Of a stretch of 54,359 bases of DNA, positions 1 through 54,359 are shown piece by piece. A program made the translations under genes and the position numbers. Every line of letters begins with the position of its first letter. Positions within the stretch are counted from its first letter, which is position 1. Source of the stretch: Candidatus Iainarchaeum sp. (GTDB lineage: Archaea; Iainarchaeota; Iainarchaeia; Iainarchaeales; JAZDDZ01); contig JAZDDZ010000010.1 of NCBI GenBank assembly GCA_043809245.1, forward strand, positions 1 to 54,359. Direction: 5' to 3'. The notes below the pieces were generated by a model. The model ran no database searches. It saw nothing but the letters and a program-made list of their open reading frames with translations, and was not told where the DNA came from.

Positions 1-132
1 AGAAAAATCATTGGCGGACTACGCCGCGAAACCGGCGCACGAACAATGGAAACAATCACTTCCATGTTCGCCACATGGAAACAACAAGGCAAACCCCTCT
101 ACCCAACCCTCAAAAAAGCCATAAGCGGTTAG
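1..132 (+). CDS. IS66-family transposase, C-terminal fragment (5' truncated by window)
   Basis: Frame 1 reads RKIIGGLRRETGARTMETITSMFATWKQQGKPLYPTLKKAISG*, matching the IS66 TnpC C-terminal pattern RK.SGG.RS..GA......S...T...QG; not in the supplied ORF track. Confidence 0.75.
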   Translation, partial: RKIIGGLRRETGARTMETITSMFATWKQQGKPLYPTLKKAISG

Positions 133-139
133 CACTTAC
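1..139 (+). mobile_element. Right end of an IS66-family element
   Basis: Ends ...GGTTAGCACTTAC at 139 (reverse complement GTAAGTGC...); GTAA termini are typical of IS66. Confidence 0.65.
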
Positions 140-283
140 GTTATCGTCGTTTGCAGAAAAAAATCGGAAAAAATTTTCTGAAAAAATTTTACTGGAAAAT
201 ATTTCCTTAAACCGGAGAAAAAATTATTTGGGCGCTTGCAGAATAATTTTTATACAGTAGCCTTGAACATAATTTAGAATTGC

Positions 284-2962
284 ATGGGAGAAAAATGGTT
301 CGCGGTTGAAGCGGGAAAAGCAGTTGAATCGCTTGGCTCAAGTGAAAAAGGGCTGGGTGAAACTGAAGCCGTTGCGCGCCTGGAAAAATTCGGCGCAAAC
401 GAACTGGAGAAAGGCAAGAAATTTTCCGCGGTTAAGCTTTTTTTCGGGCAGTTTTCTAACTTTCTCGTGCTCATCCTGCTTGCCGCGGCGCTGATTTCGT
501 TTTTTTTCGGTGATGCACTTGATGCTTCCGCGATTTTTGCAATTGTAATCCTTAACGCAGCGCTTGGCTTTGTCCAGGAATTCAAGGCGGAGAAGGCAAT
601 GGAAGCGCTGCGGAAGATGACCGCGCTTAAAGCCAATGTTTTGCGCGGCGGAATTGCCCGGGAGATTGACGCAACGCTTTTGGTGCCGGGGGACTTAGTT
701 TTATTGGGTGCGGGGGACAAGGTGCCCGCTGACCTGCGCCTTATTGAATCCGTTGAATTGCGCTTGGATGAGGCTGTTTTGACAGGCGAAAGCCTTCCCG
801 TGGAAAAAAACAGCAGGGTTACCAAGCAGGGGAACGCCGCTTTAAGCGAGCAGAACAACATGGCTTTCGCGAACACGATTGTTTCATTCGGAAGGGGAAA
901 AGGCGTTGTTGTTGAGACAGGCATGCGCACGGAGTTCGGCAAAATCGCGGAAAAGCTCGGGGAAATAAAAGAAGAGCACACGCCTTTGCAGAAAAAACTA
1001 GACGGACTGGCAAAAAAACTGGGCCTGATTGTGCTTGCTGTCTCGGCAGCGGTTTTCATTGTCGGCGCGCTTGAGGGAAGCCAGTTGTTTGAAATGTTCA
1101 TGATTGCCGTGAGCCTGGGCGTTGCAGCTATTCCCGAGGGGTTGCCTGCAGTCATAACAATAACGCTTGCGCTTGGCATTCAGAGAATGGTTAAGCACAA
1201 CGCGATTGTGAGGAAAATGCCTGTTGTGGAAGCGCTTGGAAGCACCACAATAATTTGCTCTGATAAGACTGGAACGCTCACGCTCAACGAAATGGCTGTG
1301 GAGAAAGTTTTTGCAGGAGGGGAATTGTTTGAGGTTTCAGGCAAAGGCTACAAGCCGTTTGGAGAATTTTTTCTTGGCGGAAAAAAAATAAATCCCCTTG
1401 AGAAAAAAGACTTTGCTTTGCTTTTGGAGGCCGGCGCTTCATGCAATGACGCAAGTGTAAGCGATGGGGGAAAAATTGTCGGCGACCCCACAGAGGCAGC
1501 GCTTGTTGTCGCCGCGAAAAAAGCGGGACTTGCTTTGTTGAAGAAAAGGGTTGATGAAATCCCGTTCAGCTCGGAAAGGAAAATGATGACAACGCTGCAT
1601 GAAGCGGGCAACGGGAAGATTATTGCGTTCGTTAAGGGCGCGCCTGAAAAAATTTTGGAGGAAAGCGCCTTTGTTCAGGTGAACGGAAAAGTTGCAAGGC
1701 TTATTGAAGGCGAAAGGGAAAAATTCCTCGCAAAAGCGGAAGATTTCGCGTCGGACGCCTACCGCGTGCTTGCAATCGCAATGAAGGGCTATTCTGGAAA
1801 AGACAAGCATTCTGCGGAGAAAGACATGGTTTTGCTCGGTTTGGTGGCTTTAAGGGATCCGGCGCGCAAAGAGGTTGGGGAAGCGATTGCATTGTGCGAG
1901 AGCGCAGGCATCAGGGTGAAAATCGTTACAGGCGACAATGCATTGACTGCAAAGGCCATTGCGAAAAAAATAGGATTGAATGTTGAGGGGGGTGTTGTTG
2001 AGGGAAAGGAATTGGATAGGGTTGAAGGGGAAAAATTCAATGAAATTGTCAGGAATACAGTGGTTTTCGCGCGCGTTAACCCCGAGCACAAGTTCCGCAT
2101 TGTTTCCGCGTTAAAGGAAATGGGTGAAATTGTCGCAGTAACCGGCGACGGGGTGAATGACGCGCCGGCGCTCAAAAAAGCGGACATAGGCATTGCAATG
2201 GGAATAAAGGGAACAGAGGTCGCAAAAGAGGCTGCGGACATGGTTTTAAGGGACGACAATTTTGCGACAATAGTTGAAGCGGTTGAAGAGGGAAGGAAAA
2301 TTTACGATAACCTGAAAAATTTCGTGAAATACCTTTTAAGCGCAAACCTTTACGAGGTTTTATTCATTGGCGCGCTTTCCATTTCAACAATGCCTTTGCC
2401 TTTGCTGCCATTGCAGATTTTATGGATTAATTTGGCGACTGATTCATTGCCCGCGCTTGCATTGGGCGCAGAGAAAGGCGAAAGCGATGCAATGCAGAGA
2501 AAGCCACGTTCCCCAAAGGAAAGCCTATTGGATGGAACATGGCTTTTCATGGCATCGGCTGTTGCCATTGCAACGCTTATCACGGTAATGCTTTACTTTT
2601 ACGGCATGGGAATTGACGCTGCAAGCGGAATCAATTTAAGGGATTTCTCGCAGGCATCTTACACGAGGACAATTGTTTTCTCTTTCTTCATTGCATTTGA
2701 ATTATTCCTTGTTTTCAGCTGCAGGGGCAGGAAAACCGCGCTGGAAATGAACCCATTCTCCAACAAGGCGCTTGTGGCAGCGGTCGCGGTTTCATTTGCC
2801 CTGCTTTTCGCGGTAATCCACATTCCCTTCCTTCAAACAGTGTTCAAAACCGTTCCCCTAACACTAGGAGAATGGGCTATAATCATCCTATTGGCGCTAT
2901 CCAGCGTGCTGGTGCCTTACCTTGAACGCGGATTGAAGAAAATATTTAAATTGAACGGATGA
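284..2962 (+). CDS. Cation-transporting P-type ATPase (type II, Ca2+-ATPase-like)
   Basis: TGES, PEGLP, DKTGT phosphorylation site, KGAPE, TGDN and GDGVNDAP motifs; multiple TM helices. Confidence 0.95.
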   Translation: MGEKWFAVEAGKAVESLGSSEKGLGETEAVARLEKFGANELEKGKKFSAVKLFFGQFSNFLVLILLAAALISFFFGDALDASAIFAIVILNAALGFVQEFKAEKAMEALRKMTALKANVLRGGIAREIDATLLVPGDLVLLGAGDKVPADLRLIESVELRLDEAVLTGESLPVEKNSRVTKQGNAALSEQNNMAFANTIVSFGRGKGVVVETGMRTEFGKIAEKLGEIKEEHTPLQKKLDGLAKKLGLIVLAVSAAVFIVGALEGSQLFEMFMIAVSLGVAAIPEGLPAVITITLALGIQRMVKHNAIVRKMPVVEALGSTTIICSDKTGTLTLNEMAVEKVFAGGELFEVSGKGYKPFGEFFLGGKKINPLEKKDFALLLEAGASCNDASVSDGGKIVGDPTEAALVVAAKKAGLALLKKRVDEIPFSSERKMMTTLHEAGNGKIIAFVKGAPEKILEESAFVQVNGKVARLIEGEREKFLAKAEDFASDAYRVLAIAMKGYSGKDKHSAEKDMVLLGLVALRDPARKEVGEAIALCESAGIRVKIVTGDNALTAKAIAKKIGLNVEGGVVEGKELDRVEGEKFNEIVRNTVVFARVNPEHKFRIVSALKEMGEIVAVTGDGVNDAPALKKADIGIAMGIKGTEVAKEAADMVLRDDNFATIVEAVEEGRKIYDNLKNFVKYLLSANLYEVLFIGALSISTMPLPLLPLQILWINLATDSLPALALGAEKGESDAMQRKPRSPKESLLDGTWLFMASAVAIATLITVMLYFYGMGIDAASGINLRDFSQASYTRTIVFSFFIAFELFLVFSCRGRKTALEMNPFSNKALVAAVAVSFALLFAVIHIPFLQTVFKTVPLTLGEWAIIILLALSSVLVPYLERGLKKIFKLNG

Positions 2963-2985
2963 AGAGATTGAAAAGGTGAGAATTG

Positions 2986-3762
2986 ATGCCTGTGAAAAAA
3001 AACGAGCCGCACTATAAGCCGGCACACAAAGGCTTGCTGGTTAGGTGCGTTGACAGGAGAACCCCCAAGGATCTTTTGGTTAATGCAGCAAGAAAGGCTG
3101 GCTTGGATAGAAAATCCGCATTGGCGCTTTCGGGCGCATATGAGCATCCAACCGCAGGAAATATTGCGGCGCACAAGGACAGGCAGTTTGCTGGCCTTGT
3201 CCAGGCAGCATTCAACCCCGAACACCCCGGAACTCACCTTGGAGTTATAGGGCACCACGGGAGTTGTCTTGGCATGAAGCTAACAAGTGATGCGCTGGCG
3301 CTAATAAGAAGCGGGAAATCACCAACCAGCTTATTTGAACACAAACAATTTGGCACGCTGTACAAACAGGTTGGAGGCAGTTTACACGAATATGAGCCAT
3401 TCTTAGCCGCAGTGGAACAGGTGCATGGCCCTGAATTCTTAACGCGCCCTGAATTTCAGGTTGCCCTTGAAGAATTCAATGTCTTTTTACAGCTTAGTAA
3501 TATAGTAAGACGCGAGGATTTTCAGGCACTGGAAAAAGATATAATTAAAAGTCACAATAATAAAATAACGCTAGTAGCCGGCATTTACACCCCAAAAGAA
3601 AAAATGGTGGAGGGGGCGCTATCTCCTGTTCAGGGACGCATGGAGTTCAAATATGATAAACTTGCTAACGCTGTTGGGGGGATTAAAAATCTCCACAAGC
3701 TTTTAAAGGAATTAAGGTTAAGGCATGAGCCTGGCAACCCCATCATTCAAAGGCTGAAATAA
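2986..3762 (+). CDS. Divergent beta-carbonic anhydrase-like protein
   Basis: CVDRR (CxDxR) and HGSC (HxxC) Zn-ligand motifs; late E.NV..Ql..i pattern; GGTGA RBS upstream. Confidence 0.55.
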   Translation: MPVKKNEPHYKPAHKGLLVRCVDRRTPKDLLVNAARKAGLDRKSALALSGAYEHPTAGNIAAHKDRQFAGLVQAAFNPEHPGTHLGVIGHHGSCLGMKLTSDALALIRSGKSPTSLFEHKQFGTLYKQVGGSLHEYEPFLAAVEQVHGPEFLTRPEFQVALEEFNVFLQLSNIVRREDFQALEKDIIKSHNNKITLVAGIYTPKEKMVEGALSPVQGRMEFKYDKLANAVGGIKNLHKLLKELRLRHEPGNPIIQRLK

Positions 3763-3912
3763 TCATTTCCCCTTCCCGAACATCTTTCCCCTATAGTACT
3801 GCAGCGGGTGCTTTACTGAAGAACCTTGGGATGAACGGCTTGCGGGTTTATTTCCGCTCCAAGGTTCTTCATAGCAGTTTGCGCAGGCTATTCCATGCGA
3901 GCGAAGCGTTGC
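3763..3912 (-). pseudogene. Displaced duplicate of the priL 3' end with an in-frame palindromic insertion
   Basis: Encodes ATLRSHGIACANC[YEEPWSGNKPASRSSQGSS]VKHPLQYYRGKMFGK, versus PriL ATLRSHGIACANCEVKHPLQYYRKKMFGK. Confidence 0.85.
3817..3871. repeat. 55-bp palindromic (MITE-like) insertion
   Basis: Perfect 13-bp inverted repeat TGAAGAACCTTGG / CCAAGGTTCTTCA; absent from intact priL. Confidence 0.75.
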
Positions 3913-3962
3913 ACGCGGCTTTTTGCGGGTTTTATCGGCTTGCGGCAAGGGGAAAGGTATTT

Positions 3963-4010
3963 AATACCTATCCAGCATTATGGATATATCCCTTTTAGTG
4001 GATAGGTGTT
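3963..4010. promoter_or_regulatory. Inverted-repeat operator upstream of the HTH/nucleotidyltransferase pair
   Basis: ACCTATCCA (3966-3974) / TGGATAGGT (3999-4007). Confidence 0.5.
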
Positions 4011-4015
4011 GTTTT

Positions 4016-4612
4016 TTGATTGACTTGGCGTCAGACAAGAAAATGAGGATTGTCGAGTTTTTGCTGGAGAAAAAGGAGTTCACGCAGTACGGGGTGAAAA
4101 AAGAGTTAAGGCTCGGGATGAGCATAGTTAACCAGACGTTCAGTTTTTTGCTTGATAAGGGGGTTATTGGGAAACCTGGAAAAAAATACGCGTTAAAAGA
4201 CCCTGTTGGCTTGATTGAATTAACTGCTTTTTTTCGCAGCATGGAAAAACTTAAAATCATGGAGATAAGCACGTCACTTGAAAAAAAAGACGTCTTGAAA
4301 ATCCTGCCGGATAAATCGATTCTTTGCCTGGAAATTGCCTTGGAAAAATACTCAAATTATTATGTTTCAAACAGGATTTGCTTTTACGCTGACGGTGAAA
4401 CCGCGGATAAATTCAAAAAAAAGCTTTCATTCAAACCAGGAAACAAGACCGTTGTAATCGCGTACAGGGAAAAGCCAAAAGCCCTCCAAATCGAAACATT
4501 TGGAAAACACAAATTTACTGCCAGGATTCGCACAATAATCGACTTGTTTTCAGACAAAAAAGGCAATGCCGCCGAAGCGCTGGTAAGGCAGTTGTGGGGA
4601 AAAAACGCATGA
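4016..4612 (+). CDS. Winged-helix protein, AbiEi-like (type IV TA antitoxin-like)
   Basis: N-terminal wHTH pattern (FTQYGVKKELRLGMSIVNQTFSFLLDKGVI); C-terminal RTIIDL; TTG start after GGTG RBS (ORF track starts it at 3980); coupled to the next gene. Confidence 0.55.
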   Translation: MIDLASDKKMRIVEFLLEKKEFTQYGVKKELRLGMSIVNQTFSFLLDKGVIGKPGKKYALKDPVGLIELTAFFRSMEKLKIMEISTSLEKKDVLKILPDKSILCLEIALEKYSNYYVSNRICFYADGETADKFKKKLSFKPGNKTVVIAYREKPKALQIETFGKHKFTARIRTIIDLFSDKKGNAAEALVRQLWGKNA

Positions 4613-5298
4613 AAAAAATTACTGAAATTTCCGGACAATACCTGAAAAAATTCCTGAAACATGCAGAAAAAGCATTGAATTACGAGCCAATCATTTTGGG
4701 CGGCTGGGCGGTTTACGCGCTTACAAAAAAAGAAAAATCAATAGACATTGACGTTTTAATCAAATCAAAAAAAGAAATTGCAAAACTAAAGCCATTTTTT
4801 GACCAAAACGGCTTCAAAATGGGCAAAGACCGGCTAGGCAACATCAGCTTTGAACGAAAACTTGAATCAATCCAAACAATTGGCGGAATAAAAATCGAAC
4901 AAGTGATTTTCGACATCATGACAATAAACGAGCCAAACAAATTGCACGAAAACAAAAACATTGCAGTTCCATGGAAACTGGCTTTCGATTACAGCACCCG
5001 GGCAAAAATCAGCGGAAAAAAAGTACAGATTGTCGCCCCCGAACTATTGCTTGCATACAAAGCCAAGGCATTAAGGGACAGGATATTCGACAAATACCAT
5101 TTATTCGAACACATGCAGCACAAACGCGTATGGGCCGCGAGAAAAGACTTCAAAATCGAAAAAGACAGGCGGGACATCAAAAACCTGATTCATGCTGGAA
5201 AAATCGATTTCAAAAAACTCGAAGAAATCTTAAACAAAACAAAATTCAAAGAAATGTTCGAACACACGCTAAAAGAAGAAACGGGCCGCGTGATTTAA
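4609..5298 (+). CDS. Nucleotidyltransferase, AbiEii-like
   Basis: ILGGWAV...SIDIDV (GG.A...DxD), PELLLAYK and KDRRDI motifs; ATGA overlap with the upstream gene. Confidence 0.7.
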   Translation: MKKITEISGQYLKKFLKHAEKALNYEPIILGGWAVYALTKKEKSIDIDVLIKSKKEIAKLKPFFDQNGFKMGKDRLGNISFERKLESIQTIGGIKIEQVIFDIMTINEPNKLHENKNIAVPWKLAFDYSTRAKISGKKVQIVAPELLLAYKAKALRDRIFDKYHLFEHMQHKRVWAARKDFKIEKDRRDIKNLIHAGKIDFKKLEEILNKTKFKEMFEHTLKEETGRVI

Positions 5299-5304
5299 AA
5301 AAAA

Positions 5305-6300
5305 CTATTGGCGGGTTTTCCCGAACATCTTTTTCCTGTAATACTGCAGGGGATGCTTTACTTCGCAGTTAGCGCAGGCTATTCCATGGGAGCGAAGCGT
5401 GGCGCAGCTTGGCGGGGAATACTTTGACTTGATTATTCTTTTCACTTGGTAGGACGTTATTTTTTTGTTGAAGTTCGGCATTTTGCTGAACGCCTCGGTT
5501 ATCTGTTCCTCAGTCATTCCGACTGCTGCGAGAAAGACCGCCAAATCAAAGCGCGCGTTGTGAGCTAAGCTTTTTCCGCGCAATGCATCCGAGTAAAGCG
5601 CTGCCATGCACTCCGGGAAAAAATCCGGTGAAACTTTTCCCAATGGCTTCAGGTCAAGGCGTTTTGCCTTGACTGAATTAAGCTGTTCAAGCAATTGCCT
5701 TGCCTGCTGTTTGAAGTTCTGCGGCAATTGCTTTGAATCAATTTCAGGGGAAGAAATGACTTTTTCCTTAACTTTTTTAGAGAGAAAGCGCGCGAAATCG
5801 TTTTTGTTCAAAAAAACTTTTCCCTTGTCTAAGTTTTTGTTGACAAGCTTCATGAATTCTTCGGGAAAATCCGCGGAAAGAAACGCGGCAAGGGGAATTG
5901 ACGCAAAGGCGTTTTCTTCTAGCAGGAAATTTGCCTTTACCTCCAGTTCATCGGATAAATCCATTAAAATTTCGTTTTTTTCGTTTTCAAGTATTTTGAA
6001 TGAATTCACTGCAATCGAATTTGCAAACTTTTGGCTTAACTCCTGCTGCCTTAAAAGAGATAAAAGTATTTTTGCAACCGGAAATGCAAGAATTTCATTC
6101 AACAAGTCATCGCGGCTTGCCCTGATTTCAGGCTTGTAGGCTTTTCCTTTCAAGGCGTTCAAAAGCATTGCCTTTGAGCGCTCAAAAACCTCAGGCGGGA
6201 CGTCTTCAAGCGAAAAGCCGTTTTCCTTTACCACGCGCTTTGCAGTAGAAGTGAAGGGAAACTGCTGCGCGAAACGAAGCTCTTCAACTGAAAAAAGCAT
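5305..6300 (-). CDS. priL: DNA primase large subunit
   Basis: FPF N-terminus, KLVN, FPECM, HNARF.L..FL, PNFN..IT.YQV, YSPPSC..L...G..C, HPLQYY. Confidence 0.92.
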   Translation of the reverse strand: MLFSVEELRFAQQFPFTSTAKRVVKENGFSLEDVPPEVFERSKAMLLNALKGKAYKPEIRASRDDLLNEILAFPVAKILLSLLRQQELSQKFANSIAVNSFKILENEKNEILMDLSDELEVKANFLLEENAFASIPLAAFLSADFPEEFMKLVNKNLDKGKVFLNKNDFARFLSKKVKEKVISSPEIDSKQLPQNFKQQARQLLEQLNSVKAKRLDLKPLGKVSPDFFPECMAALYSDALRGKSLAHNARFDLAVFLAAVGMTEEQITEAFSKMPNFNKKITSYQVKRIIKSKYSPPSCATLRSHGIACANCEVKHPLQYYRKKMFGKTRQ

Positions 6301-6416
6301 ACAAAACAATTGGGTGGGAAAAAATTAATAGGCCGCCTGCTGACTGCCAAGCCACCGCAACACATTCGACGTTATATTTAAATATTACATTGTATATATT
6401 TTATTTGTGATGGTTT

Positions 6417-6686
6417 TTGGATTCCTTGAAGGGGCGTTTTCTTTGGAGCAGGCATGCCTTAAGGGAAGCTGTTGAGGATTCCTTCAGGCCAAGCGAAGTT
6501 GAGGGCGCGCTTTCAAAATGCGTTTTAATGGACAGCGGTCTTGGAAAGGAGAAAGCGGTTTGCAAGGTAAGGGGCGCGTACTGTACGGTGATTTTTGCGA
6601 GAATGCAATTCGGCTTAAAGATTGTGACCTGCTGGAGAAGCAGCGATTGGGAGATAAGGGTTTTTGATTCGGAGGCGAGAAAATGA
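6417..6686 (+). CDS. DUF4258/BrnT-like putative toxin
   Basis: WSRHALRE N-terminus and KIVTCW C-terminal motif; overlaps the downstream Zn-finger gene. Confidence 0.6.
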   Translation: MDSLKGRFLWSRHALREAVEDSFRPSEVEGALSKCVLMDSGLGKEKAVCKVRGAYCTVIFARMQFGLKIVTCWRSSDWEIRVFDSEARK

Positions 6687-7015
6687 AATGTGTTTGCGGC
6701 GCAAGCCTGCAGGAAATAAAAACCGACATGGATTTCTTTGACGGCAAGGTTGTTGTAAGGGACGTTAAGGCGTTCTATTGCCCTGAATGCAAGGAAGAAC
6801 TGTTTGATTCAAAAGAAGGCGACAGGCTCTTTGAACAGGTTTCAAAACTCAACATTGTGCAGGCGTTTGAGTCAAGGAAAAAAATCGCAAAAGTCGGAAA
6901 CAGCTTTGCCATACCCGTTTCAAAAGAAATCGCGGATTTCATGCAGATGAAAAAAGGCGAGGAAATAAAGATAAGGGTGCAGAACACGAAAAGAATCGTT
7001 GTGGATTTGGCTTAA
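6683..7015 (+). CDS. YgiT/MqsA-type zinc finger fused to an AbrB-type DNA-binding domain (putative antitoxin)
   Basis: MKCVCG...CPECKE zinc ribbon followed by KIAKVGNSFAIPVSKEIA..M..KGEEI AbrB motif. Confidence 0.75.
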   Translation: MKCVCGASLQEIKTDMDFFDGKVVVRDVKAFYCPECKEELFDSKEGDRLFEQVSKLNIVQAFESRKKIAKVGNSFAIPVSKEIADFMQMKKGEEIKIRVQNTKRIVVDLA

Positions 7016-7018
7016 AAG

Positions 7019-7686
7019 TCATTTTCTTACGTGAGAATGCTGCTTGCGTGGTTTTCCACTTTGCTGTGAAGCCTCCTTTCGCTTTACAGCCAGCATATGC
7101 GACTGCCTAAATCCACGCATACACTCCTTTAAATACTCTATTTCCCCGCATATGTTCCCTTAACCCCTATTTGCGATTCGTGCACTCCCTGCTTTCTTAA
7201 ATTCACAAGCCTTTTTAGCTCCTTGCCAGCGATAATTTTGGAGTCATATGCATTTCTCGTAAGCTTAGGGTCCATGAATGGCTCAAGCCATCCAACTGAA
7301 AATGCCCGCGCCTCATTTATGGGCTGCCCGGATATGTGCTCAATTAAATGGGATACTTCATGGCGCAAAACACTCCTAAAAACCCATCTTTTTTTGTTTA
7401 TAATTTCCTCAGGTATAAAAGTAACGCCGCAAGCAGTACATGCTATCCCGCCAGTCAATTCTTTGAGCAGTACCTACTCATTTTTGGGCACCACGAAAAT
7501 CCTTGAAAAAAGTTCGTTGTTGGAAATTTTTTTTGCTGATAGTCCCTGTGCTGCCAGTATCCTCTTCGTTGCATTTATTTCCTGCGTTATGCGCTCAGAG
7601 TATTTTTCTGCAAGTTTTTGCCAATCCTTTCCTCTAAAACCCAGCAAAAGGTCAGTGAGAAGGCGCAAATTAATCTTGCTTGCCAT
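7019..7686 (-). pseudogene. Disrupted HExxH metallopeptidase-like orphan
   Basis: ORFs 7474-7686 and 7138-7458 are in frame across a single TAG; LRHEVSH motif; a frameshift near 7140 continues EIEYLKECMRGFRQ...HSHVRK* to 7019. Confidence 0.6.
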
Positions 7687-7710
7687 AAATATGCTGGCGT
7701 AATTAAATTG

Positions 7711-8436
7711 TTAAATTATCATGTGCGCCAAATAGAAGACTATTTCGCTTTGGCCAATGGGGTATACGACGCGCATTGGGGCGTCGCTCTTCATTTCCAG
7801 AAGGATTTTTTTGTCTGAGTCGGCTTCCTTTACAATGTTTGCCAAATAGTTCAAGGAGTATTTTGCTGTGACGTCTTTTGTTGATTTAACCACTATTTCC
7901 TTTGAGTCCCTTGAAATCGCGTCAAGCGCTCCCTGCGAGCCCCTTGCCTCAACTGAGAAATGCTTTCCCTTGACTTTTAGGACCACGGAGCTGCCGAAAA
8001 GCTGCGCGTCCTTTAATGCTTCCTTGAGAAGCCTTGCGCTTATTTCAATGCTTGCGTCAAACTTTGTTGTCGGCAAATTGATTTCTTCCTCTGAAACGTC
8101 CAGCAGCGAGAGCTTGAAGGAACGGTTAATCTCTCCCTCAAGTTTAACGGTCATTTCCGAGTCGCTTAAATCCAGTGAAAGGCTGTCGGAAGGAGACGCC
8201 CTGCCCAAAATCTTGCTTAACTCCACAACATCCACTCCAACAAAAGTGGGCTCCAAATCAAATTTTTCAAAAGCTGTTTTTGAGAGGTTGTATTGAATGA
8301 GCACTATTTGGCTCGGGTCAATTCCCTTGAATGAAATTCCCTTTTCGTTGAAGCGGAAGTTTCCCTCTGAAATAAAGGAAGAAATCGCGCTGACTGCCCT
8401 GCGCCACAAATCAATGTTTTTAAGCTCTAAAACCAA
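7711..8436 (-). CDS. pcn: DNA polymerase sliding clamp PCNA
   Basis: GIDPSQIVLI, YSLNYL, D.PM...Y, FYLA motifs; TTG start after GGTGA RBS. Confidence 0.92.
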   Translation of the reverse strand: MVLELKNIDLWRRAVSAISSFISEGNFRFNEKGISFKGIDPSQIVLIQYNLSKTAFEKFDLEPTFVGVDVVELSKILGRASPSDSLSLDLSDSEMTVKLEGEINRSFKLSLLDVSEEEINLPTTKFDASIEISARLLKEALKDAQLFGSSVVLKVKGKHFSVEARGSQGALDAISRDSKEIVVKSTKDVTAKYSLNYLANIVKEADSDKKILLEMKSDAPMRVVYPIGQSEIVFYLAHMII

Positions 8437-8519
8437 TTCATCACCCTTAAACCGCAATAACAGGAAGTTATGCAGAAATGTTATTAAAATTGTTTCCATG
8501 CAAATGCTTTGTGGTGGAA

Positions 8520-8957
8520 ATGAAGGCATTCATTGCATCAGACCATGCCGGCCTGGAGCTGAAAAAAGGCATCTTAAGGCACTTGAAGGCAAAAGGCGTT
8601 AAAGCAGAGGATTTGGGCCCTGAGAATGCCGGGCAGGTTGACTACCCTGATTTTGCCAAAAAAGTTGCGAAAAACGTTGCCGCAGAAAAAGGCTCCATTG
8701 GAGTGCTTATTTGCGGTTCAGGCATTGGCATGAGCATTGCGGCAAACAAAGTGAAAGGCATAAGGGCCGCTAAATGCAATTCAGTTGAAGAGGCAAGGCT
8801 TTCAAGGCAGCACAACAACGCGAACGTTTTGTGCCTTGGCGCAAGAATTTTGGAAACAAATCTGGCGCTTGAAATAGTTGACGCGTTCATTGAAACGCCT
8901 TTCAGCGGAGACGAAAGGCACAAAAGGCGCGTGGAAAAAATGGATAAAATGTGCTAG
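8520..8957 (+). CDS. rpiB: Ribose-5-phosphate isomerase B
   Basis: ASDHAG, DYPD, ICGSGIGMSIAANK, HNNANVLCLGAR, RHKRRV. Confidence 0.95.
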   Translation: MKAFIASDHAGLELKKGILRHLKAKGVKAEDLGPENAGQVDYPDFAKKVAKNVAAEKGSIGVLICGSGIGMSIAANKVKGIRAAKCNSVEEARLSRQHNNANVLCLGARILETNLALEIVDAFIETPFSGDERHKRRVEKMDKMC

Positions 8958-9859
8958 GCATTTTCTTCAGGCTGTTTTTCCGCTGGCTTTTTTTCTTCCC
9001 TTAAATAAAAAACAAGGAACACTGCCGCGGAAATTAAGCCCAAGGCAATTAATACGAAAACGTAAAGCATTGCATTTGAGGCAAAGGCATTGAAAGCCGA
9101 GTCAATGATTGGGTCAAGGGATTTCTCGACGCCGAAGCCATTCGCGGAAGCGGAACCGATTGCCTGCCTTGCAATCGGGCCTGCAAGAGCAGCAACGAGA
9201 AACAAAAACAAAGAACTGGCAATTAATGAAGCGGAATAAAACAACAGCGCGGTCTTGTTTTTGAAAATGAACGCAAGCAAGGCAATTGAAGCAATGGCTG
9301 CAATGGCTGCAAGCCACTTGAACAGACTGGCAAGCGAAAAAGCATTCCTCATTTCCTCAAGAGTTTGCCTAAAAGCATTGGGAAGCCCTTTGCCCAAATC
9401 AATTGTTTCCTCTGAACCAAGCGCCTGGCTTATCTGCTCATCTGAAAAATAAGGGAAGCGCTCCTTTATTGCGCCATTTATTTCCTGCTTTGGCTTCACA
9501 ATTGAAACTGAGAGGGAAAGCGAGGCGCTTTCCCCTTTAATGTAGGAGAAAAAATTCCTCAGCAGTTCAAGCGTTTGCTCTCTTGCCCATTCCTCTGAAA
9601 AAGCACCCATCACAGCGGATTTAAGCTGTGCACCGGCGCCAAAGCTTGTGTCAACCGGCAGGCGCGCCACAGCCATGCCTCCAACAGCACCCGCTATGTC
9701 TAAGTAAACCCCTGCCTTTGCAAGCTGGTTGTCGTAAAAATACGGGTTGAAAGCAAATGATTCAATTGAAGAAAAAGCCGTGAAAAAGCAAACCGAAACA
9801 ACGAGCAGCAATGAAAGTATTGCCGCTGCGGAAACCTTCAAAACCTCTAATTGCTGCAT
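8954..9859 (-). CDS. Hypothetical membrane protein
   Basis: N-terminal TM helix, soluble domain, three C-terminal TM helices. Confidence 0.7.
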   Translation of the reverse strand: MQQLEVLKVSAAAILSLLLVVSVCFFTAFSSIESFAFNPYFYDNQLAKAGVYLDIAGAVGGMAVARLPVDTSFGAGAQLKSAVMGAFSEEWAREQTLELLRNFFSYIKGESASLSLSVSIVKPKQEINGAIKERFPYFSDEQISQALGSEETIDLGKGLPNAFRQTLEEMRNAFSLASLFKWLAAIAAIASIALLAFIFKNKTALLFYSASLIASSLFLFLVAALAGPIARQAIGSASANGFGVEKSLDPIIDSAFNAFASNAMLYVFVLIALGLISAAVFLVFYLREEKKPAEKQPEENA

Positions 9860-9890
9860 GAAAAAATAGTCAAGGACTCTGGGACAAAAC

Positions 9891-10880
9891 TCAGCTGTTC
9901 ATATGCGCGGCTGAGTAGTTGTGTAGTGTGGCGCGGCTGAACGCAGCCGTGATAATGCGTTCAGGCAATCGTTGTCTGATGTTGCCGTGTTTTCGTTTGT
10001 CTTTTGAAAAATTGTACTCACTGCGGATTCTTTTGAAGTAGTCAGCGAGGAATGAGAACGGCGCGGTAATGAGGCTGAGAATGAGTTGTTTCCATTCTCG
10101 GGGGCCTCGAATTGTAGCGTTCTTTTTCGGAATGACTATTACACGGGTTTGCCTGCCAACGCAGTCAATTATTGACTGGCCTGAATAGTATTTGTCCAAC
10201 CGCATGCTGTTGAATTCAAAGCCTGCTTTACGAGCCATTGCAAGAGCCTCGTTGAATAGTTTTTTTTCAGACTTGAAGCCCGCAGCAAAACCAATGTATA
10301 TGTTTGTGTCAATGTCGAGTACTGCGACAGAGTACAGGTATTCTTTTCGCTTGCTTGAATCTTTTTCATCCTTGAGGTCTTGTTCTCTGTCTTTGCGATA
10401 ATGTTTTGAGATGAATAAACTGATGCCTGTTCCGTCAGCACTCGAGTCAACTGTTCTGGGTTCACCTGCGCTTAAAACAAACAGGTTATGCAAAATCATT
10501 GCAACAATAGGGTCAGAGAAAGCCCTCTCAATAGTTTTGTAGCTGAACGCTTCCTCGCCCCTCAACAAAAACATTAACGAAAAGCACTCCATTTCACGGT
10601 TAGTGAACTCAAACAAAATTTGAAACAAATGCAGTTTCGTTAACAGAATCCTGTCTTTGGGTGGCCTGCCTGGCTTTCCGTCAACCACGGTTATTAACGC
10701 TGCAGCCTTGTCAACGTCAGCGTTAATGCGTTCAACAACAGCACGCATTTCAGAACGCAGTTTCTTGTCATACTCGGCTGTTTGCGGCTTAACTTCGACG
10801 GCAAAATGCTTGTTGTAAAATTTTTTAAGCCATTCAATTTCGTTAAGCGTTTTCCTCAACTGCTTATTCGTCAAAACCAT
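9891..10880 (-). CDS. DDE transposase
   Basis: KPGRPP, SYKTIER, ADGTG, LDKYY, YFKRIRSEYNFS.DKR (Y..R...E); probable start at MVLTNK. Confidence 0.85.
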   Translation of the reverse strand: MVLTNKQLRKTLNEIEWLKKFYNKHFAVEVKPQTAEYDKKLRSEMRAVVERINADVDKAAALITVVDGKPGRPPKDRILLTKLHLFQILFEFTNREMECFSLMFLLRGEEAFSYKTIERAFSDPIVAMILHNLFVLSAGEPRTVDSSADGTGISLFISKHYRKDREQDLKDEKDSSKRKEYLYSVAVLDIDTNIYIGFAAGFKSEKKLFNEALAMARKAGFEFNSMRLDKYYSGQSIIDCVGRQTRVIVIPKKNATIRGPREWKQLILSLITAPFSFLADYFKRIRSEYNFSKDKRKHGNIRQRLPERIITAAFSRATLHNYSAAHMNS

Positions 10881-10932
10881 GCACTCCAATAGAACCGAAA
10901 AGTATTTAAGGATATCTATATATATCCTTATC

Positions 10933-11094
10933 ATGCCGAGGAAAGTTGAGGTAGTGGACAAAGAGTTCAGGCTCTCAGACAAAAAAGTCATTGCCGTCCT
11001 AGACCGAAAAGTAACACCCTTTGGCAACTCAGCCAAAGCAGACGTGCCAATAAGATACGTAGGAAAACGCGCTTACGTGGTCATTTTGGGCTAA
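10933..11094 (+). CDS. DUF2080-like transposase-associated small protein
   Basis: KVTPFGNSAKADVP..YVGKRAYVVI; divergent from the transposase and inside the IRs. Confidence 0.8.
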   Translation: MPRKVEVVDKEFRLSDKKVIAVLDRKVTPFGNSAKADVPIRYVGKRAYVVILG

Positions 11095-11177
11095 AAACAC
11101 CCAAAAAACCAAAATCACCTAATTTTGTCCCAAAGTCCTTTCACGGGTGGACGAAATCACATTTTGCAATCAAACCG

Positions 11178-11213
11178 TTTTAATTGTTTTTCCGATTAAA
11201 GCTGATTTCTGTG
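11178..11213 (+). repeat. Diverged copy of the rad50 promoter/start region
   Basis: 30 of 36 nt identical, ungapped, to 18002-18037. Confidence 0.7.
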
Positions 11214-11255
11214 CCAAAGAAAAAATATATATACTCAAAAGACAAAAGTATAGCG

Positions 11256-13454
11256 ATGAAAGGAAAAGTTTTAGCGGCAATTCTGCTGCTTGCCACCGTG
11301 CTGGTATTGCTTTCAGGGTGCCCTGAGAAAAAATCCGAATGCGGCAACGGGATATGCGAAAAAGATGAAACCGAAATCAGTTGCGCAGCAGACTGCTCTT
11401 TTGCAGACATGAATTTAGGAAAGGCATGCATTGCGTCAATGGAATGCGACGACGGAGATGACGCAACAGAGGATTCGTGCGAGGGCAGCCCGAAAAGATG
11501 CGTGAACCGCCTAAAGACTTGCAGCGAATTAGGCAGGGAAATTTGCGGAGCGAATTACACTTGCAGTGGATACTTTGTAAGGGCAGCCGACAGCAACAGG
11601 TGCTGCTCAGAGGAATGCGTTCCCGGCGTAGGCTGCACGAATGATTCCGACTGCGATGACAATAATTCCGCAACAAATGACTCCTGTACTGGCACGCCGA
11701 AAAAATGCACGCACACGGAACTGGCGGGCTGCGTGAACAGAGATGGCGTATGCGGTTTTGGATGCACCTTCTCAAATGACAACGACTGCCAGCTAACGCA
11801 GATGCCCTGCACTGACAGCGACGGGGGAAAAGAGCATTACGTATTCGGCAAGAGTAACGGGAGATACAGCGCCGAATCAGATAATTCACGGGGAACAGAG
11901 GATTATTGCGTGAACAATGTTTTGCACGAATTCTATTGCCGGGACTGCCTCGAAATATCTGATGACAAAACATACTGCCGGGGAGGCTACCTTGCAGAGG
12001 AAATATTCACTTGCCCGAACAGCTGCGATAAAGGGGTCTGCTTTGGACCAGAATTCAACCCGCCCTGCGAAGAAACCGACGGCGGAAAAAATTTTGCAGT
12101 CACTGGAAGCACGACAGGCAAGTTTTCAGATTTTCAGCAGGTGAAAACTTATACTGATGACTGCACCAGCTCGGGTCTCAGGGAATATTTTTGCGATGAA
12201 AACGGGTTCATAAAAGTCCATTTCTTTGATTGCGGTTCAGGAAAATGCTCTGGAGGCATGTGCACCTCAAACCCGGCTGAGAACAGCAATTGCATTGATT
12301 CCGATGGAGGCAAAGACTATTACATCAAAGGAGTTTCATCAGGCACAATGGCTAATGGAAGCGTGTACCAGTCAGGCCAAGCATACGATACATGCATTGA
12401 TCAAAGCAGGTTAAGCGAATGGCACTGCGATGGGGGCTACCTTGCAAAAGAAAATTATGCGTGCCCCTATGGCTGCGTTGACGGCGCATGCGTCCAGAAC
12501 ACGAACAGCACGTGCACTGATTCCGATGGAGGAAAAGATTATTCCACTAAAGGCTATATCAACGGCAAAGCAAGCACCGGCACCCAGGTTACTTCCTATG
12601 ACCAGTGCACAGGGGGCAACCTGCTGGAATGGTTTTGCAATGCAAGCGGGTTTGCAGACCAGCAAATAAATTTATGCCCAAACGATTGTTCTGATGGCGC
12701 GTGTGTGAACTACTCGACAGTGCCCTGCACAGACTCGGATGGCGGAAGGGATTACAATGTATTTGGGAGCAGCAGCGGAAAAATCCGCGGTGACGGCACA
12801 GTTAGCTCGTATGACCAATGCAATGGAAACACGCTGGCTGAATGGTACTGCGATGCGCAGGGGTTTATTGTTCAGGATAATTATAATTGCCCGTTTGGTT
12901 GCAGTAGTGGAACTTGCAAATCAGGCCAGACGAAAACATTTAATCTCGTTGTCACTTCGACTACTAGCAACAACCTTATCGCCATAAGCCTAGAAAACAC
13001 AGGCTATTCCACAGCCTCACAGCTCTGCGCTGGCATAAAGGGTTGCGAATCCGTAGGCAAGTGGGTTGCGGTTAACCAGAACTATACATATTATACTACC
13101 GGCCTGCCCTCAAGCGACTTCCCATTGGTTGTCGGGAACGGTTATATGATTAGCGTAACAGAGCCTTCAACATTCATGCTAAGGGGCACAATTCCTGAAT
13201 CAATTAAATTCAACCTTATTACAACTCCCATAACCAATGTCAATTTGATATCCCTGCCTTATGGAATGCCTGAAATAACTACGGCGTCCGGGCTCGGCAA
13301 TTCAATCACAGGCTGTGACCTTGTAAGCAAGTGGGTTGCAGAAAGCCAGAGCTATTTTAGCCATGTGCCCAACGTGCCTATAAATAATTTTTCAGTTGAG
13401 CCCGGTAATCCCTATTTTGTAGGTGTAACTAACAACTCAACTTGGCCGGCATGA
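11256..13454 (+). CDS. Cys-rich surface lipoprotein with CxDSDGG repeats
   Basis: Lipoprotein-type signal (LLSGC); CGNGICE module; five C.(D/E)(S/T)DGG repeats; two C-terminal NLI.ISL...KWVA repeats. Confidence 0.8.
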   Translation: MKGKVLAAILLLATVLVLLSGCPEKKSECGNGICEKDETEISCAADCSFADMNLGKACIASMECDDGDDATEDSCEGSPKRCVNRLKTCSELGREICGANYTCSGYFVRAADSNRCCSEECVPGVGCTNDSDCDDNNSATNDSCTGTPKKCTHTELAGCVNRDGVCGFGCTFSNDNDCQLTQMPCTDSDGGKEHYVFGKSNGRYSAESDNSRGTEDYCVNNVLHEFYCRDCLEISDDKTYCRGGYLAEEIFTCPNSCDKGVCFGPEFNPPCEETDGGKNFAVTGSTTGKFSDFQQVKTYTDDCTSSGLREYFCDENGFIKVHFFDCGSGKCSGGMCTSNPAENSNCIDSDGGKDYYIKGVSSGTMANGSVYQSGQAYDTCIDQSRLSEWHCDGGYLAKENYACPYGCVDGACVQNTNSTCTDSDGGKDYSTKGYINGKASTGTQVTSYDQCTGGNLLEWFCNASGFADQQINLCPNDCSDGACVNYSTVPCTDSDGGRDYNVFGSSSGKIRGDGTVSSYDQCNGNTLAEWYCDAQGFIVQDNYNCPFGCSSGTCKSGQTKTFNLVVTSTTSNNLIAISLENTGYSTASQLCAGIKGCESVGKWVAVNQNYTYYTTGLPSSDFPLVVGNGYMISVTEPSTFMLRGTIPESIKFNLITTPITNVNLISLPYGMPEITTASGLGNSITGCDLVSKWVAESQSYFSHVPNVPINNFSVEPGNPYFVGVTNNSTWPA

Positions 13455-13609
13455 TCATGCATATAGCAAAATAAGCCCACGCCTATATGCGCAAAGTGTT
13501 ATACTTACTGCCAAGACAAGCATAGGCTATATGGACATGATTCGTCCGTAAAAATTCCGCTGAAATCAGCCAGCAACTAATTTATACCCGAAAGCATTAT
13601 ACTTTAAGC

Positions 13610-14566
13610 ATGGGTGCAGCGGTTTTAGAGGTTTCGGGCGTTGGCAAATCCTTCGGAAAAAAAGAGGTGCTGAAGGGAGTCAGCTTTTCTTTGTGCGAGG
13701 GGGAGATTTTCGGGTTGCTGGGCCCGAATGGCTCGGGAAAGTCCACGCTGACGAAAATAATTTCAGGGATTGTGAAAAAGGACAGTGGAAGCGTTAAATT
13801 TTATGGAAAAGAAATAGGCGGCAATCGCAAGGAAGTATCCAAAATTCTCGGCGTGATTCCGCAGGAGGAAATGTTTTACCGGAAATTCACTGTCCTTGAA
13901 AACATCGAATTTTTTTCATGCATCTATAACATTAATGGAAAGGAAAAAAAGGAAACGATTGCAAATCTTCTCCAATGGTTCAGCCTTGAAAACTTCAAAA
14001 ACACTAAGGCGGAATTCCTTTCAGGCGGATACAGGAGAATGCTTAACGCAGCCTGCTCGCTTGTGCATAACCCTAAAATAATTTTCATGGACGAGCCAAC
14101 AGTTGGCCTTGACCCGAACATGAGGGAGCTTTTCTGGGAAAAAATAAAGAAGCTAAAGCAAATGGGAAAGACTGTCTGCCTTACAACGCATTACATGGAT
14201 GAGGCGCAGGAATTATGCGGAAGGATATCGCTAATAGTAAAAGGCAGAATCATAACCGAAGGAACGCCTGAAGAATTAATCAGGAAGTATGGAGGGGAAA
14301 CAGTGCTTGTATTGTCTTTGGCTGGCGCGCCAAACAAACAGGCACTTGCCTTGATGGAGAAACGCCTGCCAAAAGGGGTTATGCGCCTGGAAAACAACCT
14401 GCTTTTCATCAGGCTATCACAGGAAGACGTGCTGAACAAGATTGCGAAAATCACTGAAATGCTTGCAGATTCAGGCATTGCAGTCGGCAATGCAATCGTG
14501 AAGGAACCGAGGCTTGAGGATGTTTTCATTAAACTGCAGGAGATAAAAGATGAGAAAAGTCATTAG
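13610..14566 (+). CDS. ABC transporter ATP-binding protein (DrrA/ABC-2 type)
   Basis: GPNGSGKS, LSGG, MDEPTVGLDP, LTTHYMDEA. Confidence 0.95.
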   Translation: MGAAVLEVSGVGKSFGKKEVLKGVSFSLCEGEIFGLLGPNGSGKSTLTKIISGIVKKDSGSVKFYGKEIGGNRKEVSKILGVIPQEEMFYRKFTVLENIEFFSCIYNINGKEKKETIANLLQWFSLENFKNTKAEFLSGGYRRMLNAACSLVHNPKIIFMDEPTVGLDPNMRELFWEKIKKLKQMGKTVCLTTHYMDEAQELCGRISLIVKGRIITEGTPEELIRKYGGETVLVLSLAGAPNKQALALMEKRLPKGVMRLENNLLFIRLSQEDVLNKIAKITEMLADSGIAVGNAIVKEPRLEDVFIKLQEIKDEKSH

Positions 14567-16382
14567 CATTGCGTCAAAGGAAATAAGGCTGGTTAAATCC
14601 CAGAGAATGGCAATGGTTTTAATAGTCATCTATCCATTGCTGATTGTTTTCGCAATTGCCGCGGCTTTTTCCGGAAGCCCGGAAATAGGAAATCTTTTTG
14701 GAAAAGCTGGATTGGAACAGGTTGGCGTGGCGCTTTACCTGCCTGACAGCACTGGTTTTTTTGACGCACCATACTTTCTTGAAAAGCTTGGGGAAACGCA
14801 GAACCTAAAAATTTACAAGGCAGACAGCCCTGAGAATGTGAAAAACGCAATTGAAAACAGGGTTGCAAGAGTCGGCCTTGTGGTAATTCCGCCGAAAGAC
14901 GTTAACGACAAGATAAACATAGACCTCTATTATGATAACTCGGCGCTTCTTGCCGCAAGGACTATTTCGGCTTACGCCGGCGGCGCAATAAACAGGATCA
15001 GCGGCGACAAGTCAAAAGAAATACTTGAAAAAATTTGGCTGGACCTTTCAAAAATAAAGGACAACCTTGCAAGCCAGAAGAAAAAAACCGATTCATTCAC
15101 AAAGGGATTGGATGACGCGGAGCAAAGGCTTTACGCATTAAAGGAAAAAATAAACGGCATAGATATTGCAACAATGAAAAGCCAGCTGGAAACATTTGAT
15201 TTTTATTACTCGGATACAAAAACCCAGCTGGCTGATGCGAAAAAAGAAATCATTGACTCACGGCTGAAATTAGACCAATACAAGGCAAAACTAATGAATG
15301 CAAGGGACGAACTGTCAACTTACAGCAGCGAACTCAAGTCAATCAAAAATACAGTGATTCTTGCAAGGCAAGCAAGCCCTGAGCCAATAAAAAGCCAGCT
15401 AATTGATATAGAGAACCGGCTTAATGCGGAGATTGTGAAAATTGATTCAACAATTGCGGACATTGACAGCGCGATATATGACATAGGGCAGGGAAAAATA
15501 AAGCTGAACGAAGCCGAGCAGTCGCTTAGCCTAGCTGATTCAAGGCTTGACGAAAGCAAGGGCGCGGTTGAAGGATTCAAGGAAACAGTCCAATACCTGG
15601 AAGAAACATTGGCTGAGACAAACGCGCTGCTCGATGATGCGCTTGAATACCAGAAGCAGACAAAAAAAGAGCTTATTGCGACAAACGACTTGCTCGACAG
15701 CCTGATTAAAACAATTGACGAATTCCAAAACTACCAGCCAGCATACCTTGTGAAGCCCATTGAAATAAACGAGAAAAAAATGTACGAAGTAAACGATTTG
15801 GCCATACTCTTGCCCCAGGCTATTGCAATTGTTTTGCTTTTGACCTGCCTTCTTATGACCTCAATCTCCGTGCTGCTTGAAAGGGAGCAGGGCGCTTCAT
15901 TCAGGGCAATGCTTTCACCAACCTCAAAGGCAGCGTGGCTTTCCGGAAAAATTCTGGGGCAGCTGGTTTTCGTGGTCGCGGAAGCGCTGCTAATATTTGC
16001 AGTTGGCTTCCTGCTTTTCAGTGTGCCTCTTGCAGGAGGCATTTTGGCGCTGCTTGGGGTGCTTGCGCTTGTATCGGTTGTGTTCATTTCAATGGGAATA
16101 TTTTTGACTAATTTCACTAAAACGCAGTCAACCGCAATCCTCAGTTCTTTGCTGATAATGATTCCAATGCTTTTCCTTGCGGGAATAATTTTTCCCATTG
16201 AATTCATGCCCTCGGGAATTGCAGCCTTCGCCGAGGCGCTTCCCCTGACTGCCGCAGCAAACCTGATAACAACAGTAATAGTGAAAGGCACCCCCCTAAC
16301 AATGGCATGGGAGGGAATCGCGGTGCTGGCGGTTTATGGAATTGTGTTCCTATTGTTTTCCATTTTCAAAAAAGAGGTTTAA
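14550..16382 (+). CDS. ABC-2 type permease with a long extracytoplasmic coiled coil (YhgE/Pip-like architecture)
   Basis: KEIR N-terminus, ERE.G, FLAGIIFPIE.MP, LPLT motifs; heptad-rich central region. Confidence 0.85.
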   Translation: MRKVISIASKEIRLVKSQRMAMVLIVIYPLLIVFAIAAAFSGSPEIGNLFGKAGLEQVGVALYLPDSTGFFDAPYFLEKLGETQNLKIYKADSPENVKNAIENRVARVGLVVIPPKDVNDKINIDLYYDNSALLAARTISAYAGGAINRISGDKSKEILEKIWLDLSKIKDNLASQKKKTDSFTKGLDDAEQRLYALKEKINGIDIATMKSQLETFDFYYSDTKTQLADAKKEIIDSRLKLDQYKAKLMNARDELSTYSSELKSIKNTVILARQASPEPIKSQLIDIENRLNAEIVKIDSTIADIDSAIYDIGQGKIKLNEAEQSLSLADSRLDESKGAVEGFKETVQYLEETLAETNALLDDALEYQKQTKKELIATNDLLDSLIKTIDEFQNYQPAYLVKPIEINEKKMYEVNDLAILLPQAIAIVLLLTCLLMTSISVLLEREQGASFRAMLSPTSKAAWLSGKILGQLVFVVAEALLIFAVGFLLFSVPLAGGILALLGVLALVSVVFISMGIFLTNFTKTQSTAILSSLLIMIPMLFLAGIIFPIEFMPSGIAAFAEALPLTAAANLITTVIVKGTPLTMAWEGIAVLAVYGIVFLLFSIFKKEV

Positions 16383-16428
16383 GCAGGCATCAGCAAAGTA
16401 TTTAAACAAAAAAAGCATAATTGTTGCA

Positions 16429-17958
16429 ATGCGAAAAAAAGAATTTCTTTCGTTTATTATCATCCTTGCATTGCTCTTGCTTTTTGGGTGCGCTGAACAA
16501 AAAAGCGAATGCGGGAACGGAATATGCGAGAAAGACGAGAACTCTGCGGCGTGCTCAGAAGATTGCGCTTTTGTGCTTGCGCCTGAAGGAAAAAGCTGCG
16601 TTGCATCGCTTGAATGCGATGATTCGAATGAAATGACTGAAGACTCTTGTGATGGAACACCAAAGTCATGCGCTAACAGGCTTAAAAGCTGTGCTGCCTT
16701 TGGAGGGGAAATCTGCGGTAACGACTCTTTTTGCGATACGAATTTTATAAATGCAGTTAACAGCAATAGGTGCTGCCCCCAGAAATGCTTAACAGGGCCA
16801 AAATGTCTGAATGTTCTAGAATGCGATGACAAAAACGAATTGACTAAAGAGTCATGTACAGGCATACCAAAACAATGCGTTTATGAGCTTATCACTGAAT
16901 GTATTAACGGCGATGCATTTTGCCCAAGGGGCTGCAGTTCTGAAAAGGACGCTGACTGTACAGAAATGTCTTGGAAATGCATTGATAACGAAGGAGGCAA
17001 CCAACTAACCTGCCGAACCATTAGCTGCCCATTCTTGTTTGTGAAAGGAGTGGTAGATTTCAGGACGGAAACGGGGTGGGATAGTATAGCGGATTCCTGT
17101 TGCGATGAGGCTGACAACAATTGCGGTAAAGCTGAAGGCAGGTATCTGAAAGATTTTTTCTGTGCCGAGGGTTCCGAAGTGGTCGGGGAAATCAAAACTT
17201 ATTGCGAATTTGGTTGCGAAAATGGTGCCTGCAAACAAAGGGGGGATATTGTTTCACTACCAGGCAGCGACTATAACACTGAAACAACAAATGAGCCTCC
17301 GGCAAATCCAACCCAAAAACTTCCTAATCTTGTAATTGATTCAGTTACTTTCAATCCTAACCCTATCACTGAGGGCGCCCCTTACACGGCTACAGTAAAA
17401 GTTTCCAATCCCACGGATATTCCAATAACCGAGCAATTTGGGGTGACAGCGGAAAATTCGCCGCAAAAAAAATCAAAGTACTCCCCTAATGGAATCGGTG
17501 CGAATAGCCAAAAAGAGTTTTTTTTAACAAGCTTGGGGCCATTTTCGGATTCAGGAGAGAAAGCCATTATATTCAAGGTTGACTATGAGTGGCATATAAC
17601 CGAATCCAACGAAAATGACAATGAATTTACGCAATATCTAACCGTTGAGCCGATAACATCCGCGCACGGAAAAACTGAAACATACTATGAAGGCGGGACT
17701 ATTATAGTGGATGGAAGCGGGTCTTATTCTGGGCAAAAAGTGAACATAAAAATAACCTATTGCACCAGCCCCAGAGAGAATGCAGTCAGTTTTTCAATTT
17801 ATGACCAAAAAGGCGATCTTATCAACAATTATGGCGCAGTGAGCGGCGAGTACTTAGACGAGGCATTCAATCATCTTATTCAACCCCACATTTATCTGTC
17901 TTCGGTCAGTCGGGATGAGACAAATTTCTTGTGCAGAATTGATATAACCTGGCCGTAA
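16429..17958 (+). CDS. Cys-rich lipoprotein with a CARDB-like domain; paralog of 11256-13454
   Basis: LLFGC lipobox; KSECGNGICEKDE shared with 11256; PNLVI...ITESNENDN CARDB-like motif. Confidence 0.8.
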   Translation: MRKKEFLSFIIILALLLLFGCAEQKSECGNGICEKDENSAACSEDCAFVLAPEGKSCVASLECDDSNEMTEDSCDGTPKSCANRLKSCAAFGGEICGNDSFCDTNFINAVNSNRCCPQKCLTGPKCLNVLECDDKNELTKESCTGIPKQCVYELITECINGDAFCPRGCSSEKDADCTEMSWKCIDNEGGNQLTCRTISCPFLFVKGVVDFRTETGWDSIADSCCDEADNNCGKAEGRYLKDFFCAEGSEVVGEIKTYCEFGCENGACKQRGDIVSLPGSDYNTETTNEPPANPTQKLPNLVIDSVTFNPNPITEGAPYTATVKVSNPTDIPITEQFGVTAENSPQKKSKYSPNGIGANSQKEFFLTSLGPFSDSGEKAIIFKVDYEWHITESNENDNEFTQYLTVEPITSAHGKTETYYEGGTIIVDGSGSYSGQKVNIKITYCTSPRENAVSFSIYDQKGDLINNYGAVSGEYLDEAFNHLIQPHIYLSSVSRDETNFLCRIDITWP

Positions 17959-18034
17959 AAATTAAGCGCAGTTAGTAGCCTGGATTATGCAGTTGGTTCC
18001 CTTTTAATTGTTTTTCCGCTTAAAGCCTATTTAC

Positions 18035-20092
18035 ATGATTGAACGTCTTTCATTGGAGAATTGGCGCACGCATGCGAAAAGCGAGTTTGAGTTCGGGAAA
18101 GGAACAAATGTGCTTGTGGGCTCCATTGGCGCTGGAAAATCAAGCGTGATGGATGCAATTTGCTTTGCGTTGTTTGGAACTTTTCCTGCATTGAATGGAA
18201 AAAGGGTTTCACAGGAAGAGGTCATAACAAACAAGCCGAATCCCGCGGAGAAAGCGAAAGTGGAAATGGATTTCTCTTATGCGGGAAAAAACTATAGGGT
18301 GCAGAGGACAATTAACCGCAGGGGAAGCAATGAGGCAAAATTGTTTGAAGGGGAAAGGCTTTTGGCTGGGCCAAAGACAACAGCGGTAACTGAACGGATT
18401 GAGGGAATTTTGGAGGTAAACTTTGACTTGTTCAGCCGAGCGGTTTACTCAGAGCAAAACCAAATGGATTATTTTCTGAGGCTTTCGCCGAGGGACCGAA
18501 AGGAAAAAATGGATGAACTCCTGCAATTGGACAGGTATGAAACAGTGAGGGGAAACGCAGTCAGCGCCCTAAACCGCTTAAAAAAAACAGTTGATGACCG
18601 GAAAAAATGGGTTGAAGAGCAGGCAAAAAAATTCGACGAAAAAGGGTTAGAGGAAGCGAGGAAAAGGCTGAAGGAAAAAGAGGAAAAAGCCAAGGCAGTT
18701 GAAGCGGAAAGGGAAGGCGCAGAGAAAGCGCTGAAGGAAAAAGAGGAAACGCTGAAAAAACTTGAGGCAAAAGAAAAGGAGTTCCGCGCTCTAAATGAAG
18801 TCTTTTTGGGCGCAAAGGGAAAAAAAAGCGAACTGGAAAGGGAGTTAAGCGAAAGGAAAAAAGACGCAAAGGATTTCTCCGCGGAAAAAATCGCGGAAGA
18901 GGAGAAAAAAAACGCGGCGGAAATTGAAAGCCAGAGGAAAAAACTGGAAGAAAATGAATTGCTGGAAAAAGGGACAGAGGAAAAAATCAGGCAGGCACTG
19001 GAAAAAAAAGCCCAAGCGGAAGCACGCTTAAAGGATCTTAAGGAAGAAGAGCAGCAGCTCGGGAAAGCGAAGGGCCGCTGCCCTGTGTGCAAAAGCGAGT
19101 TAAGCCAGGAGGCACAGCATGCCTTGCTGGAGGAAAGCCTTTTGGAGGAGAAAAAAATTGCTGAAAAGGCAAAGGAATTCCTTGGGGAGAAAAACAAGCT
19201 TGAGGAAAAAAAAGCGCTGCTTGTTAAGGAAAAAAAGGCGTTTGAAAGGAAAATTGACGAACTGAAAGAGGAAAAGGCAGTATTGAAGGAAAAAGCGGAT
19301 TCATTAAAGCAAATTGAAAAAATTGAATTGTCATTGAAGAATGCGGTTGATGAAATGGCTGGCGCTGAGCAAAAAATCCAAAAGCTTGAATTTGACGAGC
19401 AGAAATTTTCCGGTGAAAAAGTTGAATTTGGCAAGGCAAAGGAAAAGATTCACGCGCTCAGGAAAGAGGCTGAATCGCAAAAAGAGCTTGCAAAGGAAAT
19501 CAGCGCAGGCATTGAAAGAATGGAGCAGGCAAAAAAACAGATTGAAGAAGCCGGCGGAAAAATCAGGGGCATTGAGGAAAAAAACGAAAAGCTATCCATT
19601 TTCGTGAATGCATTGAAGGCAACGCAGGCAGAGTTAAGGGAATCGCTTATAGGCGCGGTGAACGAGGCAATGGATGACATTTGGCCTAGAATATACCCTT
19701 ACGGCGATTATTTGAGCGCAAAAATTGCAGTGGATGAAGGCGAGTACGAGGTCATGGCAAAAGAGCGTTCAGGCAAATGGGTAAGGGTTGAGGGAATTTT
19801 GAGCGGCGGGGAAAGAAGCGCAGTCGCATTGACTTTAAGGACAGCGGTCTCGCTTGTCTTGGCGCAAAACCTTTCATGGCTTATACTTGACGAGCCAACG
19901 CATAACCTTGACACAAAAACAGTCGAGGGCTTAAGTGAGGTAATGAGGCAGCACCTGCCAACGTTAGTTGAACAGATATTCATCATAACGCATGACAAGG
20001 ATATGGAAAGCGCTGCAACAGCATCCCTATACGAATTGCAGAGGGAAAAAGGAGCTGATGCTGCAACAAACCCAAAAAAAATGGATTTTTAG
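18035..20092 (+). CDS. rad50: DNA double-strand break repair ATPase Rad50
   Basis: Walker A GSIGAGKS, coiled coils, CPVC zinc hook, LSGGE signature, LDEPT, IITHD. Confidence 0.9.
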   Translation: MIERLSLENWRTHAKSEFEFGKGTNVLVGSIGAGKSSVMDAICFALFGTFPALNGKRVSQEEVITNKPNPAEKAKVEMDFSYAGKNYRVQRTINRRGSNEAKLFEGERLLAGPKTTAVTERIEGILEVNFDLFSRAVYSEQNQMDYFLRLSPRDRKEKMDELLQLDRYETVRGNAVSALNRLKKTVDDRKKWVEEQAKKFDEKGLEEARKRLKEKEEKAKAVEAEREGAEKALKEKEETLKKLEAKEKEFRALNEVFLGAKGKKSELERELSERKKDAKDFSAEKIAEEEKKNAAEIESQRKKLEENELLEKGTEEKIRQALEKKAQAEARLKDLKEEEQQLGKAKGRCPVCKSELSQEAQHALLEESLLEEKKIAEKAKEFLGEKNKLEEKKALLVKEKKAFERKIDELKEEKAVLKEKADSLKQIEKIELSLKNAVDEMAGAEQKIQKLEFDEQKFSGEKVEFGKAKEKIHALRKEAESQKELAKEISAGIERMEQAKKQIEEAGGKIRGIEEKNEKLSIFVNALKATQAELRESLIGAVNEAMDDIWPRIYPYGDYLSAKIAVDEGEYEVMAKERSGKWVRVEGILSGGERSAVALTLRTAVSLVLAQNLSWLILDEPTHNLDTKTVEGLSEVMRQHLPTLVEQIFIITHDKDMESAATASLYELQREKGADAATNPKKMDF

Positions 20093-20106
20093 AAAAATTG
20101 AAAGAA

Positions 20107-20307
20107 TCAGTTGCTTGCTTCGTTTTTTTGCTGGATTATGCGTGAAATGAATCCCGCAACAAGATTGCGCTGGACTTTTGAGAATGGAAGGTCCATTGTG
20201 GCCAGGACTTCCTTGTTTTTATCAAAGTCAACTGAAAAGCTGCCTGGCATTTCATTTACCAGTTCCTCTGCCCTTACCTTGATTATTCTTGGAACCGCTT
20301 TGCCCAT
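20107..20307 (-). CDS. rps17e: 30S ribosomal protein S17e
   Basis: MG......IK..A.EL; FSVDFDKNK; SK..RNLVAGFI. Confidence 0.9.
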   Translation of the reverse strand: MGKAVPRIIKVRAEELVNEMPGSFSVDFDKNKEVLATMDLPFSKVQRNLVAGFISRIIQQKNEASN

Positions 20308-20308
20308 T

Positions 20309-20515
20309 TCAGCACACCTCAACTCGTTTCACGTCGCCTGTGGGATACTCCCTTATAACCGCAAGGGGAATTATTTTTGTGTCAAATTCTATTCTTGCAA
20401 TGTCCCTGTAAGTTGAGTCCTTTGGGGCTTTCGCCAGTGAAGGCGCGCCCAAGGACAACTGCAAAGCGCGGGCGCTAAGCAAACGCGCCCTCTCAAACCT
20501 TGTAATTTTATCCAA
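20309..20515 (-). CDS. rpoK: RNA polymerase subunit K (Rpo6)
   Basis: TRFERARLLSARALQLSLGAP; IIPLAVIR. Confidence 0.93.
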   Translation of the reverse strand: MDKITRFERARLLSARALQLSLGAPSLAKAPKDSTYRDIARIEFDTKIIPLAVIREYPTGDVKRVEVC

Positions 20516-20611
20516 TCAAATCACCAAAAAAACAGTGAACTTTGGGGGAAAATAACTAAGTAATTTCCCATGGAAAAGGGTTAAAAAACAGTTGGATGCG
20601 GGTGCATGCAG

Positions 20612-22138
20612 TCAGCGCCTGTTCCTTAAAACCACTGCCGGCGCAGGCAATGCGAATTCCCTTGAGAATTTTTGCGCCAAGGAAAGCGCGGAATCAGATG
20701 CAACAAAGGCCCGAAAAATGCTTGAAGAAAAGCACCTTGCGCCACTGGCCTTGCTGAATTCCCTGAACTTGAAAAGGGTTTCAGCTTGAACCGCCTCCAA
20801 TGCCCTTGCAATTTTTTCACTGAAAAACCTTGAAGCCGGGGAAAGCAAATGCATTGGAAAAATGCATAAAAAAGAATTAATGGCTTCAAGTGACTTGGAT
20901 TTGAAGAAGAAATCAGGGTCAAGGGAAAGCTGTTCAAGGGAAAAAAGCGTTTTGCCCTGTGAAGCGTTTTTCTCCATTGCCTCGACCGAGCGGCGGAGAA
21001 GCGAGATTTTTGAGTTAAGGGAATTTATTTCCCTTGAAAGAAAGGACTCGTTTTTAGTGCAAACCCATTCAAGGGCATTTCCTGAAAGAATGCGTATAGC
21101 GCCTTTGCCTTCAAGCTCCAAAGCGTCAGGCAAAAGCAATTGCGCCCTCGCGCCTTCATTGAAAGGCCCCAATGGAATTGACTGCATTGACCATTCGTTT
21201 TGAAAGGAAAGCCTCTCGTTTTTTGACGCGTTTTTTTCATGGAATTCGCGCGCGAATTTTTCGCTGAATGAATTGAAAAAAAAGCCGCTGGAAAGAAATT
21301 CAACTTCCACAAGGGAAGATGGAAGAACATTGTGTGCGGAAAAAGAATCGGGGGCACAGCAAGCGCAGTTAATGGATTCAAAGCCAAGGTTAAGGAAATC
21401 CGAGGAAAAAATGCTTGGCCAGATTCCCGTGAAGCTTAACTCTGTTGAATCCGCGGGAAAAAAATTCCTGTTTGATGCGGCAGCCCGGCTTTCGCTTTTC
21501 AGGTTTTCATGCTTGGGCAATGCAAAGTTGTTTTTGAAAAAAATTTTTTCAAGGAAAAGCTCGAGCTGGAGAAACTGCTGTTTTGGAACAAGCTCAAACG
21601 GAACAGTCAAAGCGAATGAAAGAGCAATCCTTTCAACCAAGCGTTCCGCTACAGATGAATCGCGCCTCAACATAGCGCCGAGTTCCGCGAAAACCGTCTT
21701 GCTAAGGAAAGGAAGAAAAGAATCAGGCACGGATGCGAACTCTTTTGATGAAATGCCTTCGGAGAAAAACTCGAACTCCTGGAAAAAACTCCAGTTGCGT
21801 TCAATCAAAAACTGCCTTGCGGGTTCAGGCATAACAGTCCTTGCATTGAAGAACTTCTGCAAAATGTTGTTAAGCTTCTTTAAAATTGAAAAATTTGGCG
21901 CGCAAACCTCCGCGGCACTTTGGGAAATACGCTTCACGGAAAAAACAGTCAGTTCGTTTTCCCTTGCAATCTCCCTGAAAAGGCCTATTGCCGCGTCATC
22001 AAGGGAAACAATGAGCTTTGGATGGAATTTAAAGCGCCTTACAATCCTTTTTCCGGAATTCTCAAACTGCAGAACAGCCTGCATTTTATCGTCAAGATAC
22101 TCCGCACTGGTTAAGTAAAGCGTATTGGGAGCGCTCAT
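20612..22138 (-). CDS. Degenerate, probably inactive family-B DNA polymerase-like protein
   Basis: LSFTGIWPSIF...NLGFESINCACC resembles motif A DF.SLYPSI...NISPET plus the PolB2-type C.CC; catalytic Asp residues and YGDTDS are absent. Confidence 0.55.
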   Translation of the reverse strand: MSAPNTLYLTSAEYLDDKMQAVLQFENSGKRIVRRFKFHPKLIVSLDDAAIGLFREIARENELTVFSVKRISQSAAEVCAPNFSILKKLNNILQKFFNARTVMPEPARQFLIERNWSFFQEFEFFSEGISSKEFASVPDSFLPFLSKTVFAELGAMLRRDSSVAERLVERIALSFALTVPFELVPKQQFLQLELFLEKIFFKNNFALPKHENLKSESRAAASNRNFFPADSTELSFTGIWPSIFSSDFLNLGFESINCACCAPDSFSAHNVLPSSLVEVEFLSSGFFFNSFSEKFAREFHEKNASKNERLSFQNEWSMQSIPLGPFNEGARAQLLLPDALELEGKGAIRILSGNALEWVCTKNESFLSREINSLNSKISLLRRSVEAMEKNASQGKTLFSLEQLSLDPDFFFKSKSLEAINSFLCIFPMHLLSPASRFFSEKIARALEAVQAETLFKFREFSKASGARCFSSSIFRAFVASDSALSLAQKFSREFALPAPAVVLRNRR

Positions 22139-22180
22139 GAAAAAATCAAGAATTTCCCGCCTTAAAAAGGCTTGGAGGGA

Positions 22181-22259
22181 GAGGGAGTGGATTGCCGGTG
22201 CGGATATGGGTGAATACAGGGGAGTTTATTGGCTTGCCTTTCGCAGTGAAGGCGCGGAT
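22181..22259. repeat. Conserved 79-bp intergenic element, copy A
   Basis: 61 of 79 nt identical, ungapped, to 30326-30404; lies between back-to-back TATA boxes. Confidence 0.85.
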
Positions 22260-22341
22260 AAAAGGTGCGCTTATTGAACCGCAAATGTTTTAAACCTCAA
22301 ATGCGTTCCTAATATACAATATTAAAGGGAGGTTGAATTTT

Positions 22342-22428
22342 ATGAGCAGCAAAAAGAAAAAGAAAAGCAGCAGCAAAAAAAGCAGCAGCAAGAAGTCCAA
22401 GTCATCAAAAAGCAGCAGTAGCTGGTGA
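22342..22428 (+). CDS. 28-aa Lys/Ser-rich microprotein (MSSKKKKKSSSKKSSSKKSKSSKSSSSW)
   Basis: GGGAGGT RBS about 9 nt upstream; TTTTAAA box at 22288-22294; T-rich tract downstream. Confidence 0.65.
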   Translation: MSSKKKKKSSSKKSSSKKSKSSKSSSSW

Positions 22429-22487
22429 TTCCTGAAGGATTATTCCGGAAAGGTCTTAGTTTTTTTATTTTTGTTTAGTGTTAAGGG

Positions 22488-23444
22488 GTGCTTAGGCAAA
22501 TGATTTCCAGTTTGATTGAATTAATTTATTCAACGTTCAGCCTGTTGTCCGGCTTGTTCACTGCCCTGCTTCCCAACATTTTTCAGCTCATAATCCTTTT
22601 GATAATTGCGGTAATTGCGTTTGTTGTCCTGAAAAGGGTTTTCACAAGGTTTTTTTTGCACGTTGTAAAGAAAAAACAGGAAAGAGACGTTTACCTTCAA
22701 ATTTACACCTATCTTTTCTGGTTCCTTGTGCTCGTGCTCATCCTTGTTTTTTTCTCACGGGACTTGACTGCCTTGGGCTTGAGCATCGGGCTTCTTTCCG
22801 CTGCACTTGGATGGGCACTGCAGAAACCGATAACAGGAATAGCTGCATGGCTAATGCTTATCATCAAAAAGCCTTTCAGGATTGGGGACAGGGTGATAAT
22901 CGGCTCGAATAAGGGGGACATTGCGGACATATCGGTTTTCTACATCAATTTAAGGGAAGTCGGCGGAACAGTTGCGGGTGACGAGTCAAGCGGCCGCGAC
23001 ATACTGATTCCAACCTCGATTATTTTTGACATGCCGATAATCAATTACACTTTCGAGGACAAGTATGTATTGGACGAGGTAACTGTTTCATTCACTTATG
23101 AAAGCAACCTTGAAAAAGCGGAAAAAATCGCAAGAGAGTCAGCTGAAGAGGCGACTGCAAACTTCGTTGAAGAGGCAAGGGCAAAGCCATTTGTCAGGTA
23201 CATTTTCACTGCAAGCGGAGTTGACATGAAGCTAAGGTATTACGTTGTTGCGGACCAAATGCAGAAATTCAGGCACGAAATAACAAAAACTGTCTGGAAA
23301 AAAATCTCCGCGGAAAAAGACGTGGAATTCGCCTACCCCCACACAGAGATTGTTTTCAAGGACAAAGGCGTTTTTGGGCAGGACAGCGGCGGCAGCGGGA
23401 GGATACAGAAAAAGCAGAAAAACAGCCAGTCAAGGATTGGCTGA
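22488..23444 (+). CDS. mscS: Small-conductance mechanosensitive channel (MscS family)
   Basis: ALGWALQ, KPFRIGDRV, IINYT and FAYP motifs. Confidence 0.9.
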   Translation: MLRQMISSLIELIYSTFSLLSGLFTALLPNIFQLIILLIIAVIAFVVLKRVFTRFFLHVVKKKQERDVYLQIYTYLFWFLVLVLILVFFSRDLTALGLSIGLLSAALGWALQKPITGIAAWLMLIIKKPFRIGDRVIIGSNKGDIADISVFYINLREVGGTVAGDESSGRDILIPTSIIFDMPIINYTFEDKYVLDEVTVSFTYESNLEKAEKIARESAEEATANFVEEARAKPFVRYIFTASGVDMKLRYYVVADQMQKFRHEITKTVWKKISAEKDVEFAYPHTEIVFKDKGVFGQDSGGSGRIQKKQKNSQSRIG

Positions 23445-23472
23445 GCAAATGGAAATTATTACAACGAATTAC

Positions 23473-23607
23473 TCAGAACTCGAATAAGTCTTCTGCGTCA
23501 TCGCCTTCCTCTGCAAGCCTCTTCAAAGAATAATAACGCCAAGGGTCTTTGGCGATTCTGTATCTGCCAGGTATTTGTTTAATCTTTTTCATTTTCTTCC
23601 CAGCCAT
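23473..23607 (-). CDS. 44-aa hypothetical microprotein immediately downstream of herA
   Basis: MAGKKMKKIKQIPGRYRIAKDPWRYYSLKRLAEEGDDAEDLFEF*; starts 8 nt after the herA stop. Confidence 0.45.
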   Translation of the reverse strand: MAGKKMKKIKQIPGRYRIAKDPWRYYSLKRLAEEGDDAEDLFEF

Positions 23608-23615
23608 TTTAATGC

Positions 23616-26600
23616 TCACAGGAATTCCTCTGCCTCTTTTTCCTTTTCGTCTTTTCCTTCCTCGAATTTTTTCGCGGCTTCCTCCAAGGAAATTTCATGC
23701 TTGGATTCCGCGGAATTGTTTTTGCGCACGCGGAAAAACACAGGAAAGTTGACTGCTTCCCCGACCAAAAGGCCTTCCCCAACGCGCAAAGAGGTGATCA
23801 TGTCAAGGCTTGCGCTGTCAATGCCCTCGGAGCTCTCGCCGATGTGCTTCAAGTCATATGGGTTGGTTACGCGCAAAATGAGGTGCGTGTTGCAGTTATG
23901 CGTTAAAAATTCATTTGCAAAAAAACAATGGTAATTCGGAACAGTAATATCCCGTACATCATTGAGTTCAATGGGCGTAATCTCGGTTATTTTGTCCCAA
24001 ATCAAACCCTGTGAAAGGTTTTCTGTTCTTTGATTCAGCCATTCAGAGAAACGCGGGATGTTATCGCAAGGCGCCAATCTTACCTGTTGGGCGGTCATCG
24101 AAGCCCAGTTATTTACTACTTTTTTGTTCATGTTATAAGTTAAACCTATTTCAGCGGCAGTTTTTTCGTTAGTTAGCCCATTAATTTTTTTCCAGAAAGA
24201 TACTTTTTCGGAAGTTTTTGTACCAATCCATTTTAAGTACTCCAAACAATTCAATGCATTCGCTCTTCTTTTAACCGAATAACGATAATTTACGTTACCA
24301 ATAAATTGAAGAATATTCTTGCGGTTTCTGCTTATCGAGATGATAAACTGAATCGTTTTTGCGCCATCTTTTCTAAACACATAGTCCCTTTTGTAGAGCG
24401 AACTTTCAACTCCAAATTCTTTAAAAAGATTAATAATCTGGCTGGCAAAAATTTCTCCATTGGATAAAAGATTCTCAACTTTAGAAAAAGGCAAAACAAG
24501 CCTTTCAGGAAACCTGTCTTTCTTCCAGCGAATTCCTGAACACTCGGCGCCACAAAAAGCCGCCAAAAATTCCCTCTTTATGTCCTTATCGCCGTTCAAT
24601 ATCCATTGTGGAACAAAAATGGCATTAGTTGTTTTGTTGCCGAGTGGCAAATCCAAAACTCGCAGTACAGCCCATAGCCCTACAACCCCTGTTTTGAAAT
24701 AGGTTGTTGTGCCTTTAATCATTCTTCTGCCAAAATCAACAAAATTTGAATAAGATATTTTCTCTTCCTTCGATATTTTCTGATTACTCTTGAATCCCAG
24801 TAATGACAAATCTTTCTTGATTTCACTAAGGTCTTCCTCGGAACCCGAATAAGTTATTCTTAGCAAATGTTGGTTTTCTGGATTTTTATAAGGTGGGTGC
24901 AGGGTTCCATCGCCAAAAATATGCCCCGTGAGCCTGGCAAGGGCAAGAACTTTGCTTTTTTCGATGTCTTGGTCAATGAGCCCGTTATCTCTCAAATTTT
25001 TGAATAATCTGGCTTGATTAATGGTATTCGGCAACAATTTAGCAATTTTTTCACTCGATATGTTAAGGATACACCTATCTCCGCCAGACGCTGGTCCCAC
25101 AGGAAGCACTGCCACAAAATCTCCGTTTTGCAAGCCCTCTGCTTTTATCCAACACTTATCCCTAACCCACAGCGGGTGATCTGCTGTGCAGTTAAGCGAC
25201 CTGCCTAATTCTGTAGAAATTTTAAAACAAGCCCTTTTTTCTGACGCAGGATTTAATTTTAAGTATGCTGATATCTGGCTTTTTTCTAGTTTACCTTCAA
25301 AAATATTGCAGCTTAAAATGCGGGCATCCTGCCAATTATTTTTTAATTCATCAATACTCTTCTGTTCTCCATCTGCAAGAATGACCTTGGTTTCAGGCGA
25401 AACACACTGGCTTAATGCGGTTGTGGAGAGGTTGATTGGGCGCTGGGAAATAAGGCAAAGCGATGCGCCGAACTTCCTTCCCTCCCTTGCGATTGTTTCA
25501 ATAATGCCTTTTGAAATAGCATATTCTTCTTTTGCCTGTGAAGGCGCAAACTGGTGCGCTTCCTCCACAACCAAAAGGAACGGCGCTATTGCCCTGCGCC
25601 TGCGCTCCTCAAAAAGCTTTTTCGCAAAATAGGCTACTATCACTTGTTTTTTCTTCATGTTGACTATATCGGAAAAATCAAGCACTGTGAGCTGCCCGGG
25701 CTTAACCAGGTCAGCCAAAGAAGGCAAATCGGTTTTTCCGAAAAGATAAAGTTCCTCAAGAGAGGCAATCCATGAAAGCAAAACCTTTGAGGTCTGCTCC
25801 TTCATTTCCTTGTCCCGCAAAATCTCGTTCCTGACATCAGCCAAGTCAAAGGGGCCTGAACCGCCCTTCATTTCGGATTTACGCCTTGAGAAAACGCGTT
25901 CAAGCTCCCTTTTCTGCGGCGCTGACAGGCCTGAGACAATGCTTGCAATCAAGCCGACACTTAATTTCGGCACGCCGATTTTTATGTCACGCGCCCTAAC
26001 AATTTTTGTCTTGGAACTGTAATCGCGAAACTTGCTTCCCGGATTTTGCTCTGCAAAGGAAACGTATTCCCCGTGGGCATCCAAAACAATTATTGAAATC
26101 CTTCCATCCTCTTTTTTGCGGTCAAGCAATTCCTCTATGACGCTTTTGACTGCAACGCTGTTATGAATTAAGAGATTATTAGCGACAAAATTTTTCTGCT
26201 CAGTGGAAAGGTCGTACACATATTCATATGCGGTCTTGACTTCAGTTATTTCTTTTATCATGTCATAGAAAACCGGGCAACCTGAAAGTTTTTTCAGCAT
26301 TTCAATTTTACTTGTGGCTTGCAACAACATTTGTTCCGACTCACTGGCGCAAATTCTGAGCTTTTCAGCCAATTTTAAGACCGTTGAATAGGCTGGCTTC
26401 CTTTGGCGTTGCGAATACTCGTATGTTGCTCCCCTGTGAATGTTGGCTGATTTGCAGATTTCATTTAATTCATAGCCAAGCGTTTTAATCAGCACGTGCA
26501 TTTTATTTATTGCTTCGCATAAATCTAGGTTCGCAACTGACAATATTTGCTGATTGCTTTTGCCTTGGATTTTAAACGAATTTTCAGCAAGTAAAAATGC

Positions 26601-28703
26601 TTTGTTTGTTGGTTTTGTTATTCCTCTAACCATCCTTCGCGCAGTTGTTGCTGAAACTCCCGTCCCACGAGATATTTCCGCAAAGGTGTGATTTGAATTA
26701 TAAGCTTCGGTTATTGCATCTAATGCCTCGCTTTCATTAAAGGGAGGAAGGCCAATGGCCAAATTGTTTGATTCTTTGATTGCTTGCTCAATTTCCTTGG
26801 CCCTGTTTTCGAATGAATTTATCAACTGAAGGAGGCTTTTCCGGGAAGGGTTGTCCCTTCTGCAAATGTAGTTATTGGTTCCTCTGCATTCTTTTTGCGG
26901 TTGAGGCATATTAAGCAGGGAAATTATTTCTAACAGAATAGGATGACAATCAGGGATAATATCAATATTGGGGTTTCCCTTTGCTTGGAAAATTTTCTCA
27001 AATCTATTCATTTTATAGTCAACCAAAAATTTCAAGCCAGTTAGTGGGGCCAGATTTTCAACCCCTCTAACGAATAACCTCTGATAAATCTTGGCCCCTA
27101 GCTGCTTGTGCTTGATAACTGAAATGCAGCCAAGGCTTAAAAGTATCCTGTCCACCCCCCGTGAAAGTTTCGGGCTTGCAAGCGTAACCTCGATTTCTGT
27201 TTTGGAATCCGATATATAGCCATCGCAATCTATAAATGCTGATAAAAAATTTTTTCGGACACTTTCGCGGCTAAGCAGTATTTGTTCTGGAACAAACTTT
27301 GTCCAGCTTGAGGAGGTGAAACCAAGCTTCTGCAGCGATAATGCCAAAAGCTTGTTGAAAACCAGTATCTCGCCATTCCTTTTTGTCCCATGTGCTTTTT
27401 CCCCAAAAACAGTTTCAACAAGTTTTATGAAATCCTTCTGAATGTTTTTGTCAATGTTGGTGAATTGAATGTGCTGGATTGCATTGTGGCCTTCAGCAAG
27501 CCAGTAAGCCATTAGCCGCGCAAAATTTTCATCAACAACAACTTTGGGGGGAATGTGTTTCGCCTTAAGCCAAAGGAAATCAATATCCTCTTTTATCAAA
27601 GTAAACTCTAGTCCAAGAACATTGCACAGTTCGATAAAATTCTTTAACGGAATTGCCTTAGAAAGCCAGTTGTAGAATGAACCCTGTTTTACGCCTATTC
27701 TATTTGCCGCTTCTTTCCGGGTCAAATTTTTTTCCTTTAATTTTTTCTTAATAATTGAAAACACTTTTTTATTCTTAACAAAAACCTTGGTTGAATGTGC
27801 CCACATGTCAACAAAATCAATCTCGTGTAGAGCCCCCTCAAAAGAAAATTTTGGCAATAGAATGTAATCCGCCTTATTCAATTCATTTGCTTTTACCCAT
27901 TTAATTCCATTATCCACAACCGGGACCAGGTGTTCAGGTGTCAATTCAATGCTTCTGCCGCTTGCGCTTTTCAGCAGCAGCATTTTTGAAGGGGCTTTTC
28001 TTCGCATAAAAGCAGTGATTTTTGACGCAGTAATATTCATGTTTTCATCCATGGAAACAACTGACAAATTCTCTGGATTGTCTGGAGAAATTTCAACGCC
28101 ATCTTCAACAAAAGTACCATTCATTAATTGCCTATCAACAAGCTCGCCAATCTTGACTGTTTTTCCATTGGAAAGCAAAATCTCCGAAAACGGGCTCGTG
28201 CACTTTCCCGCGCCGCTCATCGCCAAAACAGCCAAATGTTTTTTCAGCAGGCGGCTCATGTTCAGCTTGACAGGCAATTGATGGTATTCAACTTCGCCCA
28301 AGTGAAGGCCTTTTTCCTCAAAGCCCAAAAATTTTTTCAGGTTTTCACCCGAAGCAACCCTTACCTTTGTTCCCGGTGAAGGCGGATAAGTGGAGCGCTT
28401 TGAAGCCGAAGCAGTGAAAACACCCAATGGGCGGGTTTTTGCCACGAGGTATTCCCATTCGTGTGTAGGAAAGCTCTCAAGCAGCTTTGCACCGGAAGCT
28501 TCAAATTCCTTGACGCTTTCAGCGCGCTCAAAGTAACGGTTTGTTTTGAACACATCAACAATTAATGCGACAAGCGTTCCCTCAGAGTAATCCATTTCAA
28601 CAAATTGCCCTCGGTGAACAACGCCCTTGTTTACAACAAACTCCAAATTTGATGGTGATGGGCTGAAAGGCGTTGAAATAACTGTTCCGATTTCCTCACT
28701 CAT
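23616..28703 (-). CDS. herA: HerA helicase/ATPase (about 510-aa extein) containing two inteins
   Basis: HAS-barrel N-terminus, HLAVLAMSGAGK|S Walker A, DAHGEY, EEAHQF, IAREGRKFG, SQRP, LSQ|CNT; adjacent to nurA. Confidence 0.93.
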   Translation of the reverse strand: MSEEIGTVISTPFSPSPSNLEFVVNKGVVHRGQFVEMDYSEGTLVALIVDVFKTNRYFERAESVKEFEASGAKLLESFPTHEWEYLVAKTRPLGVFTASASKRSTYPPSPGTKVRVASGENLKKFLGFEEKGLHLGEVEYHQLPVKLNMSRLLKKHLAVLAMSGAGKCTSPFSEILLSNGKTVKIGELVDRQLMNGTFVEDGVEISPDNPENLSVVSMDENMNITASKITAFMRRKAPSKMLLLKSASGRSIELTPEHLVPVVDNGIKWVKANELNKADYILLPKFSFEGALHEIDFVDMWAHSTKVFVKNKKVFSIIKKKLKEKNLTRKEAANRIGVKQGSFYNWLSKAIPLKNFIELCNVLGLEFTLIKEDIDFLWLKAKHIPPKVVVDENFARLMAYWLAEGHNAIQHIQFTNIDKNIQKDFIKLVETVFGEKAHGTKRNGEILVFNKLLALSLQKLGFTSSSWTKFVPEQILLSRESVRKNFLSAFIDCDGYISDSKTEIEVTLASPKLSRGVDRILLSLGCISVIKHKQLGAKIYQRLFVRGVENLAPLTGLKFLVDYKMNRFEKIFQAKGNPNIDIIPDCHPILLEIISLLNMPQPQKECRGTNNYICRRDNPSRKSLLQLINSFENRAKEIEQAIKESNNLAIGLPPFNESEALDAITEAYNSNHTFAEISRGTGVSATTARRMVRGITKPTNKAFLLAENSFKIQGKSNQQILSVANLDLCEAINKMHVLIKTLGYELNEICKSANIHRGATYEYSQRQRKPAYSTVLKLAEKLRICASESEQMLLQATSKIEMLKKLSGCPVFYDMIKEITEVKTAYEYVYDLSTEQKNFVANNLLIHNSVAVKSVIEELLDRKKEDGRISIIVLDAHGEYVSFAEQNPGSKFRDYSSKTKIVRARDIKIGVPKLSVGLIASIVSGLSAPQKRELERVFSRRKSEMKGGSGPFDLADVRNEILRDKEMKEQTSKVLLSWIASLEELYLFGKTDLPSLADLVKPGQLTVLDFSDIVNMKKKQVIVAYFAKKLFEERRRRAIAPFLLVVEEAHQFAPSQAKEEYAISKGIIETIAREGRKFGASLCLISQRPINLSTTALSQCVSPETKVILADGEQKSIDELKNNWQDARILSCNIFEGKLEKSQISAYLKLNPASEKRACFKISTELGRSLNCTADHPLWVRDKCWIKAEGLQNGDFVAVLPVGPASGGDRCILNISSEKIAKLLPNTINQARLFKNLRDNGLIDQDIEKSKVLALARLTGHIFGDGTLHPPYKNPENQHLLRITYSGSEEDLSEIKKDLSLLGFKSNQKISKEEKISYSNFVDFGRRMIKGTTTYFKTGVVGLWAVLRVLDLPLGNKTTNAIFVPQWILNGDKDIKREFLAAFCGAECSGIRWKKDRFPERLVLPFSKVENLLSNGEIFASQIINLFKEFGVESSLYKRDYVFRKDGAKTIQFIISISRNRKNILQFIGNVNYRYSVKRRANALNCLEYLKWIGTKTSEKVSFWKKINGLTNEKTAAEIGLTYNMNKKVVNNWASMTAQQVRLAPCDNIPRFSEWLNQRTENLSQGLIWDKITEITPIELNDVRDITVPNYHCFFANEFLTHNCNTHLILRVTNPYDLKHIGESSEGIDSASLDMITSLRVGEGLLVGEAVNFPVFFRVRKNNSAESKHEISLEEAAKKFEEGKDEKEKEAEEFL
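23895..25406 (-). mobile_element. Intein 2 in HerA (504 aa) with a LAGLIDADG endonuclease
   Basis: Starts CVSPET after ALSQ; TADHP block B; GHIFGDG; ends FLTHN|C. Confidence 0.9.
26160..28202 (-). mobile_element. Intein 1 in the HerA Walker A motif (681 aa) with a LAGLIDADG endonuclease and extra HTH segments
   Basis: Starts CTSPFS after GAGK; TPEH; AYWLAEG; AFIDCDG; ends LLIHN|S. Confidence 0.9.
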
Positions 28704-28932
28704 TTTGCCCGGCCCCTTTCTCTTGCTTTAATTTCTTTTGATATTCTGCGATAAATTCAGGCAATCCCTCTGGAAACTGTTTTGCCTCAAAGCCACATTC
28801 AGCGCAAACATCGCTGAATTCCCTTAAAGAAGCCTTCCAGTCAGTTGTCAATGAAACCTTTGCAGAGCCGCAGCGCGGGCAGAACCTGAAGAAAGTTTCC
28901 TTTGGGCTTTTTTCTTTCTTTTTGCCGAACAT
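28696..28932 (-). CDS. Small zinc-ribbon protein
   Basis: FCPRCGS...CAECGF; overlaps the herA start. Confidence 0.7.
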   Translation of the reverse strand: MFGKKKEKSPKETFFRFCPRCGSAKVSLTTDWKASLREFSDVCAECGFEAKQFPEGLPEFIAEYQKKLKQEKGAGQNE

Positions 28933-28944
28933 TTAATGCACCTT

Positions 28945-29034
28945 TTACCTGTTTCCGCCCCTGCCGAATTTTTTCAAAACCCTTGAAATTGCATTCCTGC
29001 TTTTTTCAATTCCCGCAATAAATCTTTTCTTCAT
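28945..29034 (-). CDS. Possible 29-aa basic microprotein (MKKRFIAGIEKSRNAISRVLKKFGRGGNR)
   Basis: Fills the gap between nurA and the Zn-ribbon gene, in operon orientation. Confidence 0.35.
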   Translation of the reverse strand: MKKRFIAGIEKSRNAISRVLKKFGRGGNR

Positions 29035-29045
29035 AAAAAACACTT

Positions 29046-30152
29046 TTAGAATGGTCGGTTCTCCCTTCGCAGGCGGATTTTCACGTGTTTCCCGAGCTTA
29101 TCCCAGATCTTGTTGTAAACCGCCTCTATTTCGTTGGGGTGAAGCCTTGCCCTCAAATCGGCTTCAATTAAGACACTGGGGTAAGCGTACTCGCGGTGCA
29201 AAGAACTCAGGGAAAAAACCACTGAGGAAAGCTCGTTCGCTTTAGCGGAAACGCTTTCGCCATTGGAAAGAAATTCCACTCTCAATGGCCTGTCGTAAAG
29301 CGAGGGCTTCAAATAAAACGCGTGAACTTTCCTGCTCCATTTTTCCTCAAAGTCATTGAGAATCGGGTGCTGGGAAATATTTTTCGTATAAGTGAAGGCA
29401 CAGCTTCTCTCGCCTTTCAATAAAAGATAGTCAAGCAAAGAAGAGTCAAACAAACTGTCAAGTTTTTTCGGGTCAAACAGCCTTGCCTTTGAAAGGATTT
29501 CCTCCTGCAATATTCCCCTGAACCTGCTTCCCCTGCTGTCCTCAACGCATGCAATCAAAGTGCAATTGCTTTCTTCGGCAAGCGCATAAAGCGACTGGAA
29601 TTCGTCAATGATTGAATGGTAATCGCTGCACACGCTTGAATCATTCCGCGGCTTGTCAGCGTACTGTGGAATAATGCTTCCGTCCAAAAAACAGTATTTT
29701 GGGGAAAAAGTTTCAATTGCTTTTTTTGCTGCAAAAATTTCCTTATGCAATCGCACCAGGCTCTTTGAGCATCCAGCCTCATCATGGTCCAATGCTCCGT
29801 TTGAAAGAACGGGTTCAGGGAAATGGTAAAAGTCAGGCCAGTAAAGCGCTTTCACCATTTTTCCGTTTTCAAAGTCAAATGCAACGGAAACCGCGCGAAC
29901 CAAGACTAAGTCAAGGGATGCAAGGTTTTTTCCCACAAAGCCTGAATCAACGCCTGAAATGCGGCAGTCAAGGGAGCACGGGGCAACGGGAAAAACAAGC
30001 TTTTCCTCTAACAGTTCACGGGAATTGAACTTGGAAAGGTCCCCGGTTTTCAGGGGAAAAAGGTGTTTTGCCGCGTTTTGCTTTAATTCCTCACCGGAAT
30101 GAATTGCATTCACGGCTTCATTGATTACATTGGAGAACATGCTTTTGCCCAT
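29046..30152 (-). CDS. nurA: NurA nuclease
   Basis: GVDSG, FLDGS, PLRVEF, YAYPSVLIEAD..AR; upstream of herA. Confidence 0.9.
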   Translation of the reverse strand: MGKSMFSNVINEAVNAIHSGEELKQNAAKHLFPLKTGDLSKFNSRELLEEKLVFPVAPCSLDCRISGVDSGFVGKNLASLDLVLVRAVSVAFDFENGKMVKALYWPDFYHFPEPVLSNGALDHDEAGCSKSLVRLHKEIFAAKKAIETFSPKYCFLDGSIIPQYADKPRNDSSVCSDYHSIIDEFQSLYALAEESNCTLIACVEDSRGSRFRGILQEEILSKARLFDPKKLDSLFDSSLLDYLLLKGERSCAFTYTKNISQHPILNDFEEKWSRKVHAFYLKPSLYDRPLRVEFLSNGESVSAKANELSSVVFSLSSLHREYAYPSVLIEADLRARLHPNEIEAVYNKIWDKLGKHVKIRLRRENRPF

Positions 30153-30185
30153 ATAAATCAAGTGTGCAGCAAAGGGCTTTTCACC

Positions 30186-30278
30186 TTATGCCGCTGCAAT
30201 CGCATTCGGGTAAAACCGCAAATAATGCACGCTTGGCTCCTGCCTTGAAACAATAACCGCATTCACATTTTCATCCAT
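30186..30278 (-). CDS. 30-aa leader microprotein at the head of the nurA-herA operon
   Basis: MDENVNAVIVSRQEPSVHYLRFYPNAIAAA*; AGGTGA RBS; TTTAAATA box at about 30312-30319 on the minus strand. Confidence 0.5.
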   Translation of the reverse strand: MDENVNAVIVSRQEPSVHYLRFYPNAIAAA

Positions 30279-30325
30279 AAAACATCACCTGAAAAACTTG
30301 CGCTTCAGGGGTATTTAAAGCATTG

Positions 30326-30404
30326 GAGGGAGTAAGTTGCCGGTGCGAAATGCGATGAAAATAGGGGGATTTATTGGCTTGCCTTGCACGCTGGAGGCGC
30401 GGAT
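30326..30404. repeat. Conserved 79-bp intergenic element, copy B
   Basis: Ungapped homolog of 22181-22259. Confidence 0.85.
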
Positions 30405-30476
30405 TTTCTGCTTTCCGAACCGAAACCCATTTTAAATTTAAGCGACTTATATTGTTCTGCTAGAGTGTGAGGGAAA

Positions 30477-30812
30477 ATGAAGGCTTTTTTTGAGGTAAAG
30501 GATGTAGAGCAGGACTGGCGGCCGCCCTTTGAGAAAAAGGTCACGGAAAAAAGCTTTGAAGTTGAAGAAAATGAGGCTTTTGACAGGTTTGAAGGCCTGG
30601 GAAGCGACATATTCACATTGGTTAGGGCAAACGGCGAGTTTGCAGTGGTAAAATACCACACTCAGTTCACTTTAAAGGGATACGAGCAGCCGCGCGACAA
30701 GCAGGTTTTGCTCAAAAAAGGCGAAGAAGCCTCTTTTTCTTTTCTCTGGGGAAAAAACGGCTTGACAAAAAAACTGTGCTTTAAAGGATTCAACGGCGAC
30801 GGGCAGCAATAA
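30477..30812 (+). CDS. Hypothetical protein
   Basis: 111-aa ORF with GAGG RBS and host-like codon usage. Confidence 0.7.
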   Translation: MKAFFEVKDVEQDWRPPFEKKVTEKSFEVEENEAFDRFEGLGSDIFTLVRANGEFAVVKYHTQFTLKGYEQPRDKQVLLKKGEEASFSFLWGKNGLTKKLCFKGFNGDGQQ

Positions 30813-30815
30813 AAA

Positions 30816-31418
30816 TCACTGGTTTTTTTGGCTTTTGAAATAAGCATCAAACGCATCTGATAATTGGTTTATGTCTAATTCCTCGGCACTTGAACGGTTA
30901 AAGCCGCTTACGAATGAGCCGAAACGGTTACGGGCTAAAGGGATTACTTTTAGCGAATCGCCACTTGGGACTACCATCTGAAAGCTTTCAAGGCACGTGC
31001 GGTAATAGGCGGCCACGTCCGTTTGTTTGCGCGCTAAAAATTTTTCATAAAGCCCAATCAACTTTTTTGCAGTCACTTTTTTAGGGTACGCTGAAGAAAG
31101 TTTTTTCCCAGCAGCGTTTTTCCCACCCGCGCTGTGTATGGCTGACATAGCAGCCTTTGTTTCAGGGGCAAGATTTGAATCCTTAAACACCAGCAAGTAC
31201 CCTGAAATAGACTTATCTGAAGCAGCAATTCCTTTTTCCTGCAGAATCCGGCGTATTTCCTTTGTAGTTATTTTTTGCCCTTCTTTTCCGGCTTGCTTAA
31301 TTATTCCAAAAACCGCGTTCATTTTGACTGCCGCGCCGTGCTGTGCGTTTAACATAGTCTTGTTTATCGTGGTTTTTTTCGCGCAAGTGGCTTTCTTCCG
31401 ATATCTCATTTGCCTCAT
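30816..31418 (-). CDS. Orphan protein with a possible winged-helix segment
   Basis: Probable start MRQMRYRKK; ITTKEIRRILQEKGIAASDKSISGYL resembles a wHTH. Confidence 0.55.
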   Translation of the reverse strand: MRQMRYRKKATCAKKTTINKTMLNAQHGAAVKMNAVFGIIKQAGKEGQKITTKEIRRILQEKGIAASDKSISGYLLVFKDSNLAPETKAAMSAIHSAGGKNAAGKKLSSAYPKKVTAKKLIGLYEKFLARKQTDVAAYYRTCLESFQMVVPSGDSLKVIPLARNRFGSFVSGFNRSSAEELDINQLSDAFDAYFKSQKNQ

Positions 31419-31488
31419 ATTATGCCCATAAAGCCGAAAAATAGATAAAATGGAAGAATTTTTTAAACCATGGCAACACTTTTTCTTC

Positions 31489-31839
31489 ATGGAATTCAAG
31501 CAAGCCATTCTCATTCGGACGGATTTAAAGATGGGCAAGGGAAAAATCGGCGCCCAGTCAGCGCATGCATCCATTGCCGCCTTGGAGAAAACACAGAAAC
31601 AGAGACCCGAATGGGTTGAACACTGGAGGGAACAGGGGCAAATGAAAGTCGTGTTAAAGGTTGCATCGGAGAAAGAACTGCTTGAGTTGTTTGAAGCGAT
31701 TAAGAGAACGATTCCCGCGGCACTGATAAGGGATGCGGGGCACACGCAGATTGAAAGCGGAAGCGCGACAGCCGTTGGAATAGGCCCTGCACCGGAAAAC
31801 GAATTGGACAAGTTCACTGGAAAACTGAAACTGCTGTGA
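31489..31839 (+). CDS. pth2: Peptidyl-tRNA hydrolase 2
   Basis: RTDLKMGKGKIGAQSAHA, DAGHTQI, GIGP, TGKLKLL. Confidence 0.95.
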   Translation: MEFKQAILIRTDLKMGKGKIGAQSAHASIAALEKTQKQRPEWVEHWREQGQMKVVLKVASEKELLELFEAIKRTIPAALIRDAGHTQIESGSATAVGIGPAPENELDKFTGKLKLL

Positions 31840-31843
31840 AAAA

Positions 31844-32077
31844 ATGATTCCATTCAATAAAATAATGCTGCTTGCACTGGCTTTCCTTGTGCTTGGAACA
31901 GCGCTTGCACTGATGGTTTGGCTCACGCAATTCCAGAACGCTTTCCTAATGCCTGGCCTGCTGTCGCAGTTGAATCCCATTGGATGGCTTGCGGTTATAG
32001 CGATTCTTGTTTTTGGGGGAATTTATCTGCTGAAAATTTCTTTCTCTGTTTTCAGCGGCTTTTTCCGGGGCGATTAA
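31844..32077 (+). CDS. Small two-TM membrane protein
   Basis: Two hydrophobic helices; operonic between pth2 and the GTPase. Confidence 0.6.
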   Translation: MIPFNKIMLLALAFLVLGTALALMVWLTQFQNAFLMPGLLSQLNPIGWLAVIAILVFGGIYLLKISFSVFSGFFRGD

Positions 32078-32078
32078 A

Positions 32079-32837
32079 TTGCCTGGGTTCTGGGAGAGAA
32101 TAAAAAAAATTGTAAGGGAAGCCGACATAGTTGTGGAGGTAGTTGACGCGCGGTTTCCTGAGAAAACAAGGAACGCTGATTTGGAGGTTTTGGTTGAAGA
32201 GCAGGGGAAAAAACTCATCATTGCGTTGAACAAATCTGATTTGATTTCAGCGAGAAAAGCAAAACTGGAAAAAAAAGAAATTGTAAAGGACGCGCCGTGC
32301 GTTTTCGTTTCATCAGCAAAAAAACTTGGCATCAACGGGCTTCGCACTGAGATTGGAAAAATCTCAAAAGGAGAAAAAGCGAAAGTCGCGGTTGTCGGCT
32401 ACCCTAACACTGGAAAAAGCTCTCTCATTAATGCTTTGGCTGGAAGAAAGGCTGCGCGCACATCAATCACCGCTGGCTTTACGCGCGGCGAACAACTGGT
32501 TAGGATTAGCGAAAAAACGCTTTTGATTGATTCCCCTGGAGTGATTCCGTTTGAGGAAAAGGATGAAACTGATTTGGCTTTGATTGGCGCAAAAAACCCG
32601 GAACAGCTTGAGGACGCAGAGGGCACAGCGCTGAAGCTCATTGAATTCGTGTTAAAGGAAAAGCCGAAAGCATTTGAAGAAGCTTACGGCGTTAAGGAAA
32701 AAATTGACGCGGAAAAATTACTGGAGGAAATCGCGTTAAAGCAGAGGCTGTTAATGAAAGGCGGAAAGCCGAATGTGCATGCGGCGGCGAGAAAGCTTTT
32801 GCGTGAGTGGCAGTTGGGGAAAATAAGAATTAAATAA
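32079..32837 (+). CDS. Circularly permuted ribosome-biogenesis GTPase (RbgA/YlqF family)
   Basis: DARFP, NKSD (G4) preceding GYPNTGKSS (G1), then DSPG (G3). Confidence 0.92.
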   Translation: MPGFWERIKKIVREADIVVEVVDARFPEKTRNADLEVLVEEQGKKLIIALNKSDLISARKAKLEKKEIVKDAPCVFVSSAKKLGINGLRTEIGKISKGEKAKVAVVGYPNTGKSSLINALAGRKAARTSITAGFTRGEQLVRISEKTLLIDSPGVIPFEEKDETDLALIGAKNPEQLEDAEGTALKLIEFVLKEKPKAFEEAYGVKEKIDAEKLLEEIALKQRLLMKGGKPNVHAAARKLLREWQLGKIRIK

Positions 32838-32876
32838 AGCTTTGGAATTGGAACAGATTAAACTTAAATACCCTAA

Positions 32877-33569
32877 ATGCCTTTTTCTTTTATGATTGCA
32901 GAAAAGCGAAAGGCCGCAATAATTTCTTTCGGCGTAGTGTACCTTATTTTCGGATTGATTCTGGTTTACCTTGTTTTCTTCAATGCGGGCCTGAATGTAG
33001 AGGAAAGAATCAATGGATTGACAGGCGCCAAGGAAATTGCGGTCAGGAATGACTCCAACAGGCTGATTCGCGATGTTACGGTCAGTTTCCTTGACGAGTT
33101 CGGGAGAAAAAAAGAACTGAAAAGCATTGCCGAGTTTTTTCCCGGAAACGAATTCATTGTTGACTACAATTTTCCCGCGGGCATGCCCTCGGTTACAATA
33201 ATTGTGGAAGCGCCATTCCACCAGGCAGTTGAGAAGGCAGTAGCGCTGCACGGTGGAACAGGCTTAAGGCTTTCTTACACGCTTGAAATCCAGGACTTTG
33301 CATTCAAGGGATTTGCTTTCCCGATTGCGTTAAGCGTTTGCAGCCAGGGAAGCGAAGCAAAAGGCATAATTGTCGGGGAAAGCCATGACCTTGAATTTTT
33401 CGAGGAAGCCTCAGGCGCAACGCAGATAGAGCAGCTGCCTGCAGGCGGATGCAAGAAAGTGAACTTCATTTTAACGCCTAAACTGGCGGGCAAAACCACA
33501 ATCTATTTTAATGTCAGTGCACTAAATAATACGGAAAACTTCCAGAAAGAAGTGGAAGTAAAGGAATGA
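32877..33569 (+). CDS. Membrane-anchored hypothetical protein with a beta-rich extracellular region
   Basis: Single N-terminal TM helix followed by a beta-strand pattern. Confidence 0.65.
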   Translation: MPFSFMIAEKRKAAIISFGVVYLIFGLILVYLVFFNAGLNVEERINGLTGAKEIAVRNDSNRLIRDVTVSFLDEFGRKKELKSIAEFFPGNEFIVDYNFPAGMPSVTIIVEAPFHQAVEKAVALHGGTGLRLSYTLEIQDFAFKGFAFPIALSVCSQGSEAKGIIVGESHDLEFFEEASGATQIEQLPAGGCKKVNFILTPKLAGKTTIYFNVSALNNTENFQKEVEVKE

Positions 33570-33581
33570 AAATGAGTTTTT

Positions 33582-34247
33582 ATGGCTAAAGAAAAGGCTT
33601 CAGGCGATGCAAGCATTATTGAAATAATCCAGAAAATGGTGAGCGACGGCGAAAGCGAGCAGAAAATAATACAAACACTTCAAGAGTTAGGCGTTGAACC
33701 TGACAAGGCAAAACGCCTATTGCTTTTAGGCCAGGCTGACACGTTTGCATTACTGCGCTCGGAGATAGCCAAAATTGTTTCAACGCAAATGGAGAAAGAA
33801 AAAGCGGGAATGCTTTCATTCGCAGAAGAACAGGCAAGCACGGCAAGCGAAAAATCAAAGGAAAAAATAGAGAAAGCGGTAATGGCTGACATAAGGCAGT
33901 ATGAAAGGGACATCACAGGGCAAAGCCGAACATACCAGGAACAGATTAGCGACACTGTCCAAAGAATGGCTGAGTTAAGCGAAAAAGTGAGGGCAAAGCT
34001 AAACGAGTTAGGCGAAGCGGTTCAGGAAACACAGGCAGACATGGATGAATTAAAGGTTAAAGGAGTTGGAAGCAGAAACGTTTGGATAAGCAGGCTATTG
34101 CTTGTTTTGGGAATTGCCTTCTGCTTATCAGACCTCTATCTTTTCTTCACAGTGTTCCAAGGCATTTTCTCTGTTGACACGCTAATACTGACAATCATCA
34201 TGGCATTGATTGGAATAACAATGCTGTTTGTTGCGACTATTGTTTGA
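33582..34247 (+). CDS. Coiled-coil protein with two C-terminal TM helices
   Basis: Heptad-rich region followed by two hydrophobic helices. Confidence 0.7.
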   Translation: MAKEKASGDASIIEIIQKMVSDGESEQKIIQTLQELGVEPDKAKRLLLLGQADTFALLRSEIAKIVSTQMEKEKAGMLSFAEEQASTASEKSKEKIEKAVMADIRQYERDITGQSRTYQEQISDTVQRMAELSEKVRAKLNELGEAVQETQADMDELKVKGVGSRNVWISRLLLVLGIAFCLSDLYLFFTVFQGIFSVDTLILTIIMALIGITMLFVATIV

Positions 34248-34258
34248 AGGTGAAAAAA

Positions 34259-34501
34259 ATGATGTTTCCGAAAATTGACCTTAAGGAACTCGAAGAAGAA
34301 AAAAAGATGATATTGGAGGAAAGAGCTTCTTTTCCAAAACGTTACGCTGAATATTTTAAAACACATCCGAACGTGATGGAGACGCCAAAGCAGAGAAAGT
34401 TATACGAATTAATTTGCAAAGAAAATGGCTTGATTGGACACGCCACGGAAACTCCAAACAAGGCCTGGAGCAGGCAGCAGAACAAGTTATTAGGCAAGTG
34501 A
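34259..34501 (+). CDS. Small hypothetical protein
   Basis: GGTGA RBS before MMFPKIDLKELEEEK...WSRQQN. Confidence 0.55.
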   Translation: MMFPKIDLKELEEEKKMILEERASFPKRYAEYFKTHPNVMETPKQRKLYELICKENGLIGHATETPNKAWSRQQNKLLGK

Positions 34502-34511
34502 GGTGAAAAAA

Positions 34512-34682
34512 ATGGCTGGACCGCCGAAGAGAATAACCCCAAAACGAAACTCCGAGTCAAAAGGGCCTAATAAAGCCAGTGAACTAGTAAGATGGTTGCG
34601 GAAAAAACATATTGAAGTTTTGCGGAAAAAACAACGAGCCGAACAGGCAAAGAAACGCAGAGAAAGAAAAAACCAAAAATGA
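34512..34682 (+). CDS. 56-aa highly basic microprotein
   Basis: GAGGTGA RBS; MAGPPKRITPKRNSESK...KKRRERKNQK*; below the ORF-track size cut-off. Confidence 0.6.
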   Translation: MAGPPKRITPKRNSESKGPNKASELVRWLRKKHIEVLRKKQRAEQAKKRRERKNQK

Positions 34683-34700
34683 AAAAAGATAGTGTGATTA

Positions 34701-35357
34701 ATGGCCAAAAAAGCATACCCTGAGCAAGTTCATGACATGGTTGAATTTTGCATAAAAAAAGCGAAAATAAACCACGGTTTTAACCAAAAGGAAAGCGAAA
34801 AATTCGAGTATTTGTTAAATGAATCAAAAAACGGGGTTAACATTGGGCTATTAATGAAATTGATTCATAAGAATCGGTCGCCCCAAAGCACATTGCTGGC
34901 TGCAGAACAGCTTGGATTACTAAGAGATGCACAGCATAAGCAGTTCATGGAAAAATACCGCCCTTTGCTGTATGTTGAATCAATGCTGCAGGCATTAAGG
35001 CCGTTTTTGCCCCCTGAATTCAGAAAAGTGTTTTCTTCGGTTGAAGCAAAGCCAGTTAAAGAAAGATTCAAAATTTTAAGCCAAATGAGCAAAATTAATT
35101 TTACAAATGCAATGCGGCAATGGGAACATTTCCATGATGCATACCTAACGCAAGAAGCGGCAGTAATAAACTCAAAGTCAAGAGGAATAATTGAGGAAAT
35201 GGAATTGCGATTGACGAAAACAACCGCTAAATTAATGCATGAAAATATGTTTGGATCTGCCGCACAAAAAAAGCTTTCCAGGCACCAGTTTGGTGTAATG
35301 CCCCCAAGGCTTATAGCCGCACCCAGAATTACAAGACAGAGAGTAAACCGAAAGTAA
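34701..35357 (+). CDS. Orphan protein with a basic C-terminus
   Basis: 218-aa ORF ending APRITRQRVNRK. Confidence 0.65.
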   Translation: MAKKAYPEQVHDMVEFCIKKAKINHGFNQKESEKFEYLLNESKNGVNIGLLMKLIHKNRSPQSTLLAAEQLGLLRDAQHKQFMEKYRPLLYVESMLQALRPFLPPEFRKVFSSVEAKPVKERFKILSQMSKINFTNAMRQWEHFHDAYLTQEAAVINSKSRGIIEEMELRLTKTTAKLMHENMFGSAAQKKLSRHQFGVMPPRLIAAPRITRQRVNRK

Positions 35358-35387
35358 ATTGAAAAAAGTTTATTTTTAATCAAATAA

Positions 35388-35525
35388 TCAGAAATCGTTT
35401 TCGTTTGGCGCCTTGACTTTGTTGTATTGGCGCAGTGAATTGATTGCGCTTTCCAAATGGATTTTTGCGCGCAAGCCCTTTTCCTTGGCGCGAATTTTTT
35501 CCAATTCCATTAGGGTTAAATCCAT
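35388..35525 (-). CDS. 45-aa hypothetical microprotein
   Basis: MDLTLMELEKIRAKEKGLRAKIHLESAINSLRQYNKVKAPNENDF*; downstream of hjc. Confidence 0.45.
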   Translation of the reverse strand: MDLTLMELEKIRAKEKGLRAKIHLESAINSLRQYNKVKAPNENDF

Positions 35526-35574
35526 TTCAATCAATCAGAATCACTTAAAGAAATGGGGTGGAAAAGGTTTTTAT

Positions 35575-35982
35575 TCATGAGGGAAGAGTTGCCTGAACCC
35601 CTGCTACAACATTCAAATTAAGGCCCTTGTGAAAGGCTTCTTTTAGCGAAATCATGTAGTTTTTGGCTGTTTTCTTGAAGAATTCGGGTTTTAAGAAAAG
35701 CCAGCCTTTTCTTGGAACCTTCCATGCGACAAAAGCGTCAATGTCCGCTTTTTCACACCATCCAATGAGTTCCTCCATTTGCAGCAAAGGAATGGCCAGG
35801 TGCTTGGAATTCCAAGCCTTGCATTCAAAAGCCATTTTCTTTGTCTTGCTTAAAGCCAAAAGGTCAGGGGCAGGCAAAGCTGTTTTGCCAGAACCCGCTA
35901 TGCGGACAACCGCAAAACCGCGGTCAAAGAACAAGTGGATTAACTCCCTTTCCGCGTTGGCGCCTTTAGCGTAATGAGCCAT
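35575..35982 (-). CDS. hjc: Holliday junction resolvase Hjc
   Basis: KGANAERELI, GFAVVRIAGSG, PDLLA, FECK. Confidence 0.93.
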   Translation of the reverse strand: MAHYAKGANAERELIHLFFDRGFAVVRIAGSGKTALPAPDLLALSKTKKMAFECKAWNSKHLAIPLLQMEELIGWCEKADIDAFVAWKVPRKGWLFLKPEFFKKTAKNYMISLKEAFHKGLNLNVVAGVQATLPS

Positions 35983-35988
35983 AAAAAA

Positions 35989-36396
35989 TCAGCCTCTCCT
36001 TTGAAGTGCGTTTCTTCTTTCGTTAATGATTGCAAGGTGCTGTCTTTTTGAGTCATCAGATAAGCCGCTTTCACTAATTTCCTTTTCAAGTTCATTCAAT
36101 CCCACAAGATTGGCAATGTTTCCTGCATTTATCCTAAACTCTTTGAGGGCTATTTCACCGATAAGCAGGGTTTTTTTATTGCGCGGCAAATTTCCGCGCA
36201 TAACTTCCCCATCAATTTCAATAAGGCTGCTAGAATTTGCAGAATTTATTCTGGCAAGCAGCCCGTTACAATGCGCTTCTGCTTGGCGTGATGCAGCTTC
36301 TTTTTCCGCTGCTTCCATGGGCATTGGTTTGGCTTTGTTTTTCCTGCGCCTTGCAAAAAAGGCTCTTGCCCCGCCTTCAAACCACTTAAACGCCAT
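35989..36396 (-). CDS. Orphan protein with a basic N-terminus
   Basis: MAFKWFEGGARAFFARRRKNKAKP...ALQRRG. Confidence 0.6.
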   Translation of the reverse strand: MAFKWFEGGARAFFARRRKNKAKPMPMEAAEKEAASRQAEAHCNGLLARINSANSSSLIEIDGEVMRGNLPRNKKTLLIGEIALKEFRINAGNIANLVGLNELEKEISESGLSDDSKRQHLAIINERRNALQRRG

Positions 36397-36572
36397 TCTT
36401 TCGCCCTTGAATTTGTTGCCTGGAAACCCATATATTAATATTCTTTTTCCCGTGCGATTTATGTATTAGAATCGGAGCATCTTGATTTAACAGCGGGTTG
36501 CGATTGAAAACAGTTGTTTTATTGTTTTGCATCACGCTGTTATGAGTGCTTTAAAAAAATTGAGAGCTTAAT

Positions 36573-36893
36573 TTGGAGCTTAAAAAATTCGATGATTTTC
36601 TGCGTGAAGGCAACGGAAACGTTTTCTTGAACGTTGAAGTGGTTGCAGGCAGAAAGGAATTCCGCTTAATGGAAGCGGATGAATGGAGCAGGGCGCTTAA
36701 GGTAAGCGCTTCCGAGCCAGCCTTCAAAGGAAAGGCAAACGAGGAAATAGAGGAAAAATTAAGCAAATTATTCAAGGCGAAAACAAGAATTGTGAAGGGA
36801 AAAAAAAGCAAAAAAAAGGTTTTGCTTGTAGAAAACACTTCAAAGGAAAAAGTTTTGAATGCCTTGAAAGCACTCCAACAGAACAGGCTCTGA
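36573..36893 (+). CDS. DUF167/YggU family protein
   Basis: LKVSASEPAFKGKANEE; IVKGKKSKKK. Confidence 0.8.
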   Translation: MELKKFDDFLREGNGNVFLNVEVVAGRKEFRLMEADEWSRALKVSASEPAFKGKANEEIEEKLSKLFKAKTRIVKGKKSKKKVLLVENTSKEKVLNALKALQQNRL

Positions 36894-36932
36894 TTCTCTG
36901 AGAAAAAAAATTTGCATAGGAGTGAAAGAATT

Positions 36933-38300
36933 ATGGCAAAGACTTATCTGGATACTGTAAAGTACATGATTAAAATGAAGTACGAGGTGGACGGAATCGT
37001 TGAAAAACCCGACTTGATTGGCGCTATTTTCGGGCAAAGCGAAGGATTATTGGGCGTGGACATGGACCTCAAAGAATTGCAGCAGAACGGGAAAATAGGC
37101 AGAATAGAGATTACTACAACCACGTCGCTTGGAAAAACAAAAGGCGATGTGCTCATACCGAGCTCCATGGACATGGTGCAGACAAGCATTTTGGCTGCGG
37201 CAATTGAAAGCGTGGACAAGGTTGGGCCGTGCGACGCAAAATTTGAGGCACTGAACATTGAGGACACTAGACGAGTGAAAAGAAAAGAGATCACAGACCG
37301 CGCAAAAAATTTGCTCAAAAAATTCATGACAGAGCAGATACCTGAATCAAATGTTTTGGCGGAAGAGGTTCGGGATGACATGAGGACAGCGGAAATACAG
37401 AGCTTCGGGCCTGACAAGCTGCCCTGCGGCCCCACAGTCCTTGAAGACAATTCAATAATAATCGTGGAGGGAAGAGCCGATGTCCTGACCCTTTTAAAGA
37501 ACGGTTTGAAGAACGTCATCGGAATGAACGGCTCTAACATACCGCAGAGCCTCCTAGACTTGTGCAGGAACAAGGAGGTAACGCTTTTCGTTGACGGCGA
37601 CAGGGGCGGCGATTTGAATGCACGAAAACTCCAGTCGCTGATGAAAGTTGACTTCATTGCAAATGCCCCTGCGGGAAAAGAAGTTGAAGAGCTTGAAAGA
37701 AAGGAAATCCTTCTTTCACTGAAAAGAAAAAGGCCTGCAGGAGATGGCTTTGAAAGCACACCGAGAAGGGGCTTTAGAAGCAGCGAAATGCGCGGCCCTC
37801 CAATGAGGGAAAGGGGCAGGTTTTCACGCAGCCCAAGAAGCCCTGAAAGGGACTTTGGGCCTAGAAAGCCTTTCGGCGCAAGAGACAGGGGCACAAGAGG
37901 CTATGGATTCAGGGAAAACAGGGATGACCCAAGCACAGGCAGCTTTACTGAAAATTCATATGCCCCATTAAAGCCTTTGAGCCCTGTGGCAGAAGAGGAA
38001 ATCAAGCCCACTGCAAGCGCGGAAGAACAGTCATTGTTCCGGCCGTTAATGCAGAAAATCTCGGGAAAGCTTTCCGCTTTGCTGTTGAACGCAGAAGGAA
38101 AAGAGCTCAAAGAAGTTCCTGTAAGGGAGCTGATTAAATCGCTTTCCGAAAACAAGGGCGTTGAAACCGTTGTCTTTGACGGTGTCATCACTGCAAGGCT
38201 TGCGGATGAAGCCGAAAAAGCAGGCGTTAAAACGCTTGTTGGATTGAGAAAGGGAAAAATCGGAAGCGTGAAAGTGAAGACAATCACGCTTTCAGCTTAA
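36933..38300 (+). CDS. dnaG: Archaeal DnaG-like protein (TOPRIM; exosome-associated primase family)
   Basis: VEKPDLIGAIFGQSEGLLG, IVEGRADV, FVDGDRGG, FDGVITARL. Confidence 0.95.
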   Translation: MAKTYLDTVKYMIKMKYEVDGIVEKPDLIGAIFGQSEGLLGVDMDLKELQQNGKIGRIEITTTTSLGKTKGDVLIPSSMDMVQTSILAAAIESVDKVGPCDAKFEALNIEDTRRVKRKEITDRAKNLLKKFMTEQIPESNVLAEEVRDDMRTAEIQSFGPDKLPCGPTVLEDNSIIIVEGRADVLTLLKNGLKNVIGMNGSNIPQSLLDLCRNKEVTLFVDGDRGGDLNARKLQSLMKVDFIANAPAGKEVEELERKEILLSLKRKRPAGDGFESTPRRGFRSSEMRGPPMRERGRFSRSPRSPERDFGPRKPFGARDRGTRGYGFRENRDDPSTGSFTENSYAPLKPLSPVAEEEIKPTASAEEQSLFRPLMQKISGKLSALLLNAEGKELKEVPVRELIKSLSENKGVETVVFDGVITARLADEAEKAGVKTLVGLRKGKIGSVKVKTITLSA

Positions 38301-38327
38301 GGGAAAAAAACCATTTCCCTTTTTTTT

Positions 38328-38756
38328 CTATTTTTTTCTTATTCTTTGGACAGATTCTTCCAATGGAACAACCAGTTCCCCGGTCCTGTAAAAGAGGTAA
38401 ACTCCTATCAGCACTGCGAGCCAGAAAAAAAATGCGGCAATCGGGCCAAGCAAAGCAGAGCCCATCTGGCGCGGAGTCAAAGAATCCTGTGAAACGCTGA
38501 CGCTGAAGCCAAGGTTGCCTGCCATCTGCTGGCAGTCAAAAAAAGCGTAACTCTGCAAATTTTCCCATGGCTCCTTGTCAAAAGAGGAAAGGCAGGTGTT
38601 AACCGCTTTAACATTGTCCCAGGAAGTGTACATGTCTGTTCCGCCCTTTACAACCAGTATTATTGCAGCAAAAAGCAGAAAAGCGCCAATAAGCTTTGGG
38701 ATGTGAACGTCTTTTCCCGCAATGCGCCAGTTAACGACTCTCTTCAATGAAATCAC
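38328..38756 (-). CDS. Hypothetical two-TM membrane protein
   Basis: Two hydrophobic helices around a Cys-containing loop. Confidence 0.65.
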   Translation of the reverse strand: MISLKRVVNWRIAGKDVHIPKLIGAFLLFAAIILVVKGGTDMYTSWDNVKAVNTCLSSFDKEPWENLQSYAFFDCQQMAGNLGFSVSVSQDSLTPRQMGSALLGPIAAFFFWLAVLIGVYLFYRTGELVVPLEESVQRIRKK

Positions 38757-38842
38757 CTAAAACTATTATGCGTTAGGGGTATTTAAAGCTTTCTTCGGAG
38801 AGGTTTTTTTAGCGCAAAAAGATTGGAGAAAAGCTTTTTTTC

Positions 38843-38978
38843 GGGCCCGTGGTCTAGCGGCTATGGCCCTTTCTTTGAGGAAGCCTTTTTTGAGCCTGAA
38901 CTCAGACATGAGTACAAAGAGGGGCTCTTGAAAGTTGGTAAGGATAAATCTGAGAAGTTTTCAAATCCCCGGCGCACC
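38843..38978 (+). pseudogene. Decayed tRNA-like gene with a BHB-type intron; identity uncertain
   Basis: GGGCCCGTGGTCTAGCGGCTATGG gives acceptor 5' strand and D-arm; BHB TTTC-TTT / GAAA-GTT defines a 60-nt hairpin intron (38876-38935); TTCAAATCCC T-loop remnant; T-stem and acceptor 3' strand are broken. Confidence 0.6.
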
Positions 38979-39029
38979 GGAAATTCACCCCCGAAAGCGA
39001 ATATAAACAAAAAATAAATTATTTTAGGT

Positions 39030-39944
39030 ATGACCGAGTTTCTGGATGTGCCCTCAAGAGAGCAGAGAAGAATCTTGCTACTTTTCAAGAACAAATTAAA
39101 TTTAACATGGAATGAATTAGCAAAAATTATGGGAATAAATAAAAGCACATTATTTTTTTATTGCAGCGATGCAATCAGGGCCCCGATTTACAGGATTCTC
39201 AAACTATGTGAGCTTACAGGAGTCCCTGTGAAAGAATTGGGGAAGTTAAAAACAACTTTTATAAAATACGGAAAACGGCTACAAATCAGGAAACCGCCTA
39301 TGGATTCTGTCCAGCTGGCAGAACTATGCGGAGTTCTTCTGGGTGACGGGTGTATTTATTCAAAAAACAACGGATTATGCATCAGCGGGCACCAAATACA
39401 CGACTACAAATATTTTACCGAAAAGATTTCGCCAATGTTTGAAAACCTCTTTATGCAAAAACCATCAATTTACAAATCAAGAAATAGTAAGTCACTAAGG
39501 CTAGTTTTATACAGTAAAGAAGTGGCAGAATTCCTAAGTAGTTCGATTTTTGTGGTTGGAAACAAGAAAAAAGCAAAAGCCCGAATACCTGAATATTATT
39601 TTAATAATCCGGAATTACTTATTGCCTGTTTGAGAGGGCTTTCAGACACTGACGGGAGCATATGCCCACACCCCCATACAAAAGTCATGTATAGCATCAC
39701 GATAAAGATTCCTGATCTTTTGAATTCAACAATTGAAGCCTACAGAAAAATCGGCTTCCCGGTAAAAGTTTCTGGCTATAATATCTATTTTTACGGGGAA
39801 AAATTGCTGAGTAGATTTTTTAGCGAAATAGGAAGCAGCAATCCAAAGCACGTAATAAAATGGCAGCAATTCAAAAAGACCGGAAAAATGCCCCGCTCCA
39901 CGGAATCAGAACAAATGCTAAAAAATCAGCTTTACCGGAATTAG
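39030..39944 (+). CDS. Free-standing double-motif LAGLIDADG endonuclease-family protein with an N-terminal HTH
   Basis: LTWNELAKIMGI HTH; LAELCGVLLGDG and ACLRGLSDTDG motifs; IGSSNPKH C-terminal motif. Confidence 0.88.
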   Translation: MTEFLDVPSREQRRILLLFKNKLNLTWNELAKIMGINKSTLFFYCSDAIRAPIYRILKLCELTGVPVKELGKLKTTFIKYGKRLQIRKPPMDSVQLAELCGVLLGDGCIYSKNNGLCISGHQIHDYKYFTEKISPMFENLFMQKPSIYKSRNSKSLRLVLYSKEVAEFLSSSIFVVGNKKKAKARIPEYYFNNPELLIACLRGLSDTDGSICPHPHTKVMYSITIKIPDLLNSTIEAYRKIGFPVKVSGYNIYFYGEKLLSRFFSEIGSSNPKHVIKWQQFKKTGKMPRSTESEQMLKNQLYRN

Positions 39945-39994
39945 TGCCAGTAGCAAAATTATAAAGGGTTTGCGTAGAAGATTTATTTGATACT

Positions 39995-40121
39995 GGGCCC
40001 GTGGTCTAATGGTGTGACGCTAAATCATTTTGTCTTTATTCGGACTATGGTGCGGAACCCTTACAAATGGAATATCCATTAGGTTCGGTGGAGGTCGGCG
40101 GTTCGATTCCGCCCGGGCCCA
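39995..40121 (+). tRNA. tRNA-Val(TAC) with two introns: 29/30 (40023-40057) and canonical 37/38 (40066-40085)
   Basis: After removing both introns, a 72-nt cloverleaf with stem CTACC/GGTGG and loop CTTACAC; intron 2 has a strict BHB (CTTA/TAGG; bulges CAA and TTC); intron 1 has a relaxed BHB. Confidence 0.88.
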
Positions 40122-40185
40122 TATCTTAAACTTTTCATTTTCTGAAAAGGCATTCTTATTAACCCCTTTAACCTATTTTTTTCAA

Positions 40186-41961
40186 ATGAAGAGATTTTTT
40201 GCGGTTTTAATTGCATTGGCTTTCCTCTGCGCTTTCGCGTTCTCCGCTGAACTGGAGGTTCTGCCAAGCCAAATACAGGAAATGGACTTGAATGTAACGC
40301 TTGGCGCGCACGGGGGCTTTTCCGGAACAGTGAGCACTGCTGACAGAATGGAGGTGAAAATGCTCACGCTTCAGGGAAGCGCAACCCAGAAAATAGAGGG
40401 CTTAAGCGAAAGGCTTTTGATTGGAGGCAAAGAGTTTTTGCCGAAAACCCATGAAACCACGGGAGAAAAAAAGTACGCGGTGTTTGAAATTGAAAGGCTT
40501 TATGATTTTGTTTCTTCGCCAGAATTTGAAGTCAAAATAAACGCCAGGGTAAAGACAAGCGCGCTGATGGAGTTAGGCGAAGACTTTAATTTGAGTGAAA
40601 CTGATTTTTCCGCGCAAAAGGAATTCCTCAAACAATCGGATTACATTGAGGTAAACGACCAGGCGCTGAGAAGCAAGGCACAGCTGGAATTCCAAAGCGA
40701 TTCGGGATTGGAGACAATAAGGGGGATAACGGAATGGGTGAACGACAACATAGAGTATGATTTTGCGGATTACTATGCAGGAGTGTGGAGCGCAAAGCAG
40801 ACCTATGAGAGCGGGAAAGGCGTATGCGATGAATTCAGCAATTTGGCTGCCGCATTCCTGCGCATCAAAGGAATTCCCGCAAAATACGTGTCAGGGGTAT
40901 CATTTGATGGCAAAAGGTTCGGCAACCACGGATGGTTAGAGGTTTTCCAGCCTGGAAAAGGATGGATTGGGGTTGACCCAACTTACGGCGAAGCCGGTTA
41001 TCTTGACGCAACGCATGTTGCTGTTGCAAAAACAGTTGACGTTAACAGCATTGAAAACCTTGTAATCCTCACTTATTCAGTTGGGGGGTTAAAAGTGGAG
41101 TCTTCGCTGGATGAGCCGGAGATTGAAATAATTTCATCAAAGCAGTTTGATGGATTGCTTGGAGTGGAGCTTGAAAAGCCTGACCGGCTTAACTTGGGGG
41201 AAGCCTTTGAATTCAAGGCAACCGTGAAAAATTTGCAAAGCAAAAGCATTATAGTGCCGTTAGAGCTGGTGCTGCACAACGACTTTTCTTATAGCGAAAG
41301 GGCAAGGCTTGAATTGTTCAAGCCATTGGAGGAAAAGGAAATTGTCTGGAATGCGGTTGCGCCAAAAGAAGGAAAGCCGAATACTTTCGCTGAATACGAG
41401 GCAATTTTTTTGGCTCCCGACAAAAAGTTAACGGAAAAATTAAGCGTTTACTCCGAGGAAGGCGCTGGGGAGCCCGTTTCATTGGTCAAGGTGCTGGACG
41501 TCAGCCCATTTGTTGACGCGAACACTGTTAAGGTATCCATTACGCTTGCAAACAGCGGGGAAAAAGACGGAAAAGCAGAAATAGCGATAACAATGGAGGG
41601 AAAGACAAGCAATTACTCGGAGGAAGTGAAGGCTTTAACGCAGAAAAAAATAACCTATTCGTTCAAAGGCGTTTCAATGGGAACAATTTTGCTGAAAGTC
41701 GTTGCGGATGAAACCAAGAGCTTTGAAATAACTGTTCCCGAAAAAAAAGAGGACGTGAAAGTCAAAGAGCTTGCGGGAGAGGAAAGCAGCGTTGAGCCGT
41801 TGAATAACGGAAAAGAAGAGGACCTTTTCACTGCCTTTTTCAACGACGAATTCCTCATTGCGGTAAGCCTTGTTTTGGCTGCAGTTGTAATTCTCGCCTT
41901 CTTTTTAAAGGCATTTTTTGACAGGGAAAAAATGAAGCCGATTTTTCCGGAAATGCCTTGA
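40186..41961 (+). CDS. Secreted, membrane-anchored transglutaminase-like (Cys protease) protein
   Basis: Signal peptide; GVCDEF, HGWLEV and WIGVDPT catalytic triad; C-terminal TM helix. Confidence 0.88.
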   Translation: MKRFFAVLIALAFLCAFAFSAELEVLPSQIQEMDLNVTLGAHGGFSGTVSTADRMEVKMLTLQGSATQKIEGLSERLLIGGKEFLPKTHETTGEKKYAVFEIERLYDFVSSPEFEVKINARVKTSALMELGEDFNLSETDFSAQKEFLKQSDYIEVNDQALRSKAQLEFQSDSGLETIRGITEWVNDNIEYDFADYYAGVWSAKQTYESGKGVCDEFSNLAAAFLRIKGIPAKYVSGVSFDGKRFGNHGWLEVFQPGKGWIGVDPTYGEAGYLDATHVAVAKTVDVNSIENLVILTYSVGGLKVESSLDEPEIEIISSKQFDGLLGVELEKPDRLNLGEAFEFKATVKNLQSKSIIVPLELVLHNDFSYSERARLELFKPLEEKEIVWNAVAPKEGKPNTFAEYEAIFLAPDKKLTEKLSVYSEEGAGEPVSLVKVLDVSPFVDANTVKVSITLANSGEKDGKAEIAITMEGKTSNYSEEVKALTQKKITYSFKGVSMGTILLKVVADETKSFEITVPEKKEDVKVKELAGEESSVEPLNNGKEEDLFTAFFNDEFLIAVSLVLAAVVILAFFLKAFFDREKMKPIFPEMP

Positions 41962-42032
41962 AGAAATCATCTGGCTGCAAGACCGTGAAAGTAGAACAAT
42001 TAAATTGTTTTCGTACAAAGGAATAGTTGGAT

Positions 42033-42202
42033 GCGACCGTAGTCTAGTGGTTAGTTTTCACACGGGCAACGGTTAAAGCTTGGTGAACTAATGAATAAGA
42101 AAAATATTTGTGTTGTTCAACAAGCTTTGTGTCTGGTGGAAAACCCATAAAGGATATGGCCTTGCCAAGGCTATGACCCGGGTTCGACCCCCGGCGGTCG
42201 CA
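42033..42202 (+). tRNA. tRNA-Gly(GCC) with a 98-nt D-loop intron (42053-42150)
   Basis: Acceptor GCGACCG/CGGTCGC; arm TGGCC-TTGCCAA-GGCTA; BHB GTGG/CCAT with bulges TTA and AAA; 72-nt mature form. Confidence 0.92.
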
Positions 42203-42245
42203 TTCAATAATTTTGCTTTGCATTTGAAGCAGAGAGTTGAAATAA

Positions 42246-42581
42246 ATGGAAAAAATAAAAAAACCAAGGGACATAAGGCTCAGTAATGCGGACTTTGAAC
42301 GAGTTGCTAAAGCAGTTATTAGCCTCCATAAAAGCCATACAGCCCGGGAGATTGCGGATTTTCTTGGAATGCAAGAAAACCCGGTTTTTATTGAAGAACC
42401 CCGGGTTCATGATGTAATCAGAGCCCTAATTGACATGAAAAAAATTAATGCGGCTGCTGTAACGAGGGCTAGCCCTGGGTTAAGGCATACGAGGCCAGAC
42501 CCTAAAACAAACCCGTTAGAAAAATATTTCAAGACACCTTCAATTCCAATGCGTAATCGCGGAAAGCATTGGCACAAATAA
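42246..42581 (+). CDS. Orphan protein, possible HTH, basic termini
   Basis: HTAREIADFLG segment; ends PMRNRGKHWHK. Confidence 0.55.
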   Translation: MEKIKKPRDIRLSNADFERVAKAVISLHKSHTAREIADFLGMQENPVFIEEPRVHDVIRALIDMKKINAAAVTRASPGLRHTRPDPKTNPLEKYFKTPSIPMRNRGKHWHK

Positions 42582-42703
42582 GCTCAACTGCAGCTAATGG
42601 TGGCTGCATTTCGCTTTTTATTTTTTTGAAAAAAATACAGGCAACCAAGGGAATGCAGCATAAACCTATTGTATTTTATTTATCGGCTGCATAAATCTAA
42701 TTT

Positions 42704-43639
42704 ATGCCTAAATGGGGTCCTGAAATCAAAAGCAGGGTGAGAAGGCCGCCAAGAGGCCAGTTGCCTTTAAAAGAAAGGCGCGCTATGGCAGTAAACAGAA
42801 TCGCCAGAGAAGCAGGGGTTCCACCGCACATAGTTGAGAGGGCATTAAACGCGGAAGGCTATGGACATGCTTCGCCTCAGAGAATAGCCGTGAAAATACT
42901 GGGAATTAAAAGAACCCTAGAAAAAGAAGAATACCTGAAAAACTTAGAGGCCAGAGTCAATCGGGACATTGAAAGGCACGGATTGAAAAGGACATTAAAA
43001 GATATTGCCAGAAGTGTAGGAATGCACGCATCCGAGCAAGATGTTTCCCATTGCCTGAAAAAACAAGGATTACAGGAAAAGCAAGCGCAGGAAGCGGAAA
43101 AAATAAGGAGAAGAAAAGTGGAGAGAAAAAACAGGGAAAGAATGGATGGAACAGGCAAAATCAAAGGCAAGGCAGGCGAATTGCCCCTGAAAACGATTAA
43201 AATTGATAGATTGGATAAAGTGCTGGCATTAAATGATTCAGGCTGGCTTGAAAAAAAAGCCGATGCATTCTGGGCGCATATCGCAAAAATAGGCAGAGAC
43301 AAGATTGGCATTGGCACCACGGCTTATTTCATGTGCAGGGATGGCTATGGCTTGGAAGAAATTTCCACGGCAACCGGTTATGAAAAGAAAACTTTGCAGG
43401 GGCTGTTCAAAGCAATGGGTTTGAATGAAAGGAAAACCAGCATTCATGCACTGCAACCAGGGGCTTGGAATAGAATTGCAAGGGCAAACAATTTCCTTGA
43501 TACCAATCACAAATCAACTAAGTATACAATTAAAGATATTTCAGATCATTCCGGCATGACACTGGAAGATGCGCTTGTTGTAAGGCACATAAGCGGAGCG
43601 GTCAGCCGTTTTTTTCTGTCATTAGGTAAGTCGCCTTAG
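42704..43639 (+). CDS. Orphan protein with several HTH-like segments and an Arg/Pro-rich N-terminus
   Basis: IAREAGVP, LKDIARSVG, LEEISTATG, IKDISDHSG; N-terminus MPKWGPEIKSRVRRPPRG. Confidence 0.6.
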   Translation: MPKWGPEIKSRVRRPPRGQLPLKERRAMAVNRIAREAGVPPHIVERALNAEGYGHASPQRIAVKILGIKRTLEKEEYLKNLEARVNRDIERHGLKRTLKDIARSVGMHASEQDVSHCLKKQGLQEKQAQEAEKIRRRKVERKNRERMDGTGKIKGKAGELPLKTIKIDRLDKVLALNDSGWLEKKADAFWAHIAKIGRDKIGIGTTAYFMCRDGYGLEEISTATGYEKKTLQGLFKAMGLNERKTSIHALQPGAWNRIARANNFLDTNHKSTKYTIKDISDHSGMTLEDALVVRHISGAVSRFFLSLGKSP

Positions 43640-43702
43640 CCGCCAAGGCAACCTGAAAACATTTAACTACTTTTTCAGCCAAAATTGGTTAGAGGTGAGG
43701 GC

Positions 43703-44209
43703 ATGGCTAAGGTTTTGTTTGTGATTGCGCCGAAGGATTTTCGTGATGAAGAATTGTTTCACACAAAAGAAGAGCTGGAAAAAGCAGGGCACACTTCAAC
43801 GATTGCCTCTTTAAGGAAAGGCGCTTGTTCCGGGAGAATGGGTGGAAGCGCTGAGGCAACACTTGCGGTTGACGAAGCAAAGGCATCTGATTTTGACGCG
43901 GTTGTGTTCGTTGGAGGCGGCGGGGCAGCGGTTTACTTTGAAAACCACGCGGCATTCAATTTGGCTAAAAACTTCAAAAACCAGGAAAAAATTGTTTCAG
44001 CGATTTGCATTGCGCCAAGCATTCTTGCAAACGCAGGGGTATTGAAGGGAAAAAAGGCAACGTGTTTTCCCTCGGAGAAAGACAATTTGCGCGTCAAAGG
44101 AGCCAATTACACTGGAACGCCAGTTGAAGTTGACGGAAGAATCATCACCGCTAACGGGCCTGAAGCCGCAAGGGCTTTCGGGAAAAAAATCGCTGAAGCG
44201 CTGAAATGA
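43703..44209 (+). CDS. DJ-1/PfpI family protein
   Basis: DFRDEE, FDAVVFVGG.GA, SAICIAP, IITANGP. Confidence 0.92.
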   Translation: MAKVLFVIAPKDFRDEELFHTKEELEKAGHTSTIASLRKGACSGRMGGSAEATLAVDEAKASDFDAVVFVGGGGAAVYFENHAAFNLAKNFKNQEKIVSAICIAPSILANAGVLKGKKATCFPSEKDNLRVKGANYTGTPVEVDGRIITANGPEAARAFGKKIAEALK

Positions 44210-44578
44210 TTACCGCAGCATGCGTCTATTGGTTATCGGTTTAGTGAGGTTAAACTTTTTGCCATAGCTTCTGACAAGGTTTCCTTCAGGGCTGATTTTG
44301 AATCCTTCTTGCCTAATTCTTGCTTTATACGCAGGTTCATTGCCTTCAGCGCGAAGCGCTAAAAGCTCTCTTGCAAGGGTTTCCCTGCCCCTCACAATTG
44401 ATTCCCTTGCATCCGCTGTCAGCGGTACAACTGTTATTACCCCCCTTGCGCCACGACCAATAAAAACATTGTTCTCAAGGCAGAAAAGCTTCAGTGCGGC
44501 AATGCTTTGAGGCGAAGGATTTCGAAAAACGTGCCTGCCAAGAGCCAAGGCGTTTTCCATTATTTTTCTGCGGTCCAT
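44210..44578 (-). CDS. Orphan basic protein
   Basis: 122-aa ORF ending KPITNRRMLR. Confidence 0.55.
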   Translation of the reverse strand: MDRRKIMENALALGRHVFRNPSPQSIAALKLFCLENNVFIGRGARGVITVVPLTADARESIVRGRETLARELLALRAEGNEPAYKARIRQEGFKISPEGNLVRSYGKKFNLTKPITNRRMLR

Positions 44579-44634
44579 GAAAATTGGATTGAATAAAACA
44601 ATTAAATCCCTTTCGCGGGAAAGAATTGTTTAAT

Positions 44635-44705
44635 GCAGCCGTGATGTAGTGGTAGCATTGAAGCTTCCCAAGCTTTTCGCCCGGGTTCGAGTCCCGGCGG
44701 CTGCA
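44635..44705 (+). tRNA. tRNA-Gly(CCC), intronless
   Basis: GCAGCCG/CGGCTGC acceptor; GAAGC-TTCCCAA-GCTTT arm; CCGGG-TTCGAGT-CCCGG T-arm. Confidence 0.93.
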
Positions 44706-44780
44706 ATCAACTGCGCAAGCGTATGCGAGCGCAGCGAGCATGTCCCCTGAGGGGGACTCGTACCCGCCGGACGTGACGGC

Positions 44781-44801
44781 GTTTGAGTCCCGGCGGTCGC
44801 A
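44781..44801 (+). repeat. Partial duplicate of a tRNA-Gly 3' end (att-like)
   Basis: GTTTGAGTCCCGGCGGTCGCA versus GTTCGAGTCCCGGCGGCTGCA (CCC/TCC copies) and GTTCGACCCCCGGCGGTCGCA (GCC copy). Confidence 0.7.
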
Positions 44802-44827
44802 TAATCAGACGCGGGCCGCAAGCCAGA

Positions 44828-44905
44828 GTTATCACTAATAATTTAACAATTGCCGGTGGTGATAACCAGCCGTGGCTTGTTTTTAATGATTTTGGTGGTG
44901 ATAAC
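44828..44905. promoter_or_regulatory. Three GTGATAAC boxes upstream of the fic gene
   Basis: GTTATCAC at 44828-44835 (inverted); GGTGGTGATAAC at 44855-44866 and 44894-44905. Confidence 0.5.
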
Positions 44906-44910
44906 TAATT

Positions 44911-45921
44911 ATGCGGAATCTGATTAAGAGAAAGCTGAAAGGACAAACATATTTTTATCTCGAAAAGAACATTAAAATAGGGCCTAGCAAGTGGAAAAAG
45001 GTCTCAGTATATTTAGGCAAAAAAAGGCCTGCAAAAGGCGAGCTTTCCAAGAACCAGAAAGTTTTAGGCAGAAAATTAAGGGCGGCAGTGGACAGATTCT
45101 ATGACGAAAGGATAAGCCAATTCACATTTTCTTTCCTTTCAAAAGAGCAGATAATAGAAATTGAGAAAGCCCGAACCAATTTTTTGGGACGTTTTGAAAA
45201 GCTTAGCAAGCAATTAAAAGAGAAATTCAATAAGCAGCAGGCAATTGATTTCGTTTACACTACGCTTAGGACAGAAGGCATTGATGTAAGTTCAGAGGAT
45301 GTTGAAACCGCGTTTAAAATACTGAGAAAAAAGCGCGGAGAGTTAGTATTAAATGAAAAAGTGATCATTTCAAGCTTAATGCTTACCGGGCTTGACTTTC
45401 TTTCAAAAATTGAAGTTAGCAAAAAAGACCTATTGAAACTGCACGGAATAGTAATGTCTTATTTTGAAGGCAAAAGCCCGGGGCAATTAAGGGACGACCA
45501 ACGGGTAATAATGCGATTTAATCCCAAAACTTTCCAGCAGGAAGAAATCAAATACGGGCCGCCGCCGCCAGAACTTGTTGAAAGGGAGTTTGACAAGTTT
45601 TTTGAATGGTTTGAAAGGAACCGAAAAACCCACCCAGTAGAACTTGCTGCGCTAACCCACTTGAAGCTTTACACGGTTCACCCATTCAAGGATGGCAACA
45701 AAAGAATGTGCCGCCTAATATTCAACAAAATCCTCCAAGACAACAACTATCCAACACTTAATATTTCAAAAAACACTACAGAATACTTTAAAAGTTTAGT
45801 GAGGTCAGTGGAAGAAAAAAACTACAAATACTTTGTTGAATTCTGCTACAAAAACTTCCTAGAGCAAGTAAAGAACAAAAGATTCAAAAGCGGGAAAAAA
45901 GGCGTGCCAAAATTAAATTAA
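44911..45921 (+). CDS. Fic-domain protein
   Basis: HPFKDGNKRMCR Fic motif; PGQLR; HPVELAA. Confidence 0.9.
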   Translation: MRNLIKRKLKGQTYFYLEKNIKIGPSKWKKVSVYLGKKRPAKGELSKNQKVLGRKLRAAVDRFYDERISQFTFSFLSKEQIIEIEKARTNFLGRFEKLSKQLKEKFNKQQAIDFVYTTLRTEGIDVSSEDVETAFKILRKKRGELVLNEKVIISSLMLTGLDFLSKIEVSKKDLLKLHGIVMSYFEGKSPGQLRDDQRVIMRFNPKTFQQEEIKYGPPPPELVEREFDKFFEWFERNRKTHPVELAALTHLKLYTVHPFKDGNKRMCRLIFNKILQDNNYPTLNISKNTTEYFKSLVRSVEEKNYKYFVEFCYKNFLEQVKNKRFKSGKKGVPKLN

Positions 45922-46530
45922 CTGAGTTAACCTGCTTTTCACCTTCGCAAACGTGTGCGCAATTGAATCGCTTGCGTTAATCAGCTGAATGTTTTCCCTT
46001 GGAAAAAACTTTTTCATTTCTCTGAACTTCTTTCTGACTTTTTCCAGGAACTTTTTTTGCTCAAATTTCTGGAGCCTGGATTTGCGCGAAGAAGTGATGC
46101 GCTTCAAGGCAACGGAGGCAGGCAAATCGAAAATCAGAACCAAATCAGGAGAGCGCGTGCCTTTATGCATTGAAATGATTTTTTTTGAGGGAATGCCTTG
46201 AACTGATTGGTATGCCAAAGTGGAGTATTTGAAGCGGTCGCATAAGACTATTTTTCCGGAACGCAGCGCGGGAATGATTTTTTTGCGCAAATGCTCGCAG
46301 CGGTCTTTAACGTAAAACTCCAAGCATTTCAAGGCGTTTGATTTGGGGTCGGAATCTTTTCTTTGAAGCGCTTTAGCTTTTCTGCCAAAAACCCCATTCG
46401 TGGGCTCTTTTGTGAGCAGAATTTGTTTTGCGGAAAAGCCTTGTTCAATTAGGAATTTTTTGGCGAGTTTCAGTTGTGTGGATTTGCCGCAGCCGTCAAG
46501 TCCGTCAAAGACAAGGAAAAAGCCGTTCAT
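45913..46530 (-). CDS. tmk: Thymidylate kinase
   Basis: FDGLDGCGKSTQ, TKEP, CDRFKYSTLAYQ, PDL. Confidence 0.93.
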   Translation of the reverse strand: MNGFFLVFDGLDGCGKSTQLKLAKKFLIEQGFSAKQILLTKEPTNGVFGRKAKALQRKDSDPKSNALKCLEFYVKDRCEHLRKKIIPALRSGKIVLCDRFKYSTLAYQSVQGIPSKKIISMHKGTRSPDLVLIFDLPASVALKRITSSRKSRLQKFEQKKFLEKVRKKFREMKKFFPRENIQLINASDSIAHTFAKVKSRLTQLI

Positions 46531-46919
46531 TTTGGGTGCCCCTTGAAAAGCCTTGAAAGCCAAGGCCTTTTTCTCTTTTGCACGAGTTTTTGCTGCACTA
46601 CAGGTTTAACGTGTTCAGGTTTAATTGTTTTGGATAATCCAAAGTTTGCTTCCTGTATTCTAATTAATTCCCTCTCATCAGGAATATTGGCTCCAAATGC
46701 GAATAAAACTGAAAGAAAAGACTCCATTGGCAGTTTTTCAAAAGCGCCGGTATCCTGGTTTATGTGAATGCCTGTTCTGGCGCAAAGAGAAGAATACTCT
46801 TGTGCTTTAGCAGGATTTATCTGCTCTCCAGAATCAACGAGGGCTTTATTAGCTCTATAAAGATTCAGCATTCTAGCAAGCATTTGCCCCGGCGTTAATT
46901 CTTCCAGATATTCTTCCAT
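46527..46919 (-). CDS. Orphan protein with a basic C-terminus
   Basis: Ends VQKRKRPWLSRLFKGHPK; stop overlaps the tmk start. Confidence 0.6.
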   Translation of the reverse strand: MEEYLEELTPGQMLARMLNLYRANKALVDSGEQINPAKAQEYSSLCARTGIHINQDTGAFEKLPMESFLSVLFAFGANIPDERELIRIQEANFGLSKTIKPEHVKPVVQQKLVQKRKRPWLSRLFKGHPK

Positions 46920-46987
46920 ATATTAATCCTTTGCCCTGCCAAACAGCTTTAAACATTTCTGGTGAAAGAATTATTCAGGGGTTTTGA

Positions 46988-47269
46988 ATGAAAATGAGGT
47001 TTTGCCCGCAGTGCGCTTCGCTTGAAGTTTCACCCAATGGCTTAGGGGGATACAGGTGCAGGAAATGCCATTATTCCGGCGAGATAAGGGAAGGCAGCGT
47101 TGATGAATTGAATGCTTTAAAGAAAAGGGTTAACGACAGGAATAAGGCAAAAATGACTGTTGTAGAGGAGCCAAAGCCAAAGGACATAAGGCCCACTGAT
47201 TTGAGGGCAAGGAATTTGATGGCAAAAAAAATCGCGCCAAAAAAAACAGATGACTGGGAAATCATTTAA
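46988..47269 (+). CDS. Zinc-ribbon protein
   Basis: FCPQCAS...YRCRKCHYSG. Confidence 0.7.
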   Translation: MKMRFCPQCASLEVSPNGLGGYRCRKCHYSGEIREGSVDELNALKKRVNDRNKAKMTVVEEPKPKDIRPTDLRARNLMAKKIAPKKTDDWEII

Positions 47270-47286
47270 GAAATCCCAGCCGAAAA

Positions 47287-47508
47287 CTATTTTTTCATGC
47301 AGCAACAGCATATGTTCAGCAATACCAGGATTCCCAGTATCAGCGTGAGCACAGGCCACACAATGCCAAGCGCTGGAAGAGTGTAAACGTTAAAGTAAGC
47401 GAGAAAGCCTAAAATCGCGAGGATTATCAGCAATCCGCCCTTGCACCAGCACTTGTGGTGTCCGCCTTCACAGCACTTGTCGCCGCCTTTCATCATTTCA
47501 TCAGCCAT
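47287..47508 (-). CDS. Small Cys/His-rich two-TM membrane protein
   Basis: GGAGGTGA RBS; KCCEGGHHKCWC and CCC termini; WP motif. Confidence 0.75.
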   Translation of the reverse strand: MADEMMKGGDKCCEGGHHKCWCKGGLLIILAILGFLAYFNVYTLPALGIVWPVLTLILGILVLLNICCCCMKK

Positions 47509-47581
47509 TGAAAATCACCTCCTTCAAGAGAAAGTGTTTAAAGGTATTTAATCCTTTTCATTTAACTGAGAAGGTTTTTGA

Positions 47582-47989
47582 TTGTCCCCAAGAATAATGC
47601 CACAAGGGAAACAGGAATTATGGAAAGGGTTAAAGCTCGGCGAGTGGAACGCCAAATGTTTTGCAGGGGAAAAAACTGTTGAAAGCGCGGCTATAAAAAA
47701 AACAGCGGCTTTTGCGCGAAAAAACATGACTGCCTATAGAAAAGCTGTTGAAGCCGTGGAAAAATATGAAAGCAGGGCAGGAAAAAAAGGGTTTAGCCTG
47801 CCGGAAGAAGAGCTTAACAGAAGAAAAGTGCTAAGGCATACGCTTGCATTAAGCATTATTGGCACTGGCAGATTGTTGAGAAAAGGCCATGAATACACGC
47901 AACAGCTTCCTAAAGGCGAAATCCTTATAACAAAGAACAAAGCCGGAGAAATAAACTTTAAGCTAATTGCGCAGCCGAAAGACCTCTGA
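47582..47989 (+). CDS. Orphan basic protein
   Basis: 135-aa ORF; start uncertain. Confidence 0.55.
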   Translation: MSPRIMPQGKQELWKGLKLGEWNAKCFAGEKTVESAAIKKTAAFARKNMTAYRKAVEAVEKYESRAGKKGFSLPEEELNRRKVLRHTLALSIIGTGRLLRKGHEYTQQLPKGEILITKNKAGEINFKLIAQPKDL

Positions 47990-48038
47990 CGGTTTAACCT
48001 ATTTAATCCTTTTGCTGGAAGAAATAATTCTGCGGGCT

Positions 48039-48155
48039 GCAGCCGTCGTCTAGTGGTTAGTTTTCACACGGGCGGCTTTAAGCACCTGGTGGAAAACCCA
48101 TAAAGGATCAGAGCCTTCCAAGCTCTTGACCCGGGTTCGAGTCCCGGCGGCTGCA
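48039..48155 (+). tRNA. tRNA-Gly(TCC) with a 45-nt D-loop intron (48059-48103)
   Basis: AGAGC-CTTCCAA-GCTCT arm; same BHB and intron ends as Gly(GCC); 72-nt mature form. Confidence 0.92.
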
Positions 48156-48179
48156 AAACGCTTTTTTAAAGGCGTTAGC

Positions 48180-48584
48180 ATGAGCGCAATAAAAGACCTA
48201 AAACTATTGCTGAAGTCAATGAACCCGGAACTTTCTGGCGGAGAATTTGTTTTCTGCTCAGTTTCCGATAATGCTTTGGCTGAATTGAATGAAAAGCCAT
48301 TGCTTGTGTTCAGGGAAAAAGAATGGGCAACGGTTGTTTTGGAGAGAGAAGCGGCCGAAAGGCATTCGCTTGCTTTTTCAGGCAGCTTGGCGCTTATAAC
48401 CTTGAACGTGCACTCAGACCTTTCAGCTGTAGGGTTTCTGGCGGCTGTCACTGCAAGGCTTGCGGAGCACGAAATAAGCGTTAACGTTGTTTCAGCTTTC
48501 CACCACGACCACTTGTTTGTTCCCGCGGAAAAAGCCGAAGAGGCGATGCGATTGCTCAAGGAATTGCAGGAATCAAAGGCTTAA
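48180..48584 (+). CDS. ACT-domain protein (DUF2241-like)
   Basis: DLKLLLKSMNPEL, FREKE..T, ITLNVHSDLSAVGF, SAFHHDHLFVP. Confidence 0.85.
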   Translation: MSAIKDLKLLLKSMNPELSGGEFVFCSVSDNALAELNEKPLLVFREKEWATVVLEREAAERHSLAFSGSLALITLNVHSDLSAVGFLAAVTARLAEHEISVNVVSAFHHDHLFVPAEKAEEAMRLLKELQESKA

Positions 48585-48621
48585 AATTGCTTTGCTGGCA
48601 GGGGAAATATTATTAAACTCT

Positions 48622-48641
48622 TGTAAACATATTTGTTTACA
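48622..48641. promoter_or_regulatory. Palindromic operator of the RHH-RelE toxin-antitoxin operon
   Basis: TGTAAACA-N4-TGTTTACA between the TATA box and the RBS. Confidence 0.65.
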
Positions 48642-48650
48642 GGTGGTTTT

Positions 48651-48878
48651 ATGGCTGGCCAGATTCAGGTGCAGTTGAGGGTGCCTAAGGATACTGTAAA
48701 GAACATTGATTCAATGGTTAGCGAGGGAAGGTTCAAGAGCAGAAGCGACGCGATTAAAACAATGATTTCAAGTTTTGAGGAAAGGGAAAAAACAAGGGAA
48801 TTCTATAAAATGCTTATCGAGAGAAGCAAGAAAACTTCTGAAAAGCCTGAAAAACTAATTCCTTTAAGTGAGATTTAG
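48651..48878 (+). CDS. Ribbon-helix-helix antitoxin
   Basis: IQVQLRVP...ID.MV.EG.FKSRSDAI. Confidence 0.8.
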   Translation: MAGQIQVQLRVPKDTVKNIDSMVSEGRFKSRSDAIKTMISSFEEREKTREFYKMLIERSKKTSEKPEKLIPLSEI

Positions 48879-49144
48879 TGGCTTTCAAAGTTCTTTTTGG
48901 AGAGAAAGCTGCGCGTGAATTAAGAAAACTGGATAATTTCACAAAGGAAAGAATAAAAAAAGAAATAAATGAATTGGAGAAAAACCCTGAAAAAGGAAAG
49001 CATTTGCAGTACTGCGATTATTGGAGCCTAAGAATAGGCGATTACAGGGCAATTTATGAAATAAAAAAACAAGAACAAAAAATAATAGTCATTTTTGTAG
49101 GGCACAGAAAGCACGTTTATGAGGATTTCACAAAATTGTTTTAG
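48878..49144 (+). CDS. RelE/ParE family toxin
   Basis: WSLRIGDYRAIY; VGHRKHVY. Confidence 0.9.
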   Translation: MAFKVLFGEKAARELRKLDNFTKERIKKEINELEKNPEKGKHLQYCDYWSLRIGDYRAIYEIKKQEQKIIVIFVGHRKHVYEDFTKLF

Positions 49145-49156
49145 TGGGCGAAAAAA

Positions 49157-49549
49157 ATGAAGCCAAGGGAAAAGTCTTTCGTTGAACGCATTGCATTGGA
49201 GCGCATTTACCGCCTTTTCGAGTTGGCTGGAGCGGAGTTCAAGAAGCACCCTGAACGCAGCAAGCGTTACGTGGAGTTGGCGCGCGAGATTGGGAAACGG
49301 AACCGCGTGAAAGTGCCTGGGGAATTGAAGGAAAGCTATTGCAGGAAATGCAACGCGTTTTTGGTTAAGGGAAAGAACGCGAAAGCGGTTAAGGAAAAGC
49401 ATTTTCTCGTGCTTGAATGCAAAGAGTGCGGGGGCAAGAGAAAATATCCATTGAAAGACCATTATGACGAGTTCTTACACGAAATACAGAAAGAAAGGAT
49501 GACCGCCTTGTGGGAAAATAAAAAAGACAAGAAATGGGGGCGGATTTAA
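49157..49549 (+). CDS. rnp4: Ribonuclease P protein component 4 (Rpp21) with a C-terminal extension
   Basis: IALERIYRLF, RYVELAREI, YCRKC, CKECG..RKYP. Confidence 0.9.
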   Translation: MKPREKSFVERIALERIYRLFELAGAEFKKHPERSKRYVELAREIGKRNRVKVPGELKESYCRKCNAFLVKGKNAKAVKEKHFLVLECKECGGKRKYPLKDHYDEFLHEIQKERMTALWENKKDKKWGRI

Positions 49550-49676
49550 TTCGAAACTAAAGAATAAATAACTTTTAAAGCTTTTCATTCGGTGAAATAG
49601 TTATTGTTGGCGGCAGAAAGTTAGTCAAAAAAAAGTTTTTGCGCGCGGCATTGATGAAAGGAAAAAGATCACGAAA

Positions 49677-51101
49677 ATGACTAAAAAGAAGGCTTATTCT
49701 AAAAAATACTTGAGGCCAAGGTGGCCTTTCCTTTACCAGGACACGCATGGAATGCTTTACGTTGACGACTACTCCGTGAAGGCAATTGCGCAGAAATTCG
49801 GCACGCCATTGCACATAATGGTTGAAAGCGAGTTAAGGAGCAGAATGAGAAGGATTCAACGCGCTTTTCCTTATCCGAAGCTGAGGGTGCAGTACGCGGG
49901 AAAAAACAATTCAAACTTGGAAATCATAAGGATTGCAAGGGAAGAGGGAATGGAGTTTGACGCAAGCAGTGTCGGCGAAATAATTCTCGGATTGTTGGCT
50001 GACTTTGAGCCAAAGCAAATCACTTTCACAAACCTTTACAAAACCGAGGAAGACATTGCCTTTGCAGCGGAAGTCGGGGTTCAGGCAATCACCGCTGATT
50101 CAATTGAGGAACTGCAGAGGTTTGAAAGGGTCGGGCAGAAGTTAAAAACAAGGATCAAGACTTTCGTCAGAATCAATCCAGCGATAAAGCTCGGGAAATA
50201 TGACACAAAAGAGCACCAGTACGGCATTCCTTATGCGGGCGCAAAAAAAGCGCTATTGTATGCAATAAAATCAAAGTTCATTGACCTGCTGGGTTTGCAT
50301 TTTCACGGAGGATACATTTACAACCCAAAGGTTTACGAAATAGCAGCGGAAAAATTATTGAAGCTGATGAAGTTCTGCTATGAAAACAATTCAAGGGTCA
50401 AGTTCATTGATTTGGGCGGCGGGTTTCCCGTTGAAAGGGGCGCGCAAAGCGTGTTCATTCCCGAAGACATTGGGGAGAGGCTGGTAAGGCAGTTCAACAA
50501 GCTGTTGGGGCAGTTTAATTTGCCGCAGCCAAGGCTTATCTTTGAGCCGGGAAAATTCATCACAGCAAATTCAGGGCTGGCTTTGGTCAAGGTTGTCAGC
50601 AAAAAGGTGATTGAAAAAAAGAAGGTATTGGTTGTAGACGGCTCAACTTATGGCCTGGTTCCGGATGCCTTGGTGTACAAGGAAAATTATGATATCCTGC
50701 CCGCTACAAAAATGAACAAAGCGACCAAGGGAAAGTGGAGGATTGCGGGCTGCACGTGTGACTCGCATGACATCATAGGCCAGAACGAAATTTTGCCGGA
50801 ATTGGGGGAAGGCGATTTGCTTGCAATAATGGACTGCGGGGCATACAACAGCGTGATGTCATCAAACTTCAATACTTTGAAAAGGGCGCCAATTGTTTTG
50901 GTGAAAGAAGACGGAACATTGAAGCTCATAAGGAGAAGGGACCAGTACAGTGAAATGTTCGCACCGGAACTGGATGTGTTAAAGGTCGCTGACCCAAACG
51001 AATTGAAAAAGTATTACGCGATTACTAGGACAAACTTCAAAAAATTGTGGGAAAGCAGCGCGGCAAACGGAAAAATAAAAAGAAAAGGAATCATCAGGTG
51101 A
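49677..51101 (+). CDS. Fold-III PLP-dependent decarboxylase (diaminopimelate/ornithine decarboxylase family)
   Basis: FGTP, YAGKNN, DASS.GE, RINP, HFHGG, DLGGGF, EPGK, GCTCDSHD, GAY..M.SNFN. Confidence 0.88.
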   Translation: MTKKKAYSKKYLRPRWPFLYQDTHGMLYVDDYSVKAIAQKFGTPLHIMVESELRSRMRRIQRAFPYPKLRVQYAGKNNSNLEIIRIAREEGMEFDASSVGEIILGLLADFEPKQITFTNLYKTEEDIAFAAEVGVQAITADSIEELQRFERVGQKLKTRIKTFVRINPAIKLGKYDTKEHQYGIPYAGAKKALLYAIKSKFIDLLGLHFHGGYIYNPKVYEIAAEKLLKLMKFCYENNSRVKFIDLGGGFPVERGAQSVFIPEDIGERLVRQFNKLLGQFNLPQPRLIFEPGKFITANSGLALVKVVSKKVIEKKKVLVVDGSTYGLVPDALVYKENYDILPATKMNKATKGKWRIAGCTCDSHDIIGQNEILPELGEGDLLAIMDCGAYNSVMSSNFNTLKRAPIVLVKEDGTLKLIRRRDQYSEMFAPELDVLKVADPNELKKYYAITRTNFKKLWESSAANGKIKRKGIIR

Positions 51102-51111
51102 AAATTTTCTT

Positions 51112-52008
51112 TTACTTTTTTCTGCCGAAGCTTCTTTTAATTTTTCTTAAATTCCATTTCTTTTCAACGGTCAGCGCTTTAAACGGCCTTAATTGGTACA
51201 GGAACCTGGCTGGCAGGAACCTTGTTTCCCTGATGAATTCCTCCGGATTTCGCACGTGCACAAATTTCGCGTTCTTGCCTAAAGCCATGGCCATGTCTTC
51301 AGGGGAATCGCCCATTGCCCTTGCAAGATAACGCTTTCCTGAGAGCGCCTGCCCCCTCTTTTCTCTCAGAATCTTGATTGCCTGCTTTGCGCCAAGCGTT
51401 TTGTTCATTTTTCCAGGCAGAAGGCTTATTCCGTCCCTTGCATAAATTGGGTTAAGTTCAAGGCCCGTGTCGTAATAAATGTCGGAAATTGTCTTGTTAA
51501 TGAACCTTTTGAGCTTGTCCAGTTCCGCGGGCGTGACTTTGTGTTCTGGCGAATACCAGAGCTGTATTTCCTCCAGTTGTTTGACAAAAGGCGCAAGCCT
51601 TAGCTTATGCTGTTCTTTTCTTTTAGGGGGAATTCTTTTGTTGGCTTCAACAGAAGCATTGTATTCCACTAATTTATCCTTGATGTAATCCGCGGCCTTT
51701 TTCCTTCCCTTTTCATAGAATCTTTTTGCCTCGCGGGAAAGTTCCCTGCGCCCGTCAGGAAAAACCCTGTAAAGCCCCCTAGCGGCAAAAACCACTGTGT
51801 CTTTTTCTATTGCGTGTTTTTTTAGTGCTTCAAAAAGGCTGCCCTCGCCAAAAAGCGAATGGCCTTCCCTTCCGGTTATAATTGCAACCTTATAACCGCG
51901 CCCAACAAGGGACGCCACCCTCTGAAACGCAGCCTCATCATATTTGCCCAACTTATTCGTGAGCACGCCATCAAAGTCAAGCAGAAAAATCTTTTCCGAC
52001 CTAATCAT
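51112..52008 (-). CDS. HAD-superfamily hydrolase (IIB-like) with a basic C-terminal tail
   Basis: LDFDGVL, ITGR, NK and GDSPED motifs; ends RKIKRSFGRKK. Confidence 0.75.
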   Translation of the reverse strand: MIRSEKIFLLDFDGVLTNKLGKYDEAAFQRVASLVGRGYKVAIITGREGHSLFGEGSLFEALKKHAIEKDTVVFAARGLYRVFPDGRRELSREAKRFYEKGRKKAADYIKDKLVEYNASVEANKRIPPKRKEQHKLRLAPFVKQLEEIQLWYSPEHKVTPAELDKLKRFINKTISDIYYDTGLELNPIYARDGISLLPGKMNKTLGAKQAIKILREKRGQALSGKRYLARAMGDSPEDMAMALGKNAKFVHVRNPEEFIRETRFLPARFLYQLRPFKALTVEKKWNLRKIKRSFGRKK

Positions 52009-52073
52009 GCAGAATACCAGCCAATAAAATGTAGTGAGAGGGGATTATTTAGTTTAACTTTTTAAGGCAGCTG

Positions 52074-52205
52074 CTATTTCTTGCTTTTAGTTGACCTTCT
52101 TCCATCAGAGAACCTGCCGGCACGCGAACTTTTTTCGTGGAGGAAGGTTTCCCTCGCCTTTTTGGCGCGGTTTGACTTGGAGGAAGAGGAAAAGCGGTTC
52201 TTCAT
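52074..52205 (-). CDS. 43-aa basic microprotein, copy 1
   Basis: MKNRFSSSSKSNRAKKARETFLHEKSSRAGRFSDGRRSTKSKK; paralog at 54082-54213. Confidence 0.7.
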   Translation of the reverse strand: MKNRFSSSSKSNRAKKARETFLHEKSSRAGRFSDGRRSTKSKK

Positions 52206-52324
52206 GATGGAAATAGGGCTGACAGGGTTTTTAAAGTAAATTGCCAGCGCGATTTTGCCAAGCAAAAAAAGTTGGAAGCCCCTTGGTTTGAAAAGATAAA
52301 TAGGTTTAAAAGAGGTTTGAAAAG

Positions 52325-52615
52325 ATGCAACCGAGAAGAATTAAAATTAGAATTCCAACATTTAAACAAAGAAAGGGCTATACAGTCGCAGGGCATATTA
52401 GTGCAATGGCTAGAAAAAAAGGCATTAGGCATGGTACCCTGGCGGAGAAAATGTTTCGCTTGGGTTTCTCGCGGAAACAAGCAGAAAAGTTTATTCGCGC
52501 CATGTATATAGAGTCAGGTGTAAAATGGCATGATGCAGATTACGCCATTAAAATGGATATTGCGGGTTACGATAAAGCTGCTGCAAAAGAAGCTGCCTCG
52601 AAAAATAAAAAATAA
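52325..52615 (+). CDS. Orphan basic protein
   Basis: GAGGT RBS; MQPRRIKIRIPTFKQRK. Confidence 0.6.
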   Translation: MQPRRIKIRIPTFKQRKGYTVAGHISAMARKKGIRHGTLAEKMFRLGFSRKQAEKFIRAMYIESGVKWHDADYAIKMDIAGYDKAAAKEAASKNKK

Positions 52616-52624
52616 TTGCTTTTT

Positions 52625-53968
52625 TCACGCAGCCAGCAAAAACAGCCAAGCCGGAATCAGAAGTATTTCTTTTCCGCTGATTTTCTTTTTTTCCAGCTGG
52701 TTTTTTGAGACAATTATTCCTTTGTGCAAATTTTGTTTTTTCATGAATTTCAACAGAGGAGATAAATCCTTTGCCTCAACTTTGTTTTTGAATTTGACTT
52801 CAATTGGAAGCAGCCCGCCTTGAGTTAAAACAAGGTCAACTTCTTCTTTTTGCGGGCTCCTCCAAAAGGAAAGCCTTTCGGATAAAAGCTTTGCGTGCTG
52901 GAAGGCAATTGTTTCAATGAATAATCCCATTACCTCCCCAACATTCAATATTTCTTGGCCATATCTCATTAGCGTGACCGTTATTGCGGGGTGCGCTATG
53001 TGCACTTTCTTGCTTTTCCTTAACTGTTTTGCCGCACTCTTGGAATAATTGAATAGAAGGTCAATCAGGAAAGATTTTTCAAGGTAAAAAAGATAAGAAC
53101 GGCAGGTTTGGTAGTTTATTGACAGGGTTTTGGCAAGATTGGATATGTCTAAAAGATTGGAGGTTTCCCTGCAGCAGTATTCAAGGATTTGCACTAAAAT
53201 GTCTTTTCTTTTAACTTCAAAAACCGCGGGAATGTCCTCAAAAATTATTTTTTCAATGACAGAGCTCTTGATATAGCTTTTGATTATTTCCGCATCCTCT
53301 TCCTTGGCGATTTCGGGAAAAGCGCCCTTCAAAACGTACTTTCGGAACAATTCCTCAAACTCTGCTTTCCTGTGAAGCCTGGATTCGTATGCCTTTTTCA
53401 TTTCAGAAAAATCCAGGCCAATTTTTTCAATTATTATGCCGTTCAATTCAAGGAATTCCCTGAATGTAAGGATGGGCATGTGAAAATCAAAAATCCTTCC
53501 CGCAAGGCTTTCCTTTGATTTTTTTATTTGAAGCGAAGCGGAGCCGGAAACAAAAAACTTCAAGTCATCCCTGGTGTCGTAAAATCTTTTCAGGACATCC
53601 TGCCAGAAAGGCACTTTCTGTATTTCGTCAAAAAAAATGAATTTCCTCCCGCTTCCGGCAATTGTTTTAAGGTAATAGTCAAGGAGGTCTGAAAGCGTTT
53701 CAGGGCTTTGCACTGAAAGCTCGTCAAACAAAAAATAAAAAAAATTCTCGCTTTCTCCGGAAAGCCCAAGCTGTTCCCTTATTATCTGCTTTAGGAGGAC
53801 AGTTTTGCCAACGCGCCTTAATCCCACGACAGCAATAATTTGCTTTGGCTTAACAAACCTGTGCATTTCGGCAAAAATATGCCTTTTATAATCAGGAACT
53901 GAAACCTCGGCGCCATCCCACCAAGGGTTAAAGTCTCTGATCATTGCAATAAGCCTTTCATTCAACAA
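52625..53968 (-). CDS. AAA+ ATPase (AAA_14 plus DUF4143 type, PD-(D/E)xK C-terminus)
   Basis: NPWW, GLRRVGKT, FDEIQ, ESLAGR, GAFPE, EVD...PIEVK. Confidence 0.9.
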   Translation of the reverse strand: MLNERLIAMIRDFNPWWDGAEVSVPDYKRHIFAEMHRFVKPKQIIAVVGLRRVGKTVLLKQIIREQLGLSGESENFFYFLFDELSVQSPETLSDLLDYYLKTIAGSGRKFIFFDEIQKVPFWQDVLKRFYDTRDDLKFFVSGSASLQIKKSKESLAGRIFDFHMPILTFREFLELNGIIIEKIGLDFSEMKKAYESRLHRKAEFEELFRKYVLKGAFPEIAKEEDAEIIKSYIKSSVIEKIIFEDIPAVFEVKRKDILVQILEYCCRETSNLLDISNLAKTLSINYQTCRSYLFYLEKSFLIDLLFNYSKSAAKQLRKSKKVHIAHPAITVTLMRYGQEILNVGEVMGLFIETIAFQHAKLLSERLSFWRSPQKEEVDLVLTQGGLLPIEVKFKNKVEAKDLSPLLKFMKKQNLHKGIIVSKNQLEKKKISGKEILLIPAWLFLLAA

Positions 53969-53983
53969 AAAAACACCTAATAA

Positions 53984-54005
53984 TACTTATATTACAGTAT
54001 AAGTA
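53984..54005. promoter_or_regulatory. Palindromic operator upstream of the AAA+ ATPase
   Basis: TACTTATA-N6-TATAAGTA. Confidence 0.5.
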
Positions 54006-54081
54006 ATATTTAAATCTATTTATAGTAGGGCAATAGTAGATTTTAAGCGGTTTTTGCGTGTTTTGAACGCACTAACCACAG

Positions 54082-54213
54082 CTATTCCCTGCTTTTCTTT
54101 GCCTTTCTTCCATCCGAGAACCTGCCGGCACGCGAACTTTTTTCGTGTAGAAAGGTTTCCCTTTCCTTTTTGGCGCGGTTTTCCTTTGAACGGTCTGCAA
54201 AGCGTTTCTTCAT
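54082..54213 (-). CDS. 43-aa basic microprotein, copy 2
   Basis: MKKRFADRSKENRAKKERETFLHEKSSRAGRFSDGRKAKKSRE; not in the ORF track. Confidence 0.7.
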   Translation of the reverse strand: MKKRFADRSKENRAKKERETFLHEKSSRAGRFSDGRKAKKSRE

Positions 54214-54221
54214 AAAAGAAT

Positions 54222-54359
54222 GGCTCTTCTGCATATTTAGGACCTCCAGCATGAGTTTATGATTTTGAGTTTGAAGTATTCCAAGTCCTTGTAACCGTAT
54301 GCTCGTCTTTTCAGTAGACCGATTTTGTTGTTGAATGCTTCGCTTGCTGCGTTGGTGAT
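54222..54359 (-). mobile_element. End of an ISL3-family element
   Basis: Terminal GGCTCTT at 54222 is typical of ISL3 IRs; the transposase stop lies just inside. Confidence 0.75.
54237..54359 (-). CDS. ISL3-family transposase, C-terminal fragment
   Basis: ITNAASEAFNNKIGLLKRRAYGYKDLEYFKLKI matches the ISL3 C-terminal motif. Confidence 0.85.
   Translation of the reverse strand: MTNAASEAFNNKIGLLKRRAYGYKDLEYFKLKIINSCWRS

Follow-up and report, generated by a model that had tools for sequence, protein, structure and literature searches.

The Duplicated Element and Its Setting

Two similar 79-nt segments lie in a 54,359-nt stretch of DNA from Candidatus Iainarchaeum sp. (hereafter the window), one upstream of a gene for a protein related to family-B DNA polymerases (PolB-like) and one upstream of a nurA-herA operon, and the question they raise is what kind of element they represent. 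An earlier note on this DNA had proposed an undescribed ncRNA or a shared cis-regulatory module of a DNA-repair regulon, with an old duplication scar as the alternative. A repeat search of the window and a count by hand showed that the copies at 22181–22259 (copy A) and 30326–30404 (copy B) align without gaps over 79 nt with 61 of 79 positions identical (77%), the identical runs of 16, 11, 10, and 8 nt being TTTATTGGCTTGCCTT, TTGCCGGTGCG, AGGCGCGGAT, and GAGGGAGT, respectively. A BLAST search of positions 22170–22300 against the 1.48-Mb genome recovered copy B with E = 2.3e-12, and a chance origin of the pair is therefore excluded. These analyses agreed with the original description of an ungapped repeat with invariant blocks. 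The flanking features named in that description (a TATA run on the minus side, a plus-strand box of the form GAACCGnAA...TTTTAAA and a micro-ORF, all beside each copy) were also located, and these two plus-strand boxes were the only ones found genome-wide.

A Promoter Motif with 29 Copies in the Genome

The first 22 nt of each 79-nt copy correspond to a bipartite 20-mer which, on the strand of the served gene, reads CGCAsCGGmAA-n3-ACTCyC. Scanning the genome (G000) with a position weight matrix (PWM), trained on 23 of the 29 sites that it recovered (6/29 were outside the training set), identified 29 sites with scores of at least 19, while the maximum in the reversed genome was 18.0 and the next value 15.3. 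Twenty-six of these sites were outside ORF calls and the remaining three were inside short ORFs (62–81 aa), as judged by a crude ORF caller that placed 92.5% of the genome in ORFs. An A/T run of at least 6 nt starts 26–31 nt from the core start in 25 of the 29 sites, and at exactly +28 in 12 of them; the first ORF beyond the TATA has its start codon 55–78 nt from the core start in 24/29. The sites are single and scattered over promoters on 17 contigs, and second sites were not enriched at the 29 loci (4 found vs. 5.7 expected). The motif, which includes a palindromic subtype (TTCCGC-T-GCGGAA), is thus present in many intergenic copies, whose spacing and orientation relative to the core promoter are in most cases fixed.

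Three of these sites are in the window. Site A (22181–22202, minus strand), which reads CGCACCGGCAA-tcc-ACTCCCTC, has the top PWM score of the genome (36.1), also matches the regular-expression pattern of the motif and serves the gene of the 508-aa PolB-like protein (20612–22138, minus strand), whose start codon is 64 nt from the core start. The TATA run of this minus-strand promoter, TTAAAAA (22162–22168), begins at +34 relative to the core start; no other of the 27 spacings between +23 and +34 is as long. The start codon (CAT at 22136–22138) follows about 25 nt beyond the TATA, a distance that would fit a leaderless mRNA. On the other side of site A are the remaining 57 nt of copy A (22203–22259) and the plus-strand BRE/TATA-like box GAACCGCAAATGTTTTAAA (22276–22294), which precedes a Ser/Lys-rich micro-ORF (22343–22429, plus strand) and the gene of an MscS-type channel (22488–23444).

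Site B (30326–30347, minus strand) reads CGCACCGGCAA-ctt-ACTCCCTC, has a PWM score of 32.6 and serves the nurA/zinc-ribbon/herA operon (23616–30161, minus strand); the TATA run of the nurA promoter, TATTTAAA (30312–30319), begins at +28. The usual position of the first gene is occupied here by an upstream ORF of 30 codons (30186–30278, minus strand), whose ATG is 69 nt from the core start, and the start of NurA, placed by comparison with NurA N-termini, is about 120 nt further. The operon encodes NurA (29046–30161; Pfam NurA), a 78-aa zinc-ribbon protein (28696–28932) with a weak DZR match below the curated cut-off (E = 0.0091), and HerA with an HTH and LAGLIDADG intein (23616–28703; Pfam DUF87/HerA, Intein_splicing, LAGLIDADG_3, and HTH_3), all on the minus strand. 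Beyond the 57-nt remainder of copy B (30348–30404), the plus-strand BRE/TATA-like box GAACCGAAACCCATTTTAAA (30417–30436) precedes a gene for a 111-aa protein without a known family (30477–30812). The third site, CGCACCGGAAA-ttc-ACCCCC (38970–38992, plus strand; PWM score 23.9), is upstream of a gene with Pfam matches to HTH_3 and LAGLIDADG (39030–39944), the start codon of which is 57 nt from the core start.

The genes served in this genome include those for the replication, recombination and repair proteins RadA, MCM, archaeal RecJ, NurA-HerA, and an SSB-like OB fold, as well as a PD-(D/E)XK/Cas4-like nuclease, a radical-SAM DNA-repair protein and the PolB-like fold. About half of the targets are selfish or defence genes, and the regulon is therefore not purely one of repair: there are PIN genes (four served directly, with a fifth downstream of one target), LAGLIDADG-type genes (five by Pfam LAGLIDADG_3, E from 6.6e-17 to 1.3e-05, and up to nine on weaker grounds), TnpB, an N4/N6 methylase, and Bro-N (one gene, plus a 69-aa fragment without a Pfam match).

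Conservation across the Order

The pattern CASCGGMAANNNACTC has 155 matches in 57 of 151 genomes of the order, vs. 7 for a backwards control; the other 94 genomes have no match to this strict pattern, including all those of families f3 (0/16), f27 (0/13), and f31 (0/7). The strict core was found upstream of radA in 15 of 30 genomes, against a background of 0.011 per window, and is missing from the other 15. A loose core was found upstream of mcm in 14 of 24 genomes (missing from 10; background 0.017), using a regular expression written after the mcm promoters had been inspected. Orthologous promoters in other families also carry the motif, namely those of the PolB-like and SSB-like genes (both in G013 and G039), MCM (G027), Bro-N, and NurA (both in G003, the nurA site being 56 nt before the start), and thus the motif is conserved at the same genes in other genomes. 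Within a genome the variants drift together: in G010 the mcm site reads CAGTGGCAT, that of radA CACCGGCAT, and that of a LAGLIDADG gene CACTGGCAT. True tandem sites, 27–28 nt apart, occur in relatives from family f14. A single pattern match in viral contigs was in a coding region of a 1.8-kb contig and was taken as chance. No published description of the motif was found in the literature searched, whose coverage ends short of subscription journals, and no archaeal paper was among the matches listed for its 11-nt words.

Based on these observations, we consider it likely that the conserved 5′ block of each copy (22181–22202 and 30326–30347) works at the DNA level as a promoter element; it would represent an upstream activator site for a regulon of DNA transactions and belongs to an order-wide motif. 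The element resembles a gene switch rather than an RNA gene because its conserved start is a promoter signal before DNA replication, repair and selfish-nuclease genes. The proposal of a shared regulatory module of a DNA-repair regulon is supported in an altered form. Only the first 22 nt carry it; the two blocks are 2 of the 29 genome copies, one case of an order-wide motif, and they belong to the minus-strand promoters. At both loci the motif sits a fixed distance ahead of the BRE/TATA that serves the minus-strand gene (the PolB-like gene for A, nurA-herA for B), where a sequence-specific factor would bind at about −57 to −38 and aid loading of TFB/TBP. Activation is the most likely mechanism based on this position, and the gene content points to DNA damage or the state of replication as the probable signal. 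The selfish and defence nuclease genes (LAGLIDADG, PIN, TnpB, methylase, and Bro-N) would have joined the same regulon.

The 57-nt Extension and Alternative Origins

The 57 nt that follow the motif are common only to copies A and B (42/57 identical). This extension could represent either a duplicated promoter region or sites private to these two promoters. Copying is the best account both for this extension and for the plus-strand box: about 125 bp, comprising a complete bidirectional promoter region, may have been transferred by copying or gene conversion from one regulon promoter to another 8 kb away. Putative extra binding sites, private to the pair, may instead be located in the extension. 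A weaker copy of the motif within it, GGGGAGT-tta-TTGGCTTGCC, was considered because of its resemblance by eye and rejected, since no other window in either copy scores above −10 with the PWM. A search of the window for the 16-mer with up to three mismatches gave extra matches at chance level (5 found vs. 2.4 expected), and neither the third and fourth identical blocks nor the plus-strand box are specifically repeated in the genome.

Another reading is that the whole similarity is the neutral scar of an old duplication, without present function, as the earlier note had suggested in second place. We regard this as unlikely for the element as a whole, as the first 22 nt are clearly constrained: they have 29 copies in the genome, keep a fixed distance from the TATA and are conserved between families. 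The genes flanking the two copies are also not paralogs and so only control DNA would have been copied. For the remaining 57 nt the suggestion is still live. The extension and the plus-strand box are confined to the two copies; a composite pattern of the extension had no matches in the metagenome contigs searched and one in a Dehalococcoidia genome, presumably by chance; and neither extension nor box turned up at the orthologous promoters of G003, G013, and G039. Clustering of the mismatches into blocks is marginal (longest run, P = 0.16; sum of squares, P = 0.047), which is in keeping with a scar.

It is more improbable still that selfish genes (LAGLIDADG, PIN, and TnpB) spread the motif within a mobile promoter cassette and that it reached host genes accidentally, in which case it would not mark a host regulon. 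The large selfish and defence share of the targets in this genome would be expected from such a cassette, as would the patchy, multi-copy distribution of the HTH-LAGLIDADG family across the order. However, the single-copy core genes radA and mcm carry the motif at the same promoter position in many families, and the variants differ between genomes yet are common to host and selfish genes inside one genome. Furthermore, alignments of the sites that extended 70 nt towards the promoter and 90 nt in the opposite direction showed no conserved terminal repeats or target duplications.

The view that the 79-nt element is a structured ncRNA, transcribed on the plus strand from an upstream TATA, now appears very unlikely. 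There is a quasi-palindromic TATA upstream on the plus strand, and the short GCCTT/(A/G)AGGC hairpin of the earlier note can indeed form in both copies. However, an Rfam scan, as that note had recommended, detected no family over the element at either locus, at the gathering score or at E up to 1, the sole match in the window being a tRNA at 44635–44705. Folding energies were no better than those of shuffled sequences, with z values of −0.76 and +0.84 for the plus strand and of +0.49 and +1.00 for the minus strand, and the minimum-energy folds of the two copies differ. The GCCGGT/ATTGGC helix can pair but is invariant and hence uninformative on selection for structure. A pair of copies also gives little scope for covariation. 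Its supposed compensatory extension, GGAT/GTTT, would pair positions 9–12 with 44–47, whereas the helix pairs 14–19 with 48–53; these pairs cross, so they cannot belong to a single antiparallel helix and the extension is geometrically impossible. In copy B the tetramer is AAGT, not AAAT as had been read. In addition, the 27 other sites show no conservation past the first 22 nt, and the end of a converging gene is often 15–40 nt away in that direction. We consider least likely of all, to the point of setting it aside, that the TTG-started frames of 33 and 32 codons seen on reading the sequence encode a small protein (MPVR...), since, while both are open to the same end point and GGAGG is 7 nt before the TTG, TTGCCGGTGCG is invariant as DNA at many sites without a conserved downstream frame, the peptides as read are identical at just 14 of 33 aligned residues, and the stop codon is the TAA within the next TATA box.

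Relationship to Known Systems and Candidate Factors

Bacterial SOS boxes, the sites of the LexA regulon, are repressor sites that overlap the promoter. As in the SOS/LexA and mycobacterial PafBC systems, one short promoter motif links genes for the recombinase, SSB, a PolB-type protein, and nucleases to those of toxins, transposases and mobile elements; like the PafBC site, the motif is located upstream of the core promoter, which fits an activator. The regulon described here differs from SOS in having an archaeal BRE/TATA promoter and no LexA. For archaeal regulators of the TrmBL1 and SurR type, sites upstream of the BRE/TATA activate and those downstream repress. The fixed place of the motif upstream of the TATA fits the activating class, by what is a rule of thumb only, and the motifs and regulons of TrmBL1 and SurR are unrelated to those found here.

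The DDRE of the Sulfolobales, the activating site of a DNA-damage regulon (consensus AATAGTTTCRGWDTACTCWS), is bound by the non-initiator Orc1-2 (PMC6061795). The DDRE is similar to the motif in its length of about 20 bp, its place just upstream of the start in promoters of leaderless genes and its TTTC/GAAA and ACTC words, but the sequence, the relative orientation of the two words (GGAAA-n3-ACTC here vs. TTTC-n5-ACTC) and the targets (replication, recombination and selfish-nuclease genes here vs. pili, DNA import, and tfb3) are different (PMC6061795). The published 20-bp consensus and word order do not match the alignment of the 29 sites, although at some of them the TTKCC portion of the core gives the hexanucleotide ANTTTC when the strand complementary to that of the served gene is read. 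A second, non-initiator-like Orc1/Cdc6 paralog is retained in this order, as in the Sulfolobales. ORB and mini-ORB sites, which are bound by Orc1/Cdc6, share TTCC and GAA words with the palindromic subtype, these words being called invariant in an account of Pyrococcus mini-ORBs such as TTCCAGTGGAACT (PMC1904270). Variants of the motif in relatives read CAGTGGAAA. However, the spacer between TTCC and GGAA is 5 nt in the motif rather than 3, the motif sites are spread over 29 promoters rather than clustered at an origin, and upstream of this genome's own orc1 there are GTGGAA-type repeats in place of the motif. We rejected the identification of the motif as an ORB based on this scatter of single sites over 17 contigs and the lack of enrichment of second sites.

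The leading candidate for the factor is the non-initiator Orc1/Cdc6 paralog, a possible but tentative assignment. It was found in 37 of 41 genomes, and the strict pattern occurs within about 105 nt upstream of its own gene in G016 and G031 (about 0.01 expected), with variants of the motif upstream of it in G040 and G017; the motif is absent from this position in G000 and 25 others. Genomes that lack the strict motif have the paralog too, and it thus does not discriminate. Counts of Pfam Cdc6_C were tried as a discriminator and were of no use, as most genomes have two paralogs with or without the motif, and Pfam overlooked some paralogs that were later recovered by protein search.

Three other candidates were rejected. 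An alternative-TFB promoter class needs a second TFB paralog, and the presence of only one TFB frame, with two cyclin repeats, in this genome (91.8% complete) argues against it. An E2F/DP-type winged helix, raised by the TTTCCGC word, had no PF02319 match in the genome. The HTH-LAGLIDADG protein, a WhiA-like idea, belongs to a patchy, multi-copy family present in 23 of 41 genomes and looks like a target rather than a fixed regulator.

The PolB-Like Protein

The target of site A had been labeled a dead PolB, a label that gained support from fold comparison. The AlphaFold2 model of the 508-aa protein (pLDDT 93.3) had archaeal family-B DNA polymerases as its best Foldseek matches (probability 1.00, E = 5.9e-11, TM about 0.5, 8–10% identity), and the protein is thus predicted to have a PolB fold. 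Sequence searches of Pfam, NCBIfam and PDB gave no match. DTD is part of motif C, a catalytic polymerase motif of family-B polymerases. The sequence has no DTD or SLYPS string, and it would seem to lack this catalytic motif. The protein has 508 residues vs. about 750 for PolB. Its family comprises 172 representative clusters. The columns that do not vary correspond to a cluster of Cys residues, a single Asp and a small number of further positions.

Implications

In place of the new ncRNA that had been put forward there is now a promoter element, together with a putative duplicated control region. Very little is known of how genes are regulated in archaea with small genomes, most of which are uncultured, and the motif bears on whether a coordinated regulon for DNA damage or replication exists outside the Sulfolobales. 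It represents a concrete regulon, defined by sequence and traceable in more than 50 genomes; it connects DNA transactions with the PolB-like family, which is uncharacterised, and with several proteins that have no known family, indicates that selfish nucleases share the control signal of their host, and offers a short testable list of candidate factors together with a site for binding assays. A more far-reaching and doubtful possibility is an order-wide SOS-like or S-phase-like regulon (radA, mcm, recJ, nurA-herA, ssb, and the dead PolB) controlled via one 20-bp upstream activating element at a fixed TATA distance and read by the non-initiator Orc1/Cdc6 paralog, the element having been captured repeatedly by homing-endonuclease, TnpB, PIN, and methylase genes that would ride the DNA-stress signal of the host. 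If this were true, having a relative of the replication initiator as the master regulator of DNA transactions would be an ancient feature, widespread among archaea and not a speciality of the Sulfolobales.

The 79-nt Pair

A repeat search confirmed that 22181-22259 (copy A) and 30326-30404 (copy B) form a direct, gapless two-copy repeat of 79 nt with 77% identity. The copies are identical at 61/79 positions, with unbroken identical runs of 16, 11, 10, and 8 nt, and a BLAST search with 22170-22300 against the whole 1.48-Mb assembly recovered copy B with E = 2.3e-12. The TATA runs, plus-strand GAACCGnAA...TTTTAAA boxes and micro-ORFs described in the earlier note are present beside both copies, as are the frames that start with TTG (33 and 32 codons). 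That note had proposed that the pair is either an ncRNA or a cis-regulatory module of a DNA-repair regulon, with a duplication scar as the alternative.

We found no support for the ncRNA: Rfam gave no match at the element, whether gathering scores or a limit of E = 1 was applied, the folding z-scores were unremarkable (plus strand, -0.76 and +0.84; minus strand, +0.49 and +1.00), and the minimum-energy folds of the copies, the only two available for structure comparison, were unlike each other. The helix extension that had been read from the sequence also fails, since its GGAT/GTTT segments would pair positions 9-12 with 44-47 and thereby cross the pairs of the main helix (14-19 with 48-53), so that they cannot extend one antiparallel helix; in addition, the corresponding tetramer in copy B is AAGT and not AAAT. 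The proposal of a cis-regulatory module held in part: the first 22 nt of the copies recur at 29 promoter-like sites, but the other 57 nt (the extension) are found only in copies A and B.

Other RNA features were noted in the window. Two tRNA-Gly-like genes (42029-42206 and 48035-48157; anticodon regions GCC and TCC) have inserts of about 100 and about 43 nt after the D-arm with common TTTTCACACGGGC...CTGGTGGAAAACCCATAAAGGAT, which look like non-canonical introns; ARAGORN and Rfam give only an uninterrupted tRNA-Gly(CCC) at 44634-44706. The archaeal C/D-box sRNA family sR17 matches weakly at about 31695-31752 (2870-2927 of locus L002, plus strand; 25.9 bits vs. a gathering score of 36, E = 0.007).

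A Bipartite Promoter Motif

The same BLAST search also gave short matches on other contigs to the GAGGGAGT...TTGCCGGTGCG part of the element. Pattern searches and alignment identified 23 sites with a common GGGAGT-n3-TTKCCGSTGCG adjoining a TATA run, and a position weight matrix (PWM) built from them retrieved 29 sites in the genome with scores of 19.2 to 36.1, partly a recovery of its own training set, with 6 of the 29 sites from outside it. The top score in the reversed genome was 18.0 and the next 15.3, and the PWM list turns from intergenic to genic between 19.2 and the next real match at 15.8. Twenty-six of the sites are outside ORF calls; the other three are inside short ORFs (62-81 aa) picked by a crude ORF caller that put 92.5% of the genome in ORFs. 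Alignment of the 29 sites revealed no conservation beyond the first 22 nt.

The served gene, as defined by the adjoining TATA run, is almost always on the strand opposite to that of the earlier note and points away from the motif, and on the far side there is often nothing but a converging gene that ends 15-40 nt off. Oriented with the served gene, a site reads CGCAsCGGmAA and, after 3 nt, ACTCyC; a spacer of about 8 nt, often CCGAAAGC, the usual BRE-like word of this genome, separates it from the TATA, and about 25 nt more precede the start codon. Spacing is rigid: measured from the start of the motif core, the A/T run begins at 26-31 nt in 25/29 sites (at exactly +28 in 12), and the first ORF begins at 55-78 nt in 24/29, based on crude gene calls in which some start codons were guessed. 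The A/T run is at the standard +28 in copy B and at +34 in copy A because of an extra TCTCCC. Based on this layout and spacing, copy A is part of the promoter of a minus-strand gene for a 508-aa protein (start codon 22136-22138), and copy B of that of the minus-strand nurA/zinc-ribbon/herA operon, where the place usual for the first gene is taken by a 30-codon upstream ORF (30186-30278, minus strand). The window has a third site (38970-38992), at the promoter of an HTH+LAGLIDADG gene (39030-39944).

Genes Served by the Motif

Served genes were classed by Pfam, NCBIfam, and PADLOC scans. Those for replication, recombination and repair encode an intein-bearing RadA, MCM, archaeal RecJ (NF053576, E = 2.7e-154), NurA at the head of an operon with an intein-bearing HerA, an SSB-like OB-fold protein, a PD-(D/E)XK/Cas4-like nuclease, a "putative DNA modification/repair radical SAM protein" with HhH motifs, and the 508-aa protein. 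The selfish and defence targets include four PIN-domain proteins served directly and a fifth downstream of an 82-aa target, TnpB, a type II N4/N6 methylase, a Bro-N protein matching the defence candidate PDC-S13 (E = 8e-115), and a 69-aa fragment without a Pfam match that resembles the N-terminus of the Bro-N protein. They also include LAGLIDADG-type proteins, several with an HTH, five of which were assigned by Pfam LAGLIDADG_3 (E 6.6e-17 to 1.3e-05) and the rest by weaker matches or sequence reading. For five or six targets, no family is known.

The most numerous targets are free-standing HTH+LAGLIDADG genes, and the inteins of HerA (window 23616-28703, minus strand) and RadA (contig C23:24888-27449) also have LAGLIDADG, that of HerA with an HTH_3 in addition. 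The protein of 82-84 aa without known family (MNSPLKKF...VWEN...; contig C48:5475-5720 and locus L021 of the relative G025) has the motif at its promoter in two families, and a PIN gene comes after it in the present genome. A Rad50/SMC-like gene with a zinc hook (18008-20092, plus strand) has an ABC transporter and a CARDB protein upstream and no Mre11 gene there; the motif was not found at its promoter.

The 508-aa protein (20612-22138, minus strand), which the earlier note called a dead PolB, is not matched by any sequence in Pfam, NCBIfam or PDB. Its family comprises 172 representative clusters, all of about 500 aa, with an invariant Cys cluster (C258, C260, C261, and C360). The best Foldseek matches to its predicted model (pLDDT 93.3) are archaeal family-B DNA polymerases (E = 5.9e-11, probability 1.00, TM about 0.5, identity 8-10%), and the model thus supports a family-B polymerase fold. 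The PolB label therefore stands at the level of the fold, and activity has probably been lost: the protein is about 250 residues shorter than those polymerases, and its sequence has no DTD or SLYPS string, these being polymerase motifs. The protein is a consistent member of the regulon.

The Motif in Related Genomes

The genome (1.48 Mb, with an archaeal gene set) was compared with relatives of 0.5-1.5 Mb. Among 40 relatives, all from other families of the same order and not independent samples, the strict 17-nt pattern AGTNNNTTKCCGSTGCG occurs in six (G003, 11; G039, 8; G013, 5; G027, 5; G025, 1; G037, 1) in addition to 16 times in the present genome, and it is missing from the remaining 34; the backwards control gave none in any genome. 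With ORFs called on the served side, 24 sites in those six relatives have the same architecture. Orthologs of targets are served in these genomes: PolB-like and SSB-like (G013 and G039), MCM (G027), NurA and Bro-N (G003), and the 82-aa protein (G025). Six LAGLIDADG genes, TnpB, a methylase, a DEAD/ResIII helicase, an RNase-H-fold exonuclease, a PD-(D/E)XK nuclease, a HicB antitoxin and five small ORFs without family are served as well. In family f14 (G013 and G039; loci L019, L025, L030, L036, and L041), the promoters of the PolB-like, SSB-like and one LAGLIDADG gene have two direct motif copies 27-28 nt apart; sites in the present genome are single.

A shorter pattern, CASCGGMAANNNACTC, gave 155 matches in 57 of 151 genomes of the order (backwards control, 7), with none in families f3 (0/16 genomes), f27 (0/13), and f31 (0/7). 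The strict core CA[CG]CGG[AC]A[AG] is present in the 260 nt upstream of radA in 15/30 genomes, against a background of 0.011 per window, and every radA core shown has a TATA run about 20 nt after it. A looser core, composed after the mcm promoters had been viewed, was found upstream of radA in 17/30 and of mcm in 14/24 genomes (mcm background 0.017). Variants of the motif include CAsCGGmAA, CAsTGGCAT, and CAGGGGAAA, and promoters of HTH-LAGLIDADG homologs in "pattern-negative" genomes have motif variants as well. Genes of one genome have variants in common, as in G010, where mcm has CAGTGGCAT, radA CACCGGCAT and a LAGLIDADG gene CACTGGCAT; this would be expected if a factor and its site drift as a pair.

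Origin of the Extension

Copies A and B are identical at 42/57 positions of the extension, and TTTATTGGCTTGCCTT, AGGCGCGGAT, and the plus-strand box occur together in the genome only there. The extension blocks were not seen at orthologous promoters in G003, G013, and G039, and a search of metagenome contigs for the composite pattern gave nothing; its one match, in a bacterial genome, is presumably due to chance. Since the flanking genes of the copies are unrelated on both sides, only control DNA is common to both. Copying or conversion of a bidirectional promoter region of about 125 bp between these two regulon promoters, which are 8 kb apart in the same DNA-repair neighbourhood, would explain this most simply. 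The extension may possibly represent private extra sites of these two copies; the mismatches cluster only marginally into blocks (longest run, P = 0.16; sum of squared runs, P = 0.047; sum of the three longest runs, P = 0.040), and the PWM detected no second motif within either copy.

A partial third copy of one extension block (GGCTTTCGCcAGTGAAGGCGCG) at 20426-20447, in the gap that separates the Rad50-like gene from the end of the PolB-like gene, matches copy A at 19/20 positions (BLAST E = 0.3) and may be due to chance. Between the plus-strand box of copy A and an MscS-type gene is a 28-codon ORF (22343-22429, plus strand) of nearly all Ser and Lys (MSSKKKKKSSSKK...) with a strong GGAGG site.

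Possible Mechanism and Comparison With Known Systems

The motif is a conserved, oriented and rigidly spaced DNA element upstream of BRE/TATA that is common to a coherent set of genes, and full-text searches of an open-access library gave no description of it. In archaea, a site upstream of the BRE usually activates. A sequence-specific protein would bind at about -57 to -38 and assist TFB/TBP, and the fixed +28 spacing would make its action depend on the face of the helix. That the motif instead marks a promoter class of an alternative TFB is unlikely, because there is only one TFB frame in the genome. No domain of an E2F/DP-type factor was found in the genome.

A second Orc1/Cdc6 paralog (contig C48:36156-37277 in the present genome) is present in 37/41 genomes of the order. 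The pattern of the 151-genome search lies within about 105 nt upstream of its gene in G016 and G031, the expectation for such placements being about 0.01 from roughly 50 strict sites in 30 genomes examined; motif variants precede it in G040 and G017, and in G031 the paralog and the PolB-like gene are divergent with one shared intergenic region between them. On the other side, no motif was seen upstream of the paralog in the present genome and 25 others, and the paralog also occurs in genomes without the strict motif. As the linking evidence is mixed, we consider this paralog a candidate for the motif-binding factor, though less likely than not.

The closest described system is the DDRE of Sulfolobales (PMC6061795). 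This element of 20 bp contains ANTTTC and TACTC, lies 23-55 nt before the ATG, and is the site at which the non-initiator Orc1-2 binds as an activator. A palindromic subtype of the motif, TTCCGC-T-GCGGAA, shares TTCC and GAA with Pyrococcus mini-ORBs, in which both words are invariant (PMC1904270). The initiator-type orc1/cdc6 (contig C44:13424-14632) is preceded, at 13222-13424, by GTGGAA/TTCCAC repeats, which are those of a classical ORB and differ from the promoter motif.

Because of the genes served, the signal is probably DNA damage or the state of replication. The bacterial SOS regulon mixes a recombinase, SSB, a PolB-type protein and nucleases with toxin and mobile-element genes, and the targets of the motif, a recombinase, SSB, PolB-type protein and nucleases together with toxins and mobile-element genes, recall that regulon.

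Follow-up and report, generated by a model that had tools for sequence, protein, structure and literature searches.

A free-standing HTH-LAGLIDADG gene directly upstream of a two-intron tRNA-Val gene in Candidatus Iainarchaeum: a putative tRNA-targeting homing unit

The window analysed here is a 54,359-nt stretch of DNA from Candidatus Iainarchaeum sp. (contig JAZDDZ010000010.1), and the unit of interest occupies its positions 38843–40121. There, a tRNA gene fragment (hereafter, the relic), an ORF for an HTH-LAGLIDADG protein and a tRNA-Val(UAC) gene interrupted by two introns follow one another, all on the forward strand (Table 1). The 14-nt sequence GGGCCCGTGGTCTA is present twice, at 38843–38856 and 39995–40008, and the direct repeat that a first-pass annotation had seen at the head of both the relic and the tRNA-Val gene is thus real. 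Its occurrence at these two places exceeds chance, yet, judging from sequence comparison, it is plainly explained by the conservation that tRNA-Val genes show at their 5´ end; the tRNA-Val(GAC) gene on contig C4 of the same genome begins with the same 11-mer.

Table 1. Features of the unit in the window and further full-length copies of the gene family in the same genome (contig C47).
Feature	Position	Strand	Evidence
Relic: tRNA-Val 5´ fragment, acceptor 5´ strand and complete D-arm (positions 1 to ~25)	38843-38867	+	Sequence comparison
Hairpin between relic and putative ORF promoter (annotated earlier as a 60-nt intron, 38876-38935)	38873-38934	+	Fold
Putative ORF promoter region: upstream motif CGCACCGGAAA (38973-38983), TATA-like GAATATAAAC (38999-39008)	38973-39008	+	Motif recurrence
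Free-standing HTH and double-LAGLIDADG gene, 304 aa, putative homing endonuclease	39030-39944	+	Pfam, alignment, structure model
tRNA-Val(UAC) exon 1, positions 1-29	39995-40022	+	In-silico splicing, Rfam
Intron 1, 35 nt, non-canonical 29/30, anticodon stem, relaxed BHB	40023-40057	+	In-silico splicing, hand-worked fold
tRNA-Val(UAC) exon 2, 8 nt, with anticodon TAC	40058-40065	+	In-silico splicing
Intron 2, 20 nt, canonical 37/38, strict BHB	40066-40085	+	BHB scan, in-silico splicing
tRNA-Val(UAC) exon 3, positions 38-73	40086-40121	+	Rfam, in-silico splicing
Family copy abutting a two-intron tRNA	C47:54575-55510	-	Genome search
Family copy flanked by tRNA-Thr(CGT) and an orphan 3´ piece of a tRNA	C47:64083-65078	+	Genome search

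With regard to the resident tRNA-Val(UAC) gene, the Rfam model RF00005 matched 39995–40121 with 40.7 bits and a 66-nt insertion, and removal of both introns by their coordinates restored a perfect 72-nt cloverleaf in ARAGORN, in agreement with the earlier description of this gene as doubly interrupted. Run without its intron option, ARAGORN missed the gene, and with introns allowed it mis-parsed this tRNA and several others; the two introns were placed by hand, beyond the reach of our home-made intron parser. The strict BHB of intron 2 has a central helix of 4 bp and outer helices of 3 and 5 bp. Intron 1 was missed by the strict BHB scanner; worked out by hand from the fold, it shows a UA/A bulge, a central helix of 3 bp plus one mismatch and an inner helix of 5 bp, and its site may be 28/29 instead of 29/30 because of a run of A residues. 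Both introns have BHB-type boundaries, and no group I intron model of Rfam matched in 38600–40400 at E ≤ 10.

The ORF between the relic and the tRNA is intact, as had been claimed; neither a group I intron nor another RNA family covers it, and its surroundings showed no sign of an intein. Its product matched the Pfam families HTH_3 (aa 21–70, E 3e-6), LAGLIDADG_3 (E 1.3e-5) and, more weakly, LAGLIDADG_2 (E 0.0057), and the alignment revealed two LAGLIDADG motifs with the catalytic acidic residue kept in each, GDG (D106) and DTDG (D206, D208) being invariant in 12 of 12 aligned members. An AlphaFold model (pLDDT 87, pTM 0.71) contains two helix-strand modules, predicted to adopt the double pseudo-symmetric alpha-beta-beta-alpha-beta-beta-alpha LAGLIDADG fold. 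When this model was compared with the PDB by Foldseek, I-Tsp061I ranked first (2dch, E 5.8e-9, TM 0.71 on target), followed by intein endonucleases, I-DmoI (TM 0.69) and I-SceI. NCBIfam holds no model for this HTH-LAGLIDADG family, which extends over both DPANN archaea and CPR bacteria and for which one scan recovered at least 502 relatives. Genomes carry from 0 to 9 copies, with a match in 27 of 41 genomes of the same order and none in the remaining 14. In the present genome, the other full-length copies likewise touch tRNAs (Table 1), and two copies are degenerate, one without the second motif (contig C2) and one reduced to a fragment (contig C3).

Upstream of the ORF, the relic and the promoter region are about 105 nt apart, and we have no explanation for this intervening sequence, which includes a hairpin. 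The hairpin, whose minimum-free-energy fold has a z-score of -1.0 and whose stretch has no second copy in this genome, probably constitutes the left arm of the insertion. The sequence CGCACCGG[AC]AA occurs 13 times in the genome, mostly 55–75 nt ahead of ATG codons and followed by TATA-like boxes, and the CGCACCGG motif also precedes family ORFs at three other loci (L003, L006, L012). From this recurrence, we infer that the motif and the TATA-like box form a promoter. The motif was also considered as the left boundary of the unit or as an operator, which was ruled out since it precedes many unrelated genes.

In order to place the locus in a wider context, we inspected loci of the family in DPANN archaea and CPR bacteria. 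At 66 of 80 homologous loci, in a count where related genomes are non-independent samples, a tRNA gene starts between -90 and +40 nt from the ORF stop, against a chance expectation of roughly 0.4% per ORF; the tRNA lies on the same strand in 59 cases and on the opposite strand in seven, every one of the latter a tRNA-Gly. This survey bears out the suspected adjacency of LAGLIDADG and tRNA genes in DPANN genomes. Rfam detected additional hidden tRNAs soon after the end of the ORF or match (L047, L063, L070), and at the first 12 loci, which come in addition to these 80, the tRNA overlapped the ORF end or lay within 51 nt of it in ten and within 75 nt of the ORF start in the other two. All 24 bacterial members adjoin tRNA-Ser. 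On a tree of 89 members, 73 of them labelled with one of eight isotypes, the isotype of the neighbouring tRNA changes seven times, the minimum possible, versus 36–48 changes in 200 shuffles, and the nearest homologs of the window protein adjoin tRNA-Val(UAC), as it does itself (L019, L020, L023, L024, L025, L027, L031, L032). Such isotype-specific clades could alternatively stem from long vertical linkage; flanks of Val-clade units were unrelated in 151 of 153 pairs.

The tRNAs next to family genes also differ in their intron content. Among the 33 archaeal tRNAs that abut the ORF on its own strand and could be resolved, 16 had a D-loop-region intron (5´-region intron) of 25–43 nt, compared with 3 of the 24 tRNAs at these loci that do not abut it (p = 0.004) and with 4 of 41 tRNAs across the present genome (p = 0.0002). 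Introns of the 5´ region are enriched beside these genes. These calls were made with a home-made landmark parser, which left 2 of 35 abutting tRNAs without an intron call and which replaced brute-force deletion combined with ARAGORN, a procedure that gave hundreds of solutions per gene. In most other members the intron sits at 21/22. The remaining 17 of the 33 archaeal tRNAs and all 24 bacterial ones have no 5´-region intron, and immunity therefore cannot rest on introns in general. Away from any family gene, D-loop introns are present in tRNA-Val(GAC) on contig C4, in tRNA-Gly(GCC) and tRNA-Gly(UCC) of the window and at C47:85540.

Upstream repeats of the tRNA 5´ part were found at seven loci besides the window (L019, L038, L041, L059, L060, L076, L094), and in all eight cases the downstream tRNA bears an intron; the survey for relics proposed by the first-pass annotation thus proved positive. 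An upstream relic accompanied 7 of 16 tRNAs with a 5´-region intron versus 0 of 17 without (p = 0.003). Five of the seven further relics are intronless: they match the spliced tRNA for 3–6 nt past the intron site, end at 24–30 nt and are fused straight onto the ORF promoter region. Fragments of tRNA 3´ ends flank the ORF at L010 and on contig C47.

The relic in the window shares its first 14 nt with the resident tRNA-Val and diverges afterwards, is identical at 22 of 24 positions to the tRNA-Val(GAC) of its own genome (contig C4), and begins with the same 23 nt as intronless tRNA-Val(UAC) genes from one metagenome run. Similarity to tRNA ends at about position 25, four nt ahead of the resident 29/30 intron. 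This is best read, from the sequence comparison, as a breakpoint fragment of about 25 nt rather than as a decayed whole tRNA with an intron. The anticodon TGG assigned to the relic earlier was not borne out, given its Val-type start and the absence of any tRNA match to the relic in an Rfam search of 38600–40400 at E ≤ 10.

We consider that 38843–40121 is probably one copy of a widespread unit, in which a free-standing HTH-LAGLIDADG homing-endonuclease gene lies directly 5´ of a tRNA gene and may spread as follows. The enzyme would recognise an intron-less tRNA-Val gene and cut it in the region from the D-arm to the anticodon stem, at around positions 22–30. The break would then be repaired from a donor carrying the promoter, the nuclease gene and the tRNA 5´ part with its intron. 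With homology on the 3´ side of the tRNA only, copying would proceed leftward, first over the intron, then over exon 1 and finally over the nuclease gene, and the copy would be joined to the broken end of the recipient, whose own intron-less 5´ fragment would be left stranded upstream as the relic. In this proposal, the recognition site would be split by the intron, which lies at 29/30 here and at 21/22 in most of the other members, so that the resident tRNA would be immune, and the host splicing endonuclease would restore a normal tRNA from the intron-split gene. The splicing endonuclease domain PF01974 was detected in 18 of 20 genomes of the same order; a search of the present assembly, which is 91.8% complete, gave no match to it even at E ≤ 10. 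The best reading of the protein is, in short, a putative tRNA-targeting homing endonuclease that may travel with the intron-bearing 5´ part of its tRNA. For the tRNA-targeting homing unit envisaged in the first-pass annotation, adjacency, isotype-matched clades, 5´-region introns and recurrent relics all speak in favour, while the details of the relic had to be revised, as it derives from tRNA-Val and not tRNA-Pro and is best taken for a fragment and not a whole tRNA.

An allele with an empty site was not found; a search of metagenome contigs with the downstream gene gave a single locus, at 33% identity. Among sequencing runs, no RNA run came up for this stretch; three DNA runs contain small shares (0.07–0.08) of it, and one contig from such runs retains the end of the ORF joined to the two-intron tRNA. 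No joint lacking the ORF was seen in these runs in the organism's own sequence, and apparent skips of the ORF proved to be tRNA-Val genes of other organisms.

Two other origins have to be weighed for the relic. It might represent a whole decayed tRNA, from 38843 to about 38985 and with a 60-nt BHB intron, beside which the unit landed and which, being redundant, then degenerated; this we regard as rather unlikely. BHB-like geometry does bound 38876–38935, and this much of the intron described earlier stands, yet it does not rise above the shuffle background: the 188-nt relic stretch holds nine BHB-like motifs against a shuffle mean of 4.3, nine being reached by 4.5% of shuffles, and shuffled sequences are nearly as rich in them. 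The T-loop-like TTCAAATCC at 38960–38968, placed about where a T-loop would be expected after removal of 60 nt, would suit a longer decayed tRNA, whereas CGCACCGG, contained in the sequence formerly taken for a T-loop and acceptor remnant, is part of the general promoter motif described above. The start of the relic, a perfect tRNA-Val over 23–25 nt, stops abruptly, as expected of a breakpoint and not of even decay; no 3´ anticodon-stem strand, T-stem or acceptor 3´ strand follows it, the Rfam search was blank over the relic, and at five other loci the relics are short pieces of 24–30 nt that join the promoter region directly. Alternatively, the relic might supply the 5´ portion of a split tRNA that is completed by trans-splicing with a 3´ half from another locus, but this is so improbable that we set it aside. 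The genome does possess a permuted or split tRNA-Pro(UGG) gene on contig C27, with a complementary 10-nt leader and trailer, which makes it plausible that the machinery for such genes is present. Yet the genome offers no complement to 38869–38960 and no unassigned T-arm and acceptor complementary to GGGCCCG, save a 26-nt duplicate of the tRNA-Arg(TCG) 3´ end on contig C16, which was dismissed as its missing 3´ half. Genes for Val(UAC), Val(GAC), Val(CAC) and Pro(UGG) all exist outside the relic, and the search for a missing isoacceptor that had been suggested thus came back empty for Val and Pro(UGG). A giant ORF-containing intron linking the relic to a 3´ exon was also rejected, given that the sole acceptor 3´ strand downstream is that of the complete tRNA-Val. 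In compiling the tRNA set, three ARAGORN calls were corrected: Val(tac) on C4 has the anticodon GAC, Tyr(ata) on C18 reads as Ile(UAU) and Met at C10:42032 reads as Gly(GCC).

With regard to the protein, WhiA combines degenerate LAGLIDADG motifs without catalytic acids with a C-terminal HTH, and the product of the ORF could by analogy be a DNA-binding factor that is domesticated and non-mobile and serves to regulate or mark the tRNA gene beside it; their adjacency would then be conserved synteny. The fusion of an HTH to LAGLIDADG domains, the presence of WhiA among the fold matches (8dy9_I, 3hyj, 3hyi), the constancy of the tRNA isotype within each clade and the confinement of the bacterial members to tRNA-Ser are in line with such a role, which we nevertheless judge improbable: both catalytic Asp residues are invariant, the HTH is N-terminal, copy number varies widely down to none in 14 of 41 genomes of the order, degenerate copies exist in this very genome, tRNA fragments flank the ORFs and the flanking contexts are unrelated. 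It is more improbable still that another recombination route, such as an integrase or transposase acting in trans or a segmental duplication, built the unit, with the LAGLIDADG protein as a passenger or accessory and the intron as a scar that shields nothing. A model for Caldiarchaeum does invoke a recombinase and pNOB8-like integration (PMC3293823), duplicated tRNA 3´ ends without an intervening ORF also occur in the present genome (contig C16), and 3´ fragments flank the ORF at L010 and on C47. Yet the 1.3-kb unit contains neither integrase nor transposase, the stretch 38760–40130 has no DNA repeats within this genome besides tRNA parts and nothing like the repeated arm (region 'a') of Caldiarchaeum, and the tie between clade and isotype argues for the protein itself setting the site.

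The putative homing unit finds its closest parallel in the tRNA-Thr(GGU) locus of Caldiarchaeum subterraneum, for which a fragment of the tRNA-Thr 5´ end was reported together with a new intron at 24/25 and an insertion of 1.87 kb whose ORF immediately precedes the tRNA (Sugahara et al. 2012, PMC3293823). Both loci share an upstream 5´ tRNA fragment forming a direct repeat, a same-strand ORF immediately before the tRNA and a downstream tRNA with two introns, of which the new one lies close to where the D-arm ends, at 24/25 in Caldiarchaeum, at 29/30 in the window and at 21/22 in most relatives of the present gene (PMC3293823). They differ in that the Caldiarchaeum ORF, of 813 bp, was named a putative DNA-binding/recombination protein by SVMProt, in a main text that does not speak of LAGLIDADG, and in that the insertion there includes an arm of 545 bp that recurs six times in that genome, whereas no repeated arm exists here (PMC3293823). 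In collaborative homing, a free-standing endonuclease mobilises phage group I introns (PMC2790892). The likeness lies in a nuclease gene situated outside the intron and beside the interrupted gene, in an intron without an ORF and in an intron site near the presumed cut, within about 4 nt of the relic breakpoints (PMC2790892). Here, in contrast, the introns are short, of the BHB type and removed by a host protein enzyme, whereas the phage introns are group I introns that splice themselves; the host is an archaeon, the target would be a tRNA gene and cleavage at the intron site is a prediction (PMC2790892).

As the best structural matches, I-Tsp061I and I-DmoI share the double-LAGLIDADG fold with the window protein; they are intron-encoded, whereas the present gene is free-standing, carries an additional N-terminal HTH_3 domain and lies beside a tRNA gene. 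The introns encoding archaeal endonucleases of the I-Tsp061I/I-DmoI type are rRNA introns. SegB of T4-type phages differs in its GIY-YIG chemistry, its phage host and the lack of any involvement of introns, and we know of no tRNA fragment relics in phage tRNA clusters of the SegB type. It resembles the gene described here in being a free-standing homing endonuclease gene located among tRNA genes (PMC13096335). Full-text literature searches returned no description of the tRNA-abutting HTH-LAGLIDADG family.

With respect to archaeal tRNA introns at non-canonical positions, one account states that 'how they arrive remains open' (10.64898/2026.10.13.758758). We tentatively suggest, as a broader possibility about which we remain doubtful, that HTH-LAGLIDADG genes act at the DNA level as the vehicle by which non-canonical BHB introns are installed and spread in archaeal tRNA genes (D-loop 21/22, anticodon stem 29/30). 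The nucleases of each clade would cleave the intron-less gene of a single isotype close to where the intron sits, and both the intron and the nuclease gene would be copied in during repair; later decay of the nuclease gene would leave orphan D-loop introns, and the stranded 5´ and 3´ tRNA pieces might be raw material for split or permuted tRNA genes, while the same family, without introns, would colonise tRNA-Ser in CPR bacteria.

What the locus adds is a recognisable nuclease family that is physically tied to tRNA genes, to 5´-region introns and to intron-less fragments resembling repair scars. The question of intron arrival thereby becomes one for the bench, namely whether the enzyme cuts the intron-less gene at the intron site. 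The Caldiarchaeum ORF reported in 2012 may also gain a likely identity, should it be a true member of the HTH-LAGLIDADG family. The arrangement recurs in many tiny archaea, and it may show how archaeal tRNA introns spread.

Both copies of the 14-nt direct repeat GGGCCCGTGGTCTA reported by the first-pass annotation were recovered, at 38843 and 39995, and the second proved to be the start of a real tRNA gene, with the Rfam tRNA model scoring 40.7 bits across 39995–40121 with an insertion of 66 nt. In agreement with the doubly interrupted tRNA-Val proposed earlier, removal of two introns, placed from the RNA fold together with the Rfam pairing, left joined exons of 72 nt, for which ARAGORN returned a perfect tRNA-Val(UAC). 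Intron 2 was recovered by a strict bulge-helix-bulge (BHB) scanner (central helix of 4 bp, outer helices of 3 and 5 bp), and intron 1 conforms to a relaxed BHB only. The assembly has no other Val(UAC) gene; Val(GAC) lies on contig C4 and contains a D-loop intron of 40 nt, and Val(CAC) lies on C37. Judged by eye only, the 3′-terminal part of intron 1 (around 40040–40057) resembles a degenerate D-loop/D-stem 3′ region of tRNA-Val (CGGACTATGG, compared with CGGCTATGG in the relic); it might be what is left of the recipient gene within the intron.

Features of the locus (window coordinates) and further matches to its protein on other contigs (C numbers) of the same assembly
Feature	Location	Strand	Description
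HTH-LAGLIDADG ORF	39030-39944	+	304 aa; HTH_3 at aa 21-70, followed by two LAGLIDADG modules
tRNA-Val(UAC) exons	39995-40022, 40058-40065, 40086-40121	+	joined by coordinates
tRNA-Val(UAC) intron 1	40023-40057	+	35 nt, position 29/30; one-A slide of the junction possible
tRNA-Val(UAC) intron 2	40066-40085	+	20 nt, canonical 37/38 site
Family copy	C47:54575-55510	-	runs into a two-intron tRNA
Family copy	C47:64083-65078	+	tRNA-Thr(CGT) on one side, orphan tRNA 3′ piece on the other
Family fragment	C3		overlaps tRNA-Thr(GGU)
Family copy	C2		second motif lost; about 870 nt from a tRNA
Family match	C8		within an 844-aa frame

The upstream relic at 38843 gave no tRNA match in Rfam. Its first 24 nt are identical at 22 of 24 positions to the genome's own Val(GAC), and its first 23 nt agree at every position with the 5′ portion of tRNA-Val(UAC) genes lacking introns from a groundwater sequencing run, in a comparison that drew on 23–24 nt bridging to the T-arm; past approximately position 25, tRNA likeness ends wholly. 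The 60-nt BHB-bounded intron formerly assigned to the relic (38876–38935) does show the required geometry, but no clear excess over shuffled sequence, since BHB-like motifs around the relic (nine with our own scanner) were nearly as frequent in shuffles (mean 4.3); the hairpin at this place had a fold z-score of −1.0. Without a 3′ stem strand after it, the anticodon reading TGG does not hold, and the alternative of a split-tRNA 5′ half found no 3′ half in the genome able to pair with the relic. A supposed acceptor remnant, CGCACCGGAAA at 38973, was also rejected, as it belongs to a motif occurring 13 times in the genome, mostly ahead of TATA-like boxes. This motif, CGCACCGG[A/C]AA (38973–38983 and 12 other places, as well as the same-order loci L003, L006 and L012), often followed by CACTC, lies 55–75 nt 5′ of many start codons. 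Its conservation between families of the order makes it a probable promoter or regulator site that they have in common.

With regard to the ORF, no RNA family was found over 39030–39944 in Rfam, and it is therefore free-standing, as had been claimed. The Asp residues of GDG and DTDG are invariant in a 12-member alignment. An AlphaFold model of the protein (pLDDT 87) had I-Tsp061I, intein endonucleases and I-DmoI as its top PDB matches, with WhiA further down.

A survey of adjacency to tRNAs, intron load and relics, which the first-pass annotation had suggested, revealed a close association with tRNA genes. Three of the five further matches in the same genome lie beside tRNAs or tRNA pieces. 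Matches were present in 27 of 41 same-order genomes (0–9 per genome), and among the 12 best loci a tRNA overlapped the ORF end or lay within 51 nt of it in 10 (L006 by eye only) and within 75 nt of the ORF start in the remaining two. A wider scan of one genome per species gave at least 502 relatives, of which the best 80 were analyzed; these came from MAGs labeled Woesearchaeota, Iainarchaeum, Nanoarchaeota, Pacearchaeota, Aenigmatarchaeota, Micrarchaeota and Hadarchaeum, and 24 loci were from CPR-type and other bacteria. In 66 of these 80, a tRNA started between −90 and +40 nt from the ORF stop, where approximately 0.4% would be expected by chance; 59 were on the same strand and seven, all tRNA-Gly, on the opposite one. 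Hidden tRNAs soon after the ORF or match end were added by Rfam at L047, L063 and L070. The ORF commonly ends in the TAG of tRNA positions 13–15 or 8–10, so that the reading frame simply enters the tRNA. All 24 bacterial loci (L056, L061–L098) carry a tRNA-Ser (GCT, TGA, CGA or GGA) directly 3′ of the ORF, and neither introns nor relics were found there. A mirror-image layout was seen at C47:64083–65112 and at L010: a complete tRNA precedes the ORF, and the ORF end adjoins an orphan tRNA 3′ fragment. At L010, about 27 nt from the tRNA 3′ part recur as a direct repeat on both sides of the ORF.

On a FastTree phylogeny of 89 members (three loci with ORFs below 200 aa dropped, 16 rows unlabelled), the isotype of the neighboring tRNA changed seven times for eight states, the minimum possible, compared with 36–48 changes in 200 shuffles. 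The nearest homologs of the window ORF sit on tRNA-Val(UAC), and the flanks outside the unit were unrelated in 151 of 153 pairs among nine Val-clade loci.

Introns were located with our own landmark parser, which checks the acceptor, T-arm, anticodon stem and D-stem. An insertion of 25–43 nt before position 27 was present in 16 of 33 resolved same-strand abutting archaeal tRNAs (two more were unresolved), compared with 3 of 24 non-abutting tRNAs of the same loci (one-sided Fisher p = 0.004) and 4 of 41 tRNAs of the window's genome (p = 0.0002), p-values that overstate the case because related genomes are non-independent samples. Such 5′-region introns occur next to family genes in at least seven tRNA species, while canonical introns are common among abutting and non-abutting tRNAs alike. 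Relics were found upstream of the ORF at seven further loci, all among the 16 with a 5′-region intron and none among the 17 without (p = 0.003), and including the window the downstream tRNA bears an intron in 8 of 8 relic loci. Five of the seven relics match the spliced tRNA 3–6 nt past the exon junction, end at 24–30 nt and are joined straight onto the TATA-like region of the ORF; given the match beyond the junction, their sequences identify them as intron-less 5′ tRNA fragments broken just past the D-stem. The window relic breaks at the same place.

Several other tRNA genes of this genome are unusual. Two hidden ones in the window, read here as Gly(GCC) at 42033–42203 (+; Met according to ARAGORN) and Gly(UCC) at 48039–48155 (+; missed by ARAGORN), have D-loop introns sharing their first ~18 and last ~23 nt, one being ~55 nt longer, and adjoin no family ORF. 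The genome's real tRNA-Pro(UGG), on the minus strand of C27 (~33850–34060, outside the window) and missed by ARAGORN and the Rfam genome search, consists of two pieces whose order is permuted: its 3′ half, comprising a leader, the anticodon-stem 3′ strand, the T-arm and the acceptor, lies ~130 nt upstream of the 5′ half, whose 10-nt trailer is the exact reverse complement of that leader. At C16:36560–36814 (−), the tRNA-Arg(TCG) gene is followed at a distance of ~150 nt, without an intervening ORF, by a 26-nt duplicate of its 3′ end, which resembles a scar from an old integration or repair event. The short contigs C31 (3579–5047) and C32 (1009–2562) carry the same pair of tRNA-Ser(TGA) and tRNA-Leu(GAG, 40-nt intron), with identical gene lengths and similar spacing, which may reflect assembly redundancy or recent duplication.

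These facts fit a homing endonuclease that would cut intron-less tRNA genes near positions 22–30. In one-sided repair, a donor would supply the intron, exon 1 and the nuclease gene, the recipient's own 5′ tRNA fragment would be left stranded, and the copied intron would then split the target. Against this model stand the absence of such introns from half of the archaeal partner tRNAs and from every bacterial one, the presence of D-loop introns away from family genes, and ~105 nt between the window relic and the promoter that the model does not explain. The splicing endonuclease domain PF01974 also counts against it, being absent even at E ≤ 10 from the 91.8%-complete assembly despite its many tRNA introns; in 18 of 20 genomes of the order, a single match per genome was found, within open frames of 97–197 aa, mostly ~170–197. 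Nor was an empty-site allele found in metagenome contigs or sequencing runs.

Full-text literature searches returned no account, for DPANN or CPR, of an association between LAGLIDADG genes and tRNA genes. The architecture reported for the Caldiarchaeum tRNA-Thr locus (PMC3293823) matches that of the window locus; its ORF is not identified as LAGLIDADG in the main text of that paper. A 2026 preprint (10.64898/2026.10.13.758758) describes the arrival route of archaeal tRNA introns as still open. Collaborative homing in phages, as set out in PMC2790892, follows the same logic as the proposed model, although here the introns are host-spliced BHB introns. Among known kinds, the locus belongs with free-standing homing endonucleases, collaborative homing and tRNA-disrupting insertions.

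Follow-up and report, generated by a model that had tools for sequence, protein, structure and literature searches.

One BHB intron in two neighboring glycine tRNA genes of a Candidatus Iainarchaeum genome, probably copied from gene to gene

How protein-spliced tRNA introns reach new genes has been a question since intron "transposition" was proposed for the Thermoproteales. A cluster of three glycine tRNA genes in Candidatus Iainarchaeum sp. raises it anew and provides a compact natural experiment: two neighboring paralogues have one intron, and a third paralogue is without it. Among relatives, many families have the orthologous genes, in the same gene order, without an intron; one sister organism has the orthologous intron, and nine more Gly genes of other lineages have introns of other sequence at the same site. 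Did the two genes inherit the intron along with their exons, or did it pass from one to the other?

The cluster lies in a stretch of 54,359 nucleotides (GCA_043809245.1 JAZDDZ010000010.1:1-54359), which was analyzed whole and is here called the window. The genome under study, G000, is of family f1 and comprises 55 contigs and 1,480,863 bases at 91.8% completeness. A sequence-only reading of the window had placed the three Gly genes within 6 kb among orphan genes; the spacing is correct, but Pfam recognizes several of the genes between the tRNAs (DJ-1/PfpI, Fic, thymidylate kinase, an RPB9-like zinc ribbon, ACT, ParE and Rpr2). The features used below are as follows.

39030-39944, free-standing HTH-LAGLIDADG gene, adjoining tRNA-Val and 2 kb upstream of Gly(GCC)
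40186-41961, plus strand, transglutaminase-like gene (TGase), upstream synteny anchor of Gly(GCC) (Pfam Transglut_core, 2.2e-22)
42033-42202, plus strand, whole tRNA-Gly(GCC) gene, parsed by reading the sequence
42033-42052, plus strand, Gly(GCC) exon 1: acceptor 5' strand, D-stem 5' strand and D-loop to U20a (sequence; ARAGORN on the spliced form)
42053-42150, plus strand, Gly(GCC) putative BHB intron, 98 nt, a long irregular hairpin (shared ends, MFE fold, BHB parse)
42053-42067 and 48059-48073, plus strand, identical 15-nt 5' ends of the two introns (exact match)
42133-42150 and 48086-48103, plus strand, identical 18-nt 3' ends of the two introns (exact match)
42151-42202, plus strand, Gly(GCC) exon 2: A21 to discriminator A73, CCA not encoded (sequence; ARAGORN on the spliced form)
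44635-44705, plus strand, tRNA-Gly(CCC), intron-free (ARAGORN; Rfam tRNA, 61.2 bits)
45913-46563, minus strand, thymidylate kinase gene (Tmk), synteny anchor between the Gly genes (Pfam Thymidylate_kin, 9.8e-38)
48039-48155, plus strand, whole tRNA-Gly(UCC) gene, parsed by reading the sequence
48039-48058, plus strand, Gly(UCC) exon 1 (sequence; ARAGORN on the spliced form; slot between Tmk and Rpr2)
48059-48103, plus strand, Gly(UCC) putative BHB intron, a 45-nt hairpin (shared ends, MFE fold, BHB parse)
48104-48155, plus strand, Gly(UCC) exon 2 (sequence; ARAGORN on the spliced form)
49157-49549, plus strand, gene of RNase P subunit Rpr2/Rpp21, downstream synteny anchor of Gly(UCC) (Pfam Rpr2, 2.6e-14)

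Gly(CCC) is the only full-score Gly tRNA in the window, both by ARAGORN and by the Rfam tRNA model, which additionally gives sub-threshold partial matches on the 3' exons of Gly(GCC) (42131-42194) and Gly(UCC) (48095-48147). Once the introns are removed in silico, ARAGORN returns normal cloverleaf tRNA-Gly(gcc) and tRNA-Gly(tcc). No further GCC or UCC Gly gene was found in the G000 genome, and both intron-split genes are needed because the sole other Gly tRNA gene found there is CCC. Standard tRNA finders miss both of them, so that such genomes appear to be without two of their three glycine tRNAs. The gene parse bears out that Gly(CCC) has no intron and a different D-arm, ATGTAGTGGTAGCAT.

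By sequence and predicted fold, both insertions are archaeal BHB (protein-spliced) tRNA introns with a near-canonical motif at a non-canonical position, the D-loop 20a/21 junction, and both are predicted to be spliced. In the pre-tRNA, exon GUGG (G15-G19) would pair with CCAU close to where the intron ends; this central helix of 4 bp would be flanked by the D-stem as outer helix and by an inner helix starting with GUUUUC/GAAAAC. UU^A and AA^A would be the two 3-nt bulges, both of which the splicing endonuclease would cut before RtcB joins the exons. The MFE fold of the UCC precursor (-50.1 kcal/mol, z -3.66) is in the canonical register, with the GUGG/CCAU helix, UUA and AAA bulges and the GUUUUC/GAAAAC inner helix, and that of the GCC precursor (-67.2 kcal/mol, z -5.53) has the GUGG/CCAU helix and the AAA bulge. 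Two details count against the BHB reading: the GCC fold leaves the first inner pair unformed, and A14 is unpaired opposite the 3' bulge, which makes a 1x3 internal loop there and not a textbook bulge. Across 11 Gly genes with an intron at the 20a/21 site, the D-stem is complete (4/4) in all 11. Ten of the genes have a full H helix (4/4) and one has 3/4 pairs; of the first six pairs in the inner helix, nine genes form all (6/6) and two form five (5/6). These genes have seven different inner-helix sequences; distinct yet complementary, they amount to covariation, with structure kept by compensatory change.

Self-splicing as a group I or II intron was considered and rejected: an Rfam gathering scan of the window gave one tRNA only and no match to a ribozyme core, and the 45- and 98-nt introns are simple hairpins. 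Neither contains an ORF, and inspection of the 98-nt GCC intron by eye revealed no C/D-box motifs. RtcB is encoded in G000 (C54:30094-31398). EndA was not found in the 91.8%-complete assembly by Pfam PF01974 or by tblastn with the relatives' EndA; 37 of 40 relatives have one above cut-off, among them enzymes of roughly 180 aa. One groundwater DNA run holding 7% of the stretch's words yielded short, low-depth contigs only; two of these are identical to non-tRNA parts, the others match tRNA exons with an unlike continuation, and none spans an intron.

The observation that started this work, a common intron site with an identical first 15 and last 18 nt in Gly(GCC) and Gly(UCC), is confirmed by the sequence. 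Each end is present in exactly two copies in the window, and allowing two mismatches adds none. In the whole genome, too, only two exact copies were found, both in the Gly genes; other matches at up to three or four mismatches all have at least two mismatches and none is in a tRNA context, in agreement with blastn-short. The additional 65 nt in the GCC intron are matched elsewhere, in the genome and in the fetched loci, only by chance 12-16-mers and thus give no sign of an inserted repeat element.

We then asked where else in the order this site is occupied. An order-wide pattern scan of 196 genomes detected a 20a/21 intron only in G000 (twice), G092, G105 and G109. The latter three, which belong to another family, and six metagenome contigs each have a BHB intron at 20a/21 in one Gly gene, and the site is thus recurrent within the order. 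In family f21 the intron is present in none of the 14 GCC genes seen and in three of the 13 UCC genes seen. A 3'-junction pattern applied to the 196 genomes matched five besides G000, against six control hits; of these five, G105 alone has a real Gly gene at the match, and G092 and G109, missed by this pattern, were recovered by BLAST. A looser scan of genome contigs gave no alignment to tRNA-Gly for any of 119 among the matches listed, and a scan of metagenome contigs with the Tmk protein gave 185 pattern matches, none of them confirmed. RtcB is absent from the G109 assembly. UGA recoding in G109 was considered and dismissed, as the coding density of a 10-kb locus is normal with table 11 and four of its 12 long ORFs stop at TGA. 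At a different position, in the anticodon loop, G034 has introns in its GCC and UCC genes that share their first 27 nt, a second such case in the order.

The two genes themselves are old. Their exons are identical at only 58 of 72 positions, whereas the GCC exons of G000 match the GCC genes of G027 and G089 at 66 of 72, and the UCC exons match those of contig L250, from a close relative, at 71 of 72 and those of G027 at 69 of 72. The gene order TGase-Gly(GCC)-[Gly(CCC)]-Tmk-Gly(UCC)-Rpr2 is found again in many families of the order: the TGase-like gene adjoins the GCC gene in G027, G023, G003, G039, G013, G008 and family f21, and in relatives, too, Tmk lies between Gly genes and the UCC slot is between Tmk and Rpr2. 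Since the exons are nearer to their orthologues than to each other and occupy separate conserved slots, GCC and UCC each stand in an old line of positional orthologues and are not recent duplicates of one another. An intron-bearing gene duplicated recently and then altered in the anticodon of one copy could have left the identical D-arm and intron ends as its remains; with each gene in its own slot on either side of Tmk, and with a UCC acceptor stem and T-arm that are identical in Gly(CCC) and not common to Gly(GCC), we regard such an event as very improbable. We judge it equally improbable that the intron is as old as the duplication which first gave rise to the Gly isoacceptors and was inherited vertically in both genes. 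The occurrence of introns at this site in several lineages of the order does suggest that the site is old or recurrent. An intron present in both genes across the whole clade, the picture that the sequence-only reading had set against its own, is nevertheless not what the relatives display: both genes are intron-free in most of them, the intron being absent from all 35 Gly genes seen on the stretches retrieved for 20 relatives and from the f21 GCC genes seen, and the three other genomes having one at this site in one gene each. The inner helices of other lineages are, moreover, quite different, and in G000 the intron ends are identical at 33 of 33 positions despite the divergence of the exons.

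That likeness might instead be convergence, the splice motif having forced one solution on D-arms that are identical. The first A and the last six nucleotides (CCAUAA) are indeed dictated by the exon and are found again in unrelated copies; introns of other lineages at 20a/21 share with G000 only about A...CCA(U/C)AA. The remaining 26 shared nucleotides are not dictated, and seven different inner helices work at the same site. The shuffle expectation per window is 0.13 matches for the 15-nt end and 0.00 for the 18-nt end, and none of 100 shuffles reached two, so that convergence is scarcely credible. It is less far-fetched, if still improbable, that both genes separately received the intron from an outside donor, be it another lineage, a virus or another mobile element. 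The intron-bearing lineages (f1, part of f21 and an f18-like contig) are patchy on a single-gene tree, although this tree, of a DnaG-like protein with 13 rows, is mostly unresolved and does not place f1. In addition, contig L248, of an unrelated-looking lineage, has a GCC gene whose intron has the same first inner-helix strand, GUUUUC, next to a UCC gene without an intron, which is compatible with spread between lineages or with an older origin. Against an outside donor, the G000 genome has no third copy of the intron, neither gene is associated with an element, and two arrivals are less economical than one arrival followed by local copying.

Separate, ancient paralogues in conserved slots that have the same intron point to one intron copied from gene to gene. 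Our reading, which we hold at a probability of roughly 0.75, is that these are ordinary BHB introns at 20a/21 and that one was copied between the GCC and UCC genes after the split from the other sampled families, most likely by gene conversion at the DNA level. The sequence-only reading had likewise seen one intron that had moved between the genes, and the comparison supports it in that the introns are copies of one with a descent separate from that of the exons; as the route it had named gene conversion or reverse splicing. Gene conversion between the GCC and UCC genes is probably the route taken: the two lie 6 kb apart and have an identical 16-nt D-arm in common. The homology flanking the intron counts against it, being short (11 identical nt on one side and 5 nt on the other, then patchy) and thus offering little for classical recombination. 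The genome, 91.8% complete, yielded no reverse transcriptase.

The movement had also been called recent and target-sequence-dependent, and both terms have to be qualified. The UCC gene of L250 already contains much the same intron, and the loops of the three copies (GCC and UCC of G000 and UCC of L250) are quite different, with a 53-nt length difference and several substitutions; the copying is thus younger than the family split and not a fresh event. Because the intron-free comparison genomes are all from other families, the time of gain is only bounded. Between G000 and L250, the stems of the orthologous introns differ at one of 33 positions whereas the flanks are 82-87% identical, which indicates that the stems are under selection; stem identity between the paralogues therefore cannot date the copying. 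Dependence on a target is consistent with the GTCT..GG / GGA(T/C) D-arms of all 11 intron-bearing Gly genes, a uniformity that is biased because most were found with patterns demanding this D-arm; in relatives, however, the same D-arm is often intron-free.

Homing driven by an endonuclease encoded in or beside the intron was rejected, since the introns have no ORF and the nearest LAGLIDADG gene lies by tRNA-Val and not by a Gly gene. A related idea is worth stating, though we think it unlikely: D-loop BHB introns may spread between tRNA genes of the order through the repair of double-strand breaks made by free-standing HTH-LAGLIDADG endonucleases. Repair would use an intron-bearing paralogue as template, and the newly acquired intron would split the D-arm target of the endonuclease and so protect the gene. 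In G000 and relatives, free-standing LAGLIDADG genes directly adjoin tRNA genes, including two Gly(UCC) genes with a D-loop intron; homologues of the HTH-LAGLIDADG protein of the window lie upstream of Gly(UCC). The HTH-LAGLIDADG gene of the cluster is accompanied by an orphan 5' piece of a tRNA that stops directly behind the D-arm. If correct, break repair would explain how archaeal tRNA "intron transposition" comes about, for which a mechanism has been missing. Intron homing helped by a free-standing endonuclease is known as collaborative homing. The G000 locus and its relatives resemble such systems in the position of the LAGLIDADG genes next to tRNA genes and in that a D-loop intron would break a DNA site spanning the D-arm; they differ in that neither Gly gene of the window is adjoined by an endonuclease gene and in that the Gly intron is a putative protein-spliced BHB intron and not a group I intron.

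Among known systems, the D-loop intron of Methanopyrus kandleri pre-tRNA-Glu(UUC) is closest in position. As described in PMC5829648, it is located at 20b/21, practically the same place, is likewise of BHB type and is processed in vivo; its motif is a relaxed HBh' that is poorly cut in vitro by the organism's own enzyme. By comparison, the G000 introns are predicted to have both bulges and both flanking helices, and isotype and lineage differ. A counterpart of the proposed copying route is found in yeast, where, according to PMC4090602, dispersed tRNA genes are homogenized, introns included, by non-reciprocal recombination. In both cases sequence including introns would be copied between tRNA genes, but the yeast genes are of the same isodecoder with long homology, whereas those of G000 are different isoacceptors with only short identical stretches. 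The review PMC4090602 gives the mechanism of archaeal intron transposition as unknown, and a 2026 preprint on Asgard archaea reports that no general route of tRNA intron gain was found (bioRxiv 10.64898/2026.10.13.758758).

Judged from sequence comparison, the Gly introns of G000 are a further instance of the intron transposition known from the Thermoproteales (Fujishima et al. 2010, Mol Biol Evol 27:2233, as described in PMC4090602, PMC4390854 and bioRxiv 10.64898/2026.10.13.758758): near-identical introns are present in different genes whose tRNA bodies have nearer relatives elsewhere, and the orthologous genes of most relatives are intron-free. In the Thermoproteales, these sources describe very similar BHB introns at non-canonical positions in phylogenetically distinct tRNAs, with gain inferred from intron-free relatives and an action thought to be at the DNA level. 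Similar introns, distinct tRNA bodies, a non-canonical position and intron-free relatives are thus features of both systems as there described. The Thermoproteales represent spread on a large scale, whereas G000, a small-genome archaeon from another lineage, presents a single isoacceptor pair for one amino acid. In G000, by contrast, the two genes are neighbors in a conserved cluster, which would make local gene conversion a natural route, and the comparison extends to an orthologous intron in a sister organism and to intron-free orthologues in many families.

Three glycine tRNA genes lie inside 6.1 kb of the window.

44635-44705, plus strand: tRNA-Gly(CCC), a plain 71-nt gene without an intron (ARAGORN, Rfam tRNA model)
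42033-42202, plus strand: tRNA-Gly(GCC), intron 42053-42150, 98 nt
48039-48155, plus strand: tRNA-Gly(UCC), intron 48059-48103, 45 nt

Gly(CCC) is the only one of the three that ARAGORN and the Rfam tRNA model report at full score. In Gly(GCC), GTCTAGTGGTT is followed by the intron and then by AGGAT, which puts the break between D-loop nucleotides 20a and 21; Gly(UCC) is split at the same place. The sequence-only reading had described a common site, a common first 15 nt, and a common last 18 nt for the two introns, and a third isoacceptor without an intron; on re-reading, the shared ends are identical and Gly(CCC) is uninterrupted. Each shared end has exactly two copies in the window (0.13 expected from shuffles for the 5' end and 0.00 for the 3' end), and the genome holding the window, G000 (1.48 Mb, 55 contigs), contains no copy beyond the two Gly genes. 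Upon removal of the introns, ARAGORN calls normal cloverleaf tRNA-Gly(gcc) and tRNA-Gly(tcc). No further genes for anticodons GCC and UCC were found in G000, so that both genes would have to be expressed and spliced for the cell to read GGU, GGC, and GGA.

The anatomy of both insertions is predicted to be that of archaeal protein-spliced introns. In the modeled bulge-helix-bulge (BHB) splice motif, exon GUGG (G18-G19 region) forms a 4-bp central helix with CCAU, 2 nt from the intron 3' end, flanked by two 3-nt bulges (UU^A and AA^A). The outer helix is the D-stem (GUCU/GGAU), and the inner helix opens with GUUUUC/GAAAAC and extends over nearly the entire shared 15 + 18 nt. This motif is exactly the MFE fold of the UCC precursor (-50.1 kcal/mol, z -3.66), and in the fold of the GCC precursor (-67.2 kcal/mol, z -5.53) the central helix and the AAA bulge recur and the first inner pair is unformed. 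We regard the motif as near-canonical and not textbook because the universal A14 faces the 3' bulge. The two introns differ at the hairpin top, with 12 nt in UCC versus 65 nt in GCC; the 65-nt top folds as a longer hairpin, and no second copy of this extra piece was found in the genome.

At least 10 tRNA genes of G000 contain introns, and the host encodes the ligase RtcB. A splicing endonuclease gene was not found in the 91.8%-complete assembly by HMM and tblastn searches. Given this completeness and the presence of a single EndA copy above the Pfam cut-off in 37 of 40 relatives, mostly as open frames of about 170-200 aa, the gene presumably lies in the unassembled 8% of the genome. The tRNA-Ser and tRNA-Leu pair on contig C31 of G000 recurs on C32, as if a piece had been duplicated in the assembly.

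The 20a/21 intron site is not unique to G000. We sampled 196 species-level genomes of the order, which are small archaeal genomes of 0.3-1.5 Mb and among which G000 is the sole member of its family, f1. Among 35 Gly genes seen in loci of 20 relatives, none had a D-loop intron and 10 had anticodon-loop introns. Within family f21, an intron occupies the same site of the UCC-slot gene in G105 (42 nt), G092 (33 nt), and G109 (40 nt), and this gene has no D-loop intron in 10 other genomes, including G107 from the genus of G105 (UCC 3/13, GCC 0/14 genes seen). An order-wide pattern (TAGTGGTT, 18-130 nt, AGGAY, Gly-type anticodon loop) matched 14/196 genomes, and split Gly genes were recognized by reading in G000 (twice), G092, G105, and G109 only; we rejected the remaining matches as tandem tRNA pairs or non-tRNA DNA upon reading the strings. 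A scan of JGI metagenome contigs with a pattern over the 3' junction, anticodon loop, and T-arm matched six contigs, all of which carry Gly genes split at 20a/21, either UCC (L247, L249, L250, L252) or GCC (L248, L251), and the counts from both searches are too low because such patterns detect only window-like D-arms. In L248, the UCC gene neighboring the split GCC gene has no intron. The G109 gene (L224, G109:C161, 4146-4257) combines a Gly-type body and D-loop intron with the anticodon loop CTTCAAA, corresponding to anticodon UCA, which would read UGA. There was no sign of TGA read-through in the 10-kb locus, where TGA ends 4/12 long ORFs; this anticodon could reflect an error in the sequence, a suppressor, or the beginning of something unusual.

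Eleven introns compared have one architecture, with a D-stem of 4/4 pairs, 3-nt bulges, a central helix of 4/4 pairs in 10 introns and 3/4 in one, and the first six inner-helix pairs formed 6/6 in nine introns and 5/6 in two. Their inner helices have seven different sequences (GUUUUC, GCUACA, AUGAUU, GCCGCG, GCGGCC, GCUUCC, and CGAUUG), a variety that provides good covariation support for the predicted motif and shows that the exon dictates no more of an intron than its first A and its last six nucleotides. Set against the differing inner helices of other introns at this site, the 33/33 match between the two G000 copies points to common origin and not to constraint. Many of the 11 hairpin tops center on a short palindrome around UUAA (CCUUAAGG, AGUUAACU, GCUUUAAGC, and CUUAAG); possible meanings of this palindrome are an apical tetraloop common to these introns, a remnant of shared ancestry, and a binding site. 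Elsewhere in G000, tRNA-Val(GAC) (C4:11266-11379), mislabeled by ARAGORN as Val(tac) with an anticodon-loop intron, also carries an insertion at the corresponding D-loop site, and its MFE fold contains a GCGG/CCGU helix; the insertion is unrelated in sequence to the Gly intron.

If a gene had recently been duplicated and one copy had then changed its anticodon, matching introns would also be accounted for; this history is ruled out by the exons, the gene order, and the sharing of parts between UCC and CCC genes. G000 GCC and UCC exons are identical at 58/72 positions; by comparison, the GCC exons match those of G027 and G089 at 66/72, and the UCC exons match L250 at 71/72 and G027 at 69/72. 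The acceptor stem and T-arm of Gly(UCC) are those of Gly(CCC), unlike Gly(GCC). Many families have the order transglutaminase-like gene, Gly(GCC), sometimes Gly(CCC), the thymidylate kinase gene Tmk (opposite strand), Gly(UCC), and RNase P subunit Rpr2, and G027 has all three Gly genes ordered as in the window. The GCC and UCC genes are thus old paralogues. By comparison to relatives, the Gly-Tmk-Gly-Rpr2 cluster of the window is stretched by inserted genes (42246-44578, 44911-45921, 46527-47989, and 48126-49144) encoding unknowns of 111, 311, 122, 130, and 135 aa as well as DJ-1/PfpI, Fic, ACT, and ParE; the related contig L250 lacks the 135-aa ORF (47582-47989) that closely precedes Gly(UCC).

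We therefore read the pair as a single intron, copied from one of the two split genes into the other in the lineage of G000, probably after this lineage had separated from the sampled families. Outside G000, L250 comes closest, a 1.7-kb contig with flanks 82-87% identical to the window. Its 46-nt UCC intron departs from the G000 ends at one position, within the 15-nt 5' end, and has the 3' end unchanged. The seven nucleotides after the 5' end, AACGGTT, match the GCC intron of G000, not the UCC intron, so that 21/22 of these 5' positions agree with GCC. Movement had been proposed to be recent; the copying is not very recent, because the L250 organism already has the orthologous UCC intron and all three copies have drifted apart in the unconstrained loop. 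Intron stems of orthologues are 32/33 identical and far better conserved than flanking DNA, which argues that they are under selection and unusable as a clock. As to direction, the higher frequency of D-loop introns in UCC genes suggests UCC as the donor, and the GUUUUC-type intron in the GCC gene of L248, together with the 8-nt GGUU D-loops typical of GCC genes, suggests GCC. The L248 intron begins AGUUUUC and ends GAAAGCCCAUAG; the proteins of this contig are about 50-57% identical to those of G000, no closer than those of other families, and it groups with G017 (f18) on a weakly resolved single-protein tree.

Between the two mechanisms proposed earlier, we favor, on indirect grounds, gene conversion between the neighboring GCC and UCC genes, because their D-arms are identical over 16 nt, G034 provides a parallel, and no reverse transcriptase was found in the G000 assembly. 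The homology available for gene conversion is short. In G034 (L160, G034:C163), the anticodon-loop introns of Gly(GCC) (1130-1379, 178 nt) and Gly(UCC) (3992-4156, 94 nt) have their first 27 nt in common, so that here too, and apparently independently, one intron occurs in both Tmk-flanking genes. In f21, f28, and f32 loci (e.g. L225, L227, L212, L213, L158, and L169), GCC, CCC, and UCC anticodon-loop introns are, by eye, of one design, a hairpin GCCUUUUCUU...AAGAAAAGGC followed by GGGAAAAGA, which suggests wider intron exchange among Gly isoacceptors or strong constraint. A different route to copying would involve the following genes of G000.

39030-39944: HTH-LAGLIDADG gene, 2 kb upstream of Gly(GCC); Pfam HTH_3 3e-6, LAGLIDADG_3 1.3e-5
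38843 onward: orphan tRNA 5' fragment, tRNA-like for ~25 nt, through the D-arm, by reading
39995-40121: tRNA-Val(UAC), complete, multiply interrupted, at least two insertions
C2:4638-5036: LAGLIDADG-like, 0.2-1.2 kb from a tRNA prediction
C47:64467-65036: LAGLIDADG-like, 0.2-1.2 kb from a tRNA prediction
C47:54599-55246, minus strand: LAGLIDADG-like, 14 nt upstream of tRNA gene C47:54475-54584
C8:31257-31610: LAGLIDADG-like, 0.2-1.2 kb from a tRNA prediction

The HTH-LAGLIDADG gene is flanked by the orphan fragment, the first 14 nt of which equal the start of the downstream tRNA-Val(UAC) gene, and by that gene itself; an ARAGORN call of a tRNA-Gln with a 1186-nt intron over 38843-40121 is a misreading of all three. 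Enzymes of this type would break tRNA D-arm DNA, and repair from an intron-bearing paralogue would copy the intron. In L249 and L252, where Gly(UCC) has a D-loop intron, and in G099, where it has none, a LAGLIDADG homologue immediately precedes this tRNA gene; neither Gly gene of the window adjoins a LAGLIDADG gene. We consider break repair an improbable, minority possibility, which, if true, would explain the copying and also why an intron at the D-arm spot might persist.

Disrupted tRNA genes are a known trait of DPANN lineages, and D-loop introns at 20b/21 have been described in M. kandleri tRNA-Glu (PMC5829648). Full-text searches on tRNA introns of DPANN archaea and of Woesearchaeota returned no description of tRNA genes that share introns in such archaea, a thin basis for calling this unpublished. 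The Gly intron pair of G000 has good documentation and could serve well as a test system, if unsurprising to a specialist. In Thermoproteales, as reviews and a preprint describe it, tRNA intron transposition is recognized by near-identical introns in distinct tRNA genes with unrelated bodies, and by relatives without the intron (PMC4090602; PMC4390854; bioRxiv 10.64898/2026.10.13.758758), and the GCC/UCC pair of G000 has these same features.
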